Source of the DNA: a virus
Length of the DNA stretch: 64,000 bases
Strand: one strand, 5' to 3'
IMG/VR virus record: IMGVR_UViG_3300036820_000003
Location: 65,941 to 129,940 of that record
Both the position numbers and the translations under genes were made by a program. Position 1 is the first letter of the stretch. The number at the start of each line of letters is the position of its first letter. A model generated the notes under the pieces. The model made no database searches. It was not told the origin of the DNA and worked only from the letters and a program-made list of their open reading frames with translations. This document shows, piece after piece, positions 1 to 64,000 of the stretch.

Positions 1-297
1 TTCCAGCTCCTTCCGAATTCCTTCGAGAACGCGATTCAGCAGCGGAAACATCTCACGACTCCCCAGTCCGTGCCCGTCGCCGTCCCCTTCAAGCACTTCC
101 AGGATGTGCCGACCCACGGACTTCCGCCAGCCCTCGTCGCCCGCGCCCTGGAAAGTCGCCAGCGAGTTGAGCAACTCCCGCAGATCCCCCAGATTCCCGC
201 AGCACGGCCCGACCTCCGACTCCTCTCCCTCTGCCGCCAGATGCAGCCACTCATCAGCGGTGAGGCCATACGTCCACACCGGGCTCGACTCTGACAT
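1..297 (-). CDS. Hypothetical protein, truncated by window start (MSESSPVWTYGLTADEWLHL...)
   Basis: Read by hand: ATG at 297 with GAGGAAGGAAC SD upstream, open to position 1; absent from ORF track because it runs off the edge. Confidence 0.7.
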   Translation of the reverse strand, partial: MSESSPVWTYGLTADEWLHLAAEGEESEVGPCCGNLGDLRELLNSLATFQGAGDEGWRKSVGRHILEVLEGDGDGHGLGSREMFPLLNRVLEGIRKELE

Positions 298-343
298 TCT
301 GTTCCTTCCTCTCGACTGGAAAACATCCGCTCGAAAATGTTTT

Positions 344-691
344 CTAACGTCCTCGCACCTTCCCGCATCCCCGACACGCAATCAGCTTTCCCAGTCGGAA
401 TCGCCAGGCGTGCCCGCGACACAGAAACAGTCGGTAATCAGCACCGCAGCGTCCGCAGCGCACACGAAGTCGCACGACGGAGGGCTTCCCGCAGACTCGG
501 TAAACCCTTCGTCCGAGCAAAGCCGTTCCCACTCGCATCCACTTGCACTCACACGGCGGAGCCCCCTCCAGCTCCACCCCCGCAAGCACGTCAATCTCGA
601 CGTCGACGCCCGCGCCCGCACCTTCCACTTCCGTCACTTCCCTCGACTCTGCCGGTATTCCCTTCGAGACTGATCCGTCATAAAGCGCCAC
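344..691 (-). CDS. Cys-rich putative zinc-binding hypothetical protein
   Basis: CxC, CxxC and CxxC motifs (CECK, CGRC, CRGC); same strand as neighbours. Confidence 0.55.
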   Translation of the reverse strand: MALYDGSVSKGIPAESREVTEVEGAGAGVDVEIDVLAGVELEGAPPCECKWMRVGTALLGRRVYRVCGKPSVVRLRVRCGRCGADYRLFLCRGHAWRFRLGKLIACRGCGKVRGR

Positions 692-807
692 ACCCGCTTC
701 CAGTTCGCCTCGCCCTCTCGCAGTCCGCGCGCCAGTCTGCGCAGCTCAGCCTGCGACATCTGCTCCAGTTCCTCGTCACCCGGAACCTCCGCACCTGCGC
801 CTTTCAT

Positions 808-1134
808 TCAGTTCACCCCCGTCGTAGCCGGATTCGGAACGACCGAAACGAAGGAGTCGCCGTTTGGGCAGGTGTACACGCCGTCCTGAACGACTGGCGG
901 ATCGATCTCCAGAGAGTTGATGATCACCTGCTGTTCGATGTCGCTGTACGTGGACGTGTCATTCCAGCAGATTCCGAGTCGAGCGACCTGGGCCGCCTTG
1001 CCGACGGAGCCGGTTGCACCCCTCGCACCAGGCGGTCCTTGCGGGCCGCGCGCACCCGCATGTCCCAGAGCCACGCCCAGAGCCGCCCCTGCAACCGCGC
1101 AGGCGATGATGCACAGAATTCGCTCGGTCATCAT
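808..1134 (-). CDS. Membrane-anchored protein with short collagen-like Gly-X-Y stretch
   Basis: N-terminal hydrophobic helix then GARGPQGPPGARGATGSVG; ATG overlaps upstream TGA (ATGA). Confidence 0.7.
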   Translation of the reverse strand: MMTERILCIIACAVAGAALGVALGHAGARGPQGPPGARGATGSVGKAAQVARLGICWNDTSTYSDIEQQVIINSLEIDPPVVQDGVYTCPNGDSFVSVVPNPATTGVN

Positions 1135-1427
1135 CGTCCTCCCCTGTCTCTGAAGTCGACGGGGGTGACAGCGTTGGTTCGAGCTGCAACGAACTGCGGC
1201 ATCTGGGAGATCATCTTCGCGACGGGTACCTTGGCGAAGTACCCCGCGCCAAAGCACACGTTCATCATCACATACCAGAACGCCTCGGCTCCGGTCATCT
1301 CGGCCACCAGACCGAAGTCCACCATCGCCTTCTTAGCCGGAATCCTGGCTAGATATCCCGCTCCGAACGCGATGTTGCTCATCACGTACCAGAATGTTTC
1401 CGCTCCTGTGAGCTGGATCTTTCTCAT
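1131..1427 (-). CDS. Small hydrophobic protein made of two tandem TGAExFWYVMxNxxFGAGYxAxxP repeats
   Basis: Internal duplication visible in translation; SD GGAAGGAA upstream. Confidence 0.8.
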   Translation of the reverse strand: MRKIQLTGAETFWYVMSNIAFGAGYLARIPAKKAMVDFGLVAEMTGAEAFWYVMMNVCFGAGYFAKVPVAKMISQMPQFVAARTNAVTPVDFRDRGGR

Positions 1428-1494
1428 GTGTTCCTTCCTTCCGGAAGCGGGCTGTCGAAAACACTTTCGACAGCCCGCCCCTTCACGTCAGCCC

Positions 1495-2379
1495 TCACAG
1501 ACCGTAACTGCACCCGGAGTCCACCGCCACCGCGCCCAGCGCCCCGGCCGTCGGCGAGTTCTCCGCGATCACGCCTCTCACACCGCTCGAGCCGCCTGAC
1601 ACGTGGAGAACGAGATGACTGTTCCCGTACGTCCAGCAGCCGTACCCGAAGTCCACCCCCGAGCTGTCGTCCACCCGGAATGAGGTGCCGTCGGCGTACA
1701 TGCCTCCGGCAGCGCCCGCGATCACGCCTTCCGTCCCGCATCCGGCGAAAGCGATTCCCTCACATTCTTCCAGGACGTAGCCGGTTCCGGAGGAGTCGAC
1801 CCCGCAGGCTCCCAGCCGAGAGTAGTTCATCTTCTGCAGGTGAAACCCCGACTTCGCGCAGGCGACGGCGTAGCAGCTGGCGAAGTCCACCGAGGTGCCG
1901 GCAGCGCCGCCCGGGACCCCCGTGAGATTGAAGCCGAACCCGCCCAGGGACTCACAGGTGACTTTCTTGAAGCTGGACACGATGACATTCGCCTCGACGC
2001 CATGGATTCCGTCGCCTCCGAACTGCTGGATGACCACATCGTCAAAGATCAAGCCGAAGGTATTTGCAGCAGCGCTTCGAGCAAGCACAACTCCCGAAGC
2101 CGCGTCCGTCACGCCGGTCCCGGTCAGACCCACGCCTGCCAGGGTGAGTCGAGCGCCGTCGGTCATGCTGATCGCGGGAACCCCCGGCTCCGTCATCTGG
2201 ATGACTGAACGGTAGGAGTTGACGCCCTCCACGGTGCAGGCCACCGGAGGTACCAGAGTGCGACTCACCGGGAACACCCCCACCGGAAGACTGCATCCGC
2301 CCTGATTCATCGCGGCTTGCAGCAGCGCGTAGTTATCGCCCGAGGAACTCAGTCCAGCGAGCACGGACACTGACGACAT
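1495..2379 (-). CDS. Right-handed parallel beta-helix protein (pectate lyase 3-like)
   Basis: N-terminal GDNYALLQAAMN..LPVGVFPVSRTL motif followed by Gly/Asn/Val-rich helical-coil repeats. Confidence 0.7.
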   Translation of the reverse strand: MSSVSVLAGLSSSGDNYALLQAAMNQGGCSLPVGVFPVSRTLVPPVACTVEGVNSYRSVIQMTEPGVPAISMTDGARLTLAGVGLTGTGVTDAASGVVLARSAAANTFGLIFDDVVIQQFGGDGIHGVEANVIVSSFKKVTCESLGGFGFNLTGVPGGAAGTSVDFASCYAVACAKSGFHLQKMNYSRLGACGVDSSGTGYVLEECEGIAFAGCGTEGVIAGAAGGMYADGTSFRVDDSSGVDFGYGCWTYGNSHLVLHVSGGSSGVRGVIAENSPTAGALGAVAVDSGCSYGL

Positions 2380-2566
2380 AGCTTTTCCCCCTCATCCTGC
2401 GCAGCGCCGGACGGAGTCGCACCAGCGCCATCACCGCCATGATAACAGTGATAACGGCGATCACGTGACTCAAATCCGCGTAAGCCCCGGGAGTTCTCAC
2501 CGTCGCAAACCCCGCGTGCAGTCCGGGGCTCACGTTCACATCTAGATACTGGTGCCAGCGCCCCAT
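2333..2566 (-). CDS. Small single-TM membrane protein
   Basis: Hydrophobic VIAVITVIMAVMALV followed by a basic stretch; overlaps both neighbours. Confidence 0.5.
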   Translation of the reverse strand: MGRWHQYLDVNVSPGLHAGFATVRTPGAYADLSHVIAVITVIMAVMALVRLRPALRRMRGKSYVVSVRARWTEFLGR

Positions 2567-3846
2567 GAGGTTTCCTTCCTTTTCGCCGCGCGATACGCCG
2601 CGCGAATGTACACGTACTGACGAGCCAGGGAATAGGCCAGATCCGGCAGAATCAGCACCGTCGAGGCAATCGCCTTCCAGCCTGCTTTCCGAGCCTGGAA
2701 CGCCTGTTCCAGAATCACGAGCGCGATCCCGATGAAGTAGTAAGGCGCGTTCACCGGATTAATCCCGCGCCAGCCGAACAAGTAGAACGACCAGCCGAGG
2801 TACACCAGCACCATCGGGGTGGCGAGCATCACAGCGTATGTCAGCACTTGACGAACAATCTGCTCGCGAGTCACTCGCGTCCAGCCGTACGCTCGCAGGG
2901 CGATGAGGGTGCCGTGCTGCCATCGTAGACGCTGGCTGTACCAGTCGCTCACGGTTTCCATCACGTCGGTCAGCACCTGGCAGTTGGACGGCGCAACTGT
3001 CTTGACTCCGAGCTTCTTCAGTCGCAAGGTCAGCTCGTAGTCCTCGACAATCGAGCGCACGTCGTAAACAGCTCCGTCGGGACGACTAGCGCAGACCTGG
3101 CGCATGACCCCAACCGGGATGGCCCATCCGGTTCCGCTCAGCACGTCGCACAGCGTCCTGCGATGCTGATGCCGAGCGAAGCGGGCGAACTCCGCGCGCT
3201 GCAACAGTCCCAGCAGGCCACCGCCCCTCCGCCCGTGGAAAGTCGCCCCCACTGCTCCGTATCCAGCGTCCAGCCAGCGCAGGGCGTTCCGGATGAAGTT
3301 CGCGTCCGGAACCGAGTCGGCATCAAATCCGCATATCACGTCTTCGTCTTCCAGCCACGGCAGCAGCATCGCGAGACTGCGGTTCAAGTTACCCGCCTTG
3401 CGATCCTGATTCCCGATCGTGCACGTGATCGACACCGGGAAGCGCGCCGCCTCCTCGGCCAGCCCAGGGACGGCGTTGTCGGTGAGGACGTACACCTCAT
3501 CTGGCTCGCGACTCTGAGTGAGCACCGCGCTGAGAGTCGCGCCCAGCTGCTCCACCTCGTTGTGAGCCGGAATCAGCACCACGACTTTTCGCGCACGCAG
3601 AGGTGACGGCGGCGGGAGAGGCTCACCCGGCACTGCGACTAGATCACAGCTGGTGACGCGCTCCCACGGCGCACGCTCCGTCACTCGCCTCCGACGCGGT
3701 AGCGTCGGAGCCGGAGCCTCCTCCCAGCGAGCACCTTCATCGAACAACTGCTCGAGCTGGTCAATCTCCGCCTTCACCTCGGGCGGGGGATGCGGCTCCG
3801 CGTACACCGGCATCTCAACAGTCGGATCCTGCTCTTCCGCGTTCAT
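2542..3846 (-). CDS. Processive GT2 glycosyltransferase (IcaA/PgaC/hyaluronan-synthase-like glycan synthase)
   Basis: IPAHNE, KAGNLN, DADS (DxD), VEDYELT, QRLRW (QxxRW), C-terminal TM helices; ATG 3846 with GAGGAAGGAA SD. Confidence 0.88.
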   Translation of the reverse strand: MNAEEQDPTVEMPVYAEPHPPPEVKAEIDQLEQLFDEGARWEEAPAPTLPRRRRVTERAPWERVTSCDLVAVPGEPLPPPSPLRARKVVVLIPAHNEVEQLGATLSAVLTQSREPDEVYVLTDNAVPGLAEEAARFPVSITCTIGNQDRKAGNLNRSLAMLLPWLEDEDVICGFDADSVPDANFIRNALRWLDAGYGAVGATFHGRRGGGLLGLLQRAEFARFARHQHRRTLCDVLSGTGWAIPVGVMRQVCASRPDGAVYDVRSIVEDYELTLRLKKLGVKTVAPSNCQVLTDVMETVSDWYSQRLRWQHGTLIALRAYGWTRVTREQIVRQVLTYAVMLATPMVLVYLGWSFYLFGWRGINPVNAPYYFIGIALVILEQAFQARKAGWKAIASTVLILPDLAYSLARQYVYIRAAYRAAKRKETSWGAGTSI

Positions 3847-3856
3847 GTTTCCTTCC

Positions 3857-4213
3857 TCACAGCAGGCTCGGGTTGCGCCTTTGCTGTAAATACAGCATAC
3901 CACGCCCAGCCGGCGCGAAGCGTCGGCCGAGGGCTCGGGGGGCTTCAATTGCAACTGGAAAACAGCCGCGTAAACAGCCACCCGCTTCTCGACTCCGGAG
4001 CATCCCAGCGAAAATCTCGTCCGGATCATCCACCGGATATGCCGGACTGACGGAGTATCCCCAGGCGGACGCCGCCATCCCCTCCAGAACTACCGGATCC
4101 TCCCGGGATCCGGCGTCCAGCTCCTCGCGCACTCGCCTGTCCATCCAGGTCACGGCCTCAACCCAGCGTTCACTGGTGACGACTTCGAGGGGAGGAGAAT
4201 CCGGGTCCGGCAT
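3857..4213 (-). CDS. Hypothetical protein
   Basis: Open frame on the operon strand; C-terminal part overlaps the GT2 promoter region, so extent is uncertain. Confidence 0.4.
   Translation of the reverse strand: MPDPDSPPLEVVTSERWVEAVTWMDRRVREELDAGSREDPVVLEGMAASAWGYSVSPAYPVDDPDEIFAGMLRSREAGGCLRGCFPVAIEAPRALGRRFAPAGRGMLYLQQRRNPSLL
3883..3902 (-). promoter_or_regulatory. Extended -10 (TGgTATGCT) overlapped by a perfect inverted repeat GCTGTA-aa-TACAGC
   Basis: -10 at 3899-3894; palindrome 3883-3896 just upstream of the GT2 SD; no good -35. Confidence 0.5.
3937..3957 (+). repeat. 21-bp core of the dispersed repeat upstream of GT2
   Basis: GGGGGGCTTCAATTGCAACTG. Confidence 0.85.
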
Positions 4214-4256
4214 CCCACGCCACAGCCAGCTCATTCCGAGTCTCCTTCTTCCTCGC

Positions 4257-4523
4257 TCAGGTGAGCGGACGCGGGGACGGGGGGATGTGAGGAGGAGGAG
4301 GGACCTCCAACAGGGGAGCGGGGCTCGAAAGTGTATTCGAGTCCAGCATCACCTCCTCCGTCACCCGAATCAGCCTGATTCGAGTTCCGTTCCGGGTGGC
4401 GCGCGCGAGCGTCTCGTCGAAGCGCGTGCGAGCCCGTCGCTCCGACGAGCTGACCGGCAGGCGAATCAGCCGTCGCCATCCGCCGGGCACCTCCTCACGC
4501 AGCTCAAAGCGCTCAGTTCTCAT
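4257..4523 (-). CDS. Hypothetical protein (RxxRVTEEV paralogue 1)
   Basis: Shares RFE...RxIRVTEEV segment with the adjacent ORF. Confidence 0.65.
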   Translation of the reverse strand: MRTERFELREEVPGGWRRLIRLPVSSSERRARTRFDETLARATRNGTRIRLIRVTEEVMLDSNTLSSPAPLLEVPPPPHIPPSPRPLT

Positions 4524-4983
4524 ATTCCGTCAGCACCTCCTCCGTCACGCGCACCGCGCGCAGCGCTCCCGTTCCCGACCGCGCGAGCCAGCCCTCCGCC
4601 AGTTCCTCGCGAACGCGAGCCAGCTCTCGCAGGGCGTCCTCCGGCTTCCAGGTCACTGAGCGTGTGAAGGTGAACCACTCCCCGTCCGGTTCGAAGCGCT
4701 GCTGGATTTCGAAACGCGTCGAAAATGTTTTCGAACGAAGGACGCGCTCAGCCGCCTCGCGTATGCGAGTGAGCTCCTCCGGAGGCGTCGCCGAGGCGAC
4801 GATCTGACGCGGGCAGATGTGAGATGCGGACCAGGTGATGAGATCCTCCAGCCAGGTAGCGTCACCGCGCGGATCTCCGAACACGTGAGTGACGCCGCAC
4901 ACCACGTGTCGCACCTCCACGTCGCCTTCGGCATTCAGACCTGTCACGTGGAAGGCGCGGAAGTTGACCGTCACAGGAACCAC
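4513..4983 (-). CDS. Hypothetical protein (RxxRVTEEV paralogue 2)
   Basis: C-terminal RFEIQQR...RAVRVTEEV; overlaps neighbours. Confidence 0.65.
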   Translation of the reverse strand: MVPVTVNFRAFHVTGLNAEGDVEVRHVVCGVTHVFGDPRGDATWLEDLITWSASHICPRQIVASATPPEELTRIREAAERVLRSKTFSTRFEIQQRFEPDGEWFTFTRSVTWKPEDALRELARVREELAEGWLARSGTGALRAVRVTEEVLTEYEN

Positions 4984-5249
4984 ACCTCGCCTTCCGTCTG
5001 ACCCGCAGGGGTCGCGCGGGTGAGACGGAGCTGATCGCCGGAGGATAGCTCGGCTTCGAGTTTCCCGGCGCGAGACAGAGCACGATTAACCGCCTGGGTG
5101 ATTCCCCAGCCGTTCAGCTCCTGCAGAGCCTGCAGACCGCGCAGACCCTCCCCGTCCAGCACGACCGTCACGCGACGCTCGCGAGAGGAATCCCCGCCGT
5201 CGCCGCCGATCTGCTCGGACGGGAAATCGGGATCAGTACTTGCGATCAT
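4971..5249 (-). CDS. Ribbon-helix-helix (CopG/Arc-like) DNA-binding protein
   Basis: RRVTVVLD strand followed by helix-G-helix (LQALQELNGWGITQAVNRAL). Confidence 0.6.
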   Translation of the reverse strand: MIASTDPDFPSEQIGGDGGDSSRERRVTVVLDGEGLRGLQALQELNGWGITQAVNRALSRAGKLEAELSSGDQLRLTRATPAGQTEGEVWFL

Positions 5250-5478
5250 GCAGTTCCTCCCGGGCGGGATTCGATTGCATCTGCGTCCTTTCATCTTCGG
5301 GCGCTAGAATGATGCAGCAGCGCTCACCCGCAGGACCCGTCACGTCCAGCGTCCAGCCGTCCTCGCGAACTCGCATCTCCTCCCTGACGACCGTCACGTC
5401 GGAGGGAAGCACCGACTCCACGTAAACAGCTATTCGTCTAGCGAACTCGTAGTTCGGATCCGAATTCGGCTCAGGCAT
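5233..5478 (-). CDS. Hypothetical protein
   Basis: Coupled overlaps with neighbours. Confidence 0.55.
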   Translation of the reverse strand: MPEPNSDPNYEFARRIAVYVESVLPSDVTVVREEMRVREDGWTLDVTGPAGERCCIILAPEDERTQMQSNPAREELHDRKY

Positions 5479-5836
5479 CTGAATCTGACTCCTTGTCGGG
5501 GACGTTCCTCGAACCCTGGAAACGGGGCGCGTAAACAGCAGGCTGGAAGAAGAGGGACGGAGCGTCGAAAACAGTTTCGAAGTGGGGCGGGGCGAGGGTG
5601 AGCGTGAGACCGGTGATGCAGCCGAAGCGCAGGATGTCGGCGATGTTCGGATTCTGATTCGGAATTCCGAGCCAGGTGACGGCCTCGACGCGACGACCTC
5701 GGAATAGGGCTCCGGGACGGGGGACTGGACGAGGGATGTAGTTGAGAGTGAGCTGCATCAGCGAGTCGGACCCCCTAGGACGATTAGCGCGACTGTGATG
5801 AGCAGCTCCGTCAGCAAGAATCCGAGCATCAGCCAC
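5471..5836 (-). CDS. Hypothetical protein
   Basis: Open frame in operon; true start may be the internal MQLTLNYIP. Confidence 0.5.
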   Translation of the reverse strand: MADARILADGAAHHSRANRPRGSDSLMQLTLNYIPRPVPRPGALFRGRRVEAVTWLGIPNQNPNIADILRFGCITGLTLTLAPPHFETVFDAPSLFFQPAVYAPRFQGSRNVPDKESDSDA

Positions 5837-6016
5837 ATGAGCGCCCAGGCCAGGACGTTGACAACGCGCAGGATTCGCATCACACGCATCCGGTCACCGC
5901 CAGCGCCCCGAGGGCCAGAATCAGGAACCACACCGCGAGAGTCACCGAGGCCCAGCGAACCTGTGAGGAGTGACGCAGGGCGCGCGGGTAGCAGCGCAGC
6001 CAGTTGAGAGCGAAGA

Positions 6017-6265
6017 TCACCCGGAAGCGGAAGTGAAGAACATGTGAACGGGTGAGGGAGCGCGGGAGGGGGGTTTTCGAACTAGTGTTCGGCATAATTC
6101 CGGCCTCCTCAAACGTCGACGCGGGACGTCCTTGTAGCCGAAAATCCGAGCGCGATCTTCCGAAGTCAGAGGGGCGGCCACTGTCTTGCGATAACGTCGC
6201 GCCGCGCGACGTTCGCTGATGCGAGTCGGGGTGATTCGCCACCAGACTTCACGCAGTACTGACAT
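6017..6265 (-). CDS. Basic hypothetical protein
   Basis: Overlaps upstream ORF end. Confidence 0.5.
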   Translation of the reverse strand: MSVLREVWWRITPTRISERRAARRYRKTVAAPLTSEDRARIFGYKDVPRRRLRRPELCRTLVRKPPSRAPSPVHMFFTSASG

Positions 6266-6464
6266 GCGCGGCTCCGGGAAGGATGACGGTCCAGCCGTCG
6301 CGCGAGGTGTGCCGGACGCTGACCTCGCCGCCCGCAGGGGAGCAAGTGACGACGGGGACGTCGATTCCCGGTCGCATGGCGGTGTTCACCATGTCGATGG
6401 CGGTGTCCTCGGGGATGTAAACTGCCATCGCCGTGACGGCCTGATCCGCGGTCATTTCATTCAT
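6249..6464 (-). CDS. Hypothetical protein
   Basis: Strong GGAAGGAAGGAAGGA SD run upstream of ATG. Confidence 0.7.
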   Translation of the reverse strand: MNEMTADQAVTAMAVYIPEDTAIDMVNTAMRPGIDVPVVTCSPAGGEVSVRHTSRDGWTVILPGAAHVSTA

Positions 6465-6559
6465 TCCTTCCTTCCTTCCTTCCTTTTCCTCCGGGTTCGA
6501 TTCCTCAAAGCCCCGCTGGGCGGACGACGGGCGGTCGAGTTCCCAGCGGGACGTTCAGG

Positions 6560-6587
6560 GTCCGACCGGGACCCGCCCCGGTCGGAC
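6560..6587 (-). terminator. GC-rich hairpin after the secreted-protein gene
   Basis: 11-bp stem GTCCGACCGGG/CCCGGTCGGAC directly downstream of the stop at 6596; no U-tract. Confidence 0.5.
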
Positions 6588-6595
6588 GTTGGGGG

Positions 6596-7570
6596 TTAGG
6601 AGGAGGCGCTGCCCTCGTTGATGCTGAAGGAGTTGCCGGTGATGGCGCTGGGCTCCATCGTGATCTGGCTCGCTCCGTTGATGGTGTTCGCCTGGACGAG
6701 CAGCTCGCCGCCGATCAGCCGATTACGGATGCTGCCGTTGTAGTTGTCAAAGGTCGCGTTGCTGAACGTGACCAGGGGGAGGTCTGCGGGTGCGGTCAGA
6801 TTGGGCGCGTTGGTGTTGTCCGCCCCGATGGCCGCCTCGAAGAAGTTCTCGGCGTTGACCCGCTCGGTGTACTGCAACTCCTTGACGAAAGTGCCCGAGG
6901 TGTTGTAGATGTCCACCGTGTACTGGATGAAGTGACGCTTCCCGGCGGGGGAGTAGTACGCGTCGAGAGTTACGGTGTCCCCCACGACGAGCGAGGTCTC
7001 GTCGACCGACGGCTGGACCTGATTGCCGGTGAACACGTAAGTGTCCGGGTCGCTGCCGGTGGCGATGCTGTTGACCCCCGTGGCGGAAGCGCCCAGTTCA
7101 GCGCCCGCCAGCTGAACGGCGGAGCCGGAGCGCAGGTTCGTCGAGCCCGGGTCGGTGACGATGACGCCATCCTGACTGCAAGGGTCGCTGCCGGTGGCGT
7201 TCTCAGTCAGATCGCCGTATGCGCCCAGCACCTCGAACTGACCGCCCAGGAACGTGACGCCGAGCTGCGCGGCCACGTTGTCGTCGTCGTCGCACAGCTC
7301 GACGCCGGTCGCGCCGGGATAGCTGCTGTCCAGGGCGTTGTTCAGATGCATCATCGCGGCAGTGATCTTGAATGTGGCGTGTGCGTCCCTGAGGTGCCAG
7401 TTGTCCCAGTGCTCCACGTACAGGCCGGCCTCACCGGTGACGTTGCTGCTAGGACCGACGACGGGAGCCGCGCTGGCCGCCGGAGCGAGGAAAGCCGAAC
7501 CGCCGAGAGCCGCGACTGCGACGCCGGAGGCGATCAGCCTTGAGCGCCTGTTGTTGTACTTGCTGGACAC
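6596..7570 (-). CDS. Secreted protein, possible glutamic peptidase G1 (peptidase A4)-like fold
   Basis: Signal peptide (basic N-region, ASA-A cleavage); AAQLG, VGDTVT, LVTFSNAT and GNSFSI resemble G1 segments; SD GGAAGGA. Confidence 0.55.
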   Translation of the reverse strand: MSSKYNNRRSRLIASGVAVAALGGSAFLAPAASAAPVVGPSSNVTGEAGLYVEHWDNWHLRDAHATFKITAAMMHLNNALDSSYPGATGVELCDDDDNVAAQLGVTFLGGQFEVLGAYGDLTENATGSDPCSQDGVIVTDPGSTNLRSGSAVQLAGAELGASATGVNSIATGSDPDTYVFTGNQVQPSVDETSLVVGDTVTLDAYYSPAGKRHFIQYTVDIYNTSGTFVKELQYTERVNAENFFEAAIGADNTNAPNLTAPADLPLVTFSNATFDNYNGSIRNRLIGGELLVQANTINGASQITMEPSAITGNSFSINEGSASS

Positions 7571-7634
7571 GGATGTCCTTCCTACGTTGGAAGGGCTTGC
7601 GGCCGCAAGCCCATGCGTAAAACCTACAGCATAC

Positions 7635-7671
7635 GACCGCGCGCCGCAACCTTTTGATGCGGTGCGCGGTC
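7635..7671 (-). terminator. 14-bp hairpin after the vWA gene
   Basis: GACCGCGCGCCGCA/TGCGGTGCGCGGTC immediately downstream of the stop at 7678. Confidence 0.5.
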
Positions 7672-7677
7672 AGTCGG

Positions 7678-8457
7678 CTATGCCTGAGTGGGAACCACCG
7701 CGAGCGCCATGTCCTCGGCTACCTCACGGTAGTTGGACACCCGGTCGAAGTAGTAGGCGTGAATCCAGGAGTGAGTCTTGGCGATTTCGACGTACTGGCT
7801 GTACGCCTCCTTGCCGGTGCCGTCGCCCAGGATGCCGACGGCCCACACCTCATCCCACTCGCCGTGGGAGCCGAGACCGTTCTTGAGCGTCGCCTGGGCG
7901 AGATACGCCTGGAATGCCTGCGCGTCGGCTAGCGCGCCGTCGGACAGGAGGATCCGAGCGCGAACCGGACGCTCGGCACGATGGGTGCTCCCGAACTCCG
8001 ACATGTAGTGCGCGTCGCCGGCGCGGATAGCCGCCATGATCTCGGTTCCGCCCTGCGGCTTGCCGTCCTTGAAGTACTTAGCGACGAACGCCTGCATCTT
8101 CTCGTCGAAGTTGGAGGAGTTCAGATCGCCGTCGTCGTCCCCCTCCCCGATAGGGCAGAAGATGTTGCTGAACGGGTAGGTGTAGACTCCGCCCTTGTCG
8201 TCGTCGCCGTCGGACTGCTCGGCGGCAGCCTGGCTGTCCAGCTGCTCGAAGGGAATGATGATCTCTCGCAGCGCCGCCACCTGCACATCGTAGGTGTTGA
8301 CCGAGGAGTCGCTGGCCCAGGGCCAGCCTTCGGACTCCGACACGTCGAAGTAGATCTCCGGCTCTACCTCCCGAGGTCCGGTGAGCAGCGGTACGATGCG
8401 CTCGCGCGGAGTGCGATCCGGCCCGCCGGTCGGTGTTTCCGTTCTGGTGATTAGCAC
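7678..8457 (-). CDS. von Willebrand factor A (vWA) domain protein
   Basis: MIDAS DVSES (DxSxS), GGT, LLSDG; SD GGAAGGAAG. Confidence 0.75.
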   Translation of the reverse strand: MLITRTETPTGGPDRTPRERIVPLLTGPREVEPEIYFDVSESEGWPWASDSSVNTYDVQVAALREIIIPFEQLDSQAAAEQSDGDDDKGGVYTYPFSNIFCPIGEGDDDGDLNSSNFDEKMQAFVAKYFKDGKPQGGTEIMAAIRAGDAHYMSEFGSTHRAERPVRARILLSDGALADAQAFQAYLAQATLKNGLGSHGEWDEVWAVGILGDGTGKEAYSQYVEIAKTHSWIHAYYFDRVSNYREVAEDMALAVVPTQA

Positions 8458-8539
8458 GCTCTTCCTTCCGTAAACCCTCTGTGTGGGGGCGTGTGCGTAA
8501 ACAGCCTACAGCCGCCGACTTCGCGATGCAAGGGGCAGG

Positions 8540-9763
8540 CTAAGGGAGCGACGGCAGCGTGACGCCCGCCTCCTGCAGACGGGTTTTGATGTGATTGATC
8601 AGATGATACAGATCCCTGCAGTAAACGGACGGATTGTCGAATGATCCGACTCCGTTCTCGGTCGTCATGTAGCGATTCGGATAGTAGCCTCCTCCGCACA
8701 CGTCGAAGACGGGACAAGTCTGGCAGACGGCTGACGGAGCGGGAGGCGTGTACCCCGGATGGAGGGCTATCTGGTCAAGGGTGGAGGTTCGAACTGAGAG
8801 ACCTGTGGCGGAGCCTCCGTCCGCTGTGGAGCGGAGAGCGTCCAGCAACTCGGCGGAGCCGTCGGCGTTCACCGCGAGGGAACGAGATCGAGGCGGAGGG
8901 CCGATGAAGCCGGCGCGCACATCGCGTCCCAGCAGACGACTGATGATGATGCGGAAGAGGCGGATCTGAGGGGCTCCCGGATCCAGGTACCAGGCGTCGA
9001 AAATATTTTCGAGCCAATCAGACGTCCCTGCGGCAGGAGGGCGATCCCATGTCTTCAGGCGAGGCAGCAGATCCAGCATCGGCGGGGACTGCGAGCGCAG
9101 GAACCTGTACGTCTCCACGGGATCGGAGTCGAGATTGACCACCGCCAGCAGACCCCCGTAACTGGAAGTCCAGCGCGGGGAGCGCAGCAGGGCGAGGGCG
9201 TCCAGAACCTGAGACGTCGAGGAGGATCCGCTTTTGAAGGGACGATGCGAATTCTGGGCGTCGTTGCCGTCCAGGCTCACGCCGAAGCGAATCCCGGCTG
9301 GCGCGAGCGTCGTCAGCATGTCCTCGGTGAGGAGCGTCGCGTTGGTCTGCATGCTGAAGGTGAGAGTGGTTCCGGGGGGCGCCTCCGCTTTGAACGCGCT
9401 GACGATGTCGAGGATGCGAGCGGGACCCGCCAGCAGCGGCTCGCCTCCGTGCAGGATGACGCGGAAGCGAGGGACGCTGTGGGAGCGCAGGTAGGTGCCC
9501 AGACGCGCCGCGAGGGTCAGGTAGATCGAGGGGGATATGAATCTGGGCTGGACGAGCCAGCTAGTATCCGCGAGGGAGTACATGTAGCAGTAATCGCAGT
9601 CCAGATTGCAGCGCGACGCTATCTTGAGCACAAGCTCGCTAAATATCGGAGTTGAAGGGGGTGTCGGGACTGATCTTCGACTGGAAGAGGGAATCAGGGG
9701 CTGAGTCGTTTTCGTCTCTGATCGCGTTGTTGAAGGGGTAGATATCCGGGCTGTCGCTTCCAC
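8540..9763 (-). CDS. fxsB: FxsB-family cyclophane-forming radical SAM/SPASM peptide maturase
   Basis: LVLKIASRCNLDCDYCY (CxxxCxxC), ILHGGEPLL, QTNATLL, GVSLDG, C-terminal CQTCPVFDVCGGGYY...NPSVYCRDLY; GTG 9763 has GGAGGAG SD 7 nt upstream. Confidence 0.88.
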   Translation of the reverse strand: MEATARISTPSTTRSETKTTQPLIPSSSRRSVPTPPSTPIFSELVLKIASRCNLDCDYCYMYSLADTSWLVQPRFISPSIYLTLAARLGTYLRSHSVPRFRVILHGGEPLLAGPARILDIVSAFKAEAPPGTTLTFSMQTNATLLTEDMLTTLAPAGIRFGVSLDGNDAQNSHRPFKSGSSSTSQVLDALALLRSPRWTSSYGGLLAVVNLDSDPVETYRFLRSQSPPMLDLLPRLKTWDRPPAAGTSDWLENIFDAWYLDPGAPQIRLFRIIISRLLGRDVRAGFIGPPPRSRSLAVNADGSAELLDALRSTADGGSATGLSVRTSTLDQIALHPGYTPPAPSAVCQTCPVFDVCGGGYYPNRYMTTENGVGSFDNPSVYCRDLYHLINHIKTRLQEAGVTLPSLP

Positions 9764-9812
9764 AAGAGGTCTCCTCCAGGATGACGGCGAGGGGGGTGAT
9801 GGCGATGGGCAT
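9639..9812 (-). CDS. fxsA: FxSxx-COOH-type RiPP precursor peptide, 57 aa, three tandem cores
   Basis: Hand translation MPIAITPLAVILEETSCGSDSPDIYPFNNAIRDENDSAPDSLFQSKISPDTPFNSDI*; GAAAGG SD; ends FNSDI-COOH directly at the maturase; below ORF-track cutoff. Confidence 0.85.
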   Translation of the reverse strand: MPIAITPLAVILEETSCGSDSPDIYPFNNAIRDENDSAPDSLFQSKISPDTPFNSDI

Positions 9813-9836
9813 GAGACGGCTGCCTTTCGTTGCGGG

Positions 9837-10640
9837 CTATCTGAGGGTGCGGGTGTCGATGAGGCGGATGTTGGAGTCGTTGCCGTCGTAGTGCAGGCCG
9901 GTCACCAGGACGGGAGGGGCGTTGACCAGAGCGCGCTCGTGCAGCGTCTCGTGGAAGAGATGATAGTGCCCGTGGAACACCCGGGTGACTTTGGTTCTGA
10001 TGGCGATGTCCTGCAGGAGCCGGGAGTGCTGACGCGCGATGTGAATCATCGGCTTCCAGGACTCGTGCGGGCGCGGGAGCGACGGGACCCAGCAGTCCGG
10101 CACGTCATGCGAGAGCAGCACGTCGGCCGGTCCGTCGGCGATGATTGAGTCGGCCTGCTCGCGGGTGATCTGCTCGTCCGGCCACCAGTCCACCCCCTCG
10201 GTTCGAGAGTGACGATCGACGCTGACCGCGCCTCCGACCGCGAGCCAGGTCTTCGAATTCCAGTTCCAACGAGTGCCGCGAGGGAGATAGCTGATCGCTT
10301 GGAATCCGCGCAGTCGCAGCGGGTAGTCGTGAGGCTGCTCGTAAGCTGCGAGCAGCTCTTGGATTTCGGGCCACCACTCGTGATTCCCGTCGATCCACCA
10401 CAGCTCCATCCCGAGTTCGACCAGAGCGTTGTCGAGCTGCTGGATGGGCATGAGCCCGGCGGTCCAAGCGGCGGGCTCCATCAGCTTGAATCCGAAGTCG
10501 CCCAGCTGGATGACGATCTTCCGAGTCTCCCCGGCCTGGGCGAACTGGCCGTCGAGAGCCTCCAGGGCGTGCAGGGTCCACTTCAGATTCCCGTGCACGT
10601 CGCCGAGGAGTCCCACGAACTCGGGATCCTTGTCTTCCAT
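9837..10640 (-). CDS. Calcineurin-like metallophosphoesterase
   Basis: GDVHGN, QLGDFG, IDGNHE, LSHD, FHGHYH motifs; SD GAAGGACGA. Confidence 0.9.
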   Translation of the reverse strand: MEDKDPEFVGLLGDVHGNLKWTLHALEALDGQFAQAGETRKIVIQLGDFGFKLMEPAAWTAGLMPIQQLDNALVELGMELWWIDGNHEWWPEIQELLAAYEQPHDYPLRLRGFQAISYLPRGTRWNWNSKTWLAVGGAVSVDRHSRTEGVDWWPDEQITREQADSIIADGPADVLLSHDVPDCWVPSLPRPHESWKPMIHIARQHSRLLQDIAIRTKVTRVFHGHYHLFHETLHERALVNAPPVLVTGLHYDGNDSNIRLIDTRTLR

Positions 10641-10724
10641 TCGTCCTTCCGTCCTTCCGTGGGAGGGGGCGGGCTGCGCCCGCCCCCTCACTATATACCC
10701 GCGTGCGCGCGTGCGCGCGGGGGA

Positions 10725-11447
10725 TCAGGCGTCGGAGTCGGAGCCGGGAATCAGCCTCGAGCGCAGGGTGCGCGGGATGCTCGGGGTGACCTTGACGGAC
10801 GCGATGGTCGCGCCGTGCTCCAGACGCAGACGTGCGACGGCCGTGGCGACGGCCGCCGCAGCTCGCTCCTTGGCGACCTGCTCGCGCTGGGCTTGGCCGT
10901 AGTCGGACGGGAAGGCCGTCAGCGGCACGTCAAGCTCATGAGTCGTGATGACCCGGACGCGCATGACGGCGAGGGGAGCGGAGGGGGCTGACGAGGCGGA
11001 TTCAGGCTTCAGGATGCTGATCAGTTCCTTGCGCAGGTGAGCGGGAATCTCGTAATCGTCGATCCTCTCGCTGCTCAGATAGCCGATCATGCCGCTCCGC
11101 CAGGCCTCCCCCTGCGCGCGGAAGGCGCTGAGCCGGGTCTCCAGGACGGCGGACGTGTCATCCGCTCCGGCGGGGGGCAGGGGGACGTCGTAGACTGCCT
11201 GCTGACGGATGTGCTCCTCATCGAACTGGCTGTTGCGTCCCGGGATGCGCGGGACGCCGCGCGCTCGCAGCCAGTCGTTGGTGCCTTCGTGACACGGACC
11301 CGGGCCGCCGAAGTACACGCGCATCTTGTGCGCGTAGCGCGCCACCTCCACTCTCCAGGTGATCTGCCGGACGCGCTCCGCGTCGAGGGCGGACTGCAGC
11401 TCCTCCTGACGGGAAGGGCGGGGCGGGGATTCAATTGTCTCGGTCAT
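10725..11447 (-). CDS. Hypothetical protein, first gene of the leftward arm
   Basis: SD GGAAGGAAC before ATG 11447; downstream of a leftward promoter. Confidence 0.7.
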   Translation of the reverse strand: MTETIESPPRPSRQEELQSALDAERVRQITWRVEVARYAHKMRVYFGGPGPCHEGTNDWLRARGVPRIPGRNSQFDEEHIRQQAVYDVPLPPAGADDTSAVLETRLSAFRAQGEAWRSGMIGYLSSERIDDYEIPAHLRKELISILKPESASSAPSAPLAVMRVRVITTHELDVPLTAFPSDYGQAQREQVAKERAAAAVATAVARLRLEHGATIASVKVTPSIPRTLRSRLIPGSDSDA

Positions 11448-11484
11448 TGCGTTCCTTCCGGGTGCTTGCGTTTGCCGCACTTTT

Positions 11485-11513
11485 AGTGTACTGGCGGGGA
11501 GGTGGCGCGTAAA
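11485..11513 (-). promoter_or_regulatory. SigA-type promoter for the leftward arm (TTTACG-17-TACACT)
   Basis: Hexamers at 11513-11508 and 11490-11485 with 17-nt spacer. Confidence 0.65.
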
Positions 11514-11532
11514 CAGCTTTGACGGGGTTGAG

Positions 11533-11562
11533 TTGCGGGGATGGGGTGCGCTGGTGTATGCT
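11533..11562 (+). promoter_or_regulatory. Divergent promoter for the tRNA cluster (TTGCGG-18-TATGCT)
   Basis: Hexamers at 11533-38 and 11557-62, back-to-back with the leftward promoter. Confidence 0.5.
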
Positions 11563-11569
11563 TTTAGTA

Positions 11570-11659
11570 GCAGGCGGGCGGGTTGAGGTTGCCCCCCACC
11601 TATGGTGACTTACCCGTGAGCGTGGTTAGGCGCTCCCGGCTGAGGACCGGTCCGTCTGC
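11570..11659 (+). ncRNA. Candidate multibranched structured RNA at the 5' end of the tRNA transcript
   Basis: 10-bp closing stem 11570-79/11650-59 enclosing GAGCG/CGCTC and other hairpins; begins at the predicted +1. Confidence 0.3.
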
Positions 11660-11660
11660 A

Positions 11661-11704
11661 GCTGACCGTCGTCGGTCTTCGGGGTTTTCCCGATGACGGT
11701 CAGT
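11661..11704 (+). other. 15-bp RNA hairpin immediately before tRNA-fMet (processing signal?)
   Basis: GCTGACCGTCGTCGG/CCGATGACGGTCAGT. Confidence 0.55.
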
Positions 11705-11707
11705 CGA

Positions 11708-11781
11708 CGCGGGGTGGTGCAGTTAGGTGGCACGCTGGGCTCATAATCCAGAGGTCGGAGGTTCAAATCCTTCCCCCGCAA
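11708..11781 (+). tRNA. tRNA-Met(CAT), initiator-like
   Basis: C1:A72 mismatch, CT-CAT-AA loop, GGTTCAAATCC T-arm; no encoded CCA. Confidence 0.92.
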
Positions 11782-11806
11782 CTAGGTTGACAACTGAATA
11801 CGTCAG

Positions 11807-11888
11807 GCCAGGTTGCCCGAGTGACCAAAGGGAGCGGACTGTAAATCCGTCGACGTAGTCTACCCAGGTTTGAATCCTGGACCTGGCA
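11807..11888 (+). tRNA. tRNA-Tyr(GTA)
   Basis: GCCAGGT/ACCTGGC acceptor, CT-GTA-AA loop, long variable arm, GGTTTGAATCC T-arm. Confidence 0.92.
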
Positions 11889-11966
11889 CGAGGGTCATCT
11901 CGCTAGAGCTCTGACACCAGTGTCAAGCAGGCCCCTGATCGTTCAAGTCGAGGCAGAAGCCTGCCT

Positions 11967-12037
11967 GCGGATGTAGCTCAATGGCAGAGTTCCAGCTTCC
12001 CAAGCTGGTTACGCGGGTTCGATTCCCGTCATCCGCT
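11967..12037 (+). tRNA. tRNA-Gly(CCC)
   Basis: GCGGATG/CATCCGC acceptor, CCAGC-TTCCCAA-GCTGG arm, GGTTCGATTCC T-arm. Confidence 0.95.
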
Positions 12038-12055
12038 CGGAAAGGAAGGTGGAAG

Positions 12056-12289
12056 ATGACAGCGGGCAAGAAGAAGTCGAACCTGCATCGCAAGGAGTCG
12101 CGCGCGGGTCGCTGGAAGTCGGGTCAGGAGCGCAAGCGGGCTCGTCGGGAGAGGCAGGCGGCTGCCGCCGCTCGGAATAAAGCGACTCGCGCGGCTGGCG
12201 GGATGACGCCGTGGGATGCGGCGTGCGCGGCGGCTCGGGTGCGTCGGGCGGCTCGCAGGTCGGCGGCGGCGGCGGTGGGGGGTGCTTGA
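12056..12289 (+). CDS. Small highly basic protein
   Basis: SD AAGGAAGG; Arg/Lys/Ala-rich 77 aa. Confidence 0.6.
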   Translation: MTAGKKKSNLHRKESRAGRWKSGQERKRARRERQAAAAARNKATRAAGGMTPWDAACAAARVRRAARRSAAAAVGGA

Positions 12290-12868
12290 GTGGGCGCGAA
12301 CCTGGGCGGTGGAACTGGGGCTCTACGGCAGGGAGCTGAGATACGGGGCGGCGGAACGTCGTCGGGTGTACGCTCCTCGACACTCCGGGGGGTGGAAGGG
12401 GGTCGGATGGAAGTGGAAGGTGACGCTGTGGATGATGGCGATATTGCTGGCGACGGCAGCGTCGTGGGCGTTGGCGATCGGCAGCTGAAGGAGCGACCTC
12501 CGGAGTTCCTGTGGGCGGCGGAGGTGGCGCGAATCGTCTGGGAGGCGAACAGGGCCATCCAGGTGCGCGACGGCGAGGAAGTTCCCGACGTTCCGTGGGA
12601 TGCGGCGGAGTGGCATCGCAAGAAGGCTGTCATCTTCGGGGTCATGAAGATGCGCGACGGCTCAATCCGGGGTGCTCAGGAAGCGCACGTATTCTGGTGG
12701 GAGTACATGTCGTCAAAGGGCTGGGAGTGGGGCGAGGTGAAGGATCCCGGGATGCGGAGGCACCCTTTGCTGAAAGAGTGGGGCGAGCTGACGTCCAGGG
12801 AGCAGCTGGCTCAGAGAGCAAGCTGGGAGATCGTGCAGCTGGTGATGGCGTCGGAAGTAGAAGGATGA
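12290..12868 (+). CDS. RyR-domain-like phage protein (true start probably internal)
   Basis: ARIVWEANRA...EAHVFWW...KGWEWGEVKDPGMRRHPLLKEWGEL matches the phage RyR-repeat pattern. Confidence 0.65.
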   Translation: MGANLGGGTGALRQGAEIRGGGTSSGVRSSTLRGVEGGRMEVEGDAVDDGDIAGDGSVVGVGDRQLKERPPEFLWAAEVARIVWEANRAIQVRDGEEVPDVPWDAAEWHRKKAVIFGVMKMRDGSIRGAQEAHVFWWEYMSSKGWEWGEVKDPGMRRHPLLKEWGELTSREQLAQRASWEIVQLVMASEVEG

Positions 12869-12880
12869 TATAGTCGCTAT

Positions 12881-13480
12881 GTGAGCGACGATGTGAGGGA
12901 GAGGATCTCAGCGCTGCGCGCTGAGGTCCTTTTGCTTGATGAGAGGCTCAGGGCGGCCGTAGCTCATCAATCGAAAACCAGTTCGAATGGAGGAGGGGGA
13001 GGAGGGGGAGGTAAGATCTCGCATTCTCCCCCGCCGTGGAACGCGGCGGCCGGACTGTGTCGGATGGATCTGCACGCGCTGGCGCGGGAGATCGAGCGAA
13101 CGTGGAGATCGGAAGGGCGACTCAGGGTCAAGGCGCGCGGGGGTTCCGACGCGAACACGCGCGGGGCTCTGGAGGCGCTGGACGCGCTTTTGCTCGTAGT
13201 GCCGGGATGGCTGGTGGCGGACTCGATGCGTCAGCTTGCGAAGTGGGGTCTGCGAGCCGGGGTGATCCTGGGGGATCTGGAGCAGCCGCGTCGGCTGCCG
13301 GGGGATGTGGCGTGTCCTTATTGTTCCATGAAGACCTTGCGCATGTGGGCGGGAGCTGGCATAGTTCGCTGTGTCAACCCCTCGTGCACGATGGAAGACG
13401 GCGGAAAGGCCGTCGCGACTCCGGAGTGGATCGACGGGGAGGGAATTCGACTGACATGGCAGGACGGGAGAGTGCTGTGA
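12881..13480 (+). CDS. Hypothetical protein with C-terminal zinc ribbon
   Basis: CPYC...CVNPSC; coupled to next gene (GTGA). Confidence 0.65.
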   Translation: MSDDVRERISALRAEVLLLDERLRAAVAHQSKTSSNGGGGGGGGKISHSPPPWNAAAGLCRMDLHALAREIERTWRSEGRLRVKARGGSDANTRGALEALDALLLVVPGWLVADSMRQLAKWGLRAGVILGDLEQPRRLPGDVACPYCSMKTLRMWAGAGIVRCVNPSCTMEDGGKAVATPEWIDGEGIRLTWQDGRVL

Positions 13481-14034
13481 CTCAAGGAGCGGGGGACGGG
13501 GGGGCTTCAATTGCAACTGTTCCTCCGGAAGGGGTTCGGGAGGGCGACTTCCGGATTGTGCGAGTGAGGGGAATCGGCGGATGGGGGATATCCGTCGGTC
13601 AGATGCTGAACGGAGAGCGACTCTCGTGGCACGATCACGCTGAAGTGTTCCTGGGAGTTGTCGGGAACGCGAATGCGACGGCGAGCGCGTATCCGGATCG
13701 TCGAGGAATCCAGCTGTATGAGAGAGCTGAGCAGGAAGTCTGGTCGACGGGGGTTATCGAGCTTTCGGACGCTCAGCGGACGGGAATCGTCAACTGGTGC
13801 CTGGGGCATCCCTGCGTCCAGTACGGCTGGCTGGACTACGCGGCGCTGATCCTGCATCGACTGGGGATGAAGGATCCTGCTTTGCGACGCTATATCGCTG
13901 CATCGGGACACGATATCTGCTCGCAATATGCGTCGCTGGCGTATCTGCACGGGGGCGGAATGGATCTTTTTCCGGGGGAGTGGGAAGGGTACGTGACTCC
14001 GGAGATGCTGGCCGGGAGGGTGGGACAGGCGTGA
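13477..14034 (+). CDS. Permuted papain-like (NlpC/P60, YaeF/YiiX-type) amidase/peptidase
   Basis: His first (HDHAEV), YGWLDY, Cys late (ICSQYAS), YVTPEML; GTG start overlaps upstream stop. Confidence 0.7.
   Translation: MTQGAGDGGASIATVPPEGVREGDFRIVRVRGIGGWGISVGQMLNGERLSWHDHAEVFLGVVGNANATASAYPDRRGIQLYERAEQEVWSTGVIELSDAQRTGIVNWCLGHPCVQYGWLDYAALILHRLGMKDPALRRYIAASGHDICSQYASLAYLHGGGMDLFPGEWEGYVTPEMLAGRVGQA
13495..13520 (+). repeat. 26-bp dispersed repeat, copy inside the peptidase gene
   Basis: GACGGGGGGGCTTCAATTGCAACTGT, identical at 21380-21405; 21 nt also at 3937-3957. Confidence 0.9.
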
Positions 14035-14351
14035 GCTGGGAGTCGCGTGAGCTGGGAGTCGTCGGATTTCAAGGAGACCGCTGGTCCACGGCCGACGCCG
14101 CGTGGCTGCTGGGAGTGGAGGAGCGGGATGTGCGAGATGCGATTCGGAGGGAGGGGGTGGAGGCTGTGGGAAAGAGAAAGTCGCTCTGGGGCGGCACGCG
14201 GCACGTTAGGGTTTTTCTCGCCGACGACATTCTGAGAGTTTTGGGGATGGGAGTTGAAAAATTTTTTTGGAGGGCTGACCTGGGGTTACGCGGTTATTTT
14301 TTGGTTTTGCGTTGGCGGAAGGGAGTTTGGTGCTATGTTATGGCATACTAA
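14031..14351 (+). CDS. Helix-turn-helix DNA-binding protein (excisionase/MerR-like)
   Basis: WSTADAAWLLGVEERDVRDAIRR pattern; GTGA coupling. Confidence 0.5.
   Translation: MSWESRELGVVGFQGDRWSTADAAWLLGVEERDVRDAIRREGVEAVGKRKSLWGGTRHVRVFLADDILRVLGMGVEKFFWRADLGLRGYFLVLRWRKGVWCYVMAY
14312..14339 (+). promoter_or_regulatory. Extended -10 promoter for the LysM gene (TTGGCG-16-TGcTATGTT)
   Basis: TG at 14331-32, -10 at 14334-39, AT-rich upstream tract. Confidence 0.5.
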
Positions 14352-14487
14352 AGCCAGCGGGGGTTTCATCTCCTGATGCGACTGGCTGGAGTGATCCAGT
14401 CCCGCCAGGAAGATTCACCCTGACCCTGTGAATTGGAACGGAAACCGGGACGCCACGCTCCTACGGGAGCTGACACCGGAGATCTGA
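14350..14487 (+). promoter_or_regulatory. Structured 5' leader (candidate cis-regulatory RNA)
   Basis: Several hairpins including GCTCC-TACG-GGAGC and ATTCAC/GTGAAT; SD could be sequestered. Confidence 0.35.
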
Positions 14488-15198
14488 ATGAACGTGAGGC
14501 CCAAGGTCTCAACGGTCGCGTCCGTCGCATTCGTCACGGGAGCCCTGCTAGCCGGGGTTGCGACCAGCGCATCAGCAAGCTCAGTTGCTAAGACTCAACC
14601 CGCTCGCGTCGGAATGCACGCGACGCTCATCGCGGAAGTGACACGCGCGACTGTCACGGGGAGTCGGGAGTATCGAGTGATCGGGGGCGACACGCTCTCC
14701 GAAATCAGTCGGAAGGAATACGGAACCGGCGGATGCTGGCGCGGCATCTGGACGGCGAATTCATCCTCGATATCTGATCCCAATCTCATCTACGTCGGTC
14801 AGGAACTCACGATTCCCGGCGAGTGCGACAGAGGTGACGGGGGGGGCGTCCGGACTGTCTCCAAGGTGACGCCTGTGCCCGCGCCCGCGCCCGCGCCCGC
14901 GCCCTCTTCCGGAAGCGGGGGATTCTACGATGACGTCCTCAGCTACGGACAGATCGAGGAGCTGTGGGACGACGCCGGGGGGCCGGGATGGGCGGCTGCG
15001 GAGTCAGCTTCGATAGCCGAGTGCGAGAGCGGCGGGAATCGATTCGCGTACAATCCCTCGGGGGCGACCGGGATCTGGCAGATCCTCGGTCAGGTGACGG
15101 ACTTCGGTCGGAGTCTCGACGACCCGTGGGTGAACGCAGCGAACGCAGTTTCGAAATTCAGGGCCTCGGGAGACACATTCGCTCAGTGGGTTTGCTAG
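14488..15198 (+). CDS. Secreted LysM-domain lytic transglycosylase-like protein
   Basis: Signal peptide; LysM YRVIGGDTLSEIS...DPNLIYVGQELTIP; PA linker; IAECESGGN..A.NPSGATGIWQI lysozyme-like motif. Confidence 0.85.
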   Translation: MNVRPKVSTVASVAFVTGALLAGVATSASASSVAKTQPARVGMHATLIAEVTRATVTGSREYRVIGGDTLSEISRKEYGTGGCWRGIWTANSSSISDPNLIYVGQELTIPGECDRGDGGGVRTVSKVTPVPAPAPAPAPSSGSGGFYDDVLSYGQIEELWDDAGGPGWAAAESASIAECESGGNRFAYNPSGATGIWQILGQVTDFGRSLDDPWVNAANAVSKFRASGDTFAQWVC

Positions 15199-15264
15199 CC
15201 GCGCGGGATGGGGGTACACTTAGGTGTGTCCCCGTCCCTGCGGGGTAGGACACCCGGAGGTGTC

Positions 15265-15594
15265 ATGAGAAACTGGCTAAGGGACACGCTAGCCCGAATC
15301 GAGCAGAAGGTGGACAAAATCATGTCGCAGCAGGATGACATCAACGCGGACGTGGCAGGCATCCAGACGGCGATCGCCGGACTGACCGCCGCTGACGCTC
15401 AGCTCGCCACGGACGTGACGGCTATCCAGGCGGCACTCGCGGCGCTTCCCCCGGAGGTGGACACGTCGGCGCTTGACGCGGCGGTGGCGTCGCTGGGATC
15501 GACCTCGACCGCGTTCACGACGGCAGTCGGCTCGGTCACGGCGCTGGTGCCGGGCGGGACGGCCGCGACTACGCCGGTGACGCCGGCATCGTAG
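15265..15594 (+). CDS. Ala/Thr-rich coiled-coil protein
   Basis: SD GGAGG; heptad-like repeats. Confidence 0.7.
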   Translation: MRNWLRDTLARIEQKVDKIMSQQDDINADVAGIQTAIAGLTAADAQLATDVTAIQAALAALPPEVDTSALDAAVASLGSTSTAFTTAVGSVTALVPGGTAATTPVTPAS

Positions 15595-15644
15595 GGGCGG
15601 CCGTGGTATACTTGGGTTATAGTATGCCAACGGAAGGATGTTAC

Positions 15645-15788
15645 ATGGACGTCAAGAGCCACGCCAACGGAAACGGCCCGGCATTGCTGAGCTTCGCCAA
15701 CGGAAATGGGAGGGACGTTGTGAGCAAGACGCAGCGTGACTCCGGATTCTGGATCAGGGATGTCCACTGGTGGGTGATGGTGTTATGA
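15645..15788 (+). CDS. 47-aa peptide, NGNG x2, C-terminal VHWWVMVL
   Basis: SD GGAAGGA; extended -10 TGgTATACT at 15604-12; paralogous to the next peptide. Confidence 0.6.
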   Translation: MDVKSHANGNGPALLSFANGNGRDVVSKTQRDSGFWIRDVHWWVMVL

Positions 15789-15925
15789 GCCCTGCGTTCC
15801 AGTACGAAGGGATTCGCGGAGGAGCTAGTACACCGGATCCTCGGAGTATGAACAACGGGAACGGACCGATCCAATCGCCTGGAATCCCGGATGAGTTCCG
15901 GGTTCACTGGTGGCTGATGGTCTAG
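15785..15925 (+). CDS. 46-aa peptide, NGNGP, C-terminal VHWWLMV
   Basis: ATGA coupling; hand translation MSPAFQYEGIRGGASTPDPRSMNNGNGPIQSPGIPDEFRVHWWLMV*. Confidence 0.6.
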   Translation: MSPAFQYEGIRGGASTPDPRSMNNGNGPIQSPGIPDEFRVHWWLMV

Positions 15926-15934
15926 TTCGTGCCA

Positions 15935-15973
15935 GCCCGTCTCATTTGGCATTTGACAAGTGAGGCGGGCTTT
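15935..15973 (+). terminator. Hairpin plus TTT closing the peptide operon, overlapping the next promoter
   Basis: GCCCGTCTCA/TGAGGCGGGC then TTT. Confidence 0.45.
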
Positions 15974-15981
15974 GGTATGCT
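15953..15981 (+). promoter_or_regulatory. SigA promoter TTGACA-17-TATGCT, leaderless start of the DNA-modification operon
   Basis: GTG at 15988 lies 6 nt after the -10; no SD. Confidence 0.8.
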
Positions 15982-15987
15982 CGGAAT

Positions 15988-16701
15988 GTGACGGATGACA
16001 AGATTGTCTCGGTTCCGGTCGGGGAACTCAAGTTCTGGCCGGGGAATCCTCGAGTGGGTGACCTGGACGCGATCCGGGAGTCGATTGAGGCGCACGGGGT
16101 GTACAAGCCTCTGCTGGTGCATCGAGGGACCGGACGAGTCATGGTCGGAAACAATACCCTGAAGGCCGCCGTGGAACTGGGGATGGAGCGAGTCCCGGTG
16201 GTGTACAAGGACGTCGACGATGATGTGGCGCGTCGCATCATGCTGGTCGACAATCGGACGTCGGATCGCTCGGACTACGACGAGGAACTGCTGCGAGCGG
16301 CGCTGCTGGCGGTGGCCGACGATTTCTCCGGGACGGGTTATCACGACGACGACGAGGACGTCGCGGCGCTGCTGGCCATTGTGATGGCGGCGGACGAGTA
16401 CAGCTTCGCGGGAGGGGCTGACGAGGAGGAAGTGCTGCTCCTCGACGAGGTGCGAACCGGAGCTGACTGGGCCGAGCTGCCCCAGCAGGAGGCCGCTCGG
16501 GCGGAACGGCAGGCTCAGCAGACTCCCTCGGCCGTCAAGGGGCTGCGCGAGATCATGCTGGTGTATCCGGTGGACGAGCATCGCGAGATGATTTCCGTGT
16601 TGGAAGGGCTCAAGCGGGTGTGGGGGGATCTGCGATATCCGCAGATTGTGGCGCGGGCTCTGCGGGAGGCGGCCGAGCGCGGCGGCGTGGTAGGCTTGTA
16701 A
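15988..16701 (+). CDS. ParB/Srx N-terminal-domain protein
   Basis: ELKFWPGNPR...SIEAHGVYKPLLV...VMVGNNTLKAA...IMLVDNRTSD. Confidence 0.85.
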   Translation: MTDDKIVSVPVGELKFWPGNPRVGDLDAIRESIEAHGVYKPLLVHRGTGRVMVGNNTLKAAVELGMERVPVVYKDVDDDVARRIMLVDNRTSDRSDYDEELLRAALLAVADDFSGTGYHDDDEDVAALLAIVMAADEYSFAGGADEEEVLLLDEVRTGADWAELPQQEAARAERQAQQTPSAVKGLREIMLVYPVDEHREMISVLEGLKRVWGDLRYPQIVARALREAAERGGVVGL

Positions 16702-16702
16702 G

Positions 16703-17626
16703 GTGCAAGCTACGGTGCCTGACGACAGGCTGATGGCGGATTATTTTTCGTTCCATCGGATTCAGATTGCGAATAGGGACGTCGATCCCGTTTACCCCGT
16801 CTTGAAGGCGGTGGGGGACAGGCTGTCGTTGAGCACCGAGGATCGCCTGCGTCTGGTATTCCTGCATGTGGCCTACTACGACATCGGGTCCGCGCTGACG
16901 GCGTTCGAGATAACGGGGGACGTGCACTACTGGTTCAAGTGCACCGAGACTAAACTGCCGTGCGGAACGGAACGTCGTAGGCATCGCATGGGCGACAACC
17001 TGCGCAATCACCTAGCATCTTTGCAGACTAGGGCGTTCGGCTGGCAAGGACTGGAACCGTGGCTCACGCACGGTCTGGACGATGACGCCCGAGGTAATTG
17101 GAAAACGGTGTCAGAGCGACTCATGCAGGTGGACGGAAACGGTCGCTGGGCGGCATTCAAGACCTGCGAGATGCTCAGGGAAGTGTGCGGGCTGCCGTTG
17201 GAGGCCCCGGACATGGGACACGCGAACAGTTCGGGTCCTCGCAAGGGACTGGGGTTGCTGTTTGCGGAGGCGCGAGTGGCGGGGAACTCGGCTGAGGTGA
17301 TAGCGGGATTGGATAGGCTGTCGGTTAGGCTGGTCGAGGAGCTGCGGGGGGCCGGGGCCGAGGCGTCGCTTGCGACCGCGGAGACGACGCTGTGCGACTT
17401 TCACAGTATGTGGAATGGCCGGTACTATCCGGGGCTTGATATCGATGTGATGCACGAGCAGATCGCGATGTCCCCGATGAGCCCGGAGATGCGACGTGAG
17501 GCCTATCTGGCGCGCGAGGCGGCGCTGCCCCTGGCTTACCTCGGTGAAGAGGGCGGCTGGCAGGGCGTCGACGTCAAGCGGAAGCGGATTTACCGGATGA
17601 CGGGGGAGATTGTCACTCGTGGCTGA
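16703..17626 (+). CDS. Amino acid:DNA transferase (aGPT-PPlase clade 2/ADDT-like)
   Basis: DVDPVYPVL, ERRRHR, GRWAAFKTCEML, AETTLCDFHS..NGRYYPGLDID; start may be ATG 16733. Confidence 0.75.
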   Translation: MQATVPDDRLMADYFSFHRIQIANRDVDPVYPVLKAVGDRLSLSTEDRLRLVFLHVAYYDIGSALTAFEITGDVHYWFKCTETKLPCGTERRRHRMGDNLRNHLASLQTRAFGWQGLEPWLTHGLDDDARGNWKTVSERLMQVDGNGRWAAFKTCEMLREVCGLPLEAPDMGHANSSGPRKGLGLLFAEARVAGNSAEVIAGLDRLSVRLVEELRGAGAEASLATAETTLCDFHSMWNGRYYPGLDIDVMHEQIAMSPMSPEMRREAYLAREAALPLAYLGEEGGWQGVDVKRKRIYRMTGEIVTRG

Positions 17627-18494
17627 TGTGGGGGGCTGGACGTTCGGGGCGGAGCTGGAATGGCCGGATGTGGACCGGCGGGCCGAGCTGGGGGGAGGCT
17701 GGGCGTGGTCGGTGACGGACTACACCGTCGTCAACTCGGACGGGACCGCCAACGATCCGCGCGGTGAGCTGAATCGCTGGGGCGGGGAGCTGAACACGCC
17801 GGTTTGCGGATCGGTCGAGGAGCTGGGCGAGCGCGCGGGAGAGATGCGGGCGCAGTTGAAGCCTGGTCACAACTACCGGTCGAATCTCCACATTCACGTG
17901 GCGGCTCCGGAATTTGCGGACGTCGAAAATCTGAAGAGAATCGCTGAATTCTCGCGTCGGGAGCTGCCAGGGGCGCTCAAGATGATGGACCCGCTGAACG
18001 GGCTTTTCTCGGGTCTGACGGACGAGGCGGAAGTGGCGGGGGCGCGGAAGCGAATGGCGCACTCGGAGCGGAGTCGTCACTATTTTGTGTCGGATGCTCG
18101 GCACGCTCGTCGGATGGAGGCTCGGGGGATTGAGGAGATGCTGCGAGCCGAGGTTCCGATGAGTCGCGAAGGGGCTCCGTGCTGGGCGCTGGCGTCGCGG
18201 GAAGCCGTCAATTTGCGTTCGATGCGGAAACACGGGACGATCGAGCTGCGCTGTTTCGCGGCGGACGGATCGGGCGAGAACGTGTGGGCGGCGGCGAGCT
18301 TCAGTCGGGACTGGCTGGCGACGGCGCTTGAGGGAGGCGAGGTGTTCGAGCTTCCCTACTTCTACTCGCTGCCGATTCAGCCTGCTTTCGAGCTGAAGCT
18401 CGAAAGAGGCTGGGAGTGGACGAACCTCAAGCACAATCGTCGGAACGTGGTGCGCGGACGGCTGGCTGAGATGAGGGGCCTGTGCGAATCGTAG
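17610..18494 (+). CDS. Putative amidoligase (COOH-NH2 ligase type 2)
   Basis: TFGAELE, GELNTP, NLHIHV, VNL.....GTIELR motifs. Confidence 0.75.
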   Translation: MSLVADVGGWTFGAELEWPDVDRRAELGGGWAWSVTDYTVVNSDGTANDPRGELNRWGGELNTPVCGSVEELGERAGEMRAQLKPGHNYRSNLHIHVAAPEFADVENLKRIAEFSRRELPGALKMMDPLNGLFSGLTDEAEVAGARKRMAHSERSRHYFVSDARHARRMEARGIEEMLRAEVPMSREGAPCWALASREAVNLRSMRKHGTIELRCFAADGSGENVWAAASFSRDWLATALEGGEVFELPYFYSLPIQPAFELKLERGWEWTNLKHNRRNVVRGRLAEMRGLCES

Positions 18495-18922
18495 CCGTCT
18501 GCACGGGGAACGTCGCCCGGAGCCCCGCCCTGGAGTGCCTGCTGCAGGAAGGGCTGGCGGGGGTGGAAGTGCGCTCGGCGGGGGTGGGCGACAAGGCCGT
18601 CGCCGGGCTGCGGATGAAGCCCTACATGCGGATGATCCTGGGGAGAGAGGGTTTCGGCGACTTCGCGGAATCCCATCGCTCGTTCGTGCTGCGAGGCGAG
18701 GAAGCGATCGCACCGGATCTTTTCGTCGCGGTGAGCCGAGTGCACGTGCGGAAGCTTGGCGGGATGTTTCCCGAGGTGCCGGTTCTCTTGTGCGATCCGA
18801 TTATCCCGGATCCGGCTTTCGGCGGGCTGGATGCCTACGAGGAAGCGTGGAACTTGATTCAGACGGCCTCGGATGATATGATTCGCAGAATCGAATCCGA
18901 GGACTGGGGGAGCTGCGAGTGA
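18482..18922 (+). CDS. Low-molecular-weight protein-tyrosine-phosphatase/ArsC-fold phosphatase
   Basis: VCTGNVARS (Cx5R) P-loop and IPDP general-acid motif. Confidence 0.85.
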   Translation: MRIVAVCTGNVARSPALECLLQEGLAGVEVRSAGVGDKAVAGLRMKPYMRMILGREGFGDFAESHRSFVLRGEEAIAPDLFVAVSRVHVRKLGGMFPEVPVLLCDPIIPDPAFGGLDAYEEAWNLIQTASDDMIRRIESEDWGSCE

Positions 18923-19761
18923 AGATTCTGGTGGTGGGGGCGGGAATCGCCGGGTCGTGCGTGGCTCGACTGGGGTCCGAGCGCGGTCACGAGATGAGGG
19001 TGATCGCGCGAGGCGATGAGCCGGATTCGCTCGCGGCGACGGCGGTGCTGCGTCGAGGTTATCACTCAGGGGGGTCGCTTGAGTCCTGGGACTACGCGAT
19101 CCAGTGCTATGAGCGCTGGGGCGTTCGAATGGCGAGAGGCGGGGCGGTTTCCAGCTATCGGAGACTGCTGGCGGAACCTCGTGCTGATGCGGACTGGACC
19201 CTGATTGATCCGGCTGCCCCCCTGGTGCAGGCCGATGTGAAAAGGGAAGTGGTGTCGGCGCATGGCGGCCGGGTGTGGTTCGGACCGGGGGCGGGGGAGG
19301 CGGGGGACGCCGTTGTGGTGGCCTGTGGCGCTCGCGGCGGGCTGTTGCGGCCGGCGGGCGCTGTTGGCGGCGCGATCGTTACCTATGGCGTTACGTGGGT
19401 CCACGCGCCGGAGGCTTTGAAGGAGCCCGAGGTTATGAGGGTGTATCAGTACGCCCCTTATCGAACTCTGCTGGCGGGTGTGGCCGGAGGAAAGGCGCGC
19501 GTCGGTAGTTCCTCGGCTGCGGGAGAGGAAAAGGCGGTGGAGCAGGGGCGGAAGATGCTCCAGACCGCGTGGGATCTGGGCTGGCTGACGACTCTTGACG
19601 AGTGGGAAATGCGAGTGGGGGCGCGTCTGAAGAGTCAGGAAGTCTGGTGGCGCGAAGGCGACGGTCACTGGGAAATCGGCGGATTTCATCGAACGGGGTA
19701 CGCTTTGGCTCCCGGGGCCGCTCGCGATGTGCTGGACGACATCGAGAAGTCAGCTCTGTGA
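18919..19761 (+). CDS. FAD-dependent oxidoreductase (DAO/glycine-oxidase-like)
   Basis: ILVVGAGIAG dinucleotide-binding motif; C-terminal GGFHRTGYALAPG. Confidence 0.8.
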   Translation: MKILVVGAGIAGSCVARLGSERGHEMRVIARGDEPDSLAATAVLRRGYHSGGSLESWDYAIQCYERWGVRMARGGAVSSYRRLLAEPRADADWTLIDPAAPLVQADVKREVVSAHGGRVWFGPGAGEAGDAVVVACGARGGLLRPAGAVGGAIVTYGVTWVHAPEALKEPEVMRVYQYAPYRTLLAGVAGGKARVGSSSAAGEEKAVEQGRKMLQTAWDLGWLTTLDEWEMRVGARLKSQEVWWREGDGHWEIGGFHRTGYALAPGAARDVLDDIEKSAL

Positions 19762-19767
19762 TTTGAT

Positions 19768-19796
19768 TTGACAGGCTCTTTTTTTTACGCTAGATT
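19768..19796 (+). promoter_or_regulatory. SigA promoter TTGACA-17-TAGATT, leaderless start of the kinase gene
   Basis: ATG 19803 is 6 nt after the -10. Confidence 0.75.
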
Positions 19797-19802
19797 TTGC
19801 TT

Positions 19803-20375
19803 ATGGATCTCGTTTATCTGGCCGGGGCTCCCGCCGTCGGCAAGTCGACTCTGATGGCCAGGCTGACTGAGGGCGCTGAGCGGGTGGCTCGAGCTGACGT
19901 GAAGCTGGTGCCCTACGACGAGCTGAGGGTTGCGGGCGAGGTTGTCGGGGCGGAGATCGGGAAGCGTCGGGTGAACTTCCCGGGGACTGATTCGCTTGCG
20001 ATGAACGCTCTGCCGAACGTCGCTAAATGGCTCGACGCGAAGATGTTCGACGTGGTGTGCGCGGAGGGGGATCGTCTGACGCACGTGCGATTCTTTGGCT
20101 CGGCGGCGGACGCCGGGTACTCGGTGCACGTTTTCCTGCTGCGAGCGCCAATGTCGGTGCTGGATCGGCGATGCGAGGCGCGAGGGTCGAACCAGAGTCG
20201 GAGCTGGCGGCTCAGCCGGGTGACTCTGGGCGAGCGGGTGGCGGCCTGGGCCGAGGCCGAGGACAGGATCTCGATGCACTACCTCGATTCTCAGAGACCT
20301 GTCACGGAGCTGGCCGAGGAAGTGCGACGGGCTGTGCCCGCGATGGAGATTCTGCGTGAGCGGGTGGCTGGCTGA
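19803..20375 (+). CDS. P-loop 5-hydroxymethyluracil-DNA kinase (5-HMUDK)-like
   Basis: GAPAVGKST, PGTDSLAM, EGDRLT, RGSNQS motifs; context with AADT. Confidence 0.75.
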   Translation: MDLVYLAGAPAVGKSTLMARLTEGAERVARADVKLVPYDELRVAGEVVGAEIGKRRVNFPGTDSLAMNALPNVAKWLDAKMFDVVCAEGDRLTHVRFFGSAADAGYSVHVFLLRAPMSVLDRRCEARGSNQSRSWRLSRVTLGERVAAWAEAEDRISMHYLDSQRPVTELAEEVRRAVPAMEILRERVAG

Positions 20376-21634
20376 TGGCTGCCGCCGCTGTTGTGAGGAC
20401 CCCGGGAGTGCGACTGGGCTATCGAGTTGCGGACTCCATTATCGAGCGCGACATTGAAGGTCGGACCTTGGGGGAGGACGACTACGACTGGCTTCTCACG
20501 GGCGGACCGCTGATGGTCAGGAGTCCGGAGGGGGCTCCGGTGGCGTGCTATCTGCCAGGGGTTTTGAAGGGCGTCATGGCCGAGGTCGACGCTTACCGGC
20601 TGCTGCATCCCCTGCACACGATGATGACGAACAATCGAGGCAAGGCGTCGGGTACGCGACGGATCGCCCGGGGGGACGGGGACGGGACGAGGAGCGACTC
20701 CGTCTCGATGTCGAGTCCCACTATCGGGTCGGCGGATCCAGGGTCGGTGTACCGCTACTGTCGCATGACGGAGTGGACCGGGGCGCATCTGCCGGAGTGG
20801 GAGGCGCTGGCTCCCCTGTTCCGGGTGATTGCGAGTCATCTTGAAGAGCGAGTTCCGGAGCGATACAACGCCCAGATGGAGTACGTCCGGAAGACGAATG
20901 AAGCGTGGGTGGTGCCGGGAACGCCGTTCACGACGATCACGGTGAATAACAGTTACTCCACCGGGGTGCACAAGGATCAGGGCGATCTGGAGGCCGGGTT
21001 CTCGACGCTGGCGTGCGTGCGTCGCGGCGAGTACTCGGGCGGCGTGCTGGTCATGCCGCAGTATAGGTTCGGCGTGGACATGCAAGACGGTGATCTTTTG
21101 CTGATGGACGCGCACCAGTGGCACGGGAACACGCGAATGACGTGCGCCTGCGGCGAGCGGATTTTCAATCGATTCTGCGGGGTATGCGGCGCGGAGCGGA
21201 TTTCGCTGGTGTGCTACTATCGGACTCGGATGGCGGAATGCGGGAGCCCTGCGGACGAGCTGGAAAGAGCGCAGGTAAACACCGAGAAGCGATCCCAGCC
21301 GCGCGTCGGACAGGATATCATTGACGCTGCCGCGTCAGTGATGCCGATTCCGATTGCAAATCCTGACCCCGCCCCTGATGACGGGGGGGCTTCAATTGCA
21401 ACTGTGCCTGCGGCGCCGATTGTCGACGAACTTGAGGCTCCCGCCAAGAGGCGCGGTCGTCCCAAGAAGCAGGTCGGGGTGCTCGACGTTGAGGTTGAGG
21501 TTGAGGCCGCGAAGCCGGAACCTGTCGTCAAGCGTCGGGGTCGGCCGCGCAAGGTCGCTGAGCCTGATAAGATCGCAGTGGCCAAGGCCGATTTGATGAA
21601 GTTTGATCCCGTGACCGGTGAGCCTTTGGAGTGA
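20375..21634 (+). CDS. TET/JBP-like 2OG-Fe(II) dioxygenase with C-terminal AT-hooks
   Basis: PFTTITVN, HKD (HxD), WHGN, ERISLVCYYR; tail KRRGRPKK and KRRGRPRK. Confidence 0.8.
   Translation: MAAAAVVRTPGVRLGYRVADSIIERDIEGRTLGEDDYDWLLTGGPLMVRSPEGAPVACYLPGVLKGVMAEVDAYRLLHPLHTMMTNNRGKASGTRRIARGDGDGTRSDSVSMSSPTIGSADPGSVYRYCRMTEWTGAHLPEWEALAPLFRVIASHLEERVPERYNAQMEYVRKTNEAWVVPGTPFTTITVNNSYSTGVHKDQGDLEAGFSTLACVRRGEYSGGVLVMPQYRFGVDMQDGDLLLMDAHQWHGNTRMTCACGERIFNRFCGVCGAERISLVCYYRTRMAECGSPADELERAQVNTEKRSQPRVGQDIIDAAASVMPIPIANPDPAPDDGGASIATVPAAPIVDELEAPAKRRGRPKKQVGVLDVEVEVEAAKPEPVVKRRGRPRKVAEPDKIAVAKADLMKFDPVTGEPLE
21380..21405 (+). repeat. 26-bp dispersed repeat, copy inside the TET-like gene
   Basis: Identical to 13495-13520. 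Confidence 0.9.
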
Positions 21635-21646
21635 GGAGTGAGTGGA

Positions 21647-22180
21647 ATGGGTCGTCGAACCGAAACGATGGAACGCGACGCTAAGATGTACTTGCGTCAC
21701 ACCAACAACATCCCGCACGACGCGATCGCGGCTGAGTTCGGGGTGTCGCTTGCTACTGTCGCGACGGGGATTCGACGGGCCATCCAGGACACCTTCAGGC
21801 TGTCGGCTGAGGAAGAGCGCCAGGTCGTGGACGATAGACTTTTGTATTTGGAGCGTCGTCTGCGGGTGATGGCCTCCAATAAGCACTATCGCGTTTCGGT
21901 TTCAGGGAAGGTCGTCGTCGATCCGATGACCGGGGAGCCGTTGCTGGACGACGAGCCGGAGTATCGGGCTCTGATGGCCATCTCGAAGATCGAGGGGCAG
22001 CGCAGCAAGCTTCTCGGACTCGACATGCCGGTGCGTCATCGAGTCGAGATCACCGACAAGATGGACGAGGAGATCGAGAAGCTCGCGATGGAGCTTTCGA
22101 TCCACGGCGCTGGCGAGAAGGTAGAGCCGGAGCTGCCGGTGGGGACGGGAGTCGTTGATGGTGACGGTAGCGACTCCTGA
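21647..22180 (+). CDS. terS: Terminase small subunit (HTH)
   Basis: IAAEFGVSLATV HTH, RSKLLGLDMP; directly upstream of TerL. Confidence 0.75.
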   Translation: MGRRTETMERDAKMYLRHTNNIPHDAIAAEFGVSLATVATGIRRAIQDTFRLSAEEERQVVDDRLLYLERRLRVMASNKHYRVSVSGKVVVDPMTGEPLLDDEPEYRALMAISKIEGQRSKLLGLDMPVRHRVEITDKMDEEIEKLAMELSIHGAGEKVEPELPVGTGVVDGDGSDS

Positions 22181-23852
22181 TCCTGGGGGGGAAGAGCCGG
22201 AGAAAGGCGATCTGCCTCCGGATTGGCGGGATCTCAGTCCCGAGGCCAAGAAGGCCCTGCTGCATAAGCTCAAAGGGAAACACATCTCTTTGGGACTGGG
22301 CGGACCGCGCAAGTGGCGGGCTCTGGCGCGACCCAAGCAGCTGAGTCCAGATGATCCGGTGCATCATCTGCCGGACGGCAACGGGTTCGCCTGCGCGTGC
22401 GGGGCGCTGGATAGTAGCTTCAACATCTGGATGTTCATGGCCGGCCGAGGCTGCGGGAAGACCTGGGCCGGATCCAACTGGATCATCGAGCAGGCGCTGA
22501 AAAACCCGGGGACCATGTGGGCCGTCGTGGCTCCCACCTTCCGCGACGTCCGAGTGACTTGCTTCGAGGGACCGTCTGGGATACGCCGTCAGCTAGAACC
22601 AGGTGAGGAAGACCAATGGCGACGCAACGAGTTGCGACTCGACCTGGTGAACGGCTCGATTCTCTACGGGTACTCGGCTGACCAGCCTGAGCGACTTCGC
22701 GGGAGTAATCTTTCAGGTGCTTGGTGTGACGAGATGGGCTCGTGGCAATATGAGGAGACCTGGTACGAAGGGCTGGTTCCCGCTCTGCGTATTGGCGAGC
22801 ATCCCCGTGTGATGGTAACCACCACTCCTCGTCCCACCAAGCTGGTGCGCGATCTGTACGGACGTCGCGACGGGACGGTCCACATCACCACCGCCTCGAC
22901 CTGGGAGAACGCCGCAAACCTTTCCGCCGCAGCTCTTGACGAACTACGTCGTCGGTACGAGGGAACGCGCCTGGGTCGTCAGGAGCTTGAAGGCGAGCTG
23001 CTGGAGGACCTTGAGGGGGCTTTGTGGAAGCGATCCGACATCGACGCCGCGCGAGTGCGGCTGGGGGATGTGCCGGATCTGATCCGGGTGGTTGTCGGGA
23101 TTGACCCGGCTGTCACCTCGACCGAAGAGAGTGACGAGACCGGAATCATCGTCGCGGGGGATGACGGGCATGGTCACGGCTACGTGCTGGCGGACTACAG
23201 TATGAAAGGGTCGCCTGAGGCGTGCATGCGGGAGGCCGTCCGGGCATACAAGCGTCACGGGGCTGACTGCATTGTCGCGGAGGTGAACAACGGCGGTGAC
23301 TTCATCGGAGCGGTGGTTCGTGCAGTTGACCCGGATGTGCCATATCACACCGTGCGAGCTAGCAGGGGTAAAGCTCTCCGAGCTGAGCCTGTTTCTGCTC
23401 TTGCTGAGCAACGGAGACTTCACCACGTAGGCAACCTGCCCGAGCTGGAAGATCAATTGTGCGCCTACGTGCCCGGAATAGGCGACTCGCCTGACCGGAT
23501 GGACGCGCTGGTCTGGGCGGTCTTCGAGCTCAAGGGATTGAGTCAGGCCTCGTGGCTGTCGGCCTACGGAGCCTGTCGCTGCTCGGGATGCGACCACGTG
23601 TACACCTCGCATCTTAAGGAGTGCCCGCGCTGCCGGACGGCGAATCCGGCGGAGGCTGAGCGGATTGCGGCTCGGGAGCGAGATGAGCCGACGGAGGAGG
23701 AGCCTGTCGTGGGCGGCTGGGCGTCGGTTTATCACCTGCGTCGCTGCGAGCGAGGGCACGCCTACCCCGAGAAAATGGGGGCCGGGGGATGCCCGCGCTG
23801 CCGATCGGACGGACTGGGTTTTTTGAAGTCGGCCGGTCGCGCTGTGCGTTGA
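22155..23852 (+). CDS. terL: Terminase large subunit with C-terminal zinc-ribbon extension
   Basis: AGRGCGKT Walker A, LRGSNLSGAWCDE Walker B, GIDPA, DETGII, SPDRMDALVWA nuclease motifs. Confidence 0.95.
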   Translation: MMVTVATPDPGGEEPEKGDLPPDWRDLSPEAKKALLHKLKGKHISLGLGGPRKWRALARPKQLSPDDPVHHLPDGNGFACACGALDSSFNIWMFMAGRGCGKTWAGSNWIIEQALKNPGTMWAVVAPTFRDVRVTCFEGPSGIRRQLEPGEEDQWRRNELRLDLVNGSILYGYSADQPERLRGSNLSGAWCDEMGSWQYEETWYEGLVPALRIGEHPRVMVTTTPRPTKLVRDLYGRRDGTVHITTASTWENAANLSAAALDELRRRYEGTRLGRQELEGELLEDLEGALWKRSDIDAARVRLGDVPDLIRVVVGIDPAVTSTEESDETGIIVAGDDGHGHGYVLADYSMKGSPEACMREAVRAYKRHGADCIVAEVNNGGDFIGAVVRAVDPDVPYHTVRASRGKALRAEPVSALAEQRRLHHVGNLPELEDQLCAYVPGIGDSPDRMDALVWAVFELKGLSQASWLSAYGACRCSGCDHVYTSHLKECPRCRTANPAEAERIAARERDEPTEEEPVVGGWASVYHLRRCERGHAYPEKMGAGGCPRCRSDGLGFLKSAGRAVR

Positions 23853-23877
23853 CAAGTCGAGCGAAGTTTGCTAGACT
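23849..23877 (+). promoter_or_regulatory. SigA promoter TTGACA-17-TGcTAGACT, leaderless
   Basis: ATG 23884 is 6 nt after the -10. Confidence 0.8.
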
Positions 23878-23883
23878 TGCGGA

Positions 23884-24141
23884 ATGGACAGCCTCTCAGA
23901 AGAAGAACGCGAAGCCGCCCGACGTGTTTTCGGGGATGGAAGTCAAGTCTGCTCCTTCTGCGGAGGCTTCCATCTAAGGGCATGTCCCAGGGTCGCCGAG
24001 TTCGAGCTTTACGAGGCGCACGGCGAGGTGGCGGGATCGATCAAGAGAGTGCGATTCTGGGCCGCTGGCGAGTGGGACGAGAGGTGCGTCGTGTGGCCCG
24101 AGGCGATGGCTGAAGGCGAGGAGGAGTCGAATGGAAGCTGA
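23884..24141 (+). CDS. Small zinc-finger protein
   Basis: CSFCGGFHLRAC; leaderless promoter. Confidence 0.7.
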   Translation: MDSLSEEEREAARRVFGDGSQVCSFCGGFHLRACPRVAEFELYEAHGEVAGSIKRVRFWAAGEWDERCVVWPEAMAEGEEESNGS

Positions 24142-24322
24142 GAGCGCAGGTGCGGGTGCGGGCGAGTTCATTCCGGCTCTTCAAACCGGGGCGATCGCTC
24201 TGCACGAGAACATGATGTCGTTTATCGCGGCGGGATTCACTCGTGAGGAAAGCCTGCGGATCGTCATGATGATGCTAGCCGAGGCGATCCGGAAGGGTGA
24301 CGGAACGGGGGGAAGCGGATGA
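24131..24322 (+). CDS. Hypothetical protein
   Basis: SD GAGGAG; coupled overlaps. Confidence 0.65.
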   Translation: MEAESAGAGAGEFIPALQTGAIALHENMMSFIAAGFTREESLRIVMMMLAEAIRKGDGTGGSG

Positions 24323-24654
24323 GCGCTACCGGCGCGGTTCCCATCTCCCGGCTGTCTTTGCAGTATCTGACCGTGCCGGTGCAGGCGTTCAAGTCCGGAA
24401 CTGCGTACGATCCGACTGCGGATGTGGTTCAGTTCGCCTTCGTCGACAATGTGGGCTCGGTTCCCACGTCGGGGATGTGGGTGAGCGGGTCGTGGATCTC
24501 TCTTCCGAACTACTCTTATCCTTGGGCGGCGCAGTGCCTGGTCGGTCCCGGAGGATCGACGGCTCCGTCTACGGGGACGTACACGGTGTGGGTGCAGATC
24601 TTCGACAATCCTGAGATTCCGGTGCTCATCGCCGGGCAGATGCAGGTCAGTTGA
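24319..24654 (+). CDS. Hypothetical beta-rich virion-region protein
   Basis: DPTADVVQFAF...GSW...CLVGPGG...GTYTVWVQI..NPEIPV. Confidence 0.75.
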   Translation: MSATGAVPISRLSLQYLTVPVQAFKSGTAYDPTADVVQFAFVDNVGSVPTSGMWVSGSWISLPNYSYPWAAQCLVGPGGSTAPSTGTYTVWVQIFDNPEIPVLIAGQMQVS

Positions 24655-24667
24655 TTGGAGGTGCGGG

Positions 24668-27600
24668 ATGGCTGGACGTAATTCAACATTGATGGCGGCG
24701 AAGTACGTGCCGGGCGGGGCTCGTCCGACCGCCGCACCTCAGGGAGCCGGGGCTCCCTACTACGGGATGCTAAGCCCCTTGGCAAATCAGCTGGCGAATG
24801 AGCGCGGGTATTGCCTCGGTCCAGACACGCAAGTGCTGTGCTCGGATTTCCAGTGGCGGCCGGTGATCAGTCTTGCTGAAGGTGACCAGATCATTGGGTT
24901 CGATGAATTCCCGGAGCCACACAGCAAGCGTAAGTTCCGTATGTCAACAGTACTCAGCTGCCCGATCGTGGAACTACCCTCCTACCGGATCACGTTCACT
25001 GATGGTCGGCAGGTCACGGCTTCAGCTGAGCACATGTGGCTGGATGGACGATGCAGTCGTTGGTTGAAGACGAAGAATCTACGTCCTGGTTACAGGATCA
25101 TGCACCTAGGCACCCCCTGGAAGCAAGACAGGTCGTGGGGCGGAGGCTGGCTTGCAGGGGCATTTGATGGTGAGGCTAACTTTGCTACTCATTCTGAGAA
25201 CAGCCATTGCGGTTGGCACATCCAGTTCTCTCAGAACGCTGGAAGTGTCCTCGATCTGGCAGAACGACTCCTCAAGGAACGCGGGTATGAGACTCGGGTT
25301 AAGGCTCCTCAAGATGGTCGAGCAGTTCACCGTCTACTCATTACCGGCGTAGAGGACTGCTTCCGATTCCTCGGTTCGTGTCAGCCGGTTCGACTGCTGG
25401 ACAATTCGGCTGCGTGGATCGAAGGTCAGAGCGGCAAGAAGTCCCGTGGAACTGCACGCGGTCGGGTGTACAACGCTGTCGTAGAGAGCGTTGAGTACCT
25501 GGGTGAGCAGGACGTGGTAGCTATCTCCACGTCCACCCGGACGCTGTTCGCCGAAGGTCTGTACTCGCACAACTCGAACAGCTACGGCCCGTTTCTGCCG
25601 AGGCCCGCTCGTACTTTTACAGAGGGTGCGTTCGGGCCGTTCAGTCCGATCCTGCCGGTGCCGCTGGATGCTCCGGCTGTTGAAGACGGTCAGCCGGATC
25701 CTCGACTATGGGAGTACCCGGTCGGGTGGAACCTGCCGGTGGGGCAGCCGGGGACCGAGGGACTCAAGCTCGTCGACTTCGCTACTCTCAAGACGCTTAG
25801 TGACACTTATTCGGTCGCGCGTAGTTGCATCGACCGTCGCAAGTACGAGGTCTGCGGACTGGACTGGGATATCGTCCCCACGCACGAGGCTTCGAAGGCG
25901 TATCAAGGGGACAGGAAAGCGATGCGCGACTTCGGGGAACGAGTCGCCAAGGCTAAGCGATTCTTTCGGCATCCCGATCCGGACTATTTTACTTTCTCGG
26001 ACTTTCTATCGGCTATGCTGGAGGAAGTGTTCGTTTACGACGCTTTGGCAATCGTCATGCGACCCAAGTGGGGCAAGGGAGTCGGGGCGGGGCTACTGGG
26101 TTCCGACCTGGACTGCCTGGAGCTGATCTCGGGTCCGACGATCCGACCTCTGGTCGGGCTGCACGGAGAGGTGCCGCGTCCGCCTGCTCCCGCGTACCAG
26201 CAGTACCTGTACGGCGTTCCGCGCTCGGACTACATGACGATGATCACCCAGCGAGACATCGACGAGGCCGGAATCGGCGGGTCGGAGCTGCAGAACTTCC
26301 GCACCGACCAGCTTATGTACCTGCGCACGACGCCGCGACGGGAAACGCCCTACGGGTTCTCGCTTACCGAGAAGGCGATCATCCCCATCCTGACCGGACT
26401 GCAGAAGCAGGCCTTCCAGTATGACTACTTCCGGGAGGGGACCGTCCCGGCGGTCTACATCTCACCCGGGGATGCTTCTATCACCCCGAATCAAATCCGG
26501 GAGCTGCAGGACGCCCTTAACGCGATCGCCGGGGACGTGGCGTTCCATCACAAGATCATCGTTTTGCCACCCGGTTCCAAGACCATGCCGCAGAGGGACG
26601 CTCAGCTGGCGGATCAGTTCGACGAGATCGTCATGACCGAGGTCGCGATGGTCTACGACGTGGACCCGATGAGCCTGGGAATCGTCCCGAAAGTCGCGAC
26701 TTCGGTGTCGCCTTTCGCCGCGAAGGAGATGGCGCAGGCGTCGGCGTCGGTTCATCAGAGGACGTCGACTAAGCCTCTGTTGTCTTTTATCACCGACATC
26801 TTCAACAACATCCTGCATCGCGTGTGCGGTCAGGACGACATGAAGTTCACCTTCGAGGGGATGTCGGAGACCTCGGACGCGGCTGCGACGACTGACCTGG
26901 TGGTCAAGCAGGTCCAGTACGGAATCCGGTCGGTCGACGAGGGTCGGGCCGAGCTGGAGCTGCCGCCGTGGAACATGCCCGAGACCTCGGGTCCTGTCGT
27001 GTTCACGCAGATGGGACCGGTCCCGTTCGAGATGGCACCGCAGCTGCTGATGCAACAGCAGCAGGGCGCGGGTGGGAGCGGAGGGGGAGCCAAGGCCGGG
27101 GGAGGGAATTCTTCCGGATCGGGGAAGCGAACGCGGGCTACTTCGACGACTGGTCGCGGTGATCAGTACGGCGGGCCGGGAGTTCCCCGGCACGGGAACC
27201 TGCCGGCTCCTTCTTCGACTCGGATTTCTTCGGACGTTCCGCCGGAGCGGAAGAAGACCCCGGCTCACGACGCGGCCGAGGGGGCGATGTCGACCGGGAG
27301 TTCGAAGCCGGGGGGCGGCCGGGTCGGGGCCTCCAAGGCGGCGGCGGCCGAGCTGGAGGCGCTTGGTCGTCACTTGCGGAAGGGTCGGGACATTCGCACC
27401 TGGAAGGCGGTCAACGTTCCCGGGGCAATTGTCGAAGCGATAGCCGAGGACCTGCAAAAGGGCCTCTCGTTCGACGAGGCAGTCGGATCTATTCCCGTGT
27501 TCGGCGTGGAATGGGTGACCGGAGACACGCTCCCAAAAGCCCGAGGGGTCACTGAGTGGCCCGGCTGGAAGCACGATCTAGGGTTGGTCGCGGCTTACAC

Positions 27601-29017
27601 CGACCTGCTGCGGAGGATGTTTTCCAAGGCTGACGGGCAAGCCGGGAAGATCCGTGGCGAGTACGCGCACTCGGTGGTGTCATACACGCCGGGCATGTTC
27701 GACGGGATGATTGCGGATCATCTGCAGGAAAAGGTGGCGGGAGCGCTTGAGCCGCTGGCGCGGGAGGCCTGGAAGCTCGGCTACGGGAGCGCGCTGGAGC
27801 TAATAGGCGACCGGTCGGTTAGCTTCGGGTCGAATCCGGATGCGTTCGTCGGGACGGAGGTGCGACATTGGGCCGAGACGATTGCGCGGACCGGTCTTAA
27901 GGACGCCGCGCGCCGGGCGGAGGTTATCGCCCGGACCGAGGTGGCTCGCGGAGTGAGCGCCGGAGCGATGCAGGCGTATGCGGATGCCGGGATTTCGTAC
28001 AAGCACCTGCTCCTGGCTCCGGATGACGCCTGCGAGAAGTGCGTCGATGCTGATGAGGAAGTAATTCCCCTGCACGCTCCGTTCGGGACGGGGGATGTCG
28101 CTCCTCCGTTTCACCCGCAGTGTCGCTGCGGAGTGGCCCCGTCCGGAGTGGACGTGACGCCTCCGCAGGGGCACCTCGGGAAGTCGGAGTCAGAGAGGAA
28201 GCCCGACGTCGCTTTTCTTCTCATCCGCACTCGTAATTCCGAGGGGAAGCGTCGCTACCTGCTGCAGAAGCGAGGCGAGGAAGCCTCGCACCCTGGGACC
28301 TGGGGGCTGTTCGGCGGGAAGGGGCATCCGGGGGAGACCCCGTGGGAGACGGCTTGCCGGGAGGCGGGGGAGGAAACCGGGGGACTGCCGAAGGATCTTG
28401 TCCCTCGGGGCGTCATGTTCACGCCCGGTGACAAGCGAGACTGCTGGACCTACGTGTGCGACGTGGCGGAGGAGTTCAGTCCGGGTGGCGGGGTCACCCC
28501 CTGGGAGTCGGCGAGCTGGGGCTGGTTCAGTCGGGACGACGTGTCGGGACTGGAGCTGCATCCCAAATTCGCGGAAACGTGGGACGTGTACGTCGGGGAA
28601 GTGCTCGGCAAATCGAAGAAGAGGGTGCTGGTCTCCGGTCAGGAGATCTACCCGTCGGACTCGGAGACCGGCGAAGACGATGAGTGGCCTGCGAGCGGCG
28701 GGGGCGGGGAGTACCCGCACTCGCACGACGTGGACGGGACTCCGGTGGCTCCGGGCGGGAAGCCCGGGTCGGAGCCTCCGCGCTGGGACGGTGATGAAGC
28801 TGAACCCTATGTGCAGATGCCGGGTGGTCCCGGAGGAGCAGCCGGGCGTGCCCCGGATTCGCCCGCCGGAGGCGGGAGTTGCGACTCGACGTGTGATGAT
28901 CCCGGTCATGCTCACTCGACTCCGATTGACGGGAACGTTCCGGACGACGAGGATGACGCTCGTCAGCCGTTCGTGAGGGGGCGACCTCCGAATGCTATCG
29001 GAAAAGGCCGCTCGTGA
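24668..29017 (+). CDS. Portal protein fused to MuF (head morphogenesis) and Nudix domains, interrupted by an intein
   Basis: Portal segments (PYGFSLTEKA, FREGTVPAVY, SVDEGRAEL); MuF ARTEVARG...C..C...PPFHPQCRC; Nudix box GKGHPGETPWETACREAGEETG (28316-28381). Confidence 0.88.
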   Translation: MAGRNSTLMAAKYVPGGARPTAAPQGAGAPYYGMLSPLANQLANERGYCLGPDTQVLCSDFQWRPVISLAEGDQIIGFDEFPEPHSKRKFRMSTVLSCPIVELPSYRITFTDGRQVTASAEHMWLDGRCSRWLKTKNLRPGYRIMHLGTPWKQDRSWGGGWLAGAFDGEANFATHSENSHCGWHIQFSQNAGSVLDLAERLLKERGYETRVKAPQDGRAVHRLLITGVEDCFRFLGSCQPVRLLDNSAAWIEGQSGKKSRGTARGRVYNAVVESVEYLGEQDVVAISTSTRTLFAEGLYSHNSNSYGPFLPRPARTFTEGAFGPFSPILPVPLDAPAVEDGQPDPRLWEYPVGWNLPVGQPGTEGLKLVDFATLKTLSDTYSVARSCIDRRKYEVCGLDWDIVPTHEASKAYQGDRKAMRDFGERVAKAKRFFRHPDPDYFTFSDFLSAMLEEVFVYDALAIVMRPKWGKGVGAGLLGSDLDCLELISGPTIRPLVGLHGEVPRPPAPAYQQYLYGVPRSDYMTMITQRDIDEAGIGGSELQNFRTDQLMYLRTTPRRETPYGFSLTEKAIIPILTGLQKQAFQYDYFREGTVPAVYISPGDASITPNQIRELQDALNAIAGDVAFHHKIIVLPPGSKTMPQRDAQLADQFDEIVMTEVAMVYDVDPMSLGIVPKVATSVSPFAAKEMAQASASVHQRTSTKPLLSFITDIFNNILHRVCGQDDMKFTFEGMSETSDAAATTDLVVKQVQYGIRSVDEGRAELELPPWNMPETSGPVVFTQMGPVPFEMAPQLLMQQQQGAGGSGGGAKAGGGNSSGSGKRTRATSTTGRGDQYGGPGVPRHGNLPAPSSTRISSDVPPERKKTPAHDAAEGAMSTGSSKPGGGRVGASKAAAAELEALGRHLRKGRDIRTWKAVNVPGAIVEAIAEDLQKGLSFDEAVGSIPVFGVEWVTGDTLPKARGVTEWPGWKHDLGLVAAYTDLLRRMFSKADGQAGKIRGEYAHSVVSYTPGMFDGMIADHLQEKVAGALEPLAREAWKLGYGSALELIGDRSVSFGSNPDAFVGTEVRHWAETIARTGLKDAARRAEVIARTEVARGVSAGAMQAYADAGISYKHLLLAPDDACEKCVDADEEVIPLHAPFGTGDVAPPFHPQCRCGVAPSGVDVTPPQGHLGKSESERKPDVAFLLIRTRNSEGKRRYLLQKRGEEASHPGTWGLFGGKGHPGETPWETACREAGEETGGLPKDLVPRGVMFTPGDKRDCWTYVCDVAEEFSPGGGVTPWESASWGWFSRDDVSGLELHPKFAETWDVYVGEVLGKSKKRVLVSGQEIYPSDSETGEDDEWPASGGGGEYPHSHDVDGTPVAPGGKPGSEPPRWDGDEAEPYVQMPGGPGGAAGRAPDSPAGGGSCDSTCDDPGHAHSTPIDGNVPDDEDDARQPFVRGRPPNAIGKGRS
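24812..25573 (+). mobile_element. Intein (254 aa) with LAGLIDADG homing-endonuclease motif in the portal gene
   Basis: Starts CLGPDTQV, ends GLYSHN followed by Ser(+1); WLAGAFDGEANF; visibly AT-richer than flanks. Confidence 0.92.
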
Positions 29018-29438
29018 TCTGTGGGATCCTAATCCGGTGGAGGCGCTGCACGTCCACGGGATGATGATGCAGAACTTCCCCGGGGAGGCGCTCGACTGGG
29101 TGCTGCGGACTCGCTGGATCGGCCCGATGGCCGTCCCGTGGGAGCGGATCGATCGAGATGATCAGGAAAAGTGGGCGGCGTCGCATCAGCCGGGGAAAGT
29201 GGCGTCGTTTCGAAAGATGATCGCGAACGGGGAGGGCGTTCATCCCTGCGTGCTGGTGCAGCCTCCCGATTCGGATCGGGCTGTCATCGTCGACGGTCAT
29301 CATCGCGCGATGGCTTGGGCTCAATGTGGAAAGCCGGTGCGAGGTTACGTCGGATTTGTGCGTCGGGGAGATGTTCAGGCCGCGTTGGAGACTCACTCGT
29401 CGCAAATGCACTCAGGGTCGAGTCCTAGCAATCGCTAA
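28992..29438 (+). CDS. Second ParB/Srx-like domain protein
   Basis: HPCVLV...AVIVDGHHRAMA. Confidence 0.75.
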   Translation: MLSEKAARDLWDPNPVEALHVHGMMMQNFPGEALDWVLRTRWIGPMAVPWERIDRDDQEKWAASHQPGKVASFRKMIANGEGVHPCVLVQPPDSDRAVIVDGHHRAMAWAQCGKPVRGYVGFVRRGDVQAALETHSSQMHSGSSPSNR

Positions 29439-29467
29439 TTGACAATGCGAGATACTCGTGCTAGGAT
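29439..29467 (+). promoter_or_regulatory. SigA promoter TTGACA-17-TGcTAGGAT, leaderless lsr2
   Basis: ATG 29474 is 6 nt after the -10. Confidence 0.8.
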
Positions 29468-29473
29468 CGTCAC

Positions 29474-29857
29474 ATGGCGAAAAAGATGAGTGTCGAACTG
29501 ATCGACGACATTGACGGATCCGAGGCGTGCGAGAGCATTCGATTCTCGATTGACGGCGGCGTCTATGAAATCGATCTGAATGCCGTGCACGCGAGTGAAA
29601 TGCGCGCGGCCTTCGAGGAATATGTCAAGGCCGGGCGCAGAGGATCGGCTATCCGGGCTGCGGCTCCCATCTCGACGGGGGATCGCGGAGGATCGCGTCG
29701 TCGGGCGGCTGATCCGCACAACGCGGTGGTGCGCGCGTGGGCGGCCGAGAAGGGACTGGCGTGCAACACGCACGGCAGGATTCCCGAGCACATTCTAGTT
29801 CTATTCAATAACATGAACAAGGATAGAGATAGGGATACGGAACATGGCGAACAGTGA
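29474..29857 (+). CDS. lsr2: Lsr2 nucleoid-associated/xenogeneic silencer protein
   Basis: MAKK..VELIDDIDG...IRFSIDG..YEIDL; VRAWA..KGL...HGRIP. Confidence 0.93.
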   Translation: MAKKMSVELIDDIDGSEACESIRFSIDGGVYEIDLNAVHASEMRAAFEEYVKAGRRGSAIRAAAPISTGDRGGSRRRAADPHNAVVRAWAAEKGLACNTHGRIPEHILVLFNNMNKDRDRDTEHGEQ

Positions 29858-30326
29858 CATCTACGAGGCGAACTCGGGACTTATCTCAGTCGCCTCCACG
29901 GGCGGGACTGTCCCCGTCATGTACGTGCAGGCCCCTGCTACGAAGCGAACCTGGATCGTCGGGGTTCGGGTCGGAATCGGCGTGACGGCGGCTGCGGCGG
30001 GGAACTCGATCCTTTTCGCGATGGCGCGCTCGACGGTGGGCACGGCGGGAGGGACCTACGAGCCGCTGGCCGCGCACGACTCCTCGGCTGGCTCGGCGCT
30101 GACGCAGGCGTACGTCTCCTCGTTCGGAAACGCCCCGACTCCGACGACTGCCGGGCTTTTCCTGTGGCAGCAGGAGCTGCCGCAGACGACCGGGTCGGCC
30201 TGGGAGGAGTTCCCGCCCTTGGGGTATGAATGGGGGATCCCGGCGGGCGGCACGGTGGCCTGTTTCGCGATTCCCTCAGTGAACACCTCGACCCCGGTGC
30301 AGTTCCAGCTTATCGTCAGTGAGTAA
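29844..30326 (+). CDS. Hypothetical virion-region protein
   Basis: SD AGGGA; Ala/Thr/Gly-rich beta-type composition. Confidence 0.7.
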   Translation: MANSDIYEANSGLISVASTGGTVPVMYVQAPATKRTWIVGVRVGIGVTAAAAGNSILFAMARSTVGTAGGTYEPLAAHDSSAGSALTQAYVSSFGNAPTPTTAGLFLWQQELPQTTGSAWEEFPPLGYEWGIPAGGTVACFAIPSVNTSTPVQFQLIVSE

Positions 30327-30364
30327 TCTGTCTGTCTAGCTAGTTTTCGGGAGGCGACGGCCTG

Positions 30365-32062
30365 ATGTCCTACCAGTCCGTCGTCCTCGCCGACAACCCC
30401 ACGTTCCTGTGGCTGCTGGCGGATACGTCAGGGGTAGTGGCGGCTGACGCCACCGGCAACGGGAACATCGGAAATTACACCGGCGGATACACGCAAGGGG
30501 TTCCGGGTCCACCTGGAGTGGACGCCAACGCCGTCTTGCTGAACGGCAGCACCGGATTCGTCTACACGAACTCGAACTACTACTCGTCGGCTTTCTCCGC
30601 CGAAATCTGGTTCAACAGCACGTCGCCAGACGGCGGCACTATCATGCAAGGCAACGCCTGGCTCGCCATTCTCGGCGACGACGGCAAGATCACCTACGTC
30701 GTCTACAACGGAGCAGTGCTTATCTCCTGCGAGTCATCTGGCTCGTACGGAGACGGGAACTGGCATTACGTCGCGGTCACCTACGACGGCAGCCTGAACG
30801 CCGTACTGTACGTCGACGGGGTCGAAGTCGCGTCTGCCGTTGTCACGCCCAGTATGGCGAACTCACCCGGCAGCCCGGTCTACTCGACCGGGTACGGCTC
30901 GCAGTCTGTCAGCACCAGTGATCTGCTGGCCGGGACGGTTTCGGCTTTCGCCGACTACCCGTACGCGCTGACGTCGGGTCAGGTGACGACTCACTACGAC
31001 GCCGCCATTCCTCCTAGCGGATCCGCAGAGGGTCAGGCCCAGCCCCTGACGGCTCGGGTTTGGGGGAGGCGGACCGAAGGTCGGGGCAACTGGCGGGGAA
31101 ATTCCGTCAATGCCGTACTCGGAATTCGCGGATCTTTCCAGCCTCGCGCAACTGTCCCGACATCGCGTCGTTCCGGGACTCGGTCTGCCTGGCGAGAAGT
31201 GCGGGGAGCGTTCCCGTTGCTCGGCAAGCCGGTGGTCGGGGGGACTGTCCGACGGCGCAGTGCGACTCGCGTTGCATGGAAGTCGGTTAAAGGGACGCTT
31301 CCCCCGGCGATCGGCAAGCCCGCGACTGGCGGTTTTGTCGAGCGACGTCGCGCTGCCCGAGGCGCGTGGAATCGGGTTCTGGGACCGTTTCCCCTGCTCG
31401 GGAGAGCTGAGAGAGGCGGGGTCGTTGTTCCTCGCCATAGTCAGCGAGCAGTCTGGCGCGGGGTTCGGGGGACGCTGCCTCCCGCGATCGGGATACCTTT
31501 CGTCGGCGGATTCGTAACCCGTCGGAATGGCGTGCGCGGGATGTCCGCGCACGTGGCGGGAGCTCACAACGCCACTGCCGTCCCGGCAAGCCCTCTTGTC
31601 GGCGGTTTCGTCGCGCGAAGACGATACGTGCGCGGGTCGTCGCGCGGAGCTGACGTTCCAGTAATTCGTGGCAGGGCTGTTACCGGAGGCGTTGTCTGCC
31701 CGCGACGAGGAACTTCGATACGCGGATCCTGGGGGGGAGTCAACGGTCCGGAGATTCGCGGAGTCGCGAATATCGGAGGATGCGTAGCACGTCATCCTCG
31801 TATCCCCCGTGTTCCGTGCTGGCGCGGAACGATTGTCCGAACCGTCAACGTCATCCCGCCGAGAGGAACCGTTCCGCCTCGGGTGTTCGTGATGAGACGA
31901 CGAGGGGTCGGAGTGGTGTGGCGGGGAGTTGTGCCCGTCGGTGTGAATCAAGTGATCGTGTTCGGTCCGGCGATGCAGATAGTGCTCGGGCCTTTGGGAC
32001 TGGACTGGCAGACGGGGGCGGTGGGATTCGACTGGCAGACAGGAGTCGTCGGAGTCTGGTGA
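30365..32062 (+). CDS. LamG/concanavalin-like domain protein with long Arg-rich repeat tail
   Basis: VLADNPTFLWLL..., SAEIWF, DGNWHYVAVTYDG...LYVDG; then about eight GG(x)V..RR..R..W..V.G repeats. Confidence 0.8.
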   Translation: MSYQSVVLADNPTFLWLLADTSGVVAADATGNGNIGNYTGGYTQGVPGPPGVDANAVLLNGSTGFVYTNSNYYSSAFSAEIWFNSTSPDGGTIMQGNAWLAILGDDGKITYVVYNGAVLISCESSGSYGDGNWHYVAVTYDGSLNAVLYVDGVEVASAVVTPSMANSPGSPVYSTGYGSQSVSTSDLLAGTVSAFADYPYALTSGQVTTHYDAAIPPSGSAEGQAQPLTARVWGRRTEGRGNWRGNSVNAVLGIRGSFQPRATVPTSRRSGTRSAWREVRGAFPLLGKPVVGGTVRRRSATRVAWKSVKGTLPPAIGKPATGGFVERRRAARGAWNRVLGPFPLLGRAERGGVVVPRHSQRAVWRGVRGTLPPAIGIPFVGGFVTRRNGVRGMSAHVAGAHNATAVPASPLVGGFVARRRYVRGSSRGADVPVIRGRAVTGGVVCPRRGTSIRGSWGGVNGPEIRGVANIGGCVARHPRIPRVPCWRGTIVRTVNVIPPRGTVPPRVFVMRRRGVGVVWRGVVPVGVNQVIVFGPAMQIVLGPLGLDWQTGAVGFDWQTGVVGVW

Positions 32063-32064
32063 GG

Positions 32065-32334
32065 CTAGGGCAGCTCAATCCAGAGTTTTTTCACGACTTC
32101 ATCGGCTTCGTCACGATCCAGTATCATCGTGATGGTGATCTTTGTGGTACCATCATCTTGCTGCTCCAGATTGTAGGAGTTCGGTCGTTTGAGGAAAGCC
32201 AGGATCTCCAGGTCCTGGCGAATCGATCCGAGCGAATCGCGTATGTTGCTCAGATTGATTTGCCCCGGATCAACATGCTTGATCGTGGAGCGTATGTCAT
32301 CCAGACGGGTGATGGCGTCATTGTAGTAGGGCAT
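32065..32334 (-). CDS. Antisense small protein with its own leaderless promoter (moron-like)
   Basis: TGcTATAAT at 32348-32340, ATG 5 nt later; AT-richer than surroundings. Confidence 0.7.
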   Translation of the reverse strand: MPYYNDAITRLDDIRSTIKHVDPGQINLSNIRDSLGSIRQDLEILAFLKRPNSYNLEQQDDGTTKITITMILDRDEADEVVKKLWIELP

Positions 32335-32383
32335 GGCTAATTATAGCAAGGATGATGGCTGCACACCACTTGGAGGGATTGCT

Positions 32384-35300
32384 GTGGCAGCGACGTTGAC
32401 TGACAGTGGTGAGCAGACTGCTCCTGTTTCATACTGGTCGTTCCCTATTGAGAAGACAGTGAAGACCGCCGACGGCGACTTGATCGTCTACGGTCGTGCG
32501 ACTGACGGTTCGGTAGACTCCGACGGTCAGATCGTGGACCTGGACTGGTCCGGCAAGGCACTGGACGAGTGGGCTCCCATCGGGAACGTGCGAGTCCAGC
32601 ACCAGGCCCAGCGGGATCCGGCCGGCAAGGCGATCGAGATCGTCCATCAGGCTGACTCGCACTGGGTGAAAAGCCTGATCGTCGAGCCGGTGGCGAAGAG
32701 ACTTGTCGAGAAGGGCGTGCTGACCGCCTACTCGGTCGGCATCGCGCGTCCTGTCATCGAGCCGGATGTGACCGGCAAGGCGCGCGGCGGGATTATCCGA
32801 GGCGGGACGCTGGTGGAGCTATCGCTGGTGGATCGTCCTGCGAACAAGAACTGCGGCATTCAGCTGGTGAAGTCAGCTGACGGCGGCGAAGCCGAGGTCG
32901 TCTGCAAGGTGTGGGGTGACGAGGAGATCCTCACAAAGGACGGAGGCGGCGGGGTTCAGGGGACGATGCCGACTCCGACGTCCGTTGACGACGACGATCT
33001 CCCGGACTATGACAAACCGTCGCCCGAGGGGACTGCGCCGACTGATCCGACTGACGGAGGGCTGACCGGAAAGTCCGCTGATGTTCGCTACAGCTCGGTC
33101 TCGGTGGAGCTGCCGGGGGACGTTTCGGTCGCGTTCAGTCCCGCAGATCTGGCGAAAATGAACACCTTCGCCCAGGAGCTTGGCGCCGAGCTGGCTGAAC
33201 TTGGACAGGTAGCCTTCGCTGAGGAGAAGTTCCTGGGGAAGGGTCATCGCAAGTTCAGCGCACGTCGAAGGAAGGAACTAGCCGGGGGCGGGAACGCTCT
33301 TCCGGATGGATCGTATCCGATTCCGGATAAGGACGCGCTGAGGCGAGCCGCTATTCTCGCGCGGAGTGGTCATGGGAATGTTTCGGCCGCTCGGAGGCTG
33401 ATTTCAAGGAGAGCAAAGGAGCTGGGAGTGTCCAATCCGCTTAGTTCGAACGATGCCGAGAAGAGCGAGGGGGATGTGACTCCCAGCCCGATCGCAGTCG
33501 AGGACGTGTCCAAGGGCATGTGCTCGGAATGCAAGAAGCCGATGTCCAAGTGCTCGTGCAGCACCGCCGACATGAGCAAGAGCGACGTGGAAGCTGACTC
33601 CGAAAAGGGCATCGCCCAGATGAATCACGACGACATGGACACCGACAGCGGCGAGGACTCCGACTCCGGTGCGGACAAGTCCGAGAATGCTGCCGTCGAG
33701 GAAGGGTCAGAGAAGTCGTCCAAGCCGAAGAAGGGCGGAAAGGGCGGAAAGGGCGGGAAGTCGATGCCGCCCTGGATGAAGGACAAGGAAAAGGACGGGG
33801 ACTCCGATTCCGACGATGACAAGAAGTCCGACAAGGCCGCTCCGACTGACGGGGTGCGGGGTATGACCTCGGATCCGCTGCCAGTGCATCGTGAGCCGGA
33901 CGGGCTGGCGATCGAGTCGATGGAAGCGGACGCGGGACTGCCGACGGTTCCGGACTCCTCGGTGTCGGGAGTCGGGAAGTCTGACGGGGCCGGGGCCGGG
34001 GCCGAGTTCACCGAGATGGACACGGCGCTGCGGCTGAAGACAGTGGGAGTGGCGTATACGCTGGGGGCTCTGCACGACATGTGCTGCCCGGCGTTCGCTC
34101 CGGGGGACGTCGCGAAGGGACACCCGGGAGCGTCGTTCTCGGGGATTGACCTGATGTTCTTCGCGCAGAAGGCGATGGACGCCGCGTCGGTTGCAACCGG
34201 TGCGACGATGCAGGAGGCGGCTCGGGCTTCGCGTCTGTGGACGCACGCGCAGACTCTCAAGAGTCTTACGGACGCGGACGCGCTGGAACTGCAGACGGAG
34301 GCGCACAAGGCCTTCCGTGATGCTAATCCCGGGGTCGGCTCGGCTCCCACCCCGGGGCATATCTCGGCTGGCAGCTTCAAGAGGCCCGCGATTACCGCCG
34401 GGCACGCGGCCGACAGCCCCGGGCACGACGGACCGCACACCGCGACGATCCCGCCGGAGGGCGGGATTCACGCAGAGAGCTTCGGGAGAGGATTCATCTC
34501 GGAGGGGCACGCGGCTGATTCGCCTGCTAACAAGGGAGTCGGGGTGCCGACGTCGGTGGATTACGTCCCGACGATCCGAGAGAACGCCCGGGCCGCGATG
34601 CGCGCGATGCACGATCACGTCGCGCAGACCTTCCCCGACGTTTGCCCGATGGAAATGTCGGGTGATGAGCGGACGGTCATGTCGCGTCCGGTGCCGGTTC
34701 CCGGCGGGACCCCGGCGACTCAGGCGGCGCGAATCGGGCAGGTCGGCAAGTCCGAAGACGGGGTGGATGTGACAGTCGGGAAGGAGACTGAGCACCCGAC
34801 CGACGTTATGAAGGGACTGGTCGACGCCGACGTCGAAAAAGCCGCGAAGAAGATGCGTCGGAAGCTCGGCAAGAAGGTTCTGTCGGGTAAGATGACCGTA
34901 GACGAGGCTCGCGCCCAGATCGGGCGGAGGATCGCTCAGAAGGCCGGCGGCCAGACGATGATCTCCTCCCCCTCGATGGGCGGTGGCGGCATGAAGTCCG
35001 AGACAGAAGCAGCTCCGGTGGTGCCGGAAGTTGTCAAGTCCATCGGGTACGCCGCTCCCTCACCAATCAATGTGTACCCGTCCGCGCCCGCTCCCGCGAC
35101 TGCGGTGATCGACGCGGATGTCGTGAAGTCGGCTGTCGAGGCTGCGGTGGCACCGCTGCTGGAGAAGATGGCCGCGGATCGAGAGGCCTTTCAAGAGCGG
35201 ATTGCCGCGCTTGAGGGAATGCCCGACCCGAACGTGACGGCGTTCCGGGGAATGGCGTACGCGAGCAAGAGTATGAGTGCGCGCCCGGCGGGCGCGAATA

Positions 35301-35434
35301 TGGATGAACTCCGAGGTCGGACTCAGGCCATGATGCTAAGCCAGGCCGAACAGGAATGGCGCAGCGCCGACAATCCCATTCAGCGGGAAGCTGCGTGGGC
35401 GTCGATGATGGAACTCCGAGGATTCAAGAAATGA
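32384..35434 (+). CDS. Prohead (HK97-type) protease fused to long scaffold-like region
   Basis: VYGRATDGSVDSDGQIVD, NVRVQH, TAYSVG, ELSLVDRPAN; GTG 32384 with GGAGG SD; acidic/charged linkers and C-terminal coiled coil. Confidence 0.85.
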   Translation: MAATLTDSGEQTAPVSYWSFPIEKTVKTADGDLIVYGRATDGSVDSDGQIVDLDWSGKALDEWAPIGNVRVQHQAQRDPAGKAIEIVHQADSHWVKSLIVEPVAKRLVEKGVLTAYSVGIARPVIEPDVTGKARGGIIRGGTLVELSLVDRPANKNCGIQLVKSADGGEAEVVCKVWGDEEILTKDGGGGVQGTMPTPTSVDDDDLPDYDKPSPEGTAPTDPTDGGLTGKSADVRYSSVSVELPGDVSVAFSPADLAKMNTFAQELGAELAELGQVAFAEEKFLGKGHRKFSARRRKELAGGGNALPDGSYPIPDKDALRRAAILARSGHGNVSAARRLISRRAKELGVSNPLSSNDAEKSEGDVTPSPIAVEDVSKGMCSECKKPMSKCSCSTADMSKSDVEADSEKGIAQMNHDDMDTDSGEDSDSGADKSENAAVEEGSEKSSKPKKGGKGGKGGKSMPPWMKDKEKDGDSDSDDDKKSDKAAPTDGVRGMTSDPLPVHREPDGLAIESMEADAGLPTVPDSSVSGVGKSDGAGAGAEFTEMDTALRLKTVGVAYTLGALHDMCCPAFAPGDVAKGHPGASFSGIDLMFFAQKAMDAASVATGATMQEAARASRLWTHAQTLKSLTDADALELQTEAHKAFRDANPGVGSAPTPGHISAGSFKRPAITAGHAADSPGHDGPHTATIPPEGGIHAESFGRGFISEGHAADSPANKGVGVPTSVDYVPTIRENARAAMRAMHDHVAQTFPDVCPMEMSGDERTVMSRPVPVPGGTPATQAARIGQVGKSEDGVDVTVGKETEHPTDVMKGLVDADVEKAAKKMRRKLGKKVLSGKMTVDEARAQIGRRIAQKAGGQTMISSPSMGGGGMKSETEAAPVVPEVVKSIGYAAPSPINVYPSAPAPATAVIDADVVKSAVEAAVAPLLEKMAADREAFQERIAALEGMPDPNVTAFRGMAYASKSMSARPAGANMDELRGRTQAMMLSQAEQEWRSADNPIQREAAWASMMELRGFKK

Positions 35435-35461
35435 TGAGATTTTTGATTGATTGGAGACGTC

Positions 35462-37291
35462 ATGGCTGACGTTCTAACGGAGAGCGCTGTCTCTCCCGGG
35501 GATCTGAGCGCCCCCGCTCGCGAGGGCGAAGCGCTTATGAACCGGTATAATTCGACCGGGGACGTGCTCAAGTCCCGGATGCCCGAGCTGGTCAAGGGGG
35601 CCGGGTTCGCTTCTGGTCTTAATGCGCCTTTGTCGGACCCGATGCAGATCATGACCAAGGCGCATCAGGCGACGCTGGACCTGCGGACGGAAACGTGGCG
35701 CGGGTTCAACGACAGGGCCTCGGTCGTCAAGGGCATGAACGGCGATTTTCTGTCGCAGCGGGGATACCTGAAGACCGCGCTCAACGCGCCTTCGGTGTCG
35801 GAGCAGCTCCAGCAGCTGATGAAGATGATCCCCGGCGGGGCGGACGCCGCTAAGAGTTTTACGGCCGGGAACCTGGGGATCGGTTCAGTTTCGGGCCTGG
35901 TGCCCTTCGACCTGCTCGCGCCCTCTCGTCTCATCTACCCCGTCTACACCGTCTTCCGGAACAAGCTGCCCCGGCCTCCTGGTCAGGGCACCGCCCGGCA
36001 GGCGAAGGTCTTCACCGGCGTGTCCGGTTCGCAGACCGGCGGGCAGGGGATCATCGACATCTCGATTCCCGAGCTTGTGCAGGCGAACGGATCGCTGAGT
36101 CCCTCCGCGTGGCCGCTCAACCTGCCGCCTTCGGGGTCGCAGACTGAGGTCGATCTGAACATCCCGTATCGGTTCTTCGGGCTGACGGAGAGTCTTTCCT
36201 GGCTGGCGCAGTTCGCGGGGCAGGGATTCGAGGACATCTCGGCGCTTGCCAACCTGATTCTCCTGCAGGAGATGATGATGGGCGAGGAGTACCAGCTCCT
36301 GGCCGGTACTTCGACTGCCCTCTCGGTGCCCGGGGCTCCGACGCTGACCGCGCGGACGGCCGGCTCGAACGAGACCGCGATCTCATCGGCCGGCTCGGCG
36401 ACGTACGTCGCGGTCACGGCGACGAACTACTTCGGCGAGACCACGGCCGTCAACTACACGACGACCGTGACCCCCACCACGGGTCAGGTCATCGACGTGA
36501 CCATCTCCCCGTCGCAGGGCGCTCAGTCGTACAACATCTACGTCGGGACTACCAGCACCAACGCCGGGACGTTCCGGATGGCCACTGGCGTCGGCGGAGT
36601 TCGATTCACGCTTCAGGGGACCGTCCCGTCCTCTGGCGCGAACGCTCCTCTGACTGACACGGGGACCGGATCGAACACGAGGCTTGAGGGTCTTATCCCG
36701 ACGATTACCGGGAAAAGTGCCACGACCTCAGTCTACCCCGGGGGCTGGCAGGGCGGGTACTCCAACCCCTCGGTCGGGACGCACCTGAGTTACAACGCAC
36801 TCTACACGGCGCTGGACGCCCTGTGGGAGTCGGTGTACGTGACGCCCGGCGCGTTCCGGGCGGACCCGGCGGAGATCGTCGGCGATGGCGGCGACATCAT
36901 GCGGCTGTCGACGGACGTCATCAACCAGGGGGCGGCTACCAACTACCGGCTCTGGCTGGACCAGGCGGACGTGTCGGGAGTGCGCGTCGGCGCGGCGGTG
37001 TCGGAGTTCCAGAACCCGATCACCCGCAGTGTTCTGAAGCTGGTGGTGCACCCCTGGATGACGCAGGGCACCGCGATGCTGATGACGTATCAGCTCCCGC
37101 AGACGTGGACGAATGTCGCGAATGCATGGGAAATGACCTGCGTGCAGGACTACGTGTCGCTTGCATGGCCTGTGATCGACGCCACCTTCCGCTACAGTAT
37201 TTTCCTGTACGCAGCTCTGTGTGGATACGCTCCATATTACTCGGGTATCTTGCAGGGCTTGCAAATCTCGGATACGACGCCCTACTCTTGA
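35462..37291 (+). CDS. Major capsid protein with Thr-rich Ig/FN3-like insertion
   Basis: Position after protease; PFDLLAPSRLIYP...LPRPPGQG; insertion PGAPTLT...YVAVTATNYFGET...SYNIYVGT. Confidence 0.85.
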   Translation: MADVLTESAVSPGDLSAPAREGEALMNRYNSTGDVLKSRMPELVKGAGFASGLNAPLSDPMQIMTKAHQATLDLRTETWRGFNDRASVVKGMNGDFLSQRGYLKTALNAPSVSEQLQQLMKMIPGGADAAKSFTAGNLGIGSVSGLVPFDLLAPSRLIYPVYTVFRNKLPRPPGQGTARQAKVFTGVSGSQTGGQGIIDISIPELVQANGSLSPSAWPLNLPPSGSQTEVDLNIPYRFFGLTESLSWLAQFAGQGFEDISALANLILLQEMMMGEEYQLLAGTSTALSVPGAPTLTARTAGSNETAISSAGSATYVAVTATNYFGETTAVNYTTTVTPTTGQVIDVTISPSQGAQSYNIYVGTTSTNAGTFRMATGVGGVRFTLQGTVPSSGANAPLTDTGTGSNTRLEGLIPTITGKSATTSVYPGGWQGGYSNPSVGTHLSYNALYTALDALWESVYVTPGAFRADPAEIVGDGGDIMRLSTDVINQGAATNYRLWLDQADVSGVRVGAAVSEFQNPITRSVLKLVVHPWMTQGTAMLMTYQLPQTWTNVANAWEMTCVQDYVSLAWPVIDATFRYSIFLYAALCGYAPYYSGILQGLQISDTTPYS

Positions 37292-37320
37292 CGGAGAGTG
37301 ACCATCCTCTTCCGCACGAT

Positions 37321-37349
37321 TAGCCATTAACCTGGGGGTAGTGTAAACT
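37321..37349 (+). promoter_or_regulatory. Promoter TAGCCA-17-TAAACT, leaderless endonuclease gene
   Basis: ATG 37356 is 6 nt after the -10. Confidence 0.55.
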
Positions 37350-37355
37350 ATCCTT

Positions 37356-38234
37356 ATGGGAACAAGCGATGGTGCAAAAAGAGGATGGTCAGAGGAACGT
37401 CGCCGTCGGCAGTCTGAGACTATGCGACGGAGAGCTCAGGATCCTGAGTACCGTTCACGTGTGGCAGACGGTGTGCGAAAGAAACAAGCAGAACGAACCC
37501 CCGAGGAACGTTCTGAATCTGCCCGTAAAACGCACACCGCTGATTCGGATGCGAAGCGATCCGAATCGATGCGACAGACATGGGAAGAAACTGATCTCCG
37601 AGCAAGGCGAGCTGTAACTGAAGCCCTGCCTGAAGTTAAAGCGAAGCGCTCGGCTGCGGCCAGGGAGTCCAACAATCGACCCGGCCGCGCCGAGCACCAA
37701 GCAGATATAATGCGTGAAAAATTCGCTACAGATGAGGAATTCCGTGAACGTCACTCATCTGGTCTGAGAAGACTTATGGAAGATCCTGCGCAACGGAAAT
37801 CTCGCTCGGACAGTATGCTGCGAGCCTGGCAGGAGAGCCCTGAGCTTTTTGAGGGGAGCCTGCGAGCCTTCCAAGAAGAATCACACAGCGAAGACGATCG
37901 AGCTAGGCGACGTAAGATCGGTGCTCGCAGGGCAGCCGCCTCGCCCCTCACTCCGTACGAGCACGCAGTCGTGCTTGTGCTAAATGAGCTGGAGACTCCC
38001 TACTTTATCCACAAAGTGATAGATGTCAACGAGTTTGACATCATCGTTCCATCACATAAGCTGAATATCGAAGTAGACGGTTCCAACCACGTAGGAGAAG
38101 CCGGGCGCAGCAAGGATGCGGCACGAGATATCCTCACATCTGAAAAAGGGTACACCGTACTCCGGCTCCCTCACTCTGAGATCAAGTCGGGTGTCTTTAT
38201 CGCCAAGCTCCGTGAGGCGCTCGGCATGACCTAG
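37356..38234 (+). CDS. Free-standing DUF559/Vsr-like endonuclease with NUMOD3-like helical repeats
   Basis: EFDIIV...LNIEVDGSNH...KDAARD...GYTVLRL; N-terminal SEERRRRQSE repeats; AT-richer. Confidence 0.8.
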   Translation: MGTSDGAKRGWSEERRRRQSETMRRRAQDPEYRSRVADGVRKKQAERTPEERSESARKTHTADSDAKRSESMRQTWEETDLRARRAVTEALPEVKAKRSAAARESNNRPGRAEHQADIMREKFATDEEFRERHSSGLRRLMEDPAQRKSRSDSMLRAWQESPELFEGSLRAFQEESHSEDDRARRRKIGARRAAASPLTPYEHAVVLVLNELETPYFIHKVIDVNEFDIIVPSHKLNIEVDGSNHVGEAGRSKDAARDILTSEKGYTVLRLPHSEIKSGVFIAKLREALGMT

Positions 38235-38247
38235 AAAGGATGACCAC

Positions 38248-38640
38248 GTGGCCATCTTCGCAAACGGACCGGACTTCCAGAGCAACTCTGCAAGCTCCGT
38301 CCCCTCGTACATCTTCCTCACTCGCGGGTTCGGCGGAACCGCCCTCGCGGCTGGCGTGACGCTCAGGAACCCTACCATCGTCAACACCGGCTCCGCCGTG
38401 GTTTACGTCGGCAACGGGACTATCGCCTCGGTCGCTCACGGCACCGCCAACCTCGCCTACCTGGTAGGCGCGGGTGTCGCGCTCCAGCCGGGTCAGCAGA
38501 TGGTGATCTTCGGGACGGCGGTCGCCGGGACGGCGACGACTCCCGGACTGAACACCTTCGACCTGTACGGGGCCACCAACGCAGTCGGCGTAAGCTCGAC
38601 GGTAATCGGCGGCTACGCCACCCAGACGATCGTAAGCTAA
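38248..38640 (+). CDS. Small virion protein (paralogue A)
   Basis: IVNTGSAVVYVG...GVALQPG motif. Confidence 0.7.
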   Translation: MAIFANGPDFQSNSASSVPSYIFLTRGFGGTALAAGVTLRNPTIVNTGSAVVYVGNGTIASVAHGTANLAYLVGAGVALQPGQQMVIFGTAVAGTATTPGLNTFDLYGATNAVGVSSTVIGGYATQTIVS

Positions 38641-38655
38641 GAAGGGAGCGGGGTC

Positions 38656-39183
38656 ATGGCTGTTCCTCACAACTCGGGAAACACCACCGGTGAGGATCCT
38701 CCGGTCATCGGCGATCCTCCCATCCAGGTATACATCCCGCCCAAGGTCGGCAACCCCCATTGCGTTATCTTCAACAACGGGGCTAGTCCGGTCTATCTGG
38801 GCGGGACAGGCGTGTCCATCAACGGCGGACTGTACTTCCCGCCCAACGCGCAGCTCAGTCTCCCGTATATGCCCTACGGCATCTGGTCGGTGTCGGGCTA
38901 CACGCTGGGCACCGCAGTCACCACGCTGTCCGCAAGCGTCACGGCAGGCGGAACGACCATCGCCTGCGGAAGCCTCGCCTCGATGACCGTCGGATCGGCG
39001 GTGCAGATCGGCAACGCGAACGCACCGACTTCCTATGACATCGTGACGATCTCCGCTTTCGTGAACGCCGGAACGCTGACCACGACTTCCCCGACGCTGT
39101 ACGATCACATCTCCGGCGGCACGGTGACGGTGGTGGCCAGCCAGACCGGATCGTCTTTGTCGGTCAACGTGGGAACGACGTGA
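38656..39183 (+). CDS. Small virion protein (paralogue B)
   Basis: IFNNGASPVYLG...GGLYFPP motif; SD GGGAG. Confidence 0.7.
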   Translation: MAVPHNSGNTTGEDPPVIGDPPIQVYIPPKVGNPHCVIFNNGASPVYLGGTGVSINGGLYFPPNAQLSLPYMPYGIWSVSGYTLGTAVTTLSASVTAGGTTIACGSLASMTVGSAVQIGNANAPTSYDIVTISAFVNAGTLTTTSPTLYDHISGGTVTVVASQTGSSLSVNVGTT

Positions 39184-39186
39184 GCT

Positions 39187-39468
39187 ATGGCCTCGACTAT
39201 TCAGCCGTTCACCGTCAGCGCGACTGCCGCAACTCTGATAACGACGCTGCCGCCCGGTCCGTCTAGCATCTACGTGTCAGCCGGACCGGGCACAGTCGGA
39301 ATGTACCTCGGCCTGGGAACCGCGACATCCGCCTCAAACGGACTGTATATTCCCAGCGGAGGGCTCCCGTTCCACGTGGATCGATATGTCGGCCTCGGCG
39401 GGCGGGGGTTGTACGGAATCGCAGTGAGTGGTACAGTGACATCAGCTGTCGTCATTGTCTACCCATAG
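39187..39468 (+). CDS. Small virion protein (paralogue C)
   Basis: GTVGMYLG...NGLYIPSG motif. Confidence 0.7.
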   Translation: MASTIQPFTVSATAATLITTLPPGPSSIYVSAGPGTVGMYLGLGTATSASNGLYIPSGGLPFHVDRYVGLGGRGLYGIAVSGTVTSAVVIVYP

Positions 39469-39471
39469 GAG

Positions 39472-39867
39472 TTGCAGATGGGCCAGAGAGTCCAGCTACC
39501 GCCCGGATGCGCTGGATTCACGTGCGCGGACGGGTCTCGCTATTCGGCGGAGGCAGGGACCTCGGTGGTGCTGGAAGATCACCACGCGAGGTCCCTGTCC
39601 AAGTCGCAGCATTCGGAAATCGGGCTGGTGAAGGCCTCCGAGGGATTCTCACTCGGAACTAAACGAGGACGACGCTGTGTCTCGTGCGCTCGACTGTGGC
39701 AGGCGTGGTCGCTGGAGTGCCCTCGCTGCGGAAGTCCGACTTCTGAAGAGGGACCCCGAATCGAGGAGTTCGCGGCATCCGGGGAGAACGAGGCGACTGG
39801 CAGGGAGTCGGATGCTTCTGCAGCCAGCACTGGAAGCAATCTCTCCATCGCGGGGCGAAACTCTTGA
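39472..39867 (+). CDS. Zinc-ribbon hypothetical protein
   Basis: CVSC...CPRC. Confidence 0.7.
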   Translation: MQMGQRVQLPPGCAGFTCADGSRYSAEAGTSVVLEDHHARSLSKSQHSEIGLVKASEGFSLGTKRGRRCVSCARLWQAWSLECPRCGSPTSEEGPRIEEFAASGENEATGRESDASAASTGSNLSIAGRNS

Positions 39868-39925
39868 ACGGGCTGTTCTTGCACTGGGGAGTGGAGCATT
39901 CCACCCACAGCGGGATGAGTTCCAT
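39659..39925 (-). CDS. Possible antisense Cys-containing protein
   Basis: GAAAGGAA SD; CSTPQC...CFQC; overlaps the + gene over 209 nt. Confidence 0.35.
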   Translation of the reverse strand: MELIPLWVECSTPQCKNSPFKSFAPRWRDCFQCWLQKHPTPCQSPRSPRMPRTPRFGVPLQKSDFRSEGTPATTPATVERTRHSVVLV

Positions 39926-40029
39926 CTATTCCTTTCAAGCAGGGGAGGGTCCCGGCCCGCCAGCAGTCACGCGGCTCCGATAGGAGTGGCGGGCCGGGAG
40001 TTCAGGGGGAGAGAGGCGGGGCGGGACGG

Positions 40030-40446
40030 CTAGTTGCGAACCGGGTAGATGCCGTCCTTGAAGTAGCGGGGGACCGTGTGGGACTCGATCCACTCGCCGC
40101 GTCTGTTAGCGACGACGAGACCTGCGGGGGAGACTGCGAACTCGGCGTCCCCCATGAGGAAGCGCATGTAGTTGGACGACAGGTCGTACTGGTCCACGTA
40201 ATGCGAGGAGGCAGCCTGATTGAATCGGTAGACGGCGATGAACTCCTCGTCCACTTCCTGTCGCTTGCCAGGGACGTAAGACGGATATGACAATCTCAGC
40301 TCTCTGCGCTCGGCTTTGGCGCTGGTTCCGAATACGGGGAACAGCATCGCCGGGGGAGCGGAGTTAAGCACGATCTCGCTGTTGCGATCAGTAGATAGTG
40401 ACATCGAGAGCACTTCCTTCCTAGTATTCCCTGCCCTTATGGGCAT
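40030..40446 (-). CDS. Antisense hypothetical protein with strong own promoter (moron-like)
   Basis: TTGTAA-17-TATAAT at 40480-40452; alternative SD AGGAAGGA for a later start. Confidence 0.7.
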   Translation of the reverse strand: MPIRAGNTRKEVLSMSLSTDRNSEIVLNSAPPAMLFPVFGTSAKAERRELRLSYPSYVPGKRQEVDEEFIAVYRFNQAASSHYVDQYDLSSNYMRFLMGDAEFAVSPAGLVVANRRGEWIESHTVPRYFKDGIYPVRN

Positions 40447-40492
40447 ACCTAATTATACCGCGCCGGAATGGCGCTTACAACCTGGAGGACTT

Positions 40493-41119
40493 ATGGGATT
40501 GTATGGCCGCAGCGACGTGATGAGCGTCTGCGTGCCCCTGACTGCCGGCGGTTGCGGAGTGACACACTCGCGACCCGTTATCGCAGGCGTTACGGAAGAA
40601 GAATGGAATCTTGAGGGAGTATGCGTCGTCTGCGCCGCCTCCCTGCGAGGTGATCCGCTCTGGGCCGCGATGCCCGCTGAAATCCCCGAGACGCCTGATG
40701 AGCGGACTAAGCGCGAGGACGCCGAAAAACGAGGCGAAAAGGCGCTCAAGAAAGCGCAAGAGCAGACAAACGTCAAGCTTGCGGAAGTAAGCGAACAGAT
40801 CGTCCAGCTGCTGAAGGCGCAGCATAACGGGATACTGCCCGGTCAGGACGGAATTGCCGAGATAGTCGCGGCGGAGGTTGCCAAGGCACTGGCTCAGCAG
40901 ACTGTCTACACCATGACCCAGGATTCCCCTGGCCTCGGTGATTTCTCTCCTGTCCTTGAAAGCGCGGGGGAACAGCAGTTGAGTCGATTGCATGTGCGGA
41001 CACTCGGGAAAATGTGCCGAGAGCGCGGATTGGATTCAACAGGCGGTAAGACGGATTTGATCGCTCGTCTGATCACGTATCCTGCGATTCCTGATGAGGT
41101 TGCGGCCGGGGGGTTCTGA
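40493..41119 (+). CDS. Cys-containing protein with C-terminal SAP/HeH DNA-binding domain
   Basis: SD GGAGG; LSRLHVRTLGKMCRERGLDSTGGKTDLIARL. Confidence 0.75.
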   Translation: MGLYGRSDVMSVCVPLTAGGCGVTHSRPVIAGVTEEEWNLEGVCVVCAASLRGDPLWAAMPAEIPETPDERTKREDAEKRGEKALKKAQEQTNVKLAEVSEQIVQLLKAQHNGILPGQDGIAEIVAAEVAKALAQQTVYTMTQDSPGLGDFSPVLESAGEQQLSRLHVRTLGKMCRERGLDSTGGKTDLIARLITYPAIPDEVAAGGF

Positions 41120-41527
41120 TTGGGCTCGGGCGGCGGATTCTGCTCTGCGTGCGGCGGCGCGAAGAGGGGAAGAGCCGCCCGGAGCCGTGCTGCGGTGGCG
41201 GTGCTGAACTGCTGCGTGTGCGCCGACGGGATGTGCGGCGAGCACGCGGTCTGGTCAGGTGGTCGTTACCTGTGCGTGAAATGTGCTAGAGTCGCTGGTA
41301 TGAGGGTGAGGAGGAAACCGGATGACGATGCCGCCGTACGGTCCGGTGAGCCCGTATGTGAGCCCTCAGATGCTGATCTCAGCTCCGACGGGAATTTCGT
41401 GGAATACGATTCCACCCGGGTCGGGGGTGACCCCGGCCATGAGGCTCGCGGAACAGGCGAATATCTGCAACCGAGCGACGTCGGAGGCGGACGGGTACAT
41501 CAATCAGATCATCCGGGCGACGACTGA
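41120..41527 (+). CDS. Cys-rich small protein (extent uncertain)
   Basis: CSAC, CCVC..MCGEH, CVKC; 3' part overlaps the next gene. Confidence 0.45.
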   Translation: MGSGGGFCSACGGAKRGRAARSRAAVAVLNCCVCADGMCGEHAVWSGGRYLCVKCARVAGMRVRRKPDDDAAVRSGEPVCEPSDADLSSDGNFVEYDSTRVGGDPGHEARGTGEYLQPSDVGGGRVHQSDHPGDD

Positions 41528-42524
41528 CACCGAGATCTACCACGGCCCTGGTGACTATCGGGTCAACATCCAGCAGTACACCGGCATCTGCCGGATCGTG
41601 CTGCAGCGCTGGCCGGTTATCTCCGTCAACTCGGTCAAGGTAGCGCCGAACGCGGTCTTTCCGAGACAATGGACCGAGGTGACTACGGGGTACTACGAGC
41701 CCGAATACCCGCCGTCCGGCATATTCGGTTCGGTCGTCCCGACGGGGTCGGGGGATGGCGGTCAGGCGATCATCATCTCTCCCGGATACGTCAACTGGTG
41801 TCTGGGTCGCTGGGGATACGTCATTCAGGTGCAGTACACGAACGGATGGCCGCACGCCGGGCTCGCCGCGAGCTGCCTGCCAGGAGACACGACGATTCAG
41901 GTAGACGACTGCACCGGATGGGCGATCCCGCAATTCGAGACGCAGGTAGTCGGGGCGACCGGTACTATCTTCGACGCGGCTCAGCAGGAAATCATCCAGG
42001 TGTCCGGGGCCTCGGTCGCATCGGGTCCGGGGGTGCTCACCCTTGCCTCGCCTTTGCAGTTCGCCCACGACTCGAACACCGGGATCATCGTTTCGACGGT
42101 GCCGCGCGACATCCAGTGGGCGGTGATCCTGCTGGCGTCGGCAGAGGCACTGGCCCGAGGGGCCACCTCCACCACGGTGCAGGAAGTCGCGGGACGCGCG
42201 CAGAATTCCTCGGAGCGCGGAGACTCACTCCGGCACGAGGCTCACAAGATCCTCAACACTTTCCGGCGGGTGATCTTATGCCGATCGTCGCCGCGCAGCA
42301 GGCTGTGCTCGGGATCCTGCAAGGATTGCCGATGCCGAACGGGAACTACCTGCTGGAAGTGTACATCACACCGCCGGATCCTGAAACCGACTATTCCAAC
42401 CCGCATCTGTACATCTGGCCGACAAAGGGCTCGGAGTCGCGCAACTCGGAGTACGGGGGAGCGTTGCCTCGCAACACCGGAGTGGGGACGTACGCCGGGA
42501 CCAAGGCGGTACGTCACACGCTAG
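41322..42524 (+). CDS. Head-to-tail adaptor-like protein
   Basis: Position; RATSEADGYINQIIRAT, PRDIQWAVILLA; last ~82 codons overlap the next gene. Confidence 0.7.
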   Translation: MTMPPYGPVSPYVSPQMLISAPTGISWNTIPPGSGVTPAMRLAEQANICNRATSEADGYINQIIRATTDTEIYHGPGDYRVNIQQYTGICRIVLQRWPVISVNSVKVAPNAVFPRQWTEVTTGYYEPEYPPSGIFGSVVPTGSGDGGQAIIISPGYVNWCLGRWGYVIQVQYTNGWPHAGLAASCLPGDTTIQVDDCTGWAIPQFETQVVGATGTIFDAAQQEIIQVSGASVASGPGVLTLASPLQFAHDSNTGIIVSTVPRDIQWAVILLASAEALARGATSTTVQEVAGRAQNSSERGDSLRHEAHKILNTFRRVILCRSSPRSRLCSGSCKDCRCRTGTTCWKCTSHRRILKPTIPTRICTSGRQRARSRATRSTGERCLATPEWGRTPGPRRYVTR

Positions 42525-42790
42525 AAGGATTTCTGCGCTGGTACGCCAACAACGACGACGCCGACGCCGACAACTGGTTCCCTGGTCAGGTGGACGCCGT
42601 CATGATGGCGCTGCGAACGTGCACGGATCCGCTGGTGGTGGCGGATCCGTACACTGACGTCGAATCGACTCTGGTAGGGATCGGCGAGGAAATGATGTAC
42701 GAGATCACCATCCGGGCGACTACAGACGAAGCCTACAACATGTACGACGCGCTGATAACCATCCCTCTTTGGGAGATCATGCACTTCTAG
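42278..42790 (+). CDS. Tail completion/terminator-like protein
   Basis: MPIVAAQQAVL...; position before the tail tube gene. Confidence 0.65.
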   Translation: MPIVAAQQAVLGILQGLPMPNGNYLLEVYITPPDPETDYSNPHLYIWPTKGSESRNSEYGGALPRNTGVGTYAGTKAVRHTLEGFLRWYANNDDADADNWFPGQVDAVMMALRTCTDPLVVADPYTDVESTLVGIGEEMMYEITIRATTDEAYNMYDALITIPLWEIMHF

Positions 42791-42800
42791 GAGGGATGCA

Positions 42801-43067
42801 ATGCCCTACCAGCTCATTTTCCCTGATTACATCGATACCTCCACTCATAAGACTCTAGTCGTAACTCCCGGGAACACCTACAGTGTCGCTGTGGCTTCCG
42901 GTCGCATCGCCGCGACTCCGGCGTTGCCGAATGACGGACGACTGATAGTCGCCTCTGGTATCATCAATCTCGAAGAAGAGGTTTTGCCCCAGCCGGGGAA
43001 ACCGCCCGAAGTGGAAAAGCCCGCTGTGACTGTCTCGCAGACGGCTTCTAACAAGGAAGGGGCCTGA
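42801..43067 (+). CDS. Hypothetical protein
   Basis: SD GGAGGG. Confidence 0.7.
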   Translation: MPYQLIFPDYIDTSTHKTLVVTPGNTYSVAVASGRIAATPALPNDGRLIVASGIINLEEEVLPQPGKPPEVEKPAVTVSQTASNKEGA

Positions 43068-43068
43068 T

Positions 43069-44406
43069 ATGCCCGGTGTCAACCCTGTTGTCGGAGTTCA
43101 GCCGTCGGCTGTCTCTCCTTCCGAGAGAAGCTGGGTGGGGGTCGCCCGCGAGCTGACGGCGGGAACCGCCGTGCTGCCGACCAACACGATTCCCATGGAC
43201 TCGAAGTCGTACTCTCCCGAGGATACCATCAAGTTCCTGCCGGATGAGGCTATCCGAGGGCAGATGGCGCTGCTGTACAACGAGATCCTCGGCCCGGCGG
43301 ACGGAACCTTTTCATTCGGCGGTCCCAACTTCCTCGACAGCTACGGATTCTTCCTCGACAACATCTTCGGGGATCTTTCGTCAGCTTACAACGGCGTCTT
43401 CACCGGCACGACCGTGACGGTGACGTCCGGTCCCGCCGTCGGTGCGACGTCCGCGACGGTGACCAACGCCGTCGCCGGGACGTTCACAGCCGGGTCGTAC
43501 ATTCAGTTCGAGCCGTCCACGTCCTCTACTTCCGAAGTCGTCAAGGTGACCGGCACGACCGCCACGGTCATCTACTTCGGGAACAACCCGCTGCGGTTCG
43601 CTCACGGGGTCGGCGGGTCAATCTACACGGTCGGGGCGGGGACCGCGAACACGTTCACGCACACGTTCGCTCTGCTGAACCAGACGCTGGGCTACGCGGG
43701 TCTCCCGGGAGCGCAGCCTCCGACTCACACCATCACCGACAACACCAACATCATCACCGGCACGGTGCAGACCTACGGTCCCGGCAACCCCTACGGCGCT
43801 CGCCAGTATCCGATGGCTTGCGTATCGGCTCTGGACTTCACCGGGAACGCCGAGCAGTTGATCGACATCAAGGTGACGGGAAACAGCTGGCCGTCGGTTG
43901 TCCCGGCGACGGTCTCCACGAACGTCGTGTCGAACGTGATCCCGGTCGCCGCGTGGCGCTCGTCGGTGTACCTAGGCGGTACGGCCGTCGCCAACCAAGT
44001 GTACAACGTCGGCGAGTGGACTGTCAACCTCAAGCGCGAGCTGCACGTCTACTGGACCGCGCAGGCCGCGCAGACCCCGTTCATCATCGCCCGGGGGCCG
44101 TTCTCGGCCGCAGGATCAATGATGTTCTCGGTGGCCTCGGATGACACTGACCTGTACCTGTACATCGAGAACGTGCAGCCGCAGCTTTCCATCAACGTCA
44201 ACAACGGGTTGTCGGGCACGAGTGCCATCTCGCTCACGTTCAACGCGCAGATCGCGGCGTTCATCAAGGGCAAGGTCACCCGAAACTCGGTGCTCATCGG
44301 CTACGACGACAGTTATGACTGCGTTGCGAACTCAGTGAACGTGGGCGGGTCGGGCGGCCTGGCTCCCATCTCGGTGACACTGATCAACGCGGTCCCGACG
44401 TACTAG
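43069..44406 (+). CDS. Major tail tube protein
   Basis: SD AAGGAAGG; Thr/Gly-rich 445 aa immediately before chaperones and TMP. Confidence 0.8.
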   Translation: MPGVNPVVGVQPSAVSPSERSWVGVARELTAGTAVLPTNTIPMDSKSYSPEDTIKFLPDEAIRGQMALLYNEILGPADGTFSFGGPNFLDSYGFFLDNIFGDLSSAYNGVFTGTTVTVTSGPAVGATSATVTNAVAGTFTAGSYIQFEPSTSSTSEVVKVTGTTATVIYFGNNPLRFAHGVGGSIYTVGAGTANTFTHTFALLNQTLGYAGLPGAQPPTHTITDNTNIITGTVQTYGPGNPYGARQYPMACVSALDFTGNAEQLIDIKVTGNSWPSVVPATVSTNVVSNVIPVAAWRSSVYLGGTAVANQVYNVGEWTVNLKRELHVYWTAQAAQTPFIIARGPFSAAGSMMFSVASDDTDLYLYIENVQPQLSINVNNGLSGTSAISLTFNAQIAAFIKGKVTRNSVLIGYDDSYDCVANSVNVGGSGGLAPISVTLINAVPTY

Positions 44407-44411
44407 CCTGA

Positions 44412-44439
44412 TTGACATCTGAATCTGTTATGATAGAAT
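44412..44439 (+). promoter_or_regulatory. Promoter TTGACA-16-TGaTAGAAT followed by two strong hairpins
   Basis: Hairpins at 44446-44477 and 44480-44505. Confidence 0.65.
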
Positions 44440-44537
44440 TGAGTCGCGGGCTGCCTCCTTCGCACCGAACAGCCCGCAGCCCGGGACGGTGCCCCCCGTC
44501 CCGGGTCTAACCTTTGATTAGATCTTTTGGAGCGCGA

Positions 44538-44894
44538 ATGGCTATCGAGCATATTGAGCTTCCCAGCGGAGCCTGGGTTGACTATCGGAATGATCTGAAG
44601 GCCGGAGACAAGTTCGCAACGCAGGACGCGGTCGTACTCGAGTACGACGAATCGGACAAGCGCAAGATCCGAGGCGGGACGACGAACGTGATGCGCAACG
44701 CGCTGCTCGCTCGCATCATCACCGCGTGGTCCTTCCAGGGGATTCCCGTCCCCTCGCAGAACATCGCCGGGATCGAGACCCTGGGTGAAACTCTCGACAT
44801 CGACGATTATAATTTCCTCGCGGAGGCGGTTGCCCCTCTGCTGGACAAGGTGGCGTTCACCTCGGCCCCAAACCAGCGGAAGTCAGGCAGCTAG
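44538..44894 (+). CDS. Tail assembly chaperone (G)
   Basis: Position between tail tube and TMP; ends just after a slippery site. Confidence 0.85.
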   Translation: MAIEHIELPSGAWVDYRNDLKAGDKFATQDAVVLEYDESDKRKIRGGTTNVMRNALLARIITAWSFQGIPVPSQNIAGIETLGETLDIDDYNFLAEAVAPLLDKVAFTSAPNQRKSGS

Positions 44895-45124
44895 CCTCCG
44901 TCTTTTTTGGTAAAGGACGAGGCACGCTCCCTGACAGGCTCCCCCCGCTTGTCCTGCTGTTCCGCTGGTACGCCAAGTCCTACGGGTGGACTCCCGCGCA
45001 GGTGCTGGACCTGCCGGTGGATATTTTCGACTGGCTGCCCGCCATCGAGATGGCCCAGGCCGAGGCCGAGGCGATGGAACAGCGGAAAAACGACGCACAG
45101 AATCGAACTGCACGGAGGCGGTGA
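44867..45124 (+). CDS. -1 frameshift extension of the tail chaperone (T segment)
   Basis: C CCA AAC heptamer at 44867-73; -1 frame open to TGA 45124, encodes YAKSYGWTPAQVLDLP; no own start. Confidence 0.85.
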   Translation, partial: PKPAEVRQLASVFFGKGRGTLPDRLPPLVLLFRWYAKSYGWTPAQVLDLPVDIFDWLPAIEMAQAEAEAMEQRKNDAQNRTARRR

Positions 45125-45130
45125 GTTCGC

Positions 45131-45643
45131 ATGGCGAGTCCCGAGGCGCTGCTCCCCATTCTGCGGAAGCTGGAAGTCGCGACTCTGCGGACTTCGCCTT
45201 ACATCGCCCAGCGAGTCGGGGACGACTTCCAGGACAAGGTCCGCGAGGTGCTGCATCGCTCCGAGCACCCCATGTTCACTCGCACTCCCGCCCCGGCGGG
45301 CGGACCCCCTGCGTTCATGACCGGCGAGCTATCCTACTCGATCTCGGTGCGGGTGAGCGGCGGCGCTTCAACCTCCCGTGCGTGGGTGGGTCCGAAGGAT
45401 GTCATCTACGCCGGGGTGCAGGAGTACGGCGCTGTCATCAACGTCAAGCATACCACGGTGACCAAGACCGGGAAGACGATCCCCGGGTTCATGCGCTGGT
45501 ACGAAGACGGGTCATTCTGGTATAAGCGCCAGGTGCGAATCCCGGAGCGACCCTACATGCGGATCGCCCGGGACGAGGCGCTGACGGACGGATCGATGCA
45601 TCGCTGGTTCCTGGACGCGTTCCTAGAGGCTCAGGGGAGGTGA
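45131..45643 (+). CDS. HK97 gp10-like neck/tail protein
   Basis: TGELSYSI...VGP...YAGVQEYG...IPERPYMR. Confidence 0.7.
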   Translation: MASPEALLPILRKLEVATLRTSPYIAQRVGDDFQDKVREVLHRSEHPMFTRTPAPAGGPPAFMTGELSYSISVRVSGGASTSRAWVGPKDVIYAGVQEYGAVINVKHTTVTKTGKTIPGFMRWYEDGSFWYKRQVRIPERPYMRIARDEALTDGSMHRWFLDAFLEAQGR

Positions 45644-45648
45644 TTTAA

Positions 45649-48600
45649 GTGGATCTTCCGGAGATCAGTCAGGAATTTGACGCTGACGTAACCAAGTACA
45701 TCGCCGGTCTTGAAGAAATGATCGATATGGGTACGCGCTTCGTGTACCAATGCGAAAAAGATGCGGCGGCAGTTGAAGAACTTGAACTGATGCTCGATCA
45801 TCTCGATAGCAAGGTAATCGAGGTGATAACTCATTTCTCCAGCACCGGCGATACAATAGATTCGGAACAGCTAGCAGCTATTGATGCCGCTCGCGAAGAA
45901 CTCTCCTCCCTGGGGGATGAAGAGGAAATCGTCGCTGTAAAGGCGATGATGGCCCGAGCTGCTATAGGTGAGTTCGGCGAGGAGGTTCGAGGCCTCAACG
46001 ACGAGGCGATGATCGCTCAAATGGCTGTTGAGGCACTTACCGGGAAAATGGCGGATTCTACCGAGGCAGCCTCTAGAGAGGGCGCTGCTATCGCAGATTC
46101 CGCCGTGAAAATGACAGCTAAGGAACGAGCTGCAAAAGATCTAAAAGACGCGCTCGACAATCTAGGGCTATCTGAGGAGGATGCCGCCAATCTATTCGAG
46201 CTTTCCGGGAATGCGATTTTCAAGCAGGGCGCGGCTGCGGAGGATAAAACTCAGAAGATCCGTGCTCTCATGGAAGAGAACGGAATTCTCACAGATGGCG
46301 AAGAGGATCTAAGTACGCAGATCGAGAACGCCGTTGACAAAATGCATCGAGCTGCCGCTGCGGCAGATGAGGACACGCAGGCAGTTGCTCGTTACGTTAG
46401 CGCGATGGAAGGCGCGACGTCCGGGACCGAGGACGCAGGAAACGCGGCGCAAGGCGCTGAGAAACGGATTCGTCTGCTCGGAACCGGATTCGCAGTCACC
46501 GGATATCAGCTGCATTGGCTGATTGCCGGGTCGGCCGAGTTCCTGGCAGTCTTCGTCCCCGCGATGATCGCGGCCGGGGCGGCGGCCGGGGCGATGGCTG
46601 AGGGCGTCGGCTGGATCAAGGACCGCCTGATGGCGACTTTCGAGACGACCGAGGCTACCTCCGCAATGATCGGCGAGACCACCGGCAACGTTCTCGGTCT
46701 CAAGGCATCGCTGCAGGAAACCCAGACTGCGGCCGATCCGCAGATCTGGGAGCTACTGGGGGCCGCCGTCAACGCCTGCAAGGAATCCTTCGGGGACTTC
46801 TGGTCACAGGGCGGGGCCGTGGTTCACATGCTGGACGACTTCGGAGCACACCTCGATCTTGTCCTCGGGCCGGGAGGGGTACTCGGGGGGCAGGCCGAGG
46901 GCGCGATCAAGGACATGGTCAACGACCTGAGGCTTTTCGGGCAGATTCTGGGGAACGTCGGGCACATCCTGCTGTCTCTTGCCACGGACATGCCCGGTCT
47001 GGCCGAGGTCATATTCGGGGTCATTTCAACTCTCACAGGGTTCCTGAACATCCTCCTGCAATTCAAGGGCGTCGGTTACTTCGTCACAATCGCGATGGGA
47101 CTTGAGGAGCTGGGTCGCTGGGGCGGGCTGCTCATGCGGATCTTCGCTCCGATGGTCGGATTGTTCGGCAGACTGACGTCCCAGCTGGGTGCCGCGACAA
47201 TGGCGATCGCCGGAACGGATGAGGAGATTCTCCTCATGGACGGCGAGCTCAACAGGCTGAGTGCGACAGCCCTCATCACAGGTGACGCTATGGTCACGGT
47301 CGGGGCGGAAGCCCAGGTGATGGGCGATGAGATGGCTACTGCAGGGGAAATGACCAAAACCCTGCGAGGCACCTTCGCGATGCTGTTCACAACCGACATG
47401 GGCGGGTTCCTGCTGGGAGCGGCGGGGGCGACCGCTCTTGCGATCGCGCTGTCGAGATTGCAGACGGCGGCGCAGGCGGCTGTGGGCGGCATGATGAGCG
47501 GAATCGATTCGGACACCCCGATCAAGGCCTTCAGCCAGATGCTCAATCAGCTTCCCCAGATGCAGCAGGCGGCCAACCAGGCGGCTCAGGCGCAGAATTA
47601 CGTGTCCGATTCGTGGAAGAAGGGCACCGTCGACGCTCGCGACGCCGCTGGCGCGATCGCGTATCTGCGCAGCAACACCGGAGCGTACACCAATGCGGTC
47701 AACTTCCTGACCGGCAACCTCGCCAGCATGATGTCCGCGCAGTTCAAGGTCAACGGCACGACCTACGGACTGGTGCAGGGAATGGCGCTGGCGACGGCTG
47801 CGGGCGTCCAGATGGGCCAGATGTTCAATCAGCAGGGCAATCTATCGGCTTTCGCCCTGCAGATGATCAAGAACCTCATCGTCGGCTATCAGGACATGGC
47901 TCAGACCGGCTCCGTCCTGTCCCAGGATATCAACGCCATCGACGTGCAGACCCTGATGCAGCAGACCGACGTGGACAAGCTGAATCAGGCGTGGGACTCC
48001 TTCCTGAGCACGGTGACAGGCGGGACCTCGTCGCTTGCCTCGCTGAACGACGACCTGGAGACTATCGGAAACGTCACGACATCGCTGAACACCAAGGTGA
48101 CCGCCTTCAGCCAGGAAAAGGGCGGCATCGTGATGACCACCAACCAGATCGCTAAGGCCTTGCAGTCCTTCGGCGGGCAGAGCGCCCAGATCTGGCAGAA
48201 CTACGACTCAGCGGTCACTCAGGCCGGGCAGGTGACCGACTGGCTGCGCACGGCGGCGGCGGCCGGAGGCGTGACGGCTGCTCAATACGGCGAGTCCATC
48301 AAGGGCGTCGTCGCGGAACTGCTCCCGTACGCCAAGGAAAGTCGCACTGCGACTGCAGAGCTGGACGCGCTGGCTCAGCAGGCGGGCGGTCCGACGACGA
48401 CCAGCTACCAGACGCTCGCTGCATGGGTCGGCAATACCAAAGAAGACCAGAAGGAGCTGAACAGCACCGTCCAGCAGGCGACGCAGTTCATGTCCAACCT
48501 GGGAGCTGTGGCCGCCAACCTGTCCGACACGATGAACAGCGAGGTGGACAGCGCCATCGCGACCGGCGCTACCAACTTCCAGGGGATCGCCAAGGCGGCC

Positions 48601-50010
48601 CAGTCGTTTGCAAGTGAGCTGCGCAACGGGACTATCGACTCCACTCCGTTCAACAAGTCGCTGGTCAACATGGTCGGACAGCTGAAGGCAGCGGGCGAGC
48701 CGATCACTGATATCACCAAGGTGCTGGACATCATGGCCACGCGAGCCGGATACAGCGCCGCCCAGATCAAGCTGCTGAACGCCGAGATCGACCACATCCA
48801 CAGCACTAAGGCAACAATCCAGGTTGTCACACAGGCTATCGGAGGCGTCGGACAGGCGGTCGGCGTCAGTCTCGGGTCCAGCGGAAGCGGAAGCGGAAGC
48901 GGAAGCGGCGGTCACTACAACATCTCCCGGGCAGCCGGCGGACGGGTTCCGGGAGGGTACGGCGGCGGGGACGTCGTCCACGCGATGCTGGAGCCGGGCG
49001 AGGCCGTGGTCCCCAAGCATCTTGTCTCGTCGATCGCGCCTTTCCTCGGAAGTCACGGAGTCCCGGGCTTCGCGAAGGGGGGGTACGTGCCGGATAATTA
49101 CCCGATCCATCTGCACCCGAAGGCCAGGAAAGCGGGGGAAACCCCGATGGAGCGGGTCATCTCGCAGTGGTCGAAGGAGATCTGGGGGGATTATCTGCGG
49201 CAGTTCGGGGAGAAGGGACCGATATCGATCGCCAAGATGCGGGAGATCATGGGACCCGAAGTGTCGCCGAACGTAGGGCTGTGGGCGAATCCGCAGTACA
49301 AGCAGCTCCGTCTGGACGAGCGCCTGGAAATGGACCCGTACTATATCAAGGATCTGATGTACAGCAAGGTGCTCGGTCAGGAAGGCTCGCTCAGGAAAAG
49401 CGAGGCTGCCCAGATCGCCAAGTATCGCGCGGACGAGCGGAAGGGCGATCCTTCTGAAACCGCGTACTGGACCAGTAGGTACGAGCAGGACGCCAAGTAC
49501 GACGTAACGCAGGAGTCGTACTACAAGAATCTGCTTAAGAGCACCACCAACAAGAAATTGCGAGACGACTATCTCAAAGACATCGCTCGCTATGCCAAGG
49601 ACGCTGCTGAGTACGAAAAGAAGGCAGCCAACGAGAAGTACTACTACCGCAATGAGTACGAGGCGGACATCAAGGCGCTTGAGAAGACGGATGCCCGGAA
49701 ACTCCTGGACTATCAGAGGGACGCAAGAAGCCTTCTCCGGGGGATGGGATACTCGCGAGGCGGTATGATCCCATTCGGCTCATACGACTCGGGAGGGTAC
49801 CTGCCGGTCGGTCTCTCGATGGCGCTCAACAACACCGGTCGTCCGGAGCCTGTGGGCGGGGGCGGAGTCGGAGGCGGACCTGTACACGTGCATATGCACG
49901 TAGGCAGCCGGGAGATCGCCGAGGCGATCCTGCCCGATCTGGTGGCGTCAACAGCCCGGTACAACACCCGGAATTCCGGGCGCAACACCGGACTGCTGAA
50001 GCCGAGTTAG
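45649..50010 (+). CDS. Tape measure protein
   Basis: 1453 aa, Ala/Gly/Gln-rich helical with hydrophobic segment; AAGGRVPG...AMLEPGEAVV, YDSGGYLP C-terminal motifs. Confidence 0.92.
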   Translation: MDLPEISQEFDADVTKYIAGLEEMIDMGTRFVYQCEKDAAAVEELELMLDHLDSKVIEVITHFSSTGDTIDSEQLAAIDAAREELSSLGDEEEIVAVKAMMARAAIGEFGEEVRGLNDEAMIAQMAVEALTGKMADSTEAASREGAAIADSAVKMTAKERAAKDLKDALDNLGLSEEDAANLFELSGNAIFKQGAAAEDKTQKIRALMEENGILTDGEEDLSTQIENAVDKMHRAAAAADEDTQAVARYVSAMEGATSGTEDAGNAAQGAEKRIRLLGTGFAVTGYQLHWLIAGSAEFLAVFVPAMIAAGAAAGAMAEGVGWIKDRLMATFETTEATSAMIGETTGNVLGLKASLQETQTAADPQIWELLGAAVNACKESFGDFWSQGGAVVHMLDDFGAHLDLVLGPGGVLGGQAEGAIKDMVNDLRLFGQILGNVGHILLSLATDMPGLAEVIFGVISTLTGFLNILLQFKGVGYFVTIAMGLEELGRWGGLLMRIFAPMVGLFGRLTSQLGAATMAIAGTDEEILLMDGELNRLSATALITGDAMVTVGAEAQVMGDEMATAGEMTKTLRGTFAMLFTTDMGGFLLGAAGATALAIALSRLQTAAQAAVGGMMSGIDSDTPIKAFSQMLNQLPQMQQAANQAAQAQNYVSDSWKKGTVDARDAAGAIAYLRSNTGAYTNAVNFLTGNLASMMSAQFKVNGTTYGLVQGMALATAAGVQMGQMFNQQGNLSAFALQMIKNLIVGYQDMAQTGSVLSQDINAIDVQTLMQQTDVDKLNQAWDSFLSTVTGGTSSLASLNDDLETIGNVTTSLNTKVTAFSQEKGGIVMTTNQIAKALQSFGGQSAQIWQNYDSAVTQAGQVTDWLRTAAAAGGVTAAQYGESIKGVVAELLPYAKESRTATAELDALAQQAGGPTTTSYQTLAAWVGNTKEDQKELNSTVQQATQFMSNLGAVAANLSDTMNSEVDSAIATGATNFQGIAKAAQSFASELRNGTIDSTPFNKSLVNMVGQLKAAGEPITDITKVLDIMATRAGYSAAQIKLLNAEIDHIHSTKATIQVVTQAIGGVGQAVGVSLGSSGSGSGSGSGGHYNISRAAGGRVPGGYGGGDVVHAMLEPGEAVVPKHLVSSIAPFLGSHGVPGFAKGGYVPDNYPIHLHPKARKAGETPMERVISQWSKEIWGDYLRQFGEKGPISIAKMREIMGPEVSPNVGLWANPQYKQLRLDERLEMDPYYIKDLMYSKVLGQEGSLRKSEAAQIAKYRADERKGDPSETAYWTSRYEQDAKYDVTQESYYKNLLKSTTNKKLRDDYLKDIARYAKDAAEYEKKAANEKYYYRNEYEADIKALEKTDARKLLDYQRDARSLLRGMGYSRGGMIPFGSYDSGGYLPVGLSMALNNTGRPEPVGGGGVGGGPVHVHMHVGSREIAEAILPDLVASTARYNTRNSGRNTGLLKPS

Positions 50011-50027
50011 ACAACAGGAGGGGCGGG

Positions 50028-53000
50028 ATGACAACTGCGACGATCGTTCAGTCCGTCACAGGGGCGACGACGACGAACTACGGGATCGGCACGACTGCGA
50101 TCACGACTCAGTTCGGTAATGCGATCGTCGCCTTCATCGGCTGGAACTGTGTCACACCGGGGAACTACGTGCCGACTCCGGCGGTGTCGGTGTCGGATAG
50201 CGCCGGGAACCTATGGCGACAGGTGGGGATCTCTGCCGGGGGAACTTCCGTCGCGTCGACTAGATCGGCCGTGTGGATGACGGTCGGAGCCTCAAGCGTG
50301 GACTGGGTGTCGGTGGGGGTGGCAGGTTACACGTCCGCCGCCGCCTGGACGATCACAGAGATCTCCGGCCTGGCGCAGATGATCCAGATGGACTACAGCG
50401 TCGGGACGAGCGGCACGACTGCGACCGCAAGTCTGACCGGAATCGCGTCCGGTGCTGATATCGGGTTCATCGTCATGGGCGTGGGAAACGCCGCCGAGAC
50501 CTTGTCTTCCGGTCCCTCGGGCTGGACGGCTCTGACCTCGTCCTCTTCCGGATCGGGGACCACCGGGACTGTCGTCTTCCCCTACTGGAACCCGGGGGTG
50601 ACGGCCGGGACCGCGACGCCGGGATTCACCTTGGGAACAGCCGCCCCGTACAGCTACGTGCTGTCCTGCATCGCGGTGAGCGCGTCGCCCCCCGCGCAGT
50701 ACACCTTGAACTTCCCTCTTGTGCAGATAGAGACGGCCTTCGGGACGCAGCCCGGGGCGTACTCGTCGTCAACGGACTTCACCTACTCAAGTGAGTACGT
50801 CAGCTGGACGGACATCAGCACTCGGGTGATCGGGCCGGCGGCGGAAGGACGCGTTTCCTGCGCCCGAGGTCGCCAGTACGAGCTGCAGCAAGAGGAAGCC
50901 GGCACGATGACGGTCTTCCTCAACAACTACGACGGAGCGTTCACCCCGTCGAATCCCGGTAGCCCATTCTACTCGAACGCGCTGAACGCGAACATGTCGT
51001 TCCAGTCGGGGGTGCCCCCCTGGATCACGCACGCGACGTCAGGGACTGCCAACATCACGCTGAGCCAGAGTTCAACTTACGCCTTCGCATCTGCTTTCGG
51101 CGCGTCGGCCACGTACTGCCTGGAGGTGGCAGTCGCGGCGGTGAGCACGACAGCGCCCGGCACGGAGTCCGAATTCGTTGCAGTCAACCCTAACTACCCG
51201 TACACGGCGTCCGCCTGGTTCTACACCGAGTCGCTGAACGTCACCGTCCAGATGACCGTGAACTGGTACAACTCCAGCCAGGGGCTCATATCCGGTTCCA
51301 CTGGCAGCTCGACGCTTCTCACACTCGGAGTGTGGACGCAGTGCACGGTGACGGTCGCGTCGATTCCGTCAGGGGCCGTCTACGCGCGGATCATCCCGCA
51401 GGCGGTCGGGGTTTACGCCGGAGGCATCACCTTCTACGTTGCGGAGGCCGCTCTCGCAACGGGGAGTTCCGTGGTCTCGACGGGACTCGTCGCACTGGAG
51501 ACGCCGGTAAGGCTTTCGTGCTGGTGGCAGGGCGTCAAGTTCCCGTTGTGGATGGGATACGTAGAACGCTGGCCGCAGATGTGGCCGGATATGCCGCAGT
51601 ACGGATTCAGTCAGATCACGGCGACGGACGCGCTGTCCATCTGCTCAGCCGGGGCGATGAACTCCGCGTTGGCATCAGACGTACTGGTGGACAATCCTTA
51701 CGCCTATCTGCCGTGCAACGAGCAGTACACCTCGGCAACAGTCGGAGCGACCCCGTCCGACCCGACTTTCTTCGCCGGCCAGCCGAACCTGGCCCCGGCG
51801 GACGCGAACGGGCTGATTGCGCTGAATAGAGCGAACTCGAATCAGGTGACCGGCACCTACGCGGACGGGAACAACCAGCAGTGCAGCACGGGCCTCGCTA
51901 TGAACTTCTTCGGGGACGACGGAACCGGCATGGGCGCGACCGGCTATTCCGGCGTGGTCCGGGGGCAGCGCGGTCCCTCTATGATCTACTCCGATCCTGG
52001 AATGGCCTCGATCACCAACTCCGCCAACGGATGGACGATGGAGTTCTGGGTCAACTGGAGCGGATCCGCGAACACCTTCGTCAGTTTCCTCACCGGATAC
52101 GGCATCCCGTCCGCCTTCTGGACCCCGACTACCCTGAACAACAGCGGGGCTTGCATTAACGTCGGACTGAACCCGCTGTTCGCAGGCGGTCTGAGCGTCG
52201 TAGTGGACAACACCTCAATCGGCCCTGCTCCTTTCTCTCCATCGAGCAGCCCGCAGCAGATTGTCATAGTCTTCAATTCGATCAACTACAGCCTGTATAT
52301 CAACGGGCAGTACATGCAGACATCCGTGCCGACCACGACTCAGCACAACCTCAGCGCTCTTGTCCTGGGACCGGGCCGGTACAGCTACGACTGCAACAAC
52401 GAAGGGTCTCTCTACGAGGGTCAGAATTTCGCAGCCGGCCACCTGGCCGTGTACTCGTATCCTTTGTCGCCTTCGCGTATCTTCGCCCATTACCAGACGG
52501 GGTCAACCGGCTGGTCGGGACCGACGGCGGCTTACCGATTCGCTCAGATTCTGACGTGGGCGCAACTGGGACTCAAGCGAGGCGGCTACTACGCCGGGAA
52601 CGCGACCGGGAATCCCGAGATTACCTCGATGGGACCGGCGTACCAGCTGTCAGGATCATCGGCCTCGGACGCGATCAACAACACCGCGCAGTCCGAGGGC
52701 GGGCAGTACTTCGTCAAGGCGGACGGAACGATCACCTACCTGGAGAGGGTGATCGGATATAACCAGACGTCAGTGCTGACCCTCGGGGATAACGCGACCA
52801 GCAACTCGGTCCCGCTGAACGGGAATCCGGGGTTCAACGAGCAGCCCGTCCCGTCGATCCTGCCATGGACCGTGGCGGGAAGCGGAGGCGTTAGTTACAG
52901 TTCGGCTCAGACCTACTCCGGATTCGGATCCGGGCTGCTGAGCCCGTCTGGCGGCGGCAGCGCGTTCCTGCTCTCTTCGACGGGCGGAATCACAGCGAAC

Positions 53001-53792
53001 GCGGAGTATCTCGGCGGGGCGTGGGTGTACAGCCCCTCGGGATGGGGCAGCGTGCAGATCAACTTCAACTGGCTGCTCAACGGGGTGAAGATCGGATCCG
53101 GTACGCCGAACTACTACTCGGTTGCGGCTGCCTCGTGGACGTTCATAGCGACAGAGCAGTTCGCAATCGTCGGAGGGACCAACCAGGTTCAGCTGTCAGT
53201 CGGGGAGGCCGGAACCCCCGGGACCGCTAACACTCTCTACGTGGCCTACGGGGCGGTGTGGAACAAGTCGGAGGAGATCCCGTACGCCAAGGAAACCGAA
53301 TTCGACTACGACAACACCTACCTGTACAATGAGGTGACCGCGACGCAGCAGGCCGGTCCGAATCAGCTTGTCGAATACGATTACCGATCGATCGCCTCGC
53401 AGTCCCAGTACTTCCGACGGAGCGCGCTTTCGTTCCAGTCGAACGTAGTCAGCCCGTATGATGTGTCGGATATCACAACCTGGTCGGCAACTCAATTCTC
53501 GCAGCCATCACTGCACGTGGCGGTGGTCAAGGTCGACCTGGCGTCTAATCCCGTGATGGCGTTCACCTCCATCCTGGGCGTTGACATCGGTGATATCGTA
53601 AAAGTGAATCGCAGGCCGATCGGCGGCGCGGTTATCTCGGAACTGGGAATCGTGGAGCGGATATCGATCGACGTCGGCGCTCAGTCGTTCGTGATGAGCC
53701 TGCAGATCAGCCCCTACACTCCGGGGAATGAAGTCCTCTGCGTGGACACGGCGGGTCAGAACTTCCCGGTCAACTCGATTCTAGCCTGGTAG
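50028..53792 (+). CDS. Minor tail/baseplate protein with carbohydrate-binding-like modules
   Basis: After TMP; RGRQYELQQEEAG; two N.sF...PW CBM-like repeats; LamG-like WTMEFW. Confidence 0.8.
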   Translation: MTTATIVQSVTGATTTNYGIGTTAITTQFGNAIVAFIGWNCVTPGNYVPTPAVSVSDSAGNLWRQVGISAGGTSVASTRSAVWMTVGASSVDWVSVGVAGYTSAAAWTITEISGLAQMIQMDYSVGTSGTTATASLTGIASGADIGFIVMGVGNAAETLSSGPSGWTALTSSSSGSGTTGTVVFPYWNPGVTAGTATPGFTLGTAAPYSYVLSCIAVSASPPAQYTLNFPLVQIETAFGTQPGAYSSSTDFTYSSEYVSWTDISTRVIGPAAEGRVSCARGRQYELQQEEAGTMTVFLNNYDGAFTPSNPGSPFYSNALNANMSFQSGVPPWITHATSGTANITLSQSSTYAFASAFGASATYCLEVAVAAVSTTAPGTESEFVAVNPNYPYTASAWFYTESLNVTVQMTVNWYNSSQGLISGSTGSSTLLTLGVWTQCTVTVASIPSGAVYARIIPQAVGVYAGGITFYVAEAALATGSSVVSTGLVALETPVRLSCWWQGVKFPLWMGYVERWPQMWPDMPQYGFSQITATDALSICSAGAMNSALASDVLVDNPYAYLPCNEQYTSATVGATPSDPTFFAGQPNLAPADANGLIALNRANSNQVTGTYADGNNQQCSTGLAMNFFGDDGTGMGATGYSGVVRGQRGPSMIYSDPGMASITNSANGWTMEFWVNWSGSANTFVSFLTGYGIPSAFWTPTTLNNSGACINVGLNPLFAGGLSVVVDNTSIGPAPFSPSSSPQQIVIVFNSINYSLYINGQYMQTSVPTTTQHNLSALVLGPGRYSYDCNNEGSLYEGQNFAAGHLAVYSYPLSPSRIFAHYQTGSTGWSGPTAAYRFAQILTWAQLGLKRGGYYAGNATGNPEITSMGPAYQLSGSSASDAINNTAQSEGGQYFVKADGTITYLERVIGYNQTSVLTLGDNATSNSVPLNGNPGFNEQPVPSILPWTVAGSGGVSYSSAQTYSGFGSGLLSPSGGGSAFLLSSTGGITANAEYLGGAWVYSPSGWGSVQINFNWLLNGVKIGSGTPNYYSVAAASWTFIATEQFAIVGGTNQVQLSVGEAGTPGTANTLYVAYGAVWNKSEEIPYAKETEFDYDNTYLYNEVTATQQAGPNQLVEYDYRSIASQSQYFRRSALSFQSNVVSPYDVSDITTWSATQFSQPSLHVAVVKVDLASNPVMAFTSILGVDIGDIVKVNRRPIGGAVISELGIVERISIDVGAQSFVMSLQISPYTPGNEVLCVDTAGQNFPVNSILAW

Positions 53793-53808
53793 GGGGAGGG
53801 GGGAGGGA

Positions 53809-55632
53809 GTGCCTGTACAGCCTTCGAATTTCTTCTCCGGGCCATTGTCACCGCAGCAGCTCAATTACAACCTTTACAGCTTCGACGGCAACAACTTCGA
53901 CGCGACCGGGATTTTGTTCCACTCGCATCGACCTCTGATGGCCGAGACCCTCATCGCCTCGGGCACGGCCTACACGCAGCTGTCGACTAACCCCGTGGAC
54001 GTCGCCGGGGCGACCGGCTACACCGTGGTGGACACTTCGGCGTTGTTCGGCGTAGGGGCGGATCTGCCGGGAACCTATGCCTTCTACCATTTCCAGAATT
54101 ACGTGTCCGCCTCGGCCGGGACGGCCGGGGGGTACGGAGGGCAGTGGCTGACGTGGGGATTCCCTCTGCTAGGGGCCGTCGTGACGCCTCCCGGAGGAGT
54201 CGGGGCCGGGATGTACGTCAACAGCAGTTTCAACACGATGGGAGTGTTCCAGTACGGGGACACTGCGCACGACAACGGCCCCTGGTACCTGGATCTCATT
54301 AACCCTGGCTGGGGATCGGTCAACACCTGGAAGCCGGGATTCTGGTGGCTGACCGCCAGCAACCCGGTGATGCAGGTGCAGACGAACGACAGTTCCGGTC
54401 TGACGACCCGACAGGGCTGGCTGTGGATGGCCGTCAACGAGCTTAACGGGGGCGTGGTCGGCTCCGTCCCGACTCCGCAGCTCTCGTGGCAGACTGTGAC
54501 CTCGTCGGCCCTGAACTCCTCGGTCGGAAGCGTGCTGACCTTCCTCAACAACCCGCCCACGCTGCGAGTTTCCACGACGACAGGACAGGTCGTACCGACT
54601 GCGACTCCCACGATTCTCCAGTTCACCGGGACTCCCACTCAGGATAACTACGCAGGATGGTCCACGTCTGCGAGCAACTACACCGCTCAGCTTCCGGGTT
54701 TGTACCTGTTCTGCCCGACTACGGTGTGGGGGACCGTCAGCTCATCAGGAGTCCGGTACAGCGGGCTTCAGGTGGCGGCCGGAGGAACGACCATCAGCCA
54801 TCAAGGTCCGGCCTATGCCGCGACGCCGGTCGGACCGGGAGTCTCGGGAGTCGGGATGACCGGAACCTCGGTCGTGCGAATTCTGAATCTCAACGTCGGA
54901 GACAAGGTCGCGTTCTACGGGGTTCAGAACAGCGGGGGGAACATGCCGCTGTACACCGGACAGGCGAGCCGGGGGATCGGCTGCTACATGAACCCGATCG
55001 CGCCATCCGGATCCGTTTTCACCTACGGCTACCCGAACACGGGCTTCCGCTTCCAGGCGGGGCTGCTATCGGGGACGGCGCTGCTGGCGGCTCTCAACAC
55101 CCATCTTGGGACTGACTTGCAGTTCCTGATGAACAAGCCGTACTTCACAGGGTACCAGTCCACCGCCCAGGCGAATCTCGGGACGACCGGCACGTTCAAC
55201 AAAGTGACGATCGACACGCTGGGAGCCTTGCCACGCGGCGGGAACGGCGACAACTACGGCGGCTGGTCGACAGGAAACAACTGGTACGCGTCGCAGCTGG
55301 CGGGCTGGTATCTGGTGATCGCCGACTTGTACGCAACTCCGCCAGCGTCCGGGACGCTAGGGACGATCACCGGAGGGATCTTCGTCTCATCCAGCGGGAG
55401 CGTGTCCCCGATCAACACTCCCGATCAGTTCCAGAAGGTGCACTATCCGGTTGCGACGGGCGGTCCCCCGCCCGGAGTGACCTGCATCGGAGCTTACTAC
55501 CTGCTCCCAGGCGAGACCGTTTACCCGGCGATCGCGTTCCAGGGGTGGGGGGCGTCGGCCGGAACGTACGTGAGCACAAGCACCGCGACAACTGTGCACA
55601 GTCAGTTCAGCTGCTTCTGGGTGGCGGAGTGA
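53809..55632 (+). CDS. Minor tail/receptor-binding protein with two similar beta-domains
   Basis: Repeat FLNNPP...DNYAGW...LPGLY and FLMNKP...DNYGGW...LAGWY. Confidence 0.75.
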   Translation: MPVQPSNFFSGPLSPQQLNYNLYSFDGNNFDATGILFHSHRPLMAETLIASGTAYTQLSTNPVDVAGATGYTVVDTSALFGVGADLPGTYAFYHFQNYVSASAGTAGGYGGQWLTWGFPLLGAVVTPPGGVGAGMYVNSSFNTMGVFQYGDTAHDNGPWYLDLINPGWGSVNTWKPGFWWLTASNPVMQVQTNDSSGLTTRQGWLWMAVNELNGGVVGSVPTPQLSWQTVTSSALNSSVGSVLTFLNNPPTLRVSTTTGQVVPTATPTILQFTGTPTQDNYAGWSTSASNYTAQLPGLYLFCPTTVWGTVSSSGVRYSGLQVAAGGTTISHQGPAYAATPVGPGVSGVGMTGTSVVRILNLNVGDKVAFYGVQNSGGNMPLYTGQASRGIGCYMNPIAPSGSVFTYGYPNTGFRFQAGLLSGTALLAALNTHLGTDLQFLMNKPYFTGYQSTAQANLGTTGTFNKVTIDTLGALPRGGNGDNYGGWSTGNNWYASQLAGWYLVIADLYATPPASGTLGTITGGIFVSSSGSVSPINTPDQFQKVHYPVATGGPPPGVTCIGAYYLLPGETVYPAIAFQGWGASAGTYVSTSTATTVHSQFSCFWVAE

Positions 55633-55661
55633 GGTGATCAAATGAGCCAGGTGAATCTTGA

Positions 55662-55959
55662 CGACGGATATGTGCGAGTCAGCCGGGGAACTCGTCGCTG
55701 GGCGATGCTGCTTCTTATCCTCGTGCTGGTGATGGGGGCTGCGGCAGTGCTATCCAGCTACATCGAGTGGAATCATTACATCAGCACGCAGCGAGCGCAG
55801 GGGGCGGCAATCGACGCCCGTCTCTGCGCGACTCTTGACAAGCTCGCGTCTCTGAAGCCTCCTTCGGGGAGCGCCGCGGACAACCCGTCCCGAGCGTACG
55901 AGCAGAAGCTCTCGGAGACCCTCGCGCAGCTGCGACCTGACATCGGGTGCGGGAAATGA
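55662..55959 (+). CDS. Single-TM membrane protein (lysis-module candidate)
   Basis: SD GAGGTGA; one hydrophobic helix, two Cys. Confidence 0.65.
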
Positions 55960-56300
55960 ACCCGGCTTGGGTGTCGGCCGTGGTCGCGCTGTCGGTCGCC
56001 ATCGCAGCGCTTCTGATCTGGCTGACACGCATCCTGTGGCGAGTGTACCAGAAAATGGACTCGTTTCTCGAGGACTGGAACGGCAGTCCCGCAACTCCGG
56101 GTCATCCGGCCCGGCCCGGCGTGATGGAGCGGCTGGTGGACCTGGAGACAACCACATGCAGTTACCGGGATCGATTCGACAGCCAGGATCACGAGCTTGC
56201 CGCCATCAAATCCGAGGTGACCTACAACTCCGGGCACAGTCTCAAGGATACGGTGCGCGCCATCAAATTGCTAGTCGATAAGATCGGCCCGACTAACTAG
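55956..56300 (+). CDS. Membrane protein (holin-associated actinophage type)
   Basis: N-terminal TM; DWNGSPATPGHPARPGVMERL. Confidence 0.7.
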   Translation: MNPAWVSAVVALSVAIAALLIWLTRILWRVYQKMDSFLEDWNGSPATPGHPARPGVMERLVDLETTTCSYRDRFDSQDHELAAIKSEVTYNSGHSLKDTVRAIKLLVDKIGPTN

Positions 56301-56308
56301 GAGAGGAT

Positions 56309-56803
56309 ATGACGGAGACCGAGCCAGCGCCCGCGCCCGTCCCGCGTCACCCGCACTTCGGGTTCAGTCACGGGCTGGCGGTCCACAAGCACACAATCGA
56401 TCACATGCCGATCGGAACGGCTTACCAGCGGTTCAACAAGAGATGCGCACTATGGATAACGAAAAACGTCGGGAGCATGACCGCGTTCTGGCTTTTCACT
56501 GTGCTCAGCGCGTTCGTGGCACCGTCGTGCCTGTTCGCGGCGGGGTACATTCACTGGCACGTGTTCATCACGTCTTTCGGATTCGAGCTCCTCGCGACGC
56601 TGATTCTCTCAACCTGGCTGGAACTCGCCCTGATGCCCGCGATCATGGTGGGAACCAACCTCGCCGCCGCAGCCTCGGATGCTCGAGCCGCGAAGCAGTT
56701 CGAAGACCTCGAGCAGGTAAAAGACTGGCTGGACACCCGCACCGAAGGTGGTCTGAAAGAGGTGCTTGACCAGATTGCCCTCATCAACTCGAAGTTGAGT
56801 TAG
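56309..56803 (+). CDS. DUF1003-like membrane protein
   Basis: ITKNVGSM..FWLF...LALMPAIMVGTN...SDARA. Confidence 0.7.
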   Translation: MTETEPAPAPVPRHPHFGFSHGLAVHKHTIDHMPIGTAYQRFNKRCALWITKNVGSMTAFWLFTVLSAFVAPSCLFAAGYIHWHVFITSFGFELLATLILSTWLELALMPAIMVGTNLAAAASDARAAKQFEDLEQVKDWLDTRTEGGLKEVLDQIALINSKLS

Positions 56804-57789
56804 TACCAGATCTCGTGCTCGATGTTGAGGATGACGCGAGTCCCCTGAGGATCGATCTTGATCGGCATCTCCCTCATGTCGCTGAGTGCCGCTCGAATAG
56901 CCTTATGACGTTCTTGCGGTGCCAGGACGAGCAGGAATCCGCCGCCGCCTGCTCCGGTGATCTTCGCTCCCGACGCTCCGGCTCCGAGAGACCGGGAAAT
57001 CCAGTTGTCGATCTGCGAGCTGGAGATACTCGAAGCGAGGTTTCGCTTGATCTCCCAGCTCCCTCGAACCGAGTTGCCGACTGCCTCAACGCGACCGGCT
57101 AGCAGCTGCCTGGTTCCAAAATACGCGAGTCCTCGCAGGTCCTTGAGCTTTTCTACAGTTGAATCTATGTTCGATTTCTGTTCGGCTAGAATGGGATCCG
57201 CACTCCGGGTGATCCCGGTGTAGAAGAGAAGCATCTGACGTTGCAGTTCCCTGCGATCCCAGTACGGGAAGATAACATTGTTAAAGGACACTCCCTCATT
57301 CGAGAAATTCAGGCTTCGGATGCCGCCAAGCGCCGTGATGTACTGATCCTGGCGTCCGATGGGCTTGCCGCATCGATCGATCTCTATCTCGCACGCCATG
57401 GATGCGAGATCCTCGACCGGAACTTGCCGACCCTTGTAGGAGTACAGCGCGTTCAGCAGTCCGACGGTGACGGCTGAAGACGAGCCGAGCCCGGTGCCGG
57501 ACGCCGGGATGTCCGCCAGGGTGGTGATCTCGATACCGGAGGTGACCCCCGTCATGAGCATCGCCTCGCGGATGAGATCGTGCTGGATGTCCTCCACTCG
57601 GGAGACGACTTCGCGCGTGGTGTAGTTGAGGTGAATGTTGGAGTCGAAACGCTGATTGACTATGACGTACACGTATTTGTCGATCGCTACGCTGAGCGTC
57701 CGTCCGCCGCCGTGCTTGAGATAGAAGTCCGGCAGGTCGGTACCGCCGCCGAGAAGTCCGACGCGAAGAGGAGTCTGGGTGATGATCAT
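56800..57789 (-). CDS. hddA: D-glycero-alpha-D-manno-heptose-7-phosphate kinase (GHMP kinase)
   Basis: TPLRVGLLGGGTDLP, PASGTGLGSSSA, GAKITGAGGGGF; next to gmhA. Confidence 0.88.
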   Translation of the reverse strand: MIITQTPLRVGLLGGGTDLPDFYLKHGGGRTLSVAIDKYVYVIVNQRFDSNIHLNYTTREVVSRVEDIQHDLIREAMLMTGVTSGIEITTLADIPASGTGLGSSSAVTVGLLNALYSYKGRQVPVEDLASMACEIEIDRCGKPIGRQDQYITALGGIRSLNFSNEGVSFNNVIFPYWDRRELQRQMLLFYTGITRSADPILAEQKSNIDSTVEKLKDLRGLAYFGTRQLLAGRVEAVGNSVRGSWEIKRNLASSISSSQIDNWISRSLGAGASGAKITGAGGGGFLLVLAPQERHKAIRAALSDMREMPIKIDPQGTRVILNIEHEIWY

Positions 57790-58475
57790 CTCGGGGAGTG
57801 CTCCTTCCATTCCAGTAGTGCTCTATAGTACCCCTCGAACGTGCCGACGTCCCGGAAATAGGATTCGATTGGAACGACACGGGCGCGGTTAACGAGTCGG
57901 GGAAGCAGATCGTGCCCGATGTCTACGGGCCGGCCGGAGGGAATTTCCTCGAGGATCGCCGGACCGAACGCGTAGATCCCGGAATTGGACAAGTCCGACA
58001 TGGGACGCTCGGGCCGTTCAACGTAGGACGTGAGGGTGCGATCAGGGCCTACCTGCATGCTCCCCCTACGGGACTGGTGGGACACGAGCGTCGCGATCGG
58101 GGAGTGCTCGCGATGATCCTGGATAAGGGTTCGCAGGCTGAAGCTGGTCAGCCCGTCCGAATTGACGGCGAGGAAGAAATCTTCATCCTTGATGAAGTTC
58201 CCGTGCGCGAGGATAGTTCCCGCGCTGCCGAGGAGATCGGTCTCGTGCATGAGGTGAACCTGGGGCGGGGCTGCCCGTCTTTCGATTCGATCCTGCACGA
58301 GCAGCGCGTGGTGATGGGTGTTGACAAGGACCTCGTCCACCCCGGCGGCGTAGAGATTGTCCAGCCAGCGGTCTAGCATCGTACGGCCAGCGACGCTGAT
58401 GAGGCACTTGGGAGTCGCGTCCGTCAGAGGTCGCAGCCGGGATCCTGTCCCGGCTGCGAACAGGAAGGCCTTCAG
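57786..58475 (-). CDS. hddC: Heptose-1-phosphate guanylyltransferase-like nucleotidyltransferase, apparent CTG start
   Basis: KAFLFAAGTGSRLRPLTDATPKCL lies upstream of the ORF-track start; only CTG (58475) is available, GAGG SD 7 nt before it. Confidence 0.8.
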   Translation of the reverse strand: MKAFLFAAGTGSRLRPLTDATPKCLISVAGRTMLDRWLDNLYAAGVDEVLVNTHHHALLVQDRIERRAAPPQVHLMHETDLLGSAGTILAHGNFIKDEDFFLAVNSDGLTSFSLRTLIQDHREHSPIATLVSHQSRRGSMQVGPDRTLTSYVERPERPMSDLSNSGIYAFGPAILEEIPSGRPVDIGHDLLPRLVNRARVVPIESYFRDVGTFEGYYRALLEWKEHSPR

Positions 58476-59095
58476 AAGATCGCCTCAGATATATCGACAT
58501 CGCCGAAATTCGACTGCCGGATGAACTGAGCGAGCGAATGCGCGATAGACTGGTGCACATCCTCGACTACGCCGTAGTTATCGCAGTCCACGTGAATCGA
58601 AAGCTCCGCGAGCCTAGCCGCGTCGCCGCCGGTGAATCCGGTGAGGGCTATGGTGGGCATACCGTAGCTCCTCGCCCAGCTGAGCGCGCTAGCGATATTC
58701 TGGGATCGGCCAGATGAAGAGATCGCGATCAGCACGTCGTCAGGAGTCGCCTGGGACGTCAGCTGATACGAGAAGATATAATCGTACCCGACATCGTTGG
58801 CGATAGCAGTGATAAGCTCGGTGTTCACACTGAGACTAGTGACGCGGGGGAGCAACCCGGTGTCGTCGCGGGTGCCTTTGGCGTGATCGCACGTGAAGTG
58901 GTTGGCGATGGAGGCCGAGCCTCCGTTGCCGCAGGTGAAAACCCGGGAGCCCTCGCTGTAGGCCTGGAGCAGGATGCCCGCCGCGCGCTTCAGGGTCGCG
59001 ATATTGACGGACTTCCAGGCGCGCTGGAGTTCCTCGTGGTAGTCTGCGAAGTACAGGCCCGCGTGTCCGTACGAACGCTGGGGGAAGCTGCTCAT
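58472..59095 (-). CDS. gmhA: Phosphoheptose isomerase (SIS domain)
   Basis: FTCGNGGSASIANH, AISSSGRSQNI, EDVHQSIAH. Confidence 0.92.
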   Translation of the reverse strand: MSSFPQRSYGHAGLYFADYHEELQRAWKSVNIATLKRAAGILLQAYSEGSRVFTCGNGGSASIANHFTCDHAKGTRDDTGLLPRVTSLSVNTELITAIANDVGYDYIFSYQLTSQATPDDVLIAISSSGRSQNIASALSWARSYGMPTIALTGFTGGDAARLAELSIHVDCDNYGVVEDVHQSIAHSLAQFIRQSNFGDVDISEAIF

Positions 59096-59129
59096 AAGGG
59101 AAGTCTAGCAGGGCGGGAGGGGACGCGCA

Positions 59130-59906
59130 ATGCTAACGATGTACGACTCGATTTCAGTTGACGTGATTCCGGAGGGGGCCGGTGCGGTCGCCGGGTACGT
59201 GAACGGGTCATGGGCCACCTTCGCCTCGCTGGCCGAGAAGTTCCCGCGAGCGCTGCTGCTGAGCGTCACCGTGAACGGGGAGGCGGAAGTGATTGCGGAC
59301 GTGGTGGACGTGGAAACGGGGGCCTACACGACGGCGCAGGGCGTGGCGTGGGCCGCCAGGCGGGCCGGGGAGGGGGCCTGGAGGCCCTGTGTGTACGCTA
59401 GCGCCTCGGGTATGGGCGGGGTGCTGGCGGGGCTTGCAGCGGGCGGCTGGAACCTGGATGCCTTTAGATTCTGGTCGGCTCACTACGGGGTCGGCGCTCA
59501 TATCTGCGGACCCGGGTCGTGCGGGGCTGTGGAGAGGGGGATGGACGGAACGCAGTGGACGGACGCTGCGGGAGGCGCTAACCTGGATGAGAGCCTGCTA
59601 CTGGATGATTTCTTCGGAGGTGGAGACATGTCGCTGATCGCCGCTGGCGCGGAGTACATGGTCGGTTCGATTCCGGCCGGGAGTTCAACCGGGATGTGGC
59701 TGTTCGCAGACCCGACGGTGCACGGGAAGACCCAGCAGATGATCCGGGTGGCCGTGCACTCCGCATCGAAGGGGTACTCCCAGGTGATCGAGGTGGCGGT
59801 GAACGGGACCACATCGATCGCGTTCACGGAGAAGGACGTGGACGGCGTGTCGCTGGCACGACACGACGGATCTTCGAATTGGATGCCGGTTGCCTTCCAC
59901 TTCTGA
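59130..59906 (+). CDS. GH25/DUF1906-like glycoside hydrolase, probable endolysin
   Basis: MYDS...VAGYVNG...DVETG...PCVYAS...WSAHY...GTQWTD...NLDES. Confidence 0.7.
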   Translation: MLTMYDSISVDVIPEGAGAVAGYVNGSWATFASLAEKFPRALLLSVTVNGEAEVIADVVDVETGAYTTAQGVAWAARRAGEGAWRPCVYASASGMGGVLAGLAAGGWNLDAFRFWSAHYGVGAHICGPGSCGAVERGMDGTQWTDAAGGANLDESLLLDDFFGGGDMSLIAAGAEYMVGSIPAGSSTGMWLFADPTVHGKTQQMIRVAVHSASKGYSQVIEVAVNGTTSIAFTEKDVDGVSLARHDGSSNWMPVAFHF

Positions 59907-59918
59907 GCGTGCTAGGAT
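59890..59918 (+). promoter_or_regulatory. Promoter TTGCCT-17-TGcTAGGAT, leaderless glyco operon
   Basis: GTG 59924 is 5 nt after the -10. Confidence 0.6.
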
Positions 59919-59923
59919 TAGCT

Positions 59924-60727
59924 GTGCGCTATGACGTTTTCATGTTCAACAACGAGCTTGACGTGCTGGAAATGCGACTCACCGAGCTGCAGGAAATCGA
60001 AGATCTGCGACACGTGCTGATCGAGGCCCCGATCAATCATCAGGGACGGGAAAAGGAACTCTGGTACTCCGACAATCGCGAGCGATTTTCAGAGTGGGAG
60101 GATCGGATCATCCGCGTGATCGCGGAAGGACTGCCCTCGGCTGAGCAGGACCCGAACCCGTGGAGTCGAGAGCACGCGCAGCGCGAGTGCGCCCGGCAAG
60201 GCCTTTCGGAGGCCTTGCCGGGCGATATTGTGCTGCACGGGGACGTTGACGAGATCCCCCGGGAGTGGGCGGCGCGAATGGAGCCGGGGAAGTGGGGCGT
60301 GGGAGCGCGAGCGCTGAGCATGCGTCATCACTTCTGGGCTGTGGACTGGCAGCATCCGGATCCGTGGACCGGGACGGTGGTCACACGGCTGGAGCGGATC
60401 GTGTCGTTCGCCGGGATCAGGATGATGCGCAACTCCATTCCGCTGGTGGAGGACGCAGGCTGGCACATCTCGGCGCTGGGCGGTCCCGAGGCGATTCGCG
60501 GGAAGCTGGACAGCTTCTGCCACCTGGAAATGCGGGGCATGCTAGAGCAGGGTCTGGCTGAGTCCGCGTTCTTCGAACGCGGACTCGCCTGGGGGCCGGA
60601 CGGACGGCTGGGCGGGACTATGCTGCGCGGCGTGGACGTCGACGAGGGATGGCCACGCTGGATACGCGAGGGGCACGCGCCCGCGTCGTGGTTCCGGCCT
60701 AGGACGGATGTTGCACGTGAGTTATGA
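59924..60727 (+). CDS. GT17-family glycosyltransferase (beta-1,4-GlcNAc-transferase-like)
   Basis: YDVFMFNNELDVLEMRL, WSREHAQR, GDVDEIP, GWHIS..G. Confidence 0.82.
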   Translation: MRYDVFMFNNELDVLEMRLTELQEIEDLRHVLIEAPINHQGREKELWYSDNRERFSEWEDRIIRVIAEGLPSAEQDPNPWSREHAQRECARQGLSEALPGDIVLHGDVDEIPREWAARMEPGKWGVGARALSMRHHFWAVDWQHPDPWTGTVVTRLERIVSFAGIRMMRNSIPLVEDAGWHISALGGPEAIRGKLDSFCHLEMRGMLEQGLAESAFFERGLAWGPDGRLGGTMLRGVDVDEGWPRWIREGHAPASWFRPRTDVAREL

Positions 60728-60891
60728 GGAACTGCAGGAAATGACGGTCGAGTCGGATCTTGATTCTGTATGCCCGGCGAAAGAACTAGAATTTTTCGGG
60801 CCAATTCCACCGGAGCCGATTCCGGAAGAAGAACTCAGGAAGTACCCGGATCCTCGTATATGGCAGTATCGAGTTTGCTAGGGAGTTGCGA

Positions 60892-61548
60892 ATGAGCAGG
60901 ACGCACGCGCCGTCAGGCTGGCAGTATCGCACGCACGATCCGGAGGGACTGCACGAGGAGCTGTGGGGGTGGGTGAGCGGGAGGGACGGCTGGGACATCG
61001 GGGCGAATGAGGGTCAGTCGGTGGACCGGATGAAGGCGAACGGATTCGAGACGGTGCTCGCGGTCGAGCCCGCCCTGGAGTCCTTCCGAATCCTGGAGCG
61101 AGAGTGGCCGTCGGGATTCCAGGGCGTGGTACTGCGGAATGAGGCGGTGGGGGCGTGCCGGGGACTGATGGACCTGTCGGTGCGGATGACGCCGATTCGC
61201 GGCGGTCAGCTGGTCGCGCCGTGGGTGTCGCCTTCGGGATGGTACGGGACGGAGCTGTACCAGCGGTCCGTCCGCTGCACTACCCTCGATGAGTTGCAAG
61301 GCGAGTACGGGCAGCCCGACTTCATTAAGATCGACACCGAGGGATTCGAGGAGCAGATCCTGCAGGGCGGTCGGTCGGTGATTCAGGTCGGGTGCAGCTG
61401 GCTGATTGAATTCCACTCTCCCGCGCTGAAAGAGTCGTGCGTCGAGATGCTAGGCCGAAATCCGGCTCATGAGATCCGAGTGCTCGACAATCCGGAGAGC
61501 GCGGACGGGAACGGCTGGCTGCTGGTGAAGTTCGATGAAGAGGCTTAA
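60892..61548 (+). CDS. FkbM-family methyltransferase
   Basis: WDIGANEG, LAVEP, IKIDTEGFE. Confidence 0.85.
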   Translation: MSRTHAPSGWQYRTHDPEGLHEELWGWVSGRDGWDIGANEGQSVDRMKANGFETVLAVEPALESFRILEREWPSGFQGVVLRNEAVGACRGLMDLSVRMTPIRGGQLVAPWVSPSGWYGTELYQRSVRCTTLDELQGEYGQPDFIKIDTEGFEEQILQGGRSVIQVGCSWLIEFHSPALKESCVEMLGRNPAHEIRVLDNPESADGNGWLLVKFDEEA

Positions 61549-61999
61549 TCTGGGAGCGGGGTACGACATCCTGGCGGGATGGGTCAATTCGGATCTGGTG
61601 GCGCTGCCCGGGATTGATGTTGTGCACGACTTGGATGTCGCTCCGTGGCCGTGGGAGGACGGATCGGTTAACTCGATCCGCTCGATCGACGTGTTCGAAC
61701 ATGTGGACGACCCTGTTGTCTTTATGAACGAGTGCTGCCGAGTGCTGAAAACGGGTGGCATTCTGCACATCCGATCGCCTTTCTGGAAGCACGAAAACGC
61801 CTATATCGACCCCACGCACAAGAGATTTTGCACTGAGCGGACCTTTGACTACTGGATCCGAGGGACGGAATTCCACGGCAAGTACGGTCAGGCTTACTGT
61901 CGGGAGGGCGTGCTGTTCGAGAGGATCAGCACGGAGCTGACGGACGGGAACTCGAACGTGACAGTGGTGCTGCGGAAGGTCGAGGTGGGCAATGCGTGA
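61535..61999 (+). CDS. SAM-dependent methyltransferase (type 11-like)
   Basis: LNLGAG, GWVNSD, HDLD..PWPWEDGSV, VFEH. Confidence 0.85.
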   Translation: MKRLNLGAGYDILAGWVNSDLVALPGIDVVHDLDVAPWPWEDGSVNSIRSIDVFEHVDDPVVFMNECCRVLKTGGILHIRSPFWKHENAYIDPTHKRFCTERTFDYWIRGTEFHGKYGQAYCREGVLFERISTELTDGNSNVTVVLRKVEVGNA

Positions 62000-62807
62000 C
62001 GACGTGGTTGTGCTGATGACAGCTTACCGACGTCCGGGGTACCTGAGGAAAGTGCTCACATCGTGGCGGCAGGTCCGGGGGATCGAGGACGTGCAAATCG
62101 TGCTGGCGCTGGAGCCCTCAGACCGTCAGGGGGCGATGCTGGGGGTGATCCGTGATTCGGTTGAGGCGGGGCTTAACATCAAGCTTCGGGTGAATGACGG
62201 GGTGCTGGGCGTGGACGTCAACATCGTGGAGGCCGCCTCGAGATTGTGGTGGGAGCGCCAGTCGCTTGAGTACATGATCTTCGCCGAGGACGACCTGGTG
62301 GTGTCAAGTGACACGCTGGAGTACTTCCTGTGGGCGGATCGGGAATTCCGAGATCGCGAAGACGTGCTGCTTGTCAACGCTCACACTGATGACGGGGCGG
62401 CTGAGGGAAGCCCGGAGGATGAGGTGTATCTCGGTCAGCGTCTGCGCTGCTGGGTGTGGGCGACGTGGCGGGATCGCTGGGATGACGTGCTGAAGCCGAC
62501 GTGGGATCGGGATGTGTCGTCATGGGAGTATCCGGGGGATCCGTGCGACTGGGCGTGGAATCTGGATCTTCGGGTGATCCCGCGCGGCGGATTCCGGACG
62601 GTGCTGCCTGCTGCGTCGCGCTCGGAGAATATCGGCAGGTTCGAGGGCGTGCACGCCGATCCCGGGCTGTTCCAGGGGACGAAGAATCCTTCGTTTAGGG
62701 CTTCGCGCGAGCCGGTGGAGTACCGGCTCACGCACGAGGAGGAAGTCCTGCCCGTCGGCTGGCGGAAGCACAGGGACGGGCGAGTTACGCCTCCTCAATC
62801 TCCTTGA
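61992..62807 (+). CDS. GT-A fold glycosyltransferase
   Basis: LMTAYRRPGYL, IFAEDDL, SRSENIG. Confidence 0.75.
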   Translation: MRDDVVVLMTAYRRPGYLRKVLTSWRQVRGIEDVQIVLALEPSDRQGAMLGVIRDSVEAGLNIKLRVNDGVLGVDVNIVEAASRLWWERQSLEYMIFAEDDLVVSSDTLEYFLWADREFRDREDVLLVNAHTDDGAAEGSPEDEVYLGQRLRCWVWATWRDRWDDVLKPTWDRDVSSWEYPGDPCDWAWNLDLRVIPRGGFRTVLPAASRSENIGRFEGVHADPGLFQGTKNPSFRASREPVEYRLTHEEEVLPVGWRKHRDGRVTPPQSP

Positions 62808-63907
62808 GAGCCGGGCTCCAGTGATCCGCGAGCACCCGGCCGACGCTGTACTGGAGAGCGAACTCGCGAGCCTGCTGGCGGAGTGATGAGGCCTCGGTGT
62901 AGGCTTTCTCGTAGGCCGCCTCGATCTCGCGGACGTTCGGCTTGGACCACCAGGATTGGTGAGCGGCATTCCAGAACGGCTCTCCCTCTACGAGAAAACC
63001 GGCTCCGGTCAGCTCCGGCATGGAACTGAAGTTGTTGGTGACGACCGGAGTGCCGCAGGCTTGCGCCTCGATGATCGGGAGACCGAAGCCCTCCGCATGG
63101 CTGGTGGCGGTCAGCACGTCAGCCGCCCCGTAGAACGCCGCGAGGTTGGATGGCTGGATGCGCCCGGTGATGATGCCGTACTGATCGCTGAAGCGCACTC
63201 GGTCCTTGATGCCGAGCGTGGTCACGATGTCCATCAGGTTGAGCGCCTGCGGGCACTGGACCAGGGAGTGCACGAGCAGGAGGGCGTCCGGATGCTTCTG
63301 CGAGAATCGGGAGAACGCGAGGAACTGCTCGGGGAAGCTCTTGCGGACGGCGTCCTTGTTGGCCGCGTTCATCGCGATAACGAAGGCGTCCTCCGGGATT
63401 CCCAGCTCCGAGCGAACCCGTGCGCGGGAGTCGGGCGGTGCGAACACGGAGGTGTCGATGCCGTGCGGCACGTACAGCGTGGCGAATCCGGCTTCTTCGA
63501 GCTGCTGTCTTCCGAACTTGCTGATCGCTATGGGGATCGAACCCGACGCCTGCAGATAGCGCTTGTCGAGAGCCGAGAGAGGGCTGCAGTCGATCGGGAG
63601 CCAGTTTGCGACCTTGAATCCGTGAGTCTGGCTGGGATCGATCACCCACGCGTCCATGATGGTGAGGATCAGGTCAGCCCCGACGGTCTTGGCGTGCGCC
63701 CCGAGAATGTCATTCCCGTAGGGGTCGAATCCCTGTGGCAGGATGGGGATGTTCTCCCACATGCTGGGAGCCCCCGCCAGCCCGTGGAATGACGCGATGA
63801 TGACCTCGTGTCCGAGGTCTCGGAATCGCGGTGCCCACATCGCGGTCTGCGTACCATATCCTGTACCCGTCCAAGGCGAGTAAATTCGAGCTAATCAAAA
63901 TCTTCAC
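62785..63907 (-). pseudogene. GT4 (GT-B) glycosyltransferase with a frameshift after codon 8
   Basis: GTG 63907 gives MKILISSN; SPWTGTGYGTQT and the rest (EGFGLPIIEAQACG) are in the +1 frame; could also be a sequencing error or recoding. Confidence 0.6.
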
Positions 63908-64000
63908 TCTTGCACCACCTCCTTCAGCGAGGGGTGCGGACACCCCCCTTCGTGCTGACATTTTGCTGTACATGACTGAGAGCAATGTCGCACGCGATCG

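Follow-up and report, generated by a model that had tools for sequence, protein, structure and literature searches.

Organization of the locus

The DNA analysed here is a 64,000-nt stretch (the window) of a record that represents a complete phage genome (129,940 bp, completeness score 100%), which has a terminal repeat of 127 bp. Portal, terminase and head genes are present within the window, and the viral origin that the earlier note gave to the locus is thereby confirmed. The 129,940-bp genome yielded no integrase of the tyrosine or serine type, and none of 50,697 GenBank phage records contained DNA related to this phage or a close relative of the enzyme described below. The host range probably lies among filamentous actinomycetes. 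On the minus strand, a small gene for a putative precursor peptide stands directly ahead of a radical SAM/SPASM gene, with the following features (window coordinates, in the order of transcription except for the last):

9823..9828, minus strand: GAAAGG, a Shine-Dalgarno-like site 10 nt upstream of the precursor ATG
9639..9812 (stop codon included), minus strand: gene for the 57-aa putative precursor peptide, with an ATG start, a short leader and three F-x-S/N-x-I cores
9777..9797, minus strand: leader motif T-P-L-A-V-I-L, residues 6-12, which recurs in related phage loci
9720..9752, minus strand: core unit 1, S21-I31, with F27-N-N-A-I, read from the translation
9672..9701, minus strand: core unit 2, A38-I47, with F43-Q-S-K-I, read from the translation
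9642..9671, minus strand: core unit 3, S48-I57, with the C-terminal F53-N-S-D-I-COOH, read from the translation
8540..9631, minus strand: radical SAM/SPASM cyclophane-synthase homologue, 363 aa (P0001), preferred start GTG 9631
9632..9763, minus strand: alternative 5' extension of the enzyme ORF from GTG 9763 (407 aa), probably non-coding in the enzyme frame

The two genes are flanked by a metallophosphoesterase gene, the stop codon of which lies 24 nt upstream of the GAAAGG site, and by genes for three proteins without family matches. These neighbours are not kept beside the module in the related loci L002 and L003, and for this reason they were not counted as parts of it. No minus-strand terminator-like or promoter-like site was seen between the module and its neighbours.

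The putative precursor peptide gene

The small ORF had been proposed to be a gene with its own Shine-Dalgarno site, and this was borne out by its ATG, by the GAAAGG site and by a coding-like composition, with a GC3 of 0.79 (mean of the phage, 0.76) and an in-frame codon model favoured by 22-29 nats. It had also been said to have been missed, which does not hold for every gene caller, as the protein collection has an entry for the ORF, P0121, from the 129,940-bp contig. The encoded peptide is acidic. All three of its units fit the pattern [S/A]-P-D-x(2-3)-F-[N/Q]-[N/S]-x-I, with the third closing the peptide, and the core phenylalanines lie 20, 36 and 46 residues from the leader proline. The aromatic-x-x motifs of the core region are F-N-N, F-Q-S and F-N-S, plus Y-P-F.

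The three core units, the last of them C-terminal, were upheld by motif statistics. The six frames of the window contain 1193 stop-to-stop segments of 30 aa or longer; in none but this one do three F-x-[S/N]-x-[ILVM] motifs fall within 45 aa, and no other segment ended in such a motif. The stricter pattern F-[NQ]-[SN]-x-I occurs five times in the window, and three of these matches fall in the peptide (Poisson P ~2e-6 per 40-aa stretch). Homologues of the whole peptide were not recovered: a shared-word search of 5.8 billion proteins returned the peptide alone, and phmmer against 1.84 billion representatives gave nothing beyond the peptide itself and P0122, whose 1286 aa are translated from a tandem repeat and which was rejected as spurious.

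The radical SAM/SPASM enzyme

The gene next to the peptide is intact, as first described, and judged by its sequence the product is a cyclophane-synthase homologue along its whole length. Its best family match was TIGR04269 (FxsB), at 318.3 bits (E 6e-95) in an alignment that spans positions 1-362 of the 363-position profile, ahead of YhhB (278 bits) and XyeB (95 bits). A CxxxCxxC motif at residues 8-15 is joined by four conserved C-terminal cysteines (CxxCx5C...C), and an alignment of 20 phage-clade and cellular sequences showed no variation at C8, C12, C15, C303, C306, C312 and C338 (numbering of P0001); the same seven align with those of ChlB. The radical SAM domain of ChlB (9gm3) matched the enzyme with E 7e-60 and 35% identity, and an AF2 model (pLDDT 82.5) had the ChlB-leader complex as its best fold match, with a TM score of 0.86. 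The enzyme is a stand-alone protein without an HExxH extension. PHROGs gave only a generic radical SAM match, and PADLOC gave weak viperin-type matches confined to the radical SAM core.

The description of the enzyme as FxsB-type stands in part. The family match, the cysteine set and the putative precursor in front all agree with it, but when the enzyme was compared with TIGR04269, as the earlier note had proposed, its score of 318 bits fell below the curated cut-off of 370, whereas cellular controls reached 567 and 495 bits. The separate clade in which it falls comprises some 20 proteins, of which three are encoded on viral records, and is split from FxsB proper with 100% support. Cellular relatives among the matches listed from metagenome and genome scans were 37-46% identical, and the closest, at 38-46% identity, were all from Actinomycetota. 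Because of the sub-cut-off score and the separate clade, the substrate motif of the enzyme could differ from that of FxsB.

Comparison with cellular FxsA/FxsB loci

The phage pair has the gene order of cellular FxsA/FxsB, with the peptide directly before the enzyme; a peptide with an FxSxx-COOH end was found in this position in 74 of 163 cellular loci. Several traits of these 74 peptides recur in the phage peptide. They end in F-x-S-x-[ILV]-COOH, with the logo F-[NQ]-S-[SA]-[IL]-COOH, and the phage peptide likewise has the F-x-S-x-I-COOH end, as F-N-S-D-I. Of the 74 canonical leaders, 35 contain [VI]-P-L-x-x-[LMI], at a median of 33 residues (range 26-39) from the core phenylalanine, and the phage leader has T-P-L-A-V-I-L. 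Unit 2, with F-Q-S-x-I, also fits the logo, and its distance of 36 residues from the leader proline is inside the canonical range. In contrast, the phage peptide has three cores behind a leader of about 20 aa, while FxsA has one core and a leader of about 40 aa.

These differences are reflected in profile searches. Against TIGR04268, the comparison proposed in the earlier note, the peptide gave no match at E up to 10 (cut-off 28 bits), while three canonical controls scored 36-42 bits. On a profile of 73 canonical FxsA peptides it scored 1.5 bits, which was equalled by 70 of 2000 shuffles and is not significant. The earlier statement that precursors carry one C-terminal core is accurate for canonical FxsA, in which the single core was strictly C-terminal in 74 of 74 sampled peptides, but it does not extend to multi-motif triceptides elsewhere (PMC12912966, PMC11499958).

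The genomic settings also differ, the phage module being located on a lytic-type phage genome and FxsA/FxsB being cellular systems of Actinomycetota. Cellular loci mostly have partner genes: an HExxH hydroxylase, fused or adjacent, in 61 of 80, and an immune-type partner (FxsC TIR, ParA-type ATPase or FxsT TPR) within 4 kb in 72 of 80. No HExxH, FxsC, ParA or FxsT partner was found in the window, L002, L003 or L004, nor in the whole 130-kb genome (129,940 bp), which extends the earlier remark that partners of the FxsC or HEXXH type are lacking. The wording "FxsC-type ATPase" used there needs correction, as FxsC is TIR-like and the ATPase is the ParA-type partner (10.64898/2026.10.19.760177).

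Comparison with other triceptide systems

The closest solved structure to the phage enzyme, with a similar fold over the whole length, is that of ChlA/ChlB (PDB 9gm3, 9gmc). In the accounts given in PMC12912966 and PMC11499958, ChlB binds the precursor leader directly and makes several cyclophanes per peptide, and it has been described as a multiple cyclophane synthase (PMC12912966). It differs from the phage enzyme in being fused to an alpha-KG-HExxH hydroxylase domain and in acting on Tyr motifs such as YDR, whereas the phage protein is free-standing and has Phe motifs in the peptide paired with it.

Multi-motif precursors like the phage peptide are known from MicA/MicB (minviopeptin), HtkA P156 and YhhA, and triceptide precursors with two to three Hxx motifs have been reported (PMC11499958). 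MicA has three aromatic-x-x motifs per precursor, with 2 Da lost at each, so that three cyclophanes on one precursor are documented (PMC12912966). A proline directly ahead of a cyclophane motif may be a cleavage site (PMC12912966), and in the phage peptide a proline precedes F27 and F53. The MicA/MicB group is, however, cellular, with a PasB-like enzyme subfamily, other motifs and extra tailoring enzymes, and the phage module differs from it in all of these. Given that the FxsA model does not recognise the peptide, and that precursors with multiple motifs have precedents in other triceptide subfamilies, the pair is not new in kind and the phage peptide is a variant.

Related phage loci

Three viral relatives were covered by the comparison. 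Phages G001 (terminase 77% identical) and G002 (46%) likewise have a small ORF followed by a radical SAM gene, the product of which is 50% identical. Their small ORFs contain the elements T-P-L-x-x-I and S-x-D-I-Y-P-x-[N/D] and several aromatic-x-x motifs. The form T-P-L-x-x-I-[LIT] was found in the upstream ORFs of both L002 and L003, with two copies in L003, and the S-x-D-I-Y-P-[FLV]-N part of unit 1 is also present in the peptides of the related phages. Pairwise BLASTP over the S-x-D-I-Y-P element gave E 0.009 for the window against L002 and E 0.003 for L002 against L003. Among the roughly 20 genes of the leftward accessory arm, the radical SAM gene alone has a homologue in G001. With the pair as the only accessory-arm element in common with a related phage, the sequences argue for selection on this putative precursor-maturase pair.

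A different phage, complete at 113 kb and with terminal repeats, carries a canonical FxsA that scored 29.5 bits on TIGR04268 (cut-off 28). It thus shares with the window phage a phage-borne peptide of FxSxx-COOH type, but this has a single canonical core and no maturase anywhere in the genome, whereas the peptide of the window phage is divergent, has three cores and comes with a phage-encoded enzyme. A tblastn search of GenBank phages with one canonical FxsA gave no match.

Proposed pathway and alternative explanations

The pair is probably a two-gene, phage-borne triceptide module of FxsA/FxsB type, a reading drawn from gene order, motifs and homology. The minimal viral multicore triceptide pathway proposed in the earlier note is in keeping with the phage locus, the homology of the enzyme and the three cores in precursor position, while the lack of a TIGR04268 match speaks against it. 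The gap of 8 nt between the precursor stop and GTG 9631 would allow translational coupling. The enzyme is expected to bind the leader directly, because a CxxxCxxC motif beginning at residue 8 leaves no space for an RRE and because the best fold match is a complex with a leader. SAM-derived radical chemistry would then join the Phe ring to C-beta of the second residue after it, a link proposed from MscB (IPR026335 / TIGR04269), a characterised enzyme of the FxsB family that does so on F-x-S, from Phe C4 to Ser C-beta (PMC11002830); other enzymes join Phe C4 to Asn C-beta (PMC11002830). The products would be up to three small cyclophanes, at F27-N-N, F43-Q-S and F53-N-S, with 2 Da lost per ring. 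No beta-hydroxylation would be expected, because an HExxH domain is absent, and with neither an integrase nor TIR, ParA or TPR partners the product would most likely be made in the course of lytic infection of an actinomycete.

That the peptide and the enzyme do belong together as precursor and maturase but with some other chemistry, acting at the C-terminal F-N-S-D-I only, at a Y-P-[FLV] site or through a different cross-link, seems rather unlikely, although several observations lean this way. Modification may not extend to the two internal units, because the core was strictly C-terminal in all 74 canonical precursors. The cross-link could be Tyr-based, because the element conserved in the three phage peptides, S-x-D-I-Y-P-[FLV]-[N/D], holds Y-P-[FLV]-[N/D] and not F-x-S, and the relatives YhhB, HaaB and ChlB use Tyr or His motifs (PMC11002830, PMC11499958). 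The well-supported separation of the enzyme clade from FxsB and its score below the cut-off point in the same direction. Against this, the near-identity of the three F-[NQ]-[NS]-x-I units, all with [S/A]-P-D ahead of them, is hard to explain unless all are used, and action at multiple sites is usual in the enzyme family (PMC12912966).

It is improbable that the enzyme acts on a host FxsA, or on a phage or host protein, with the small ORF being no substrate or not translated. The orphan canonical FxsA of the 113-kb phage indicates that phage and host components can be mixed, and the peptide had no sequence homologues in the collections searched. The ORF nevertheless has a coding signature, its place and its 8-nt spacing ahead of the enzyme suit a precursor, its motif statistics are far beyond chance, and in L002 and L003 the enzyme gene likewise follows a comparable small ORF that has motifs in common.

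The start of the enzyme gene

The database gene call places the start of P0001 at GTG 9631, which lacks a good Shine-Dalgarno site. The longer reading of 407 codons, from GTG 9763, would overlap the precursor gene by 125 nt. The ORF given in the earlier note, 8540-9763, contains an intact gene, but its first 44 codons do not look coding when read in the enzyme frame, with a GC3 of 0.44 and an off-frame codon model fitting best, and the FxsB profile match begins only at residue 41 of the long reading. Because codon statistics favour the peptide frame in the 125-nt overlap, the enzyme probably starts at GTG 9631. The extension gains some support from the enzyme-frame residues F-S-E-L directly upstream of GTG 9631, which are lost with that start and match the F-x-E-[LIV] of the family.

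A start at GTG 9763, with the three-core ORF dual-coded or an accidental alternative frame, is the least probable of the readings considered: a GGAGGAG lies 7 nt upstream of it, the F-S-E-L would be retained and no further canonical start occurs between the two GTG codons, but the peptide frame fits the coding model and stays the constrained one even with the long start, homologues have 3-12 residues ahead of the conserved strand as against 44, and the extension is low-complexity Ser/Thr/Pro. The GGAGGAG was rejected as evidence for this start, 51 of its 58 copies in the genome lying inside genes and not at their starts.

A possible point of phage-host conflict

The literature searched contained no paper on a phage triceptide or viral cyclophane pathway, in agreement with the earlier note, which knew of no such system. 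Phage RiPP clusters have so far mostly been bacteriocin-type cargo of temperate phages, according to Dragos et al. 2021 as cited in PMC12360287. Here, a complete phage without an integrase retains what appears to be a precursor-maturase pair, a stripped-down viral form of a bacterial system that is usually found inside predicted anti-phage suicide loci. In 72 of the 80 genomes sampled, the cellular FxsAB genes formed part of TIR-ParA-STAND loci, and such loci have been proposed to be abortive-infection systems, with the peptide as an antiviral agent or alarm signal (10.64898/2026.10.19.760177). The occurrence in unrelated phages of either an orphan FxsA or a peptide with its enzyme suggests that the Fxs peptide is a point of phage-host conflict.

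What the product might do is a matter of speculation; its target could be the Fxs-linked immune locus of the host itself, or it could affect neighbouring cells. In one specific version, which must be considered a long shot, the phage peptide would be a look-alike of the host Fxs peptide, given in triple dose per precursor and matured by a phage enzyme, and would jam, pre-empt or mis-trigger the TIR-ParA suicide system (FxsC/FxsT) that filamentous actinomycetes possess. If true, viral counter-defence by means of a RiPP would have its first example, and there would be a handle on the immune role of the Fxs peptide. The pair is in any case a small, expressible two-gene system for probing what Fxs peptides do, and for enzymology it offers a compact, stand-alone predicted cyclophane synthase of 363 aa together with a natural three-site candidate substrate.

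Putative Precursor and Enzyme Genes

The locus is best read, from its sequence, as a minimal FxsAB-like module in a virus, with three cores in the putative precursor. It consists of the following features:

ATG 9812 to TAG 9641-9639, minus strand: putative precursor open reading frame, 57 codons
10 nt upstream of ATG 9812, minus strand: GAAAGG site, read from the sequence
8540-9763, minus strand: long open reading frame (407 codons from GTG), radical SAM/SPASM protein by profile match

The precursor ATG lies 24 nt downstream of the stop codon of a metallophosphoesterase gene. The peptide is strongly acidic. Its N-terminal stretch is hydrophobic and carries T-P-L-A-V-I-L; after it come three [S/A]-P-D-x(2-3)-F-[N/Q]-[N/S]-x-I units, with F27-N-N-A-I, F43-Q-S-K-I, and the C-terminal F53-N-S-D-I as their cores. 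Translation of the window in six frames gave 1193 stop-to-stop segments of ≥30 aa, 104,443 residues altogether. No segment other than this peptide had three F-x-[S/N]-x-[ILVM] motifs within 45 residues, and no other ended with this motif. Three of the five window matches to the strict F-[NQ]-[SN]-x-I fell within it, and the Poisson probability that three loose motifs occur in 40 residues was ~2e-6. Codon models trained on 14 long phage genes favored the peptide frame by 22-29 nats, and its GC3 was 0.79 (phage coding mean, 0.76). Sequence, motif counts, and codon models thus confirmed the 57-aa ORF described in the earlier note, with its Shine-Dalgarno-like site and three F-x-[N/S] units beside a radical SAM/SPASM gene. 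It had been thought to be missed by gene prediction, but its entry in the protein collection (P0121) means that it was called by at least one program.

The long enzyme ORF and the peptide ORF overlap by 125 nt in different frames. The public gene call (P0001, 363 aa) starts instead at GTG 9631, 8 nt past the peptide stop, and this start is preferred over GTG 9763 because the overlap, in the enzyme frame, is Ser/Thr/Pro-rich with a GC3 of 0.44 and is best fitted by an off-frame codon model, the FxsB profile alignment begins at residue 41 of the 407-codon reading, and homologues have only 3-12 residues ahead of the conserved strand. In favor of the upstream start, an enzyme-frame F-S-E-L just 5' of GTG 9631 fits the family motif F-x-E-[LIV]; the GGAGGAG before GTG 9763 lends it little weight, as 51 of the 58 genome copies lie away from gene starts. 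With GTG 9631 as the start, the 8-nt gap suggests translational coupling; the corresponding gap in the 132-kb relative (L003) is 1 nt.

Enzyme Family

The full-length enzyme matched the NCBIfam models FxsB (TIGR04269, 318 bits), YhhB (278), and XyeB (95). As to its proposed membership of the FxsB family, the TIGR04269 match is full-length, but the score is below the cut-off of 370 and the protein belongs to a separate clade. In a tree of 53 relatives it clustered with 18 proteins of 49-55% identity (SH-aLRT 81), and this group, with two further proteins, was split from cellular FxsB at 100% support. The CxxxCxxC motif occupies residues 8-15, leaving no space for an N-terminal RRE domain, and four conserved C-terminal cysteines (CxxCx5C...C) are common to cellular FxsB and ChlB, a multiple cyclophane synthase. 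The ChlB radical SAM domain was the closest solved structure (E 7e-60), and the AlphaFold model (pLDDT 82.5) gave a TM of 0.86 to the ChlB-leader complex 9gm3.

Comparison with Other Precursors

At 74 of 163 cellular loci, the enzyme gene is directly preceded by a small ORF whose product has F-x-S-x-[ILV] at its end, with the logo V-A-A-F-[NQ]-S-[SA]-[IL]-COOH and [VI]-P-L-x-x-[LMI] a median of 33 residues before the core Phe. The window peptide resembles these in its C-terminal motif and its P-L-x-x-I-L leader motif, which lies 36 residues from core 2, the canonical distance, but differs in having three cores. The earlier note knew only single-core precursors; all 74 cellular peptides conform, but three rings on one precursor have already been documented (PMC12912966). 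The peptide failed the TIGR04268 model proposed for it, which three canonical controls passed, and was not significant against an FxsA profile built here. Searches of two very large protein sets gave no homologue of it.

Only three IMG/VR relatives of the enzyme were found at ≥41% identity. Two of them are encoded by large phages, recorded as G001 (101 kb) and G002 (132 kb), with terminases 77% and 46% identical to that of the window. Both phages have a small ORF at the same position ahead of the enzyme, carrying T-P-L-E-R-I-L, or T-P-L-G-K-I-[IT] twice. The phage peptides share S-x-D-I-Y-P-[FLV]-[N/D] and each have several aromatic-x-x motifs; pairwise E-values were 0.009 and 0.003. The common leader and S-x-D-I-Y-P elements point to a fast-evolving precursor family conserved at the motif level within the phage clade. 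In the 132-kb relative, the ORF (L003:946-1386) has two successive units of T-P-L-G-K-I-x leader and aromatic-rich core in one frame.

Many cellular FxsB-like enzymes without FxsA follow a different small ORF ending just before the rSAM gene with L-D-L-A-[AS]-W-F-[AGTE]-stop (L047, L053, L060-L062, L064, L066-L068, L070, L072, L074). These ORFs resemble a further type of precursor, one that has Trp-Phe in its tail.

Phage Genome and Host

The window covers the right half of an IMG/VR record of 129,940 bp that is scored 100% complete and has a 127-bp repeat at both ends. Its genes include those for a terminase, for head proteins, and for a portal-MuF-NUDIX fusion. The fusion (24668-29017) is one 1449-aa ORF with matches to portal, MuF-like minor head, and MutT/NUDIX hydrolase. 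The genome was searched for tyrosine and serine integrases and none was found, nor was a close relative found among GenBank phages. The host is probably an actinomycete, since all cellular enzyme relatives among the matches listed were Actinomycetota, the peptidase at 13036-14034 matched, among phages, only 11 Streptomyces phages, and genome G+C is 63%.

Positions 1-12000 (genome 61-78 kb) form a leftward accessory arm of ~20 genes, including a GT2 glycosyltransferase, a secreted 324-aa protein, and the metallophosphoesterase; three tRNA genes (Met-CAT, Tyr-GTA, Gly-CCC; 11708-12038) mark its junction with the rightward genes. G001 matched 39 of 143 crude genes, mainly DNA-modification and structural core. 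Within the arm, the rSAM gene alone has a G001 counterpart, at a different location, which argues that the module itself is retained. The G001 terminase large subunit (L119/L121, G001:C1:56652-59351) matched in two pieces ~1 kb apart within one 915-aa frame, likely reflecting an intein-like insertion.

Proposed Chemistry

Enzymes forming three-residue cyclophanes join an aromatic carbon at position i with the beta-carbon at position i+2. The FxsB-family enzyme MscB connects Phe C4 with Ser C-beta; in other members of the enzyme group the bond runs from Phe C4 to the C-beta of Asn (PMC11002830). The phage enzyme would bind the leader directly and form as many as three rings on Phe residues, none of them hydroxylated. 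Modification may involve all three units, the C-terminal unit alone, or the conserved Y-P-F element. The units could be freed by prolyl-type cleavage, as a Pro stands immediately before both F27 and F53; in PMC12912966, Pro ahead of the first ring was noted as a likely cleavage site.

Relation to Cellular Fxs Loci

Among the best 80 GTDB loci, an alpha-KG-HExxH hydroxylase was fused to or adjoined the enzyme in 61, and FxsC, a KGGVGR ParA-type ATPase, or an FxSxx TPR protein lay ≤4 kb away in 72. In a 2026 preprint, FxsC/FxsT have been read as a TIR-ParA cell-suicide system, and the FxsAB peptide proposed as an antiviral agent or alarm signal (10.64898/2026.10.19.760177). The phage module, in contrast, has neither hydroxylase nor immune-type partners: the absence of FxsC and HExxH partners noted earlier extends to the whole phage genome, as does that of the ParA-type ATPase and FxSxx TPR protein. 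FxsC, previously called an ATPase, is TIR-like, the ATPase being its ParA-type partner. The first reading was thus largely right, with corrections to family membership, multi-core novelty, and the nature of FxsC. The main interest lies in a possible link between the phage module and host Fxs immune-type loci.

The pattern V-P-V-A-A-F-N-S-S-I-stop identified canonical single-core FxsA genes in three IMG/VR records:

L211:7099-7242, minus strand: 113,096-bp record with terminal repeats, a complete phage
L212:3406-3540
L210:11989-12132

The L211 peptide passes TIGR04268 (29.5 bits; cut-off 28). No FxsB-like gene was found anywhere in these three records, so that the L211 phage has a canonical single-core FxsA without a maturase, whereas the window phage has a three-core peptide with its own enzyme.

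In 26 of the 80 cellular loci (L132:6323-7204, L131:6427-7284, and 24 further GTDB loci), an AAC(3)-type N-acetyltransferase-like gene is placed between FxsB and FxsC; it occurs in 24 of the 41 that have a canonical FxsA and appears to belong regularly to the Fxs cluster.

What the first reader, a model, noticed from the sequence alone, without database searches (positions are those of the whole stretch)
15988..21634. Complete post-replicative thymine hypermodification pathway starting from a TET/JBP-like oxygenase
Seen: ParB, AADT/aGPT-PPlase2-like, amidoligase, LMW phosphatase, FAD oxidoreductase, then a second promoter for a 5-HMUDK-like kinase and TET/JBP-like dioxygenase running into terS/terL. 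Established: in phages such as M6, ViI and PaMx11, 5-hmdU in DNA is phosphorylated by 5-HMUDK and substituted with Gly or Ser by AADT, and 5-hmdU comes from a dUMP hydroxymethylase. TET/JBP-kinase-aGPT neighbourhoods have been predicted computationally. Inference: here 5-hmU is made on DNA by oxidation of T (no dUMP hydroxymethylase in the window), giving partial, packaging-coupled anti-restriction modification.
Basis: partly seen in the sequence, partly recalled or inferred. Interest (0 to 1): 0.85.

Follow-up and report, generated by a model that had tools for sequence, protein, structure and literature searches.

The report
Phage thymine hypermodification cluster with TET oxygenase
A soil phage carries a seven-gene cluster that most likely oxidises thymine already in its DNA and builds a larger chemical group on it; this kind of system is already described, but two of its tailoring enzymes (an amide ligase and a small phosphatase) have no known role and may make a new DNA base.

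Summary
Window 15988-21634 holds seven co-oriented, overlapping or abutting genes: ParB-like, AADT, GS-like amidoligase, LMW phosphatase, FAD enzyme, 5-HMUDK-type kinase and TET/JBP dioxygenase, running into terS/terL. The complete 130-kb phage genome has no ThyA- or ThyX-family gene.

Across related viral contigs, TET and ThyA-like genes exclude each other (0/26 against 13/16). This supports TET as the source of 5-hmU on DNA.

The FAD enzyme is a full-length homologue of PaMx11 gp47, the N-alpha-glycinylthymidine oxidase. The AADT keeps the catalytic Cys and the glycine-binding Trp/Lys of PaMx11 gp46. That Trp/Lys signature occurs in 26/26 loci with the FAD gene and 3/45 without it.

Predicted route: T, 5-hmdU, 5-PmdU, N-alpha-GlyT, 5-NmdU, then an unknown step by the amidoligase and phosphatase. 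This pair is adjacent in 28 of 41 loci.

The kind is already known. ParB-dependent phage T-dioxygenases linked to kinases and AADTs were shown experimentally (O'Toole 2026). TET in place of dUMP hydroxymethylase was noted by Lee 2021. Cultured actinophages are annotated this way. Only the amidoligase-phosphatase module is uncharacterised. "Partial" and "packaging-coupled" modification remain untested. The scan had noted this same stretch before.

The parts
15953..15981 (+). Promoter-like site TTGACA-17-TATGCT, ending 6 nt before the ParB GTG (leaderless-type spacing)
   Evidence: consensus scan only
15988..16701 (+). ParB-like protein (237 aa): N-terminal ParB domain, acidic linker, short C-terminal domain, no HTH hit. 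Likely activator of the dioxygenase.
   Evidence: role by analogy with PMC13229309
16703..17626 (+). Amino acid:DNA transferase (AADT / aGPT-Pplase2), predicted glycine-specific: catalytic Cys231 and a W149...K153 signature
17610..18494 (+). GS-like carboxylate-amine ligase (distant Amidoligase_2). The database form starts at 17619 (291 aa).
18482..18922 (+). LMW phosphatase (CX5RS P-loop, DP motif). Closest solved relative is the arginine phosphatase YwlE.
18919..19761 (+). FAD-dependent N-alpha-glycinylthymidine oxidase/lyase homologue (PaMx11 gp47/NGTO-like)
19768..19796 (+). Promoter-like site TTGACA-17-TAGATT in the 35-nt FAD/kinase gap
   Evidence: consensus only
19797..20375 (+). 5-hmdU DNA kinase family (Ploopntkinase3, Walker A GAPAVGKS). 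Probable true start is ATG 19803. Its stop overlaps the TET start (ATGA).
20375..21634 (+). TET/JBP-type Fe(II)/2OG dioxygenase (419 aa): H199-x-D201, H247/H250, R275, a CxC...CxxC insert, and a 139-aa C-terminal tail with two RGRP AT-hook-like motifs
21638..23852 (+). terS-like and terL genes starting 3 nt downstream of TET (context, not part of the pathway)

Best explanation
This is a post-replicative thymine hypermodification gene cluster of a 130-kb soil phage. It belongs to the ParB-dependent TET/JBP (5mYOX) type.

Proposed route:
1. The TET/JBP dioxygenase, helped by the ParB-like protein, oxidises thymine in double-stranded phage DNA to 5-hydroxymethyl-dU. This is inferred from context, from the exclusivity with ThyA-like genes, and from published enzymology of the subclass.
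2. The P-loop kinase phosphorylates it to 5-phosphomethyl-dU (by family homology).
3. The AADT replaces the phosphate with glycine, giving N-alpha-glycinylthymidine. This is inferred from the conserved Cys and Trp/Lys and from their strict link with the FAD gene.
4. The gp47/NGTO-like flavoenzyme oxidises the Gly N-C-alpha bond, leaving 5-aminomethyl-dU (by full-length sequence and fold homology).
5. The GS-like amidoligase then uses ATP to join a still unknown carboxylate to that DNA-borne amine. It would take the place of the PaMx11 acetyltransferase. The adjacent LMW phosphatase either removes a phosphate carried by the added group or clears stalled phosphorylated intermediates. This step is speculative.

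The likely benefit is protection of virion DNA from host nucleases. Placement directly before terS/terL fits late expression.
For: Anatomy and motifs.

Source of 5-hmU:
- The complete genome has no ThyA- or ThyX-family gene and one TET.
- 0 of 20 records with TET relatives have a ThyA-like gene.
- 0 of 5 amidoligase records with TET have one, against 13 of 16 amidoligase records without TET. Fisher p = 2e-8.
- C5-methyltransferase hits occur in only 4 of 20 TET records and never next to TET.

Synteny: of 68 TET-clade loci, 55 have ParB, 52 the kinase (38 directly upstream of TET) and 48 an AADT. The slot between ParB and the kinase holds alternative cassettes: AADT+FAD, AADT+PLP enzyme, or a TET-associated glycosyltransferase.

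FAD enzyme: the family profile hits PaMx11 gp47 (8Z2O/8Z79) over its full length at E 1.5e-9, and gp47 Arg242 aligns with an invariant Arg. The AF2 model's best Foldseek hit is gp47, at E 3e-15 and TM 0.75.

AADT: the profile hits AADT structures 25qc and 8Z2M. The W...K signature is present in 26/26 FAD-bearing loci and 3/45 others.

Amidoligase: fold and family. The phosphatase lies within 2 kb in 28 of 41 loci. The full seven-gene set recurs in at least six further independent contigs, in different gene orders and down to 26% identity.

Literature: PMC13229309 (ParB-dependent T-dioxygenases shown in vivo and in vitro), PMC8989533, PMC11472151.
Against: - No enzyme of this cluster has been assayed and no DNA from this phage has been analysed.
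- O'Toole 2026 reports that phage T-dioxygenases also oxidise 5mC in vitro, and this genome has a small C5-methyltransferase-like ORF.
- The amidoligase's own Pfam score is below the cut-off.
- The amidoligase-phosphatase pair also occurs without the FAD gene, with a different AADT type. Its substrate therefore need not be 5-NmdU.
- The role of the phosphatase is a guess.
- The loci counted are not phylogenetically independent.
Confidence: 0.75

Rival explanations
1. The dioxygenase acts on 5-methylcytosine laid down by the phage's own small C5-methyltransferase-like protein. The cluster would then build a cytosine hypermodification, not a thymine one.
For: A 223-aa ORF at genome 8422-9093 matches PF00145 (25 bits) and has FxGxG, PC and ENV motifs. 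Phage TETs that act on 5mC exist (PMC8256090). Phage T-dioxygenases can also oxidise 5mC in vitro.
Against: The methyltransferase-like ORF is about 52 kb away and lacks a target-recognition region. 16 of 20 records with TET relatives have no C5-MTase hit, including 5 of 9 complete ones. The kinase, AADT and gp47-like enzyme are known only on 5-hmdU derivatives. TET excludes ThyA-like genes, as expected if it supplies 5-hmU.
Confidence: 0.06
2. The chemistry up to N-alpha-GlyT is as proposed, but the amidoligase acts on the glycine carboxylate and joins an amine to it. The flavoenzyme would then have another role or act on a side fraction.
For: GS-like ligases activate carboxylates, and N-alpha-GlyT offers one on the DNA. 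The amidoligase-phosphatase pair also occurs in loci without the FAD gene.
Against: In every untruncated locus where the amidoligase accompanies a Trp/Lys-type (glycine-type) AADT, the FAD gene is present too. That would be unnecessary if the ligase used N-alpha-GlyT directly. The Arg that binds the glycine carboxylate in gp47 is invariant in this family, so the flavoenzyme needs the free carboxylate.
Confidence: 0.15
3. The cluster places a sparse, sequence-specific mark used for regulation or for packaging recognition. It is not a bulk anti-restriction coat.
For: Published phage T-dioxygenases modify 1-35% of T with sequence preference, and their authors raise this idea. The TET tail has AT-hook-like motifs. 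The cluster abuts terS/terL here, in many relatives and in cultured actinophages.
Against: Known relatives of the downstream enzymes (M6, ViI, PaMx11) protect DNA from restriction (PMC8989533, PMC6449724). Nothing here measures the extent or the sites of modification.
Confidence: 0.15
4. The amidoligase and the YwlE-like phosphatase are not DNA-modifying enzymes. They act on proteins or small molecules, for example phospho-arginine signalling of the host, and merely ride in the operon.
For: The closest solved relative of the phosphatase is the arginine phosphatase YwlE (E 6e-9). No tailoring role is known for either family.
Against: The pair sits between the AADT and the FAD gene, with overlapping reading frames, in at least ten divergent contigs. 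29 of 41 amidoligase loci carry an AADT.
Confidence: 0.08

Closest known systems
ParB-dependent phage thymine dioxygenases (5mYOX clade C1; O'Toole et al. PNAS 2026, PMC13229309)
   Same: A TET/JBP-fold enzyme with a C-terminal extension. A short ParB homologue lacking an HTH is encoded nearby. It is linked with a P-loop kinase and an AADT, has no adjacent C5-MTase, and is often next to the terminase.
   Different: The window's enzyme has a much longer tail (139 aa against about 30 in most relatives) with two AT-hook-like motifs. Activity and ParB dependence are untested. Clade placement could not be checked.
Pseudomonas phage PaMx11 5-AcNmdU pathway (gp46 AADT, gp47 flavin lyase/NGTO, gp48 acetyltransferase, gp49 kinase; PMC8989533, PMC11472151)
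   Same: Kinase, glycine-type AADT and gp47-like flavoenzyme, predicting 5-PmdU, then N-alpha-GlyT, then 5-NmdU.
   Different: In PaMx11 the 5-hmdU comes from a dUMP hydroxymethylase before replication; here it comes from TET+ParB on DNA. The GNAT acetyltransferase is replaced by a GS-like amidoligase plus an LMW phosphatase.
Thymidine hypermodification clusters of cultured actinophages (Gordonia phage Wooper gp1-5, Rhodococcus phage Tonitrus, Mycobacterium phage Phelemich gp1-5)
   Same: ParB-like, Tet-like, aGPT-Pplase2, DNA kinase (plus an oxidoreductase in Phelemich) directly before the terminase. AADT is 42-43% and FAD 39% identical to the window's proteins.
   Different: No amidoligase or phosphatase. 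Different gene order. These are 57-71 kb siphoviruses, whereas this is a 130-kb genome with no close cultured relative.
Trypanosomatid base J pathway (JBP1/2 plus glucosyltransferase)
   Same: Oxidation of T in DNA to 5-hmU as the first step of a hypermodification. Related loci such as L030 even pair ParB+TET with a TET-associated glycosyltransferase.
   Different: Here the 5-hmU is activated by phosphorylation and substituted with an amino acid, not glucosylated.

Membership tests
TET/JBP (PF12851) Fe(II)/2OG dioxygenase | Pfam score above the gathering cut-off, and an HxD...H iron triad plus a 2OG-binding Arg | tested here: met
   77.8 bits against 34.9. H199, D201, H247/H250 and R275 are at least 95% conserved in 63 relatives.
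ParB-dependent phage T-dioxygenase subclass (O'Toole 2026) | A co-located ParB homologue with an N-terminal nucleotide-binding domain and a C-terminal domain but no DNA-binding HTH | tested here: met
   The ParB_N-only protein of 237 aa lies 3.7 kb upstream in the same gene row. ParB is present in 55 of 68 TET-clade loci. The domain layout was read from the sequence and not modelled.
ParB-dependent phage T-dioxygenase subclass (O'Toole 2026) | A C-terminal extension beyond the conserved core, and no neighbouring C5-MTase | tested here: met
   130 to 139 aa lie beyond the core, counted from C289 or from position 280. The only PF00145 hit in the genome is about 52 kb away.
ParB-dependent phage T-dioxygenase subclass (O'Toole 2026) | Phylogenetic placement in clade C1, and T oxidation that needs ParB on dsDNA | not testable with these tools
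   No reference sequences of the characterised 5mYOX enzymes were held. Activity needs experiments.
5-HMUDK (Ploopntkinase3, PF18751) | Family score above the cut-off, and a Walker A P-loop | tested here: met
   104.5 bits against 27. GAPAVGKS motif.
Glycine-type AADT (aGPT-Pplase2 / PUGT, PaMx11 gp46) | ADDT domain, a catalytic Cys (gp46 C247), and the glycine-binding Trp146 and Lys150 | tested here: met
   62.3 bits against 26.2. The profile hits 25qc at E 8e-15 and 8Z2M at 1.4e-3. C231 is invariant. W149/K153 have the same +4 spacing and are strictly linked to the FAD gene. The residue equivalence comes from profile alignment, not from a structure.
N-alpha-GlyT oxidase / flavin-dependent lyase (PaMx11 gp47, NGTO) | Full-length homology, a GxGxxG FAD site, and the carboxylate-binding Arg242 | tested here: met
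   Profile E 1.5e-9 over residues 3-274. The Foldseek top hit is 8Z79, at E 2.8e-15 and TM 0.75. GAGIAGS is present. R236 is invariant and aligned to Arg242. The single sequence alone finds nothing in the PDB.
Amidoligase_2 (PF12224) / GS-like carboxylate-amine ligase | Pfam score above the gathering cut-off for the protein itself | tested here: not met
   15.9 bits against 22, E 0.012.
Amidoligase_2 (PF12224) / GS-like carboxylate-amine ligase | Family membership through homologues, and the GS/GCL catalytic fold | tested here: met
   19 of 29 homologues match PF12224 (best E 7e-9). In the VIA-wide search, ranks 1-19 are all GS/GCL/YbdK/PafA/Dop at Z 6.5-11.0, and the next hit is at 4.3.
LMW phosphatase (PF01451) | A CX5R(S/T) P-loop at the N-terminus and a DP general-acid motif | tested here: met
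   37 bits against 23.2. C7-TGNVA-R13-S14 and a later DP. The best solved relative is YwlE 4pic, E 5.6e-9. The substrate is unknown.

The most novel reading that the evidence does not exclude
The conserved amidoligase plus YwlE-like phosphatase pair is a new two-enzyme tailoring module that acts on DNA. It would acylate a DNA-borne primary amine: 5-aminomethyl-dU here, or another amine adduct in loci with a Phe-type AADT. The donor could be a phosphorylated or otherwise unusual carboxylate that is then dephosphorylated. The product would be a thymine hypermodification not yet described, and this would be the first GS-fold ligase and the first LMW phosphatase shown to work on nucleobases in DNA.
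Probability: 0.35. Interest if true: 0.7.

Novelty: new variant of a known kind. Interest (0 to 1): 0.45.

Why it matters
The general design is already established: a ParB-assisted TET makes 5-hmU on DNA, and a kinase and an AADT then build on it. This locus therefore does not open a new field.

Its value is that it gives a clean, complete example in which every step up to 5-aminomethyl-dU can be assigned by homology to solved and assayed enzymes. That isolates the two remaining genes as the unknown chemistry. The amidoligase-phosphatase pair recurs next to AADTs in dozens of phage contigs, fed either by TET or by ThyA-like enzymes. The latest reviews of tailoring enzymes do not list either family.

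Working out its product would add a new natural DNA base and two new enzyme activities on DNA. Both could be useful for enzymatic DNA labelling.

Tried and rejected
- Megablast of the cluster against cultured phages found nothing. The terL search gave only distant, taxonomically mixed hits, so no host could be assigned.
- A single-sequence PDB search found nothing for the FAD enzyme, for TET or for the amidoligase profile. Plain Foldseek on the amidoligase gave only weak E-values. VIA-wide was needed.
- The upstream minus-strand block (radical SAM 8540-9763, metallophosphoesterase, GT2) was considered as part of the pathway. It was rejected because it is generic by Pfam/PHROGs and is not conserved next to the cluster in relatives.
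- The 506-aa amidoligase fusion P0058 was checked for a kinase or phosphatase partner. None was detectable.
- The supplement of O'Toole 2026 is not held, so the characterised 5mYOX/ParB sequences could not be compared.
- Sequencing runs: two soil-metagenome DNA holders and no RNA holder are listed.
- ThyX and a second TET copy were sought in the genome and not found.
Full report
**What is there**

The window is the second half (65941-129940) of a 129,940-bp IMG/VR virus record with terminal repeats, rated 100% complete. The repeat is 127 bp. The source is a soil metagenome.

At 15988-21634 seven + strand genes follow each other with overlaps or gaps of 0-3 nt. The one exception is a 35-nt gap before the kinase. 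Pfam and PHROGs give these assignments:
- ParB_N, 15988-16701.
- ADDT, 16703-17626.
- An ORF with only a sub-threshold Amidoligase_2 hit, 17610-18494.
- LMWPc, 18482-18922.
- A DAO-type FAD Rossmann protein, 18919-19761.
- Ploopntkinase3, 19797-20375.
- Tet_JBP, 20375-21634.
- terS-like and terL genes follow directly.

Consensus promoters (TTGACA-17-TATGCT and TTGACA-17-TAGATT) lie just before ParB and before the kinase. The region has 5 such sites against 1.2 expected. Their spacing would give leaderless transcripts and places the kinase start at ATG 19803. These are pattern matches only.

**The individual enzymes**

*TET.* It keeps H199-x-D201, H247/H250 and R275, which are conserved in 63 relatives. 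It has a CxC...CxxC insert shared with many of them. Its 139-aa tail is found only in its three closest relatives, and the two RGRP motifs are unique to it.

*Kinase and phosphatase.* The kinase has a Walker A motif. The phosphatase has an intact CX5RS loop and a DP motif. Its closest solved relative is the arginine phosphatase YwlE.

*Amidoligase.* The unnamed ORF has 57 database homologues, and 19 of 29 sampled match Amidoligase_2. Its AF2 model (pLDDT 95) matches only glutamine synthetase, glutamate-cysteine ligase, YbdK and PafA/Dop structures at ranks 1-19 (Z 6.5-11). Scores then fall to 4.3. It is a GS-fold carboxylate-amine ligase.

*FAD enzyme.* A profile of the FAD protein family matches PaMx11 gp47 over its full length at E 1.5e-9. 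PaMx11 gp47 is the N-alpha-glycinylthymidine oxidase, PDB 8Z2O/8Z79 (PMC11472151). Its carboxylate-binding Arg242 aligns to an invariant Arg. The AF2 model (pLDDT 86.5) has gp47 as its best Foldseek hit, four orders of magnitude ahead of the next.

*AADT.* The AADT profile hits the AADT structures 25qc and 8Z2M. The catalytic Cys is invariant. The window's protein has Trp149 and Lys153 where gp46 has its glycine-binding Trp146 and Lys150.

**Where the 5-hmU comes from**

The whole genome has no ThyA-family and no ThyX gene, and a single TET.

I fetched 67 viral loci with TET relatives and 40 with amidoligase relatives, and scored them with HMMs built here.
- None of 20 larger records with TET relatives has a ThyA-like gene.
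- Among amidoligase records, 0 of 5 with TET have a ThyA-like gene, against 13 of 16 without TET. Fisher p = 2e-8, with the caveat that the loci are related to one another.
- C5-methyltransferase hits occur in only 4 of 20 TET records, and far from TET.

So TET and ThyA-like enzymes are alternative feeders of the same downstream chemistry. This is what Lee et al. 2021 suggested and what O'Toole et al. 2026 demonstrated for the oxidation step, including the need for the ParB partner on dsDNA.

One caveat is a 223-aa C5-MTase-like ORF at genome 8422-9093 with motifs I, IV and VI.

**Modular architecture**

In the TET-clade loci, ParB is present in 55 of 68 and the kinase in 52, of which 38 are directly upstream of TET. 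An AADT is present in 48. The slot between ParB and the kinase holds different cassettes:
- AADT plus the gp47-like flavoenzyme.
- A divergent AADT plus a PLP enzyme.
- A TET-associated glycosyltransferase with no kinase.

The AADT signature tracks the cassette. All 26 loci with the flavoenzyme have Trp...Lys, and only 3 of 45 without it do (two of those, L083 and L106, have the AADT at a contig end). PLP-linked AADTs have Leu at that position, and others have Tyr or Phe. This supports glycine as the amino acid here and 5-aminomethyl-dU as the flavoenzyme's product.

**The unknown part**

The phosphatase lies within 2 kb of the amidoligase in 28 of 41 loci. This includes low-GC contigs where tblastn missed it.

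The seven-gene set recurs in L002, L003, L004, L079, L088, L111 and L113, in different orders and down to 26% amidoligase identity.

Wherever the amidoligase accompanies a glycine-type AADT on an untruncated locus, the flavoenzyme is present too. Where the flavoenzyme is absent, the AADT is mostly of the Phe type (Tyr in L094). From this I infer that the ligase needs a DNA-borne amine and acylates 5-NmdU, taking the place of the PaMx11 acetyltransferase. The phosphatase's role is open.

Neither family is listed among known tailoring enzymes as late as August 2026. Lee 2021 mentions amidoligase co-occurrence with function unknown.

**Comparison and verdict**

Cultured actinophages already carry and are annotated with ParB, Tet-like, aGPT-Pplase2 and DNA kinase genes (with or without an oxidoreductase) directly before the terminase. 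Only the amidoligase-phosphatase tailoring module is new ground. 'Partial' and 'packaging-coupled' modification were not tested.

Noticed in passing
window 3938-3957, 13500-13519, 21385-21404 (+ strand): There are three exact copies of the 20-nt element GGGGGCTTCAATTGCAACTG in the 130-kb genome, all on one strand and all in this window. One lies in-frame inside the TET C-terminal tail, 250 nt before terS. The copies at 13495 and 21380 agree over 26 nt. The element holds overlapping CAATTG/TTGCAA palindromes in a 63% GC genome. Its function is unknown.
   Followed up: partly
genome G000:C1:8422-9093 (L075:8422-9093, outside the window): A 223-aa C5-cytosine methyltransferase-like ORF (PF00145, 25 bits). 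It has FCGGGG, PPCH and ENV motifs but no room for a target-recognition domain.
   Followed up: partly
window 2542-11480 (- strand): A divergently oriented block with a GT2 glycosyltransferase, a radical SAM protein (8540-9763), a metallophosphoesterase and several ORFs without family matches. It is not conserved next to the cluster in relatives.
   Followed up: partly
window 15988-16701 and ParB homologues in L002-L068: In the TET-associated ParBs the box 'GNPR/GNAR' is conserved. The canonical GERR arginine patch is instead GN(N/H)T or GNHR in the commonest motif variants among the 48 aligned sequences. This fits the published finding that NTP-binding residues are dispensable for activating the dioxygenase.
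   Followed up: partly
L030:7210-7992: In some TET-clade loci a TET-associated glycosyltransferase (PF20691) sits between ParB and TET, with no kinase or AADT. This suggests a base-J-like glycosylated 5-hmU in those phages.
   Followed up: no
L005, L010, L019, L025 (between ParB and kinase): An alternative cassette: a divergent AADT (Leu at the Trp position) followed by a PALP-family PLP enzyme. It probably makes a different thymine adduct from the same TET/kinase chassis.
   Followed up: partly
protein P0058 (506 aa): An amidoligase homologue fused to an extra C-terminal region of about 250 aa. That region has only a faint AAA_5 match and no detectable similarity to the window's kinase or phosphatase.
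   Followed up: partly

Follow-up and report, generated by a model that had tools for sequence, protein, structure and literature searches.

A predicted thymine hypermodification gene set of an uncultured phage with an amidoligase and a phosphatase in place of the usual terminal acetyltransferase

Results

Organisation of the locus

The window (the whole stretch of DNA analysed, 64,000 nucleotides) comes from an uncultured phage of 130 kb; the genes and promoter-like sites of the cluster are listed in Table 1. The open reading frames of the amidoligase, the low-molecular-weight (LMW) phosphatase and the flavoenzyme form an overlapping trio downstream of the gene for an amino acid:DNA transferase (AADT), all on the plus strand, and the junctions read from the sequence bear out the earlier note's description of three coupled genes directly after the AADT. 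The AADT stop lies at 17626, and the amidoligase frame opens upstream of it at TTG 17610. This frame also contains in-frame GTG codons at 17619 and 17628, downstream of the Shine-Dalgarno-like run GGGGGAGA; because of this run, and because alignments of relatives begin near residue 7, translation probably starts at 17619 or 17628. The amidoligase stop (TAG, 18492–18494) is overlapped by 13 nt by the phosphatase, which starts at GTG 18482 with GAGGGG upstream, whereas the phosphatase stop (TGA, 18920–18922) and the flavoenzyme start (GTG 18919, with GGGGGA upstream) share the 4-nt overlap GTGA.

Table 1. Features of the gene cluster in the window.
Feature	Coordinates	Strand	Remarks
Promoter-like site TTGACA-17-TATGCT	15953..15981	+	Consensus match only; 7 nt upstream of ParB start
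ParB-like protein	15988..16701	+	PF02195 ParB_N E 1.3e-7; phrog_723 E 2.9e-37
AADT (amino acid:DNA transferase, clade-2 aGPT-Pplase type)	16703..17626	+	PF18724 E 7e-17
Minimal carboxylate-amine ligase (predicted), 294 aa	17610..18494	+	Glutamine synthetase / GCS2 fold; divergent Amidoligase_2 branch
Low-molecular-weight Cys phosphatase (LMWPc)	18482..18922	+	PF01451, catalytic set intact
Short FAD enzyme, gp47/NGTO (N-alpha-glycinylthymidine lyase) family, 280 aa	18919..19761	+	
Promoter-like site TTGACA-17-TAGATT	19768..19796	+	Consensus match only; upstream of kinase
5-hmdU DNA kinase (P-loop nucleotide kinase 3)	19797..20375	+	PF18751 E 6.5e-30
Tet/JBP-type 5-methylpyrimidine dioxygenase	20375..21634	+	PF12851 Tet_JBP E 7e-22

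Five promoter-like sites were detected, where shuffled sequences gave an expectation of 1.1. The site preceding the ParB gene likely marks the start of an operon, and the first transcription unit likely runs from ParB through AADT, ligase and phosphatase to the flavoenzyme. The second unit, downstream of the first, comprises the 5-hmdU DNA kinase and the Tet/JBP thymine dioxygenase; ATG 19803 of the kinase lies only 7 nt downstream of the second site in Table 1, which suggests a leaderless start. The ParB_N and Tet_JBP genes share this one cluster, with no methyltransferase among the genes between them, and no acetyltransferase is present within 15988–21634, where all genes are otherwise assigned. 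Judged by gene content, the phage appears to carry a complete set for thymine hypermodification in which the usual terminal acetyltransferase is swapped for an amidoligase and a phosphatase. A megablast search with the cluster as query returned zero matches among 50,697 phage records, and terminase similarity does not fix the host.

The trio enzymes

The amidoligase has no Pfam (at E 0.01), PHROG or NCBIfam match of its own, and PF12224 (Amidoligase_2) has no match in the whole genome at E 0.1. The label given in the earlier note is nevertheless correct by way of the relatives and the fold model: PF12224 matches 44 of the 66 phmmer relatives (best E 5.9e-11). Searching PDB sequences by phmmer with either the ligase or the flavoenzyme yielded nothing useful, so a fold search was needed for both. 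With the amidoligase model (pLDDT 95.5), the best 19 of 48,161 chains were all YbdK, glutamate-cysteine ligase (GCL), glutamine synthetase (GS), PafA or Dop, at Z 10.7–6.5 over 158–238 aligned residues, and the next chains fall to Z 4.2. These families again came out on top in Foldseek, weakly (E 3e-3). A guanidino-kinase-like role was rejected, as McsB, at Z 4.2, ranks below this gap in the list. The protein contains the motifs G13-A-E15-L-E17, G58-G-E60, N92-L-H94-I-H96, R197/N201 and E212-L-R214, of which E15, E17, R197, N201, E212 and R214 each show 90% conservation or more across 66 sequences. We take these acidic, His and Arg motifs to correspond to the catalytic (metal- and ATP-binding) residues of GS. 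Fold model and motifs together predict a carboxylate-amine ligase that would form amides at the expense of ATP. Its branch of Amidoligase_2 is small (245 clusters at 50% identity), and the sole tblastn matches of the ligase were phage Simon and a Vibrio jumbo phage.

The phosphatase matches PF01451 at E 4.8e-9 and 37 bits (cut-off 23.2), covering positions 1–142 of 144; 24 PDB sequences match at E ≤1, the best being YwlE (4pic, E 5.6e-9). Its Cx5R motif reads C7-TGNVA-R13-S14, the general-acid loop is D110-P111, and the residues C7, G9, N10, R13, S14, D110 and P111 do not vary across 26 ligase-linked homologues. The thioredoxin-coupled arsenate reductase branch of LMWPc needs two further conserved cysteines for its disulfide relay. 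In our alignment of these phosphatases C7 is the sole conserved cysteine, C19, C104 and C145 of the window protein not being conserved, and with the relay cysteines missing an arsenate-reductase role was ruled out. No longer (fused) relatives were found with the phosphatase as query.

The flavoenzyme shows a DAO N-terminus (E 2.5e-8) with the GxGxxG motif and matches phrog_16743 (E 2.7e-27). Its model (pLDDT 93) has PaMx11 gp47/NGTO, known from crystallography (8z79 and 8z2o), at ranks 1–3 of the fold search, with E 3e-17 to 1e-16 and TM 0.76–0.78, followed by CmiS2 and glycine oxidase at E 3e-12. The two proteins are similar in length (280 versus 286 residues), and pairwise identity is 28% over 216 residues (E 5e-4), as for a distant member of the family. 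NGTO converts N-alpha-glycinylthymidine to 5-aminomethyl-dU (PMC8989533, PMC11472151), and uses a base-flipping wedge, P179-Y180-R181, and a carboxylate-binding R242 (PMC11472151). In the family alignment the corresponding P180 and R236 are invariant and Y181 nearly so, R182 following in the window flavoenzyme, whose subgroup has Tyr for Trp51, Lys for Tyr244 and Arg for Lys268. The top structural match and the retained wedge and carboxylate-binding Arg agree with the earlier assignment to the PaMx11 type.

The neighbouring enzymes

The AADT of the window shares 41–43% identity with AADTs from phages of Gordonia, Mycobacterium, Rhodococcus and Microbacterium; both the pocket Trp and the E-T-x-x-C motif known from PaMx11 gp46 are retained. 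Since identity to the characterised glycine transferases is only 22–25% (24.5% to M6 gp51), glycine is assumed as its substrate. The dioxygenase is the predicted source of 5-hmU in DNA, and a thymidylate-synthase homologue is absent from the phage's genome. By analogy with the systems of O'Toole et al. 2026 (PMC13229309), the ParB-like protein is a probable activator of the thymine dioxygenase.

Distribution of the ligase–phosphatase pair

Related loci were sought with a 12-sequence ligase alignment, and 39 viral loci with an amidoligase relative were examined. AADT is present in 31/39 and the kinase in 27/39, so that homologues do co-occur with these two enzymes, a point on which the earlier note had staked its proposal beforehand. 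The phosphatase directly adjoins the ligase in 28 of the 39 loci, and five representative proteins (P0016, P0019, P0020, P0036 and P0105) contain both as a fusion. One of these, P0036, also carries a TET-associated glycosyltransferase; the locus search found no locus encoding this triple fusion. The ligase is further fused to a 5-hmdU kinase in locus L045 (HMUD2, E 7e-8) and, weakly, in P0028.

At least 17 viral loci have the full gene set, with the deposited phage Simon among the carriers, and amidoligase Pfam matches in such clusters were already reported, with function unassigned, by Lee et al. 2021 (PMC8989533). The trio is therefore less unusual than the earlier note had it. The phosphatase is not mentioned in the literature searched (a search that left Iyer et al. 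2013 (NAR) outside).

Pair and AADT occur together in 26 loci, 19 of which have the flavoenzyme and four a glutamine amidotransferase (GATase) directly upstream of the AADT, whereas the contigs of the remaining three end on the relevant side. Every such locus with enough contig thus has one or the other, and the two were never found together in the loci examined, as fits two routes to one amine. In L045 the flavoenzyme is absent and GATase–AADT is followed by a GNAT acetyltransferase, which suggests that GATase and AADT can also yield the amine. The pair also occurs in 13 loci that have a thymidylate-synthase homologue and lack the dioxygenase. In the complete 109-kb viral genome behind L022 the pair is present, AADT and 5-hmdU kinase are not detectable, and the pair can accordingly work in another setting. 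A 7-deazaguanine setting is unsupported, since the records behind L022, L029, L039, L044 and L047 gave no match to TGT/DpdA.

Eight PaMx11-like viral loci, two of them duplicates (L006 from phage Simon, L013, L018, L020/L021, L027, L034 and L040), share the order gp45-gp46-gp47-[X]-gp49-gp50-gp51, where X is the ligase–phosphatase pair and not gp48. They keep orthologues of gp46 (37–52% identity), gp47 (36–49%), gp49, gp50 and gp51. The earlier suggestion that an amidoligase stands in for the acetyltransferase thus gains independent support from the pair at the gp48 position. The module of Mycobacterium phage Phelemich consists of ParB, a weak Tet_JBP-like match that falls short of the cut-off (E 8e-5), AADT, FAD enzyme, kinase and TerL, and lacks the pair; the window corresponds to a Phelemich-type module with the pair inserted.

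Discussion

Proposed pathway

On balance, and with moderate confidence, we favour a role of the trio as tailoring enzymes of a post-replicative thymine hypermodification with six steps, the last two being acylation by the ligase and action of the phosphatase. In step 1, the ParB-assisted Tet/JBP dioxygenase would convert T in DNA to 5-hmdU, which the P-loop kinase would turn into 5-phosphomethyl-dU (5-PmdU) in step 2; for both, the grounds are family membership and the biochemistry published for homologues. For steps 3 and 4, family membership is joined by conserved pocket residues: the AADT would swap the phosphate for an amino acid, most likely glycine, via its alpha-amine, and the gp47/NGTO-like flavoenzyme would cleave this adduct oxidatively to 5-aminomethyl-dU. 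From comparative genomics we infer that, in step 5, the amidoligase would draw on ATP to turn a free carboxylic acid into its activated acyl phosphate and couple it to the primary amine; the resulting 5-(acylaminomethyl)-dU would differ from the acetylated one of PaMx11. Glutamate, named in the earlier note as a possible acyl donor, is not supported. In step 6, following a synthase-then-phosphatase logic, the phosphatase, as the ligase's partner, would most likely strip phosphate from the attached group or from a phosphorylated intermediate; this is the weakest step of the pathway. Counting against the scheme, the genes of the window run AADT, ligase, phosphatase, flavoenzyme, which differs from the reaction order. 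The distance of its AADT and flavoenzyme from the characterised enzymes, a GATase–ligase fusion (P0095) and the L022 genome also speak against it. With the acetyltransferase replaced by ligase and phosphatase, the phage probably makes an undescribed thymine derivative. More tentatively, the pair may be a self-contained module that ligates a phosphorylated carboxylic acid to the aminomethyl group of the base and then dephosphorylates it.

A rather unlikely alternative to acylation is that the ligase amidates the carboxylate of the amino-acid adduct (e.g., N-alpha-glycinylthymidine) with ammonia or another amine, yielding for example glycinamide-thymine, in which case the flavoenzyme would take a different bond or substrate. 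Carboxylate-amine ligases activate carboxylates, the AADT product has a free one, and the ligase gene of the window immediately follows that of the AADT. GATase genes occur in flavoenzyme-free loci, and the fusion of GATase to ligase in P0095 fits ammonia amidation of a DNA-borne carboxylate better than amine acylation. However, the window genome lacks a GATase, this enzyme usually adjoins the AADT and not the ligase, and its mutual exclusion with the flavoenzyme fits two routes to one amine. In the PaMx11-like loci, moreover, the pair replaces an amine-acting enzyme, and the close gp47 orthologues (≤49% identity) should already remove the carboxylate-bearing part.

For the phosphatase, the earlier note had offered editing of 5-PmdU or dephosphorylation of an intermediate; the latter fits better, and the former is unlikely. 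As an editor, the enzyme would return unreacted 5-PmdU to 5-hmdU, limiting a reactive intermediate or choosing which thymines are modified. 5-PmdU is the only known phosphomonoester of the pathway (PMC8989533), the catalytic residues are intact, and the phosphatase gene often lies beside that of the kinase, many loci reading ligase–phosphatase–kinase. Yet the partner of the phosphatase is the ligase (28 adjacent pairs, five fusions), and the PaMx11 and Phelemich regions examined have kinase and AADT with neither ligase nor phosphatase. In the complete L022 genome the pair is present although a 5-hmdU kinase is not detectable, and tblastn with the phosphatase among 50,697 phage records shares no record with the matches of the AADT query. 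That the phosphatase tracks the ligase, not the kinase, argues against editing and fits removal of phosphate from the attached group.

It is very unlikely that ligase and phosphatase act off DNA, on protein, cell wall or a small metabolite. Other phage Amidoligase_2 genes have been assigned to putative peptidoglycan-modification modules (PMC11945000), the protein ligases PafA and Dop share the fold (Z 7.5–7.8), and in the L022 genome neither AADT nor kinase accompanies the pair; against this, the genes overlap those of AADT and flavoenzyme inside one operon, AADT accompanies the ligase in 31/39 loci, fusions join the ligase to domains of a 5-hmdU kinase and of a TET-associated glycosyltransferase, and the pair sits at the position of a DNA acetyltransferase. 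Least credible is amidation of 5-carboxyuracil, a base-borne carboxylate that the dioxygenase would make by repeated thymine oxidation, an iterative reaction of which phage T-dioxygenases are capable (PMC13229309), because the pair occurs in the 13 dioxygenase-free loci with a thymidylate-synthase homologue and because kinase, AADT and flavoenzyme would be left without a role.

Hypermodified thymines shield phage DNA from restriction and CRISPR nucleases, and the enzymes that make them are under development as tools for chemical writing on DNA, with only a handful of pathways solved. The cluster suggests one more way to end such a pathway, in which 5-aminomethyl-dU is acylated at the expense of ATP and a phosphatase is coupled to this reaction. 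Dozens of viral contigs, belonging to two unrelated phage lineages, share this predicted step, which would give the small Amidoligase_2 branch and the phage LMW phosphatases a first functional setting. If the pair does ligate and then dephosphorylate, it would imply a family of undescribed N-acyl-aminomethyl-deoxyuridines and the first ATP-dependent amide ligase and first Cys phosphatase on DNA base adducts. Such a module would be able to move between pathways fed by a thymidylate synthase and those fed by a dioxygenase, possibly extending to glycosylated or 7-deazaguanine bases.

Comparison with known systems

The 5-acetylaminomethyl-dU pathway of PaMx11 employs gp46 (AADT), gp47 (NGTO flavin lyase), gp48 (acetyltransferase) and gp49 (kinase) (PMC8989533, PMC11472151). 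The window cluster resembles it in its kinase, AADT and gp47-family flavoenzyme, in the predicted 5-aminomethyl-dU intermediate and in a final modification of the amine. Unlike PaMx11, which uses a dUMP hydroxymethylase, it would obtain 5-hmU through a ParB-assisted Tet/JBP dioxygenase acting on DNA; it has an ATP-dependent amidoligase and an LMW phosphatase instead of the acetyltransferase, and its AADT and flavoenzyme are distant relatives (22–28% identity).

ParB-like and Tet/JBP genes with no C5 methyltransferase next to them, a P-loop kinase and an AADT are also found in the clade C1 5mYOX clusters (O'Toole et al. 2026, PMC13229309), which the window resembles in its ParB-associated gene context. 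That report characterises only the dioxygenase and ParB, and its text has no amidoligase, phosphatase or flavoenzyme. The left-end module of phages Phelemich and Reprobate (Acadianvirus) shares with the window ParB, the weak Tet_JBP-like match, AADT (42%), flavoenzyme (39%) and P-loop kinase 3, as well as gene order and a terminase-side position, the large terminase following the module, but has no ligase–phosphatase pair. The papers searched report no DNA modification for these phages. The annotation in their record labels several module genes queuine tRNA-ribosyltransferase or small terminase.

In tRNA, MnmC(o) converts cmnm5U to nm5U by a similar flavin cut of a C5-uracil glycine adduct that leaves an aminomethyl group to be modified next (PMC8989533), but its substrate is RNA and the following step is SAM-dependent methylation, not ATP-dependent acylation. 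The ligase shares its fold (Z 9–10.7) and the acidic/His/Arg motif set with YbdK/GCS2, glutamate-cysteine ligase and glutamine synthetase, whereas at 294 residues it lacks their oligomerisation or N-terminal domains, is 10–13% identical to them and has as its proposed amine substrate a DNA base adduct.

Gene layout and transcription of the cluster

The window makes up the second half of a virus record of 129,940 bp (G+C about 63%) that has direct terminal repeats and is estimated to be complete. A megablast of the cluster against 50,697 phage records found no cultured phage close at the DNA level, and the nearest cultured relatives of its amino acid:DNA transferase (AADT) belong to actinobacteriophages of Gordonia, Mycobacterium, Rhodococcus and Microbacterium (41-43% identity). 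An earlier note had described three coupled genes directly after the AADT gene, and each of these ORFs indeed runs into the preceding one, with shared stretches of up to 17 nt between AADT and ligase, 13 nt between ligase and phosphatase and 4 nt (GTGA) between phosphatase and flavoenzyme. A purine-rich run lies upstream of each of these three start codons.

Genes and promoter-like sites of the cluster
Feature	Positions	Strand	Remarks
Promoter-like site TTGACA-17-TAnnnT	15953-15981	+	just before ParB
ParB-like gene	15988-16701	+	start GTG 15988
AADT	16703-17626	+	PF18724, E 7e-17
294-aa ORF (predicted amidoligase)	17610-18494	+	
LMWPc phosphatase	18482-18922	+	PF01451, 37 bits vs cut-off 23.2
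FAD enzyme, 280 aa	18919-19761	+	
Promoter-like site TTGACA-17-TAnnnT	19768-19796	+	just before kinase
P-loop nucleotide kinase 3	19797-20375	+	PF18751, E 6.5e-30
Tet_JBP dioxygenase	20375-21634	+	E 7e-22
Small 180-aa ORF	21638-22180	+	between dioxygenase and large terminase; phrog_645 (named RNase E), E 1.5e-12
Promoter-like site TTGACA-17-TAnnnT	23849-23877		near-identical to 15953 and 19768 sites

By consensus match, the region holds five TTGACA-17-TAnnnT sites vs 1.1 in shuffles. The sites at 15953 and 19768 suggest transcription as two units, one running from ParB through AADT, ligase and phosphatase to the flavoenzyme and the other comprising kinase, dioxygenase and terminase. The three tabulated sites end about 7 nt upstream of start codons (for ParB the GTG at 15988, for the kinase an ATG at 19803 within its listed ORF), which suggests leaderless transcripts and a kinase start at 19803 rather than at TTG 19797. 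The small 180-aa ORF is kept in two of the viral loci described below (L007 and L008) and, judged by position, may encode the small terminase subunit.

Predicted amidoligase and flavoenzyme

Searched directly, the 294-aa ORF matches nothing in Pfam, PHROGs or NCBIfam. Its relatives form 245 clusters at E up to 0.001 (exhaustive phmmer, 1.84 billion representatives), and 44 of 66 aligned relatives match Amidoligase_2 (best 5.9e-11). In an all-against-all structural search with its AlphaFold model (pLDDT 95.5, pTM 0.92), the top 19 matches were carboxylate-amine ligases, including YbdK-like 1tt4 (Z 10.7), glutamate-cysteine ligases, glutamine synthetases and PafA/Dop (Z 7.5-7.8), and the next match reached only Z 4.2. 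The protein also retains the superfamily's acidic, His and Arg motifs and is a predicted amidoligase. Six representative relatives that are 34-41% identical to it (P0006-P0011) have lost the E-x-E and H-x-H motifs (e.g., ARLAW, SMRASV); these may be paralogues without activity whose role is structural or regulatory.

The flavoenzyme shows weak pairwise similarity to PaMx11 gp47/NGTO (28% over 216 residues, E 5e-4). Its model (pLDDT 93) best matches the gp47/NGTO crystal structures 8z79 and 8z2o (E 3e-17, TM 0.78), with glycine oxidases trailing by five orders of magnitude. In gp47/NGTO, the base-flipping wedge consists of P179-Y180-R181, and the glycine carboxylate is likely bound by R242 (PMC11472151); in our flavoenzyme alignment the window protein has P180-Y181-R182 and an invariant R236 at these places, whereas the stacking Trp51 is a Tyr in its subgroup. 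Fold match and retained residues both place the predicted enzyme with gp47/NGTO, in agreement with the likeness proposed from the sequence.

Neighbourhoods of the ligase family

A pattern scan of IMG/VR, seeded with a 12-sequence ligase alignment, yielded 39 viral loci, which were annotated with HMMs built iteratively from the window proteins; Pfam was run on recurrent unassigned neighbours. Because the scan was seeded with motifs of closer relatives, the fractions describe that part of the family: AADT occurs in 31/39 loci, a phosphatase directly beside the ligase in 28, the kinase in 27, the flavoenzyme in 18 (within the locus as cut), Tet/JBP in 14, a thymidylate-synthase homologue in 13 and a glutamine amidotransferase (GATase) in 5. 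The full set of ligase, phosphatase, flavoenzyme, AADT and kinase is found in 17 loci, in two layouts: that of the window, ParB-[TET]-AADT-ligase-phosphatase-FAD-kinase-[TET], and AADT-FAD-ligase-phosphatase-kinase-AADT2-ThyA...PolA. In the ligase-domain tree, every ligase linked to a phosphatase belongs to a single 34-row clade (support 91/93), and the loci that have three or four ligases in tandem but lack a phosphatase group apart in clades of their own.

A candidate source of the amine was seen in most loci that combine AADT with the ligase-phosphatase pair (n = 26), the flavoenzyme in 19 and a GATase in 4 (L028, L011, L016 and L026, where it directly precedes AADT); the contigs of the remaining three (L017, L025, L038) are truncated at the flank expected to hold the flavoenzyme. 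The 19 include two complete 40-kb genomes (L012, L014) in which 6 kb separate the pair from a ParB-TET-AADT-FAD-kinase block; in both, the whole record shows flavoenzyme and kinase just beyond the locus as cut. Flavoenzyme and GATase were not seen together in the loci examined. Locus L045 (5806-10721) encodes a GATase, AADT, a GNAT acetyltransferase, a 542-aa fusion of ligase and 5-hmdU DNA kinase 2 domain (PF18747, E 7e-8) and a thymidylate-synthase homologue, with no flavoenzyme. Because an acetyltransferase needs an amine, GATase and AADT probably yield 5-aminomethyl-dU directly. The simplest reading of these gene combinations is that two alternative routes lead to one amine, each followed by the pair, which agrees with the earlier proposal that the ligase acylates the amine.

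Role of the phosphatase

The predicted phosphatase looks active: it carries the C-x5-R-S loop and the D-P loop, and C7, G9, N10, R13, S14, D110 and P111 are invariant across 26 homologues adjoining a ligase. Among solved structures, the arginine phosphatase YwlE is closest to it in sequence (E 5.6e-9), and bacterial tyrosine phosphatases come next; the additional conserved cysteines that arsenate reductases have are missing from it.

Besides adjoining the ligase in 28 loci, the phosphatase is fused to it in five representative proteins (P0016, P0019, P0020, P0036, P0105). It was not found in the examined stretches of PaMx11 and Phelemich, which have kinase and AADT without the ligase, and tblastn with the phosphatase matched none of the phage records found by the AADT query. 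The phosphatase is thus tied to the ligase and not to the kinase, which favours a role after ligation; tentatively, it could remove a phosphate from the ligated acid or clear a phosphorylated by-product. Synthase/phosphatase pairs of the sucrose, trehalose and glucosylglycerate types offer an analogy for ligation followed by dephosphorylation. The earlier idea that it edits leftover 5-phosphomethyl-dU by hydrolysis is unlikely: such an enzyme should follow the kinase, but in the loci examined it does not, and the complete 109-kb L022 genome has the pair, yet neither AADT nor P-loop kinase 3 nor HMUDK was detected there (the HMUDK null is weak, as the HMUDK control matched nowhere).

Ligase homologues in other settings

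In L022 (109,475 bp, a complete IMG/VR genome), where TGT was likewise not detected, the pair (locus 7965-10277) is followed by a radical-SAM/Fer4_12 gene, and the ligase nests within the PaMx11-like clade. Six loci without phosphatase (L030, L031, L035, L036, L039, L044) carry one to four ligase paralogues, in tandem in the first four, near genes for a LuxE-like acyl-protein synthetase, a LuxC-like acyl-CoA reductase, a class-III aminotransferase and a 5'-3' exonuclease, with Tet_JBP nearby in some; this group may represent a further base-modification pathway, one in which an acid is turned into an amine. Vibrio phage 2.275.O (L047, MG592671; 6866-12074) carries a homologue of the ligase (29% identity, ligase family HMM E 7e-60) next to genes annotated as 7-cyano-7-deazaguanine reductase, queuosine biosynthesis protein, Ntn aminohydrolase and GTP cyclohydrolase I, which hints that it acts on a 7-deazaguanine base. 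No phosphatase was found within 7 kb of this homologue, and no TGT match in the record.

Comparison with known thymine modification systems

In Mycobacterium phage Phelemich, ParB, AADT, FAD enzyme, kinase and terminase are present together with a weak Tet_JBP-like match (E 8e-5, below the cut-off), and the pair is missing. Within positions 1-3869 (L005, NC_022063), the gene that weakly matches Tet_JBP is annotated as queuine tRNA-ribosyltransferase and the one matching P-loop nucleotide kinase 3 (E 2.8e-73) as small terminase subunit; with ParB, AADT and the flavoenzyme they constitute a predicted module for thymine hypermodification, here carried by a cultured mycobacteriophage. The same doubtful names are attached to PHROGs 800 and 6059.

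The PaMx11 pathway was reconstituted by Lee et al, 2021 (PMC8989533). Its gene order is gp45, gp46 (AADT), gp47 (flavin lyase), gp48 (acetyltransferase), gp49 (kinase), gp50, gp51 (ThyA homologue), gp52, gp53 and gp55 (polymerase), and the second layout of our survey is the same with the exception of gp48. Orthologues of all these genes but gp48 occur in the same order in L006 (deposited phage Simon, PQ683277), L013, L018, L020/L021, L027, L034 and L040, with gp47 orthologues 36-49% identical (42% in Simon, E 1e-68). Ligase and phosphatase, neither of which was found in the PaMx11 region, occupy the gp48 position in these loci, supporting the suggestion that the ligase replaces the acetyltransferase. 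Given this substitution and the pair-free Phelemich module, the pair behaves as a putative cassette that 5-aminomethyl-dU pathways gain either as an addition or through a swap. The earlier interpretation is supported for flavoenzyme and ligase and is least certain for the phosphatase; the predicted product of the cluster is probably a new modified thymine.

Lee et al, 2021 (PMC8989533) noted contigs with TET_JBP in place of the dUMP hydroxymethylase, and O'Toole et al, 2026 (PMC13229309) showed ParB-associated phage 5mYOX enzymes to be thymine dioxygenases linked with GATases, kinases and AADTs. The cluster type is thus known and the amidoligase association was noted before. The text of neither paper mentions the phosphatase, and that of PMC13229309 mentions neither ligase nor flavoenzyme. 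Relative to both, what is new is the acetyltransferase swap, a ligase strictly paired with an LMW phosphatase and the flavoenzyme-or-GATase pattern.
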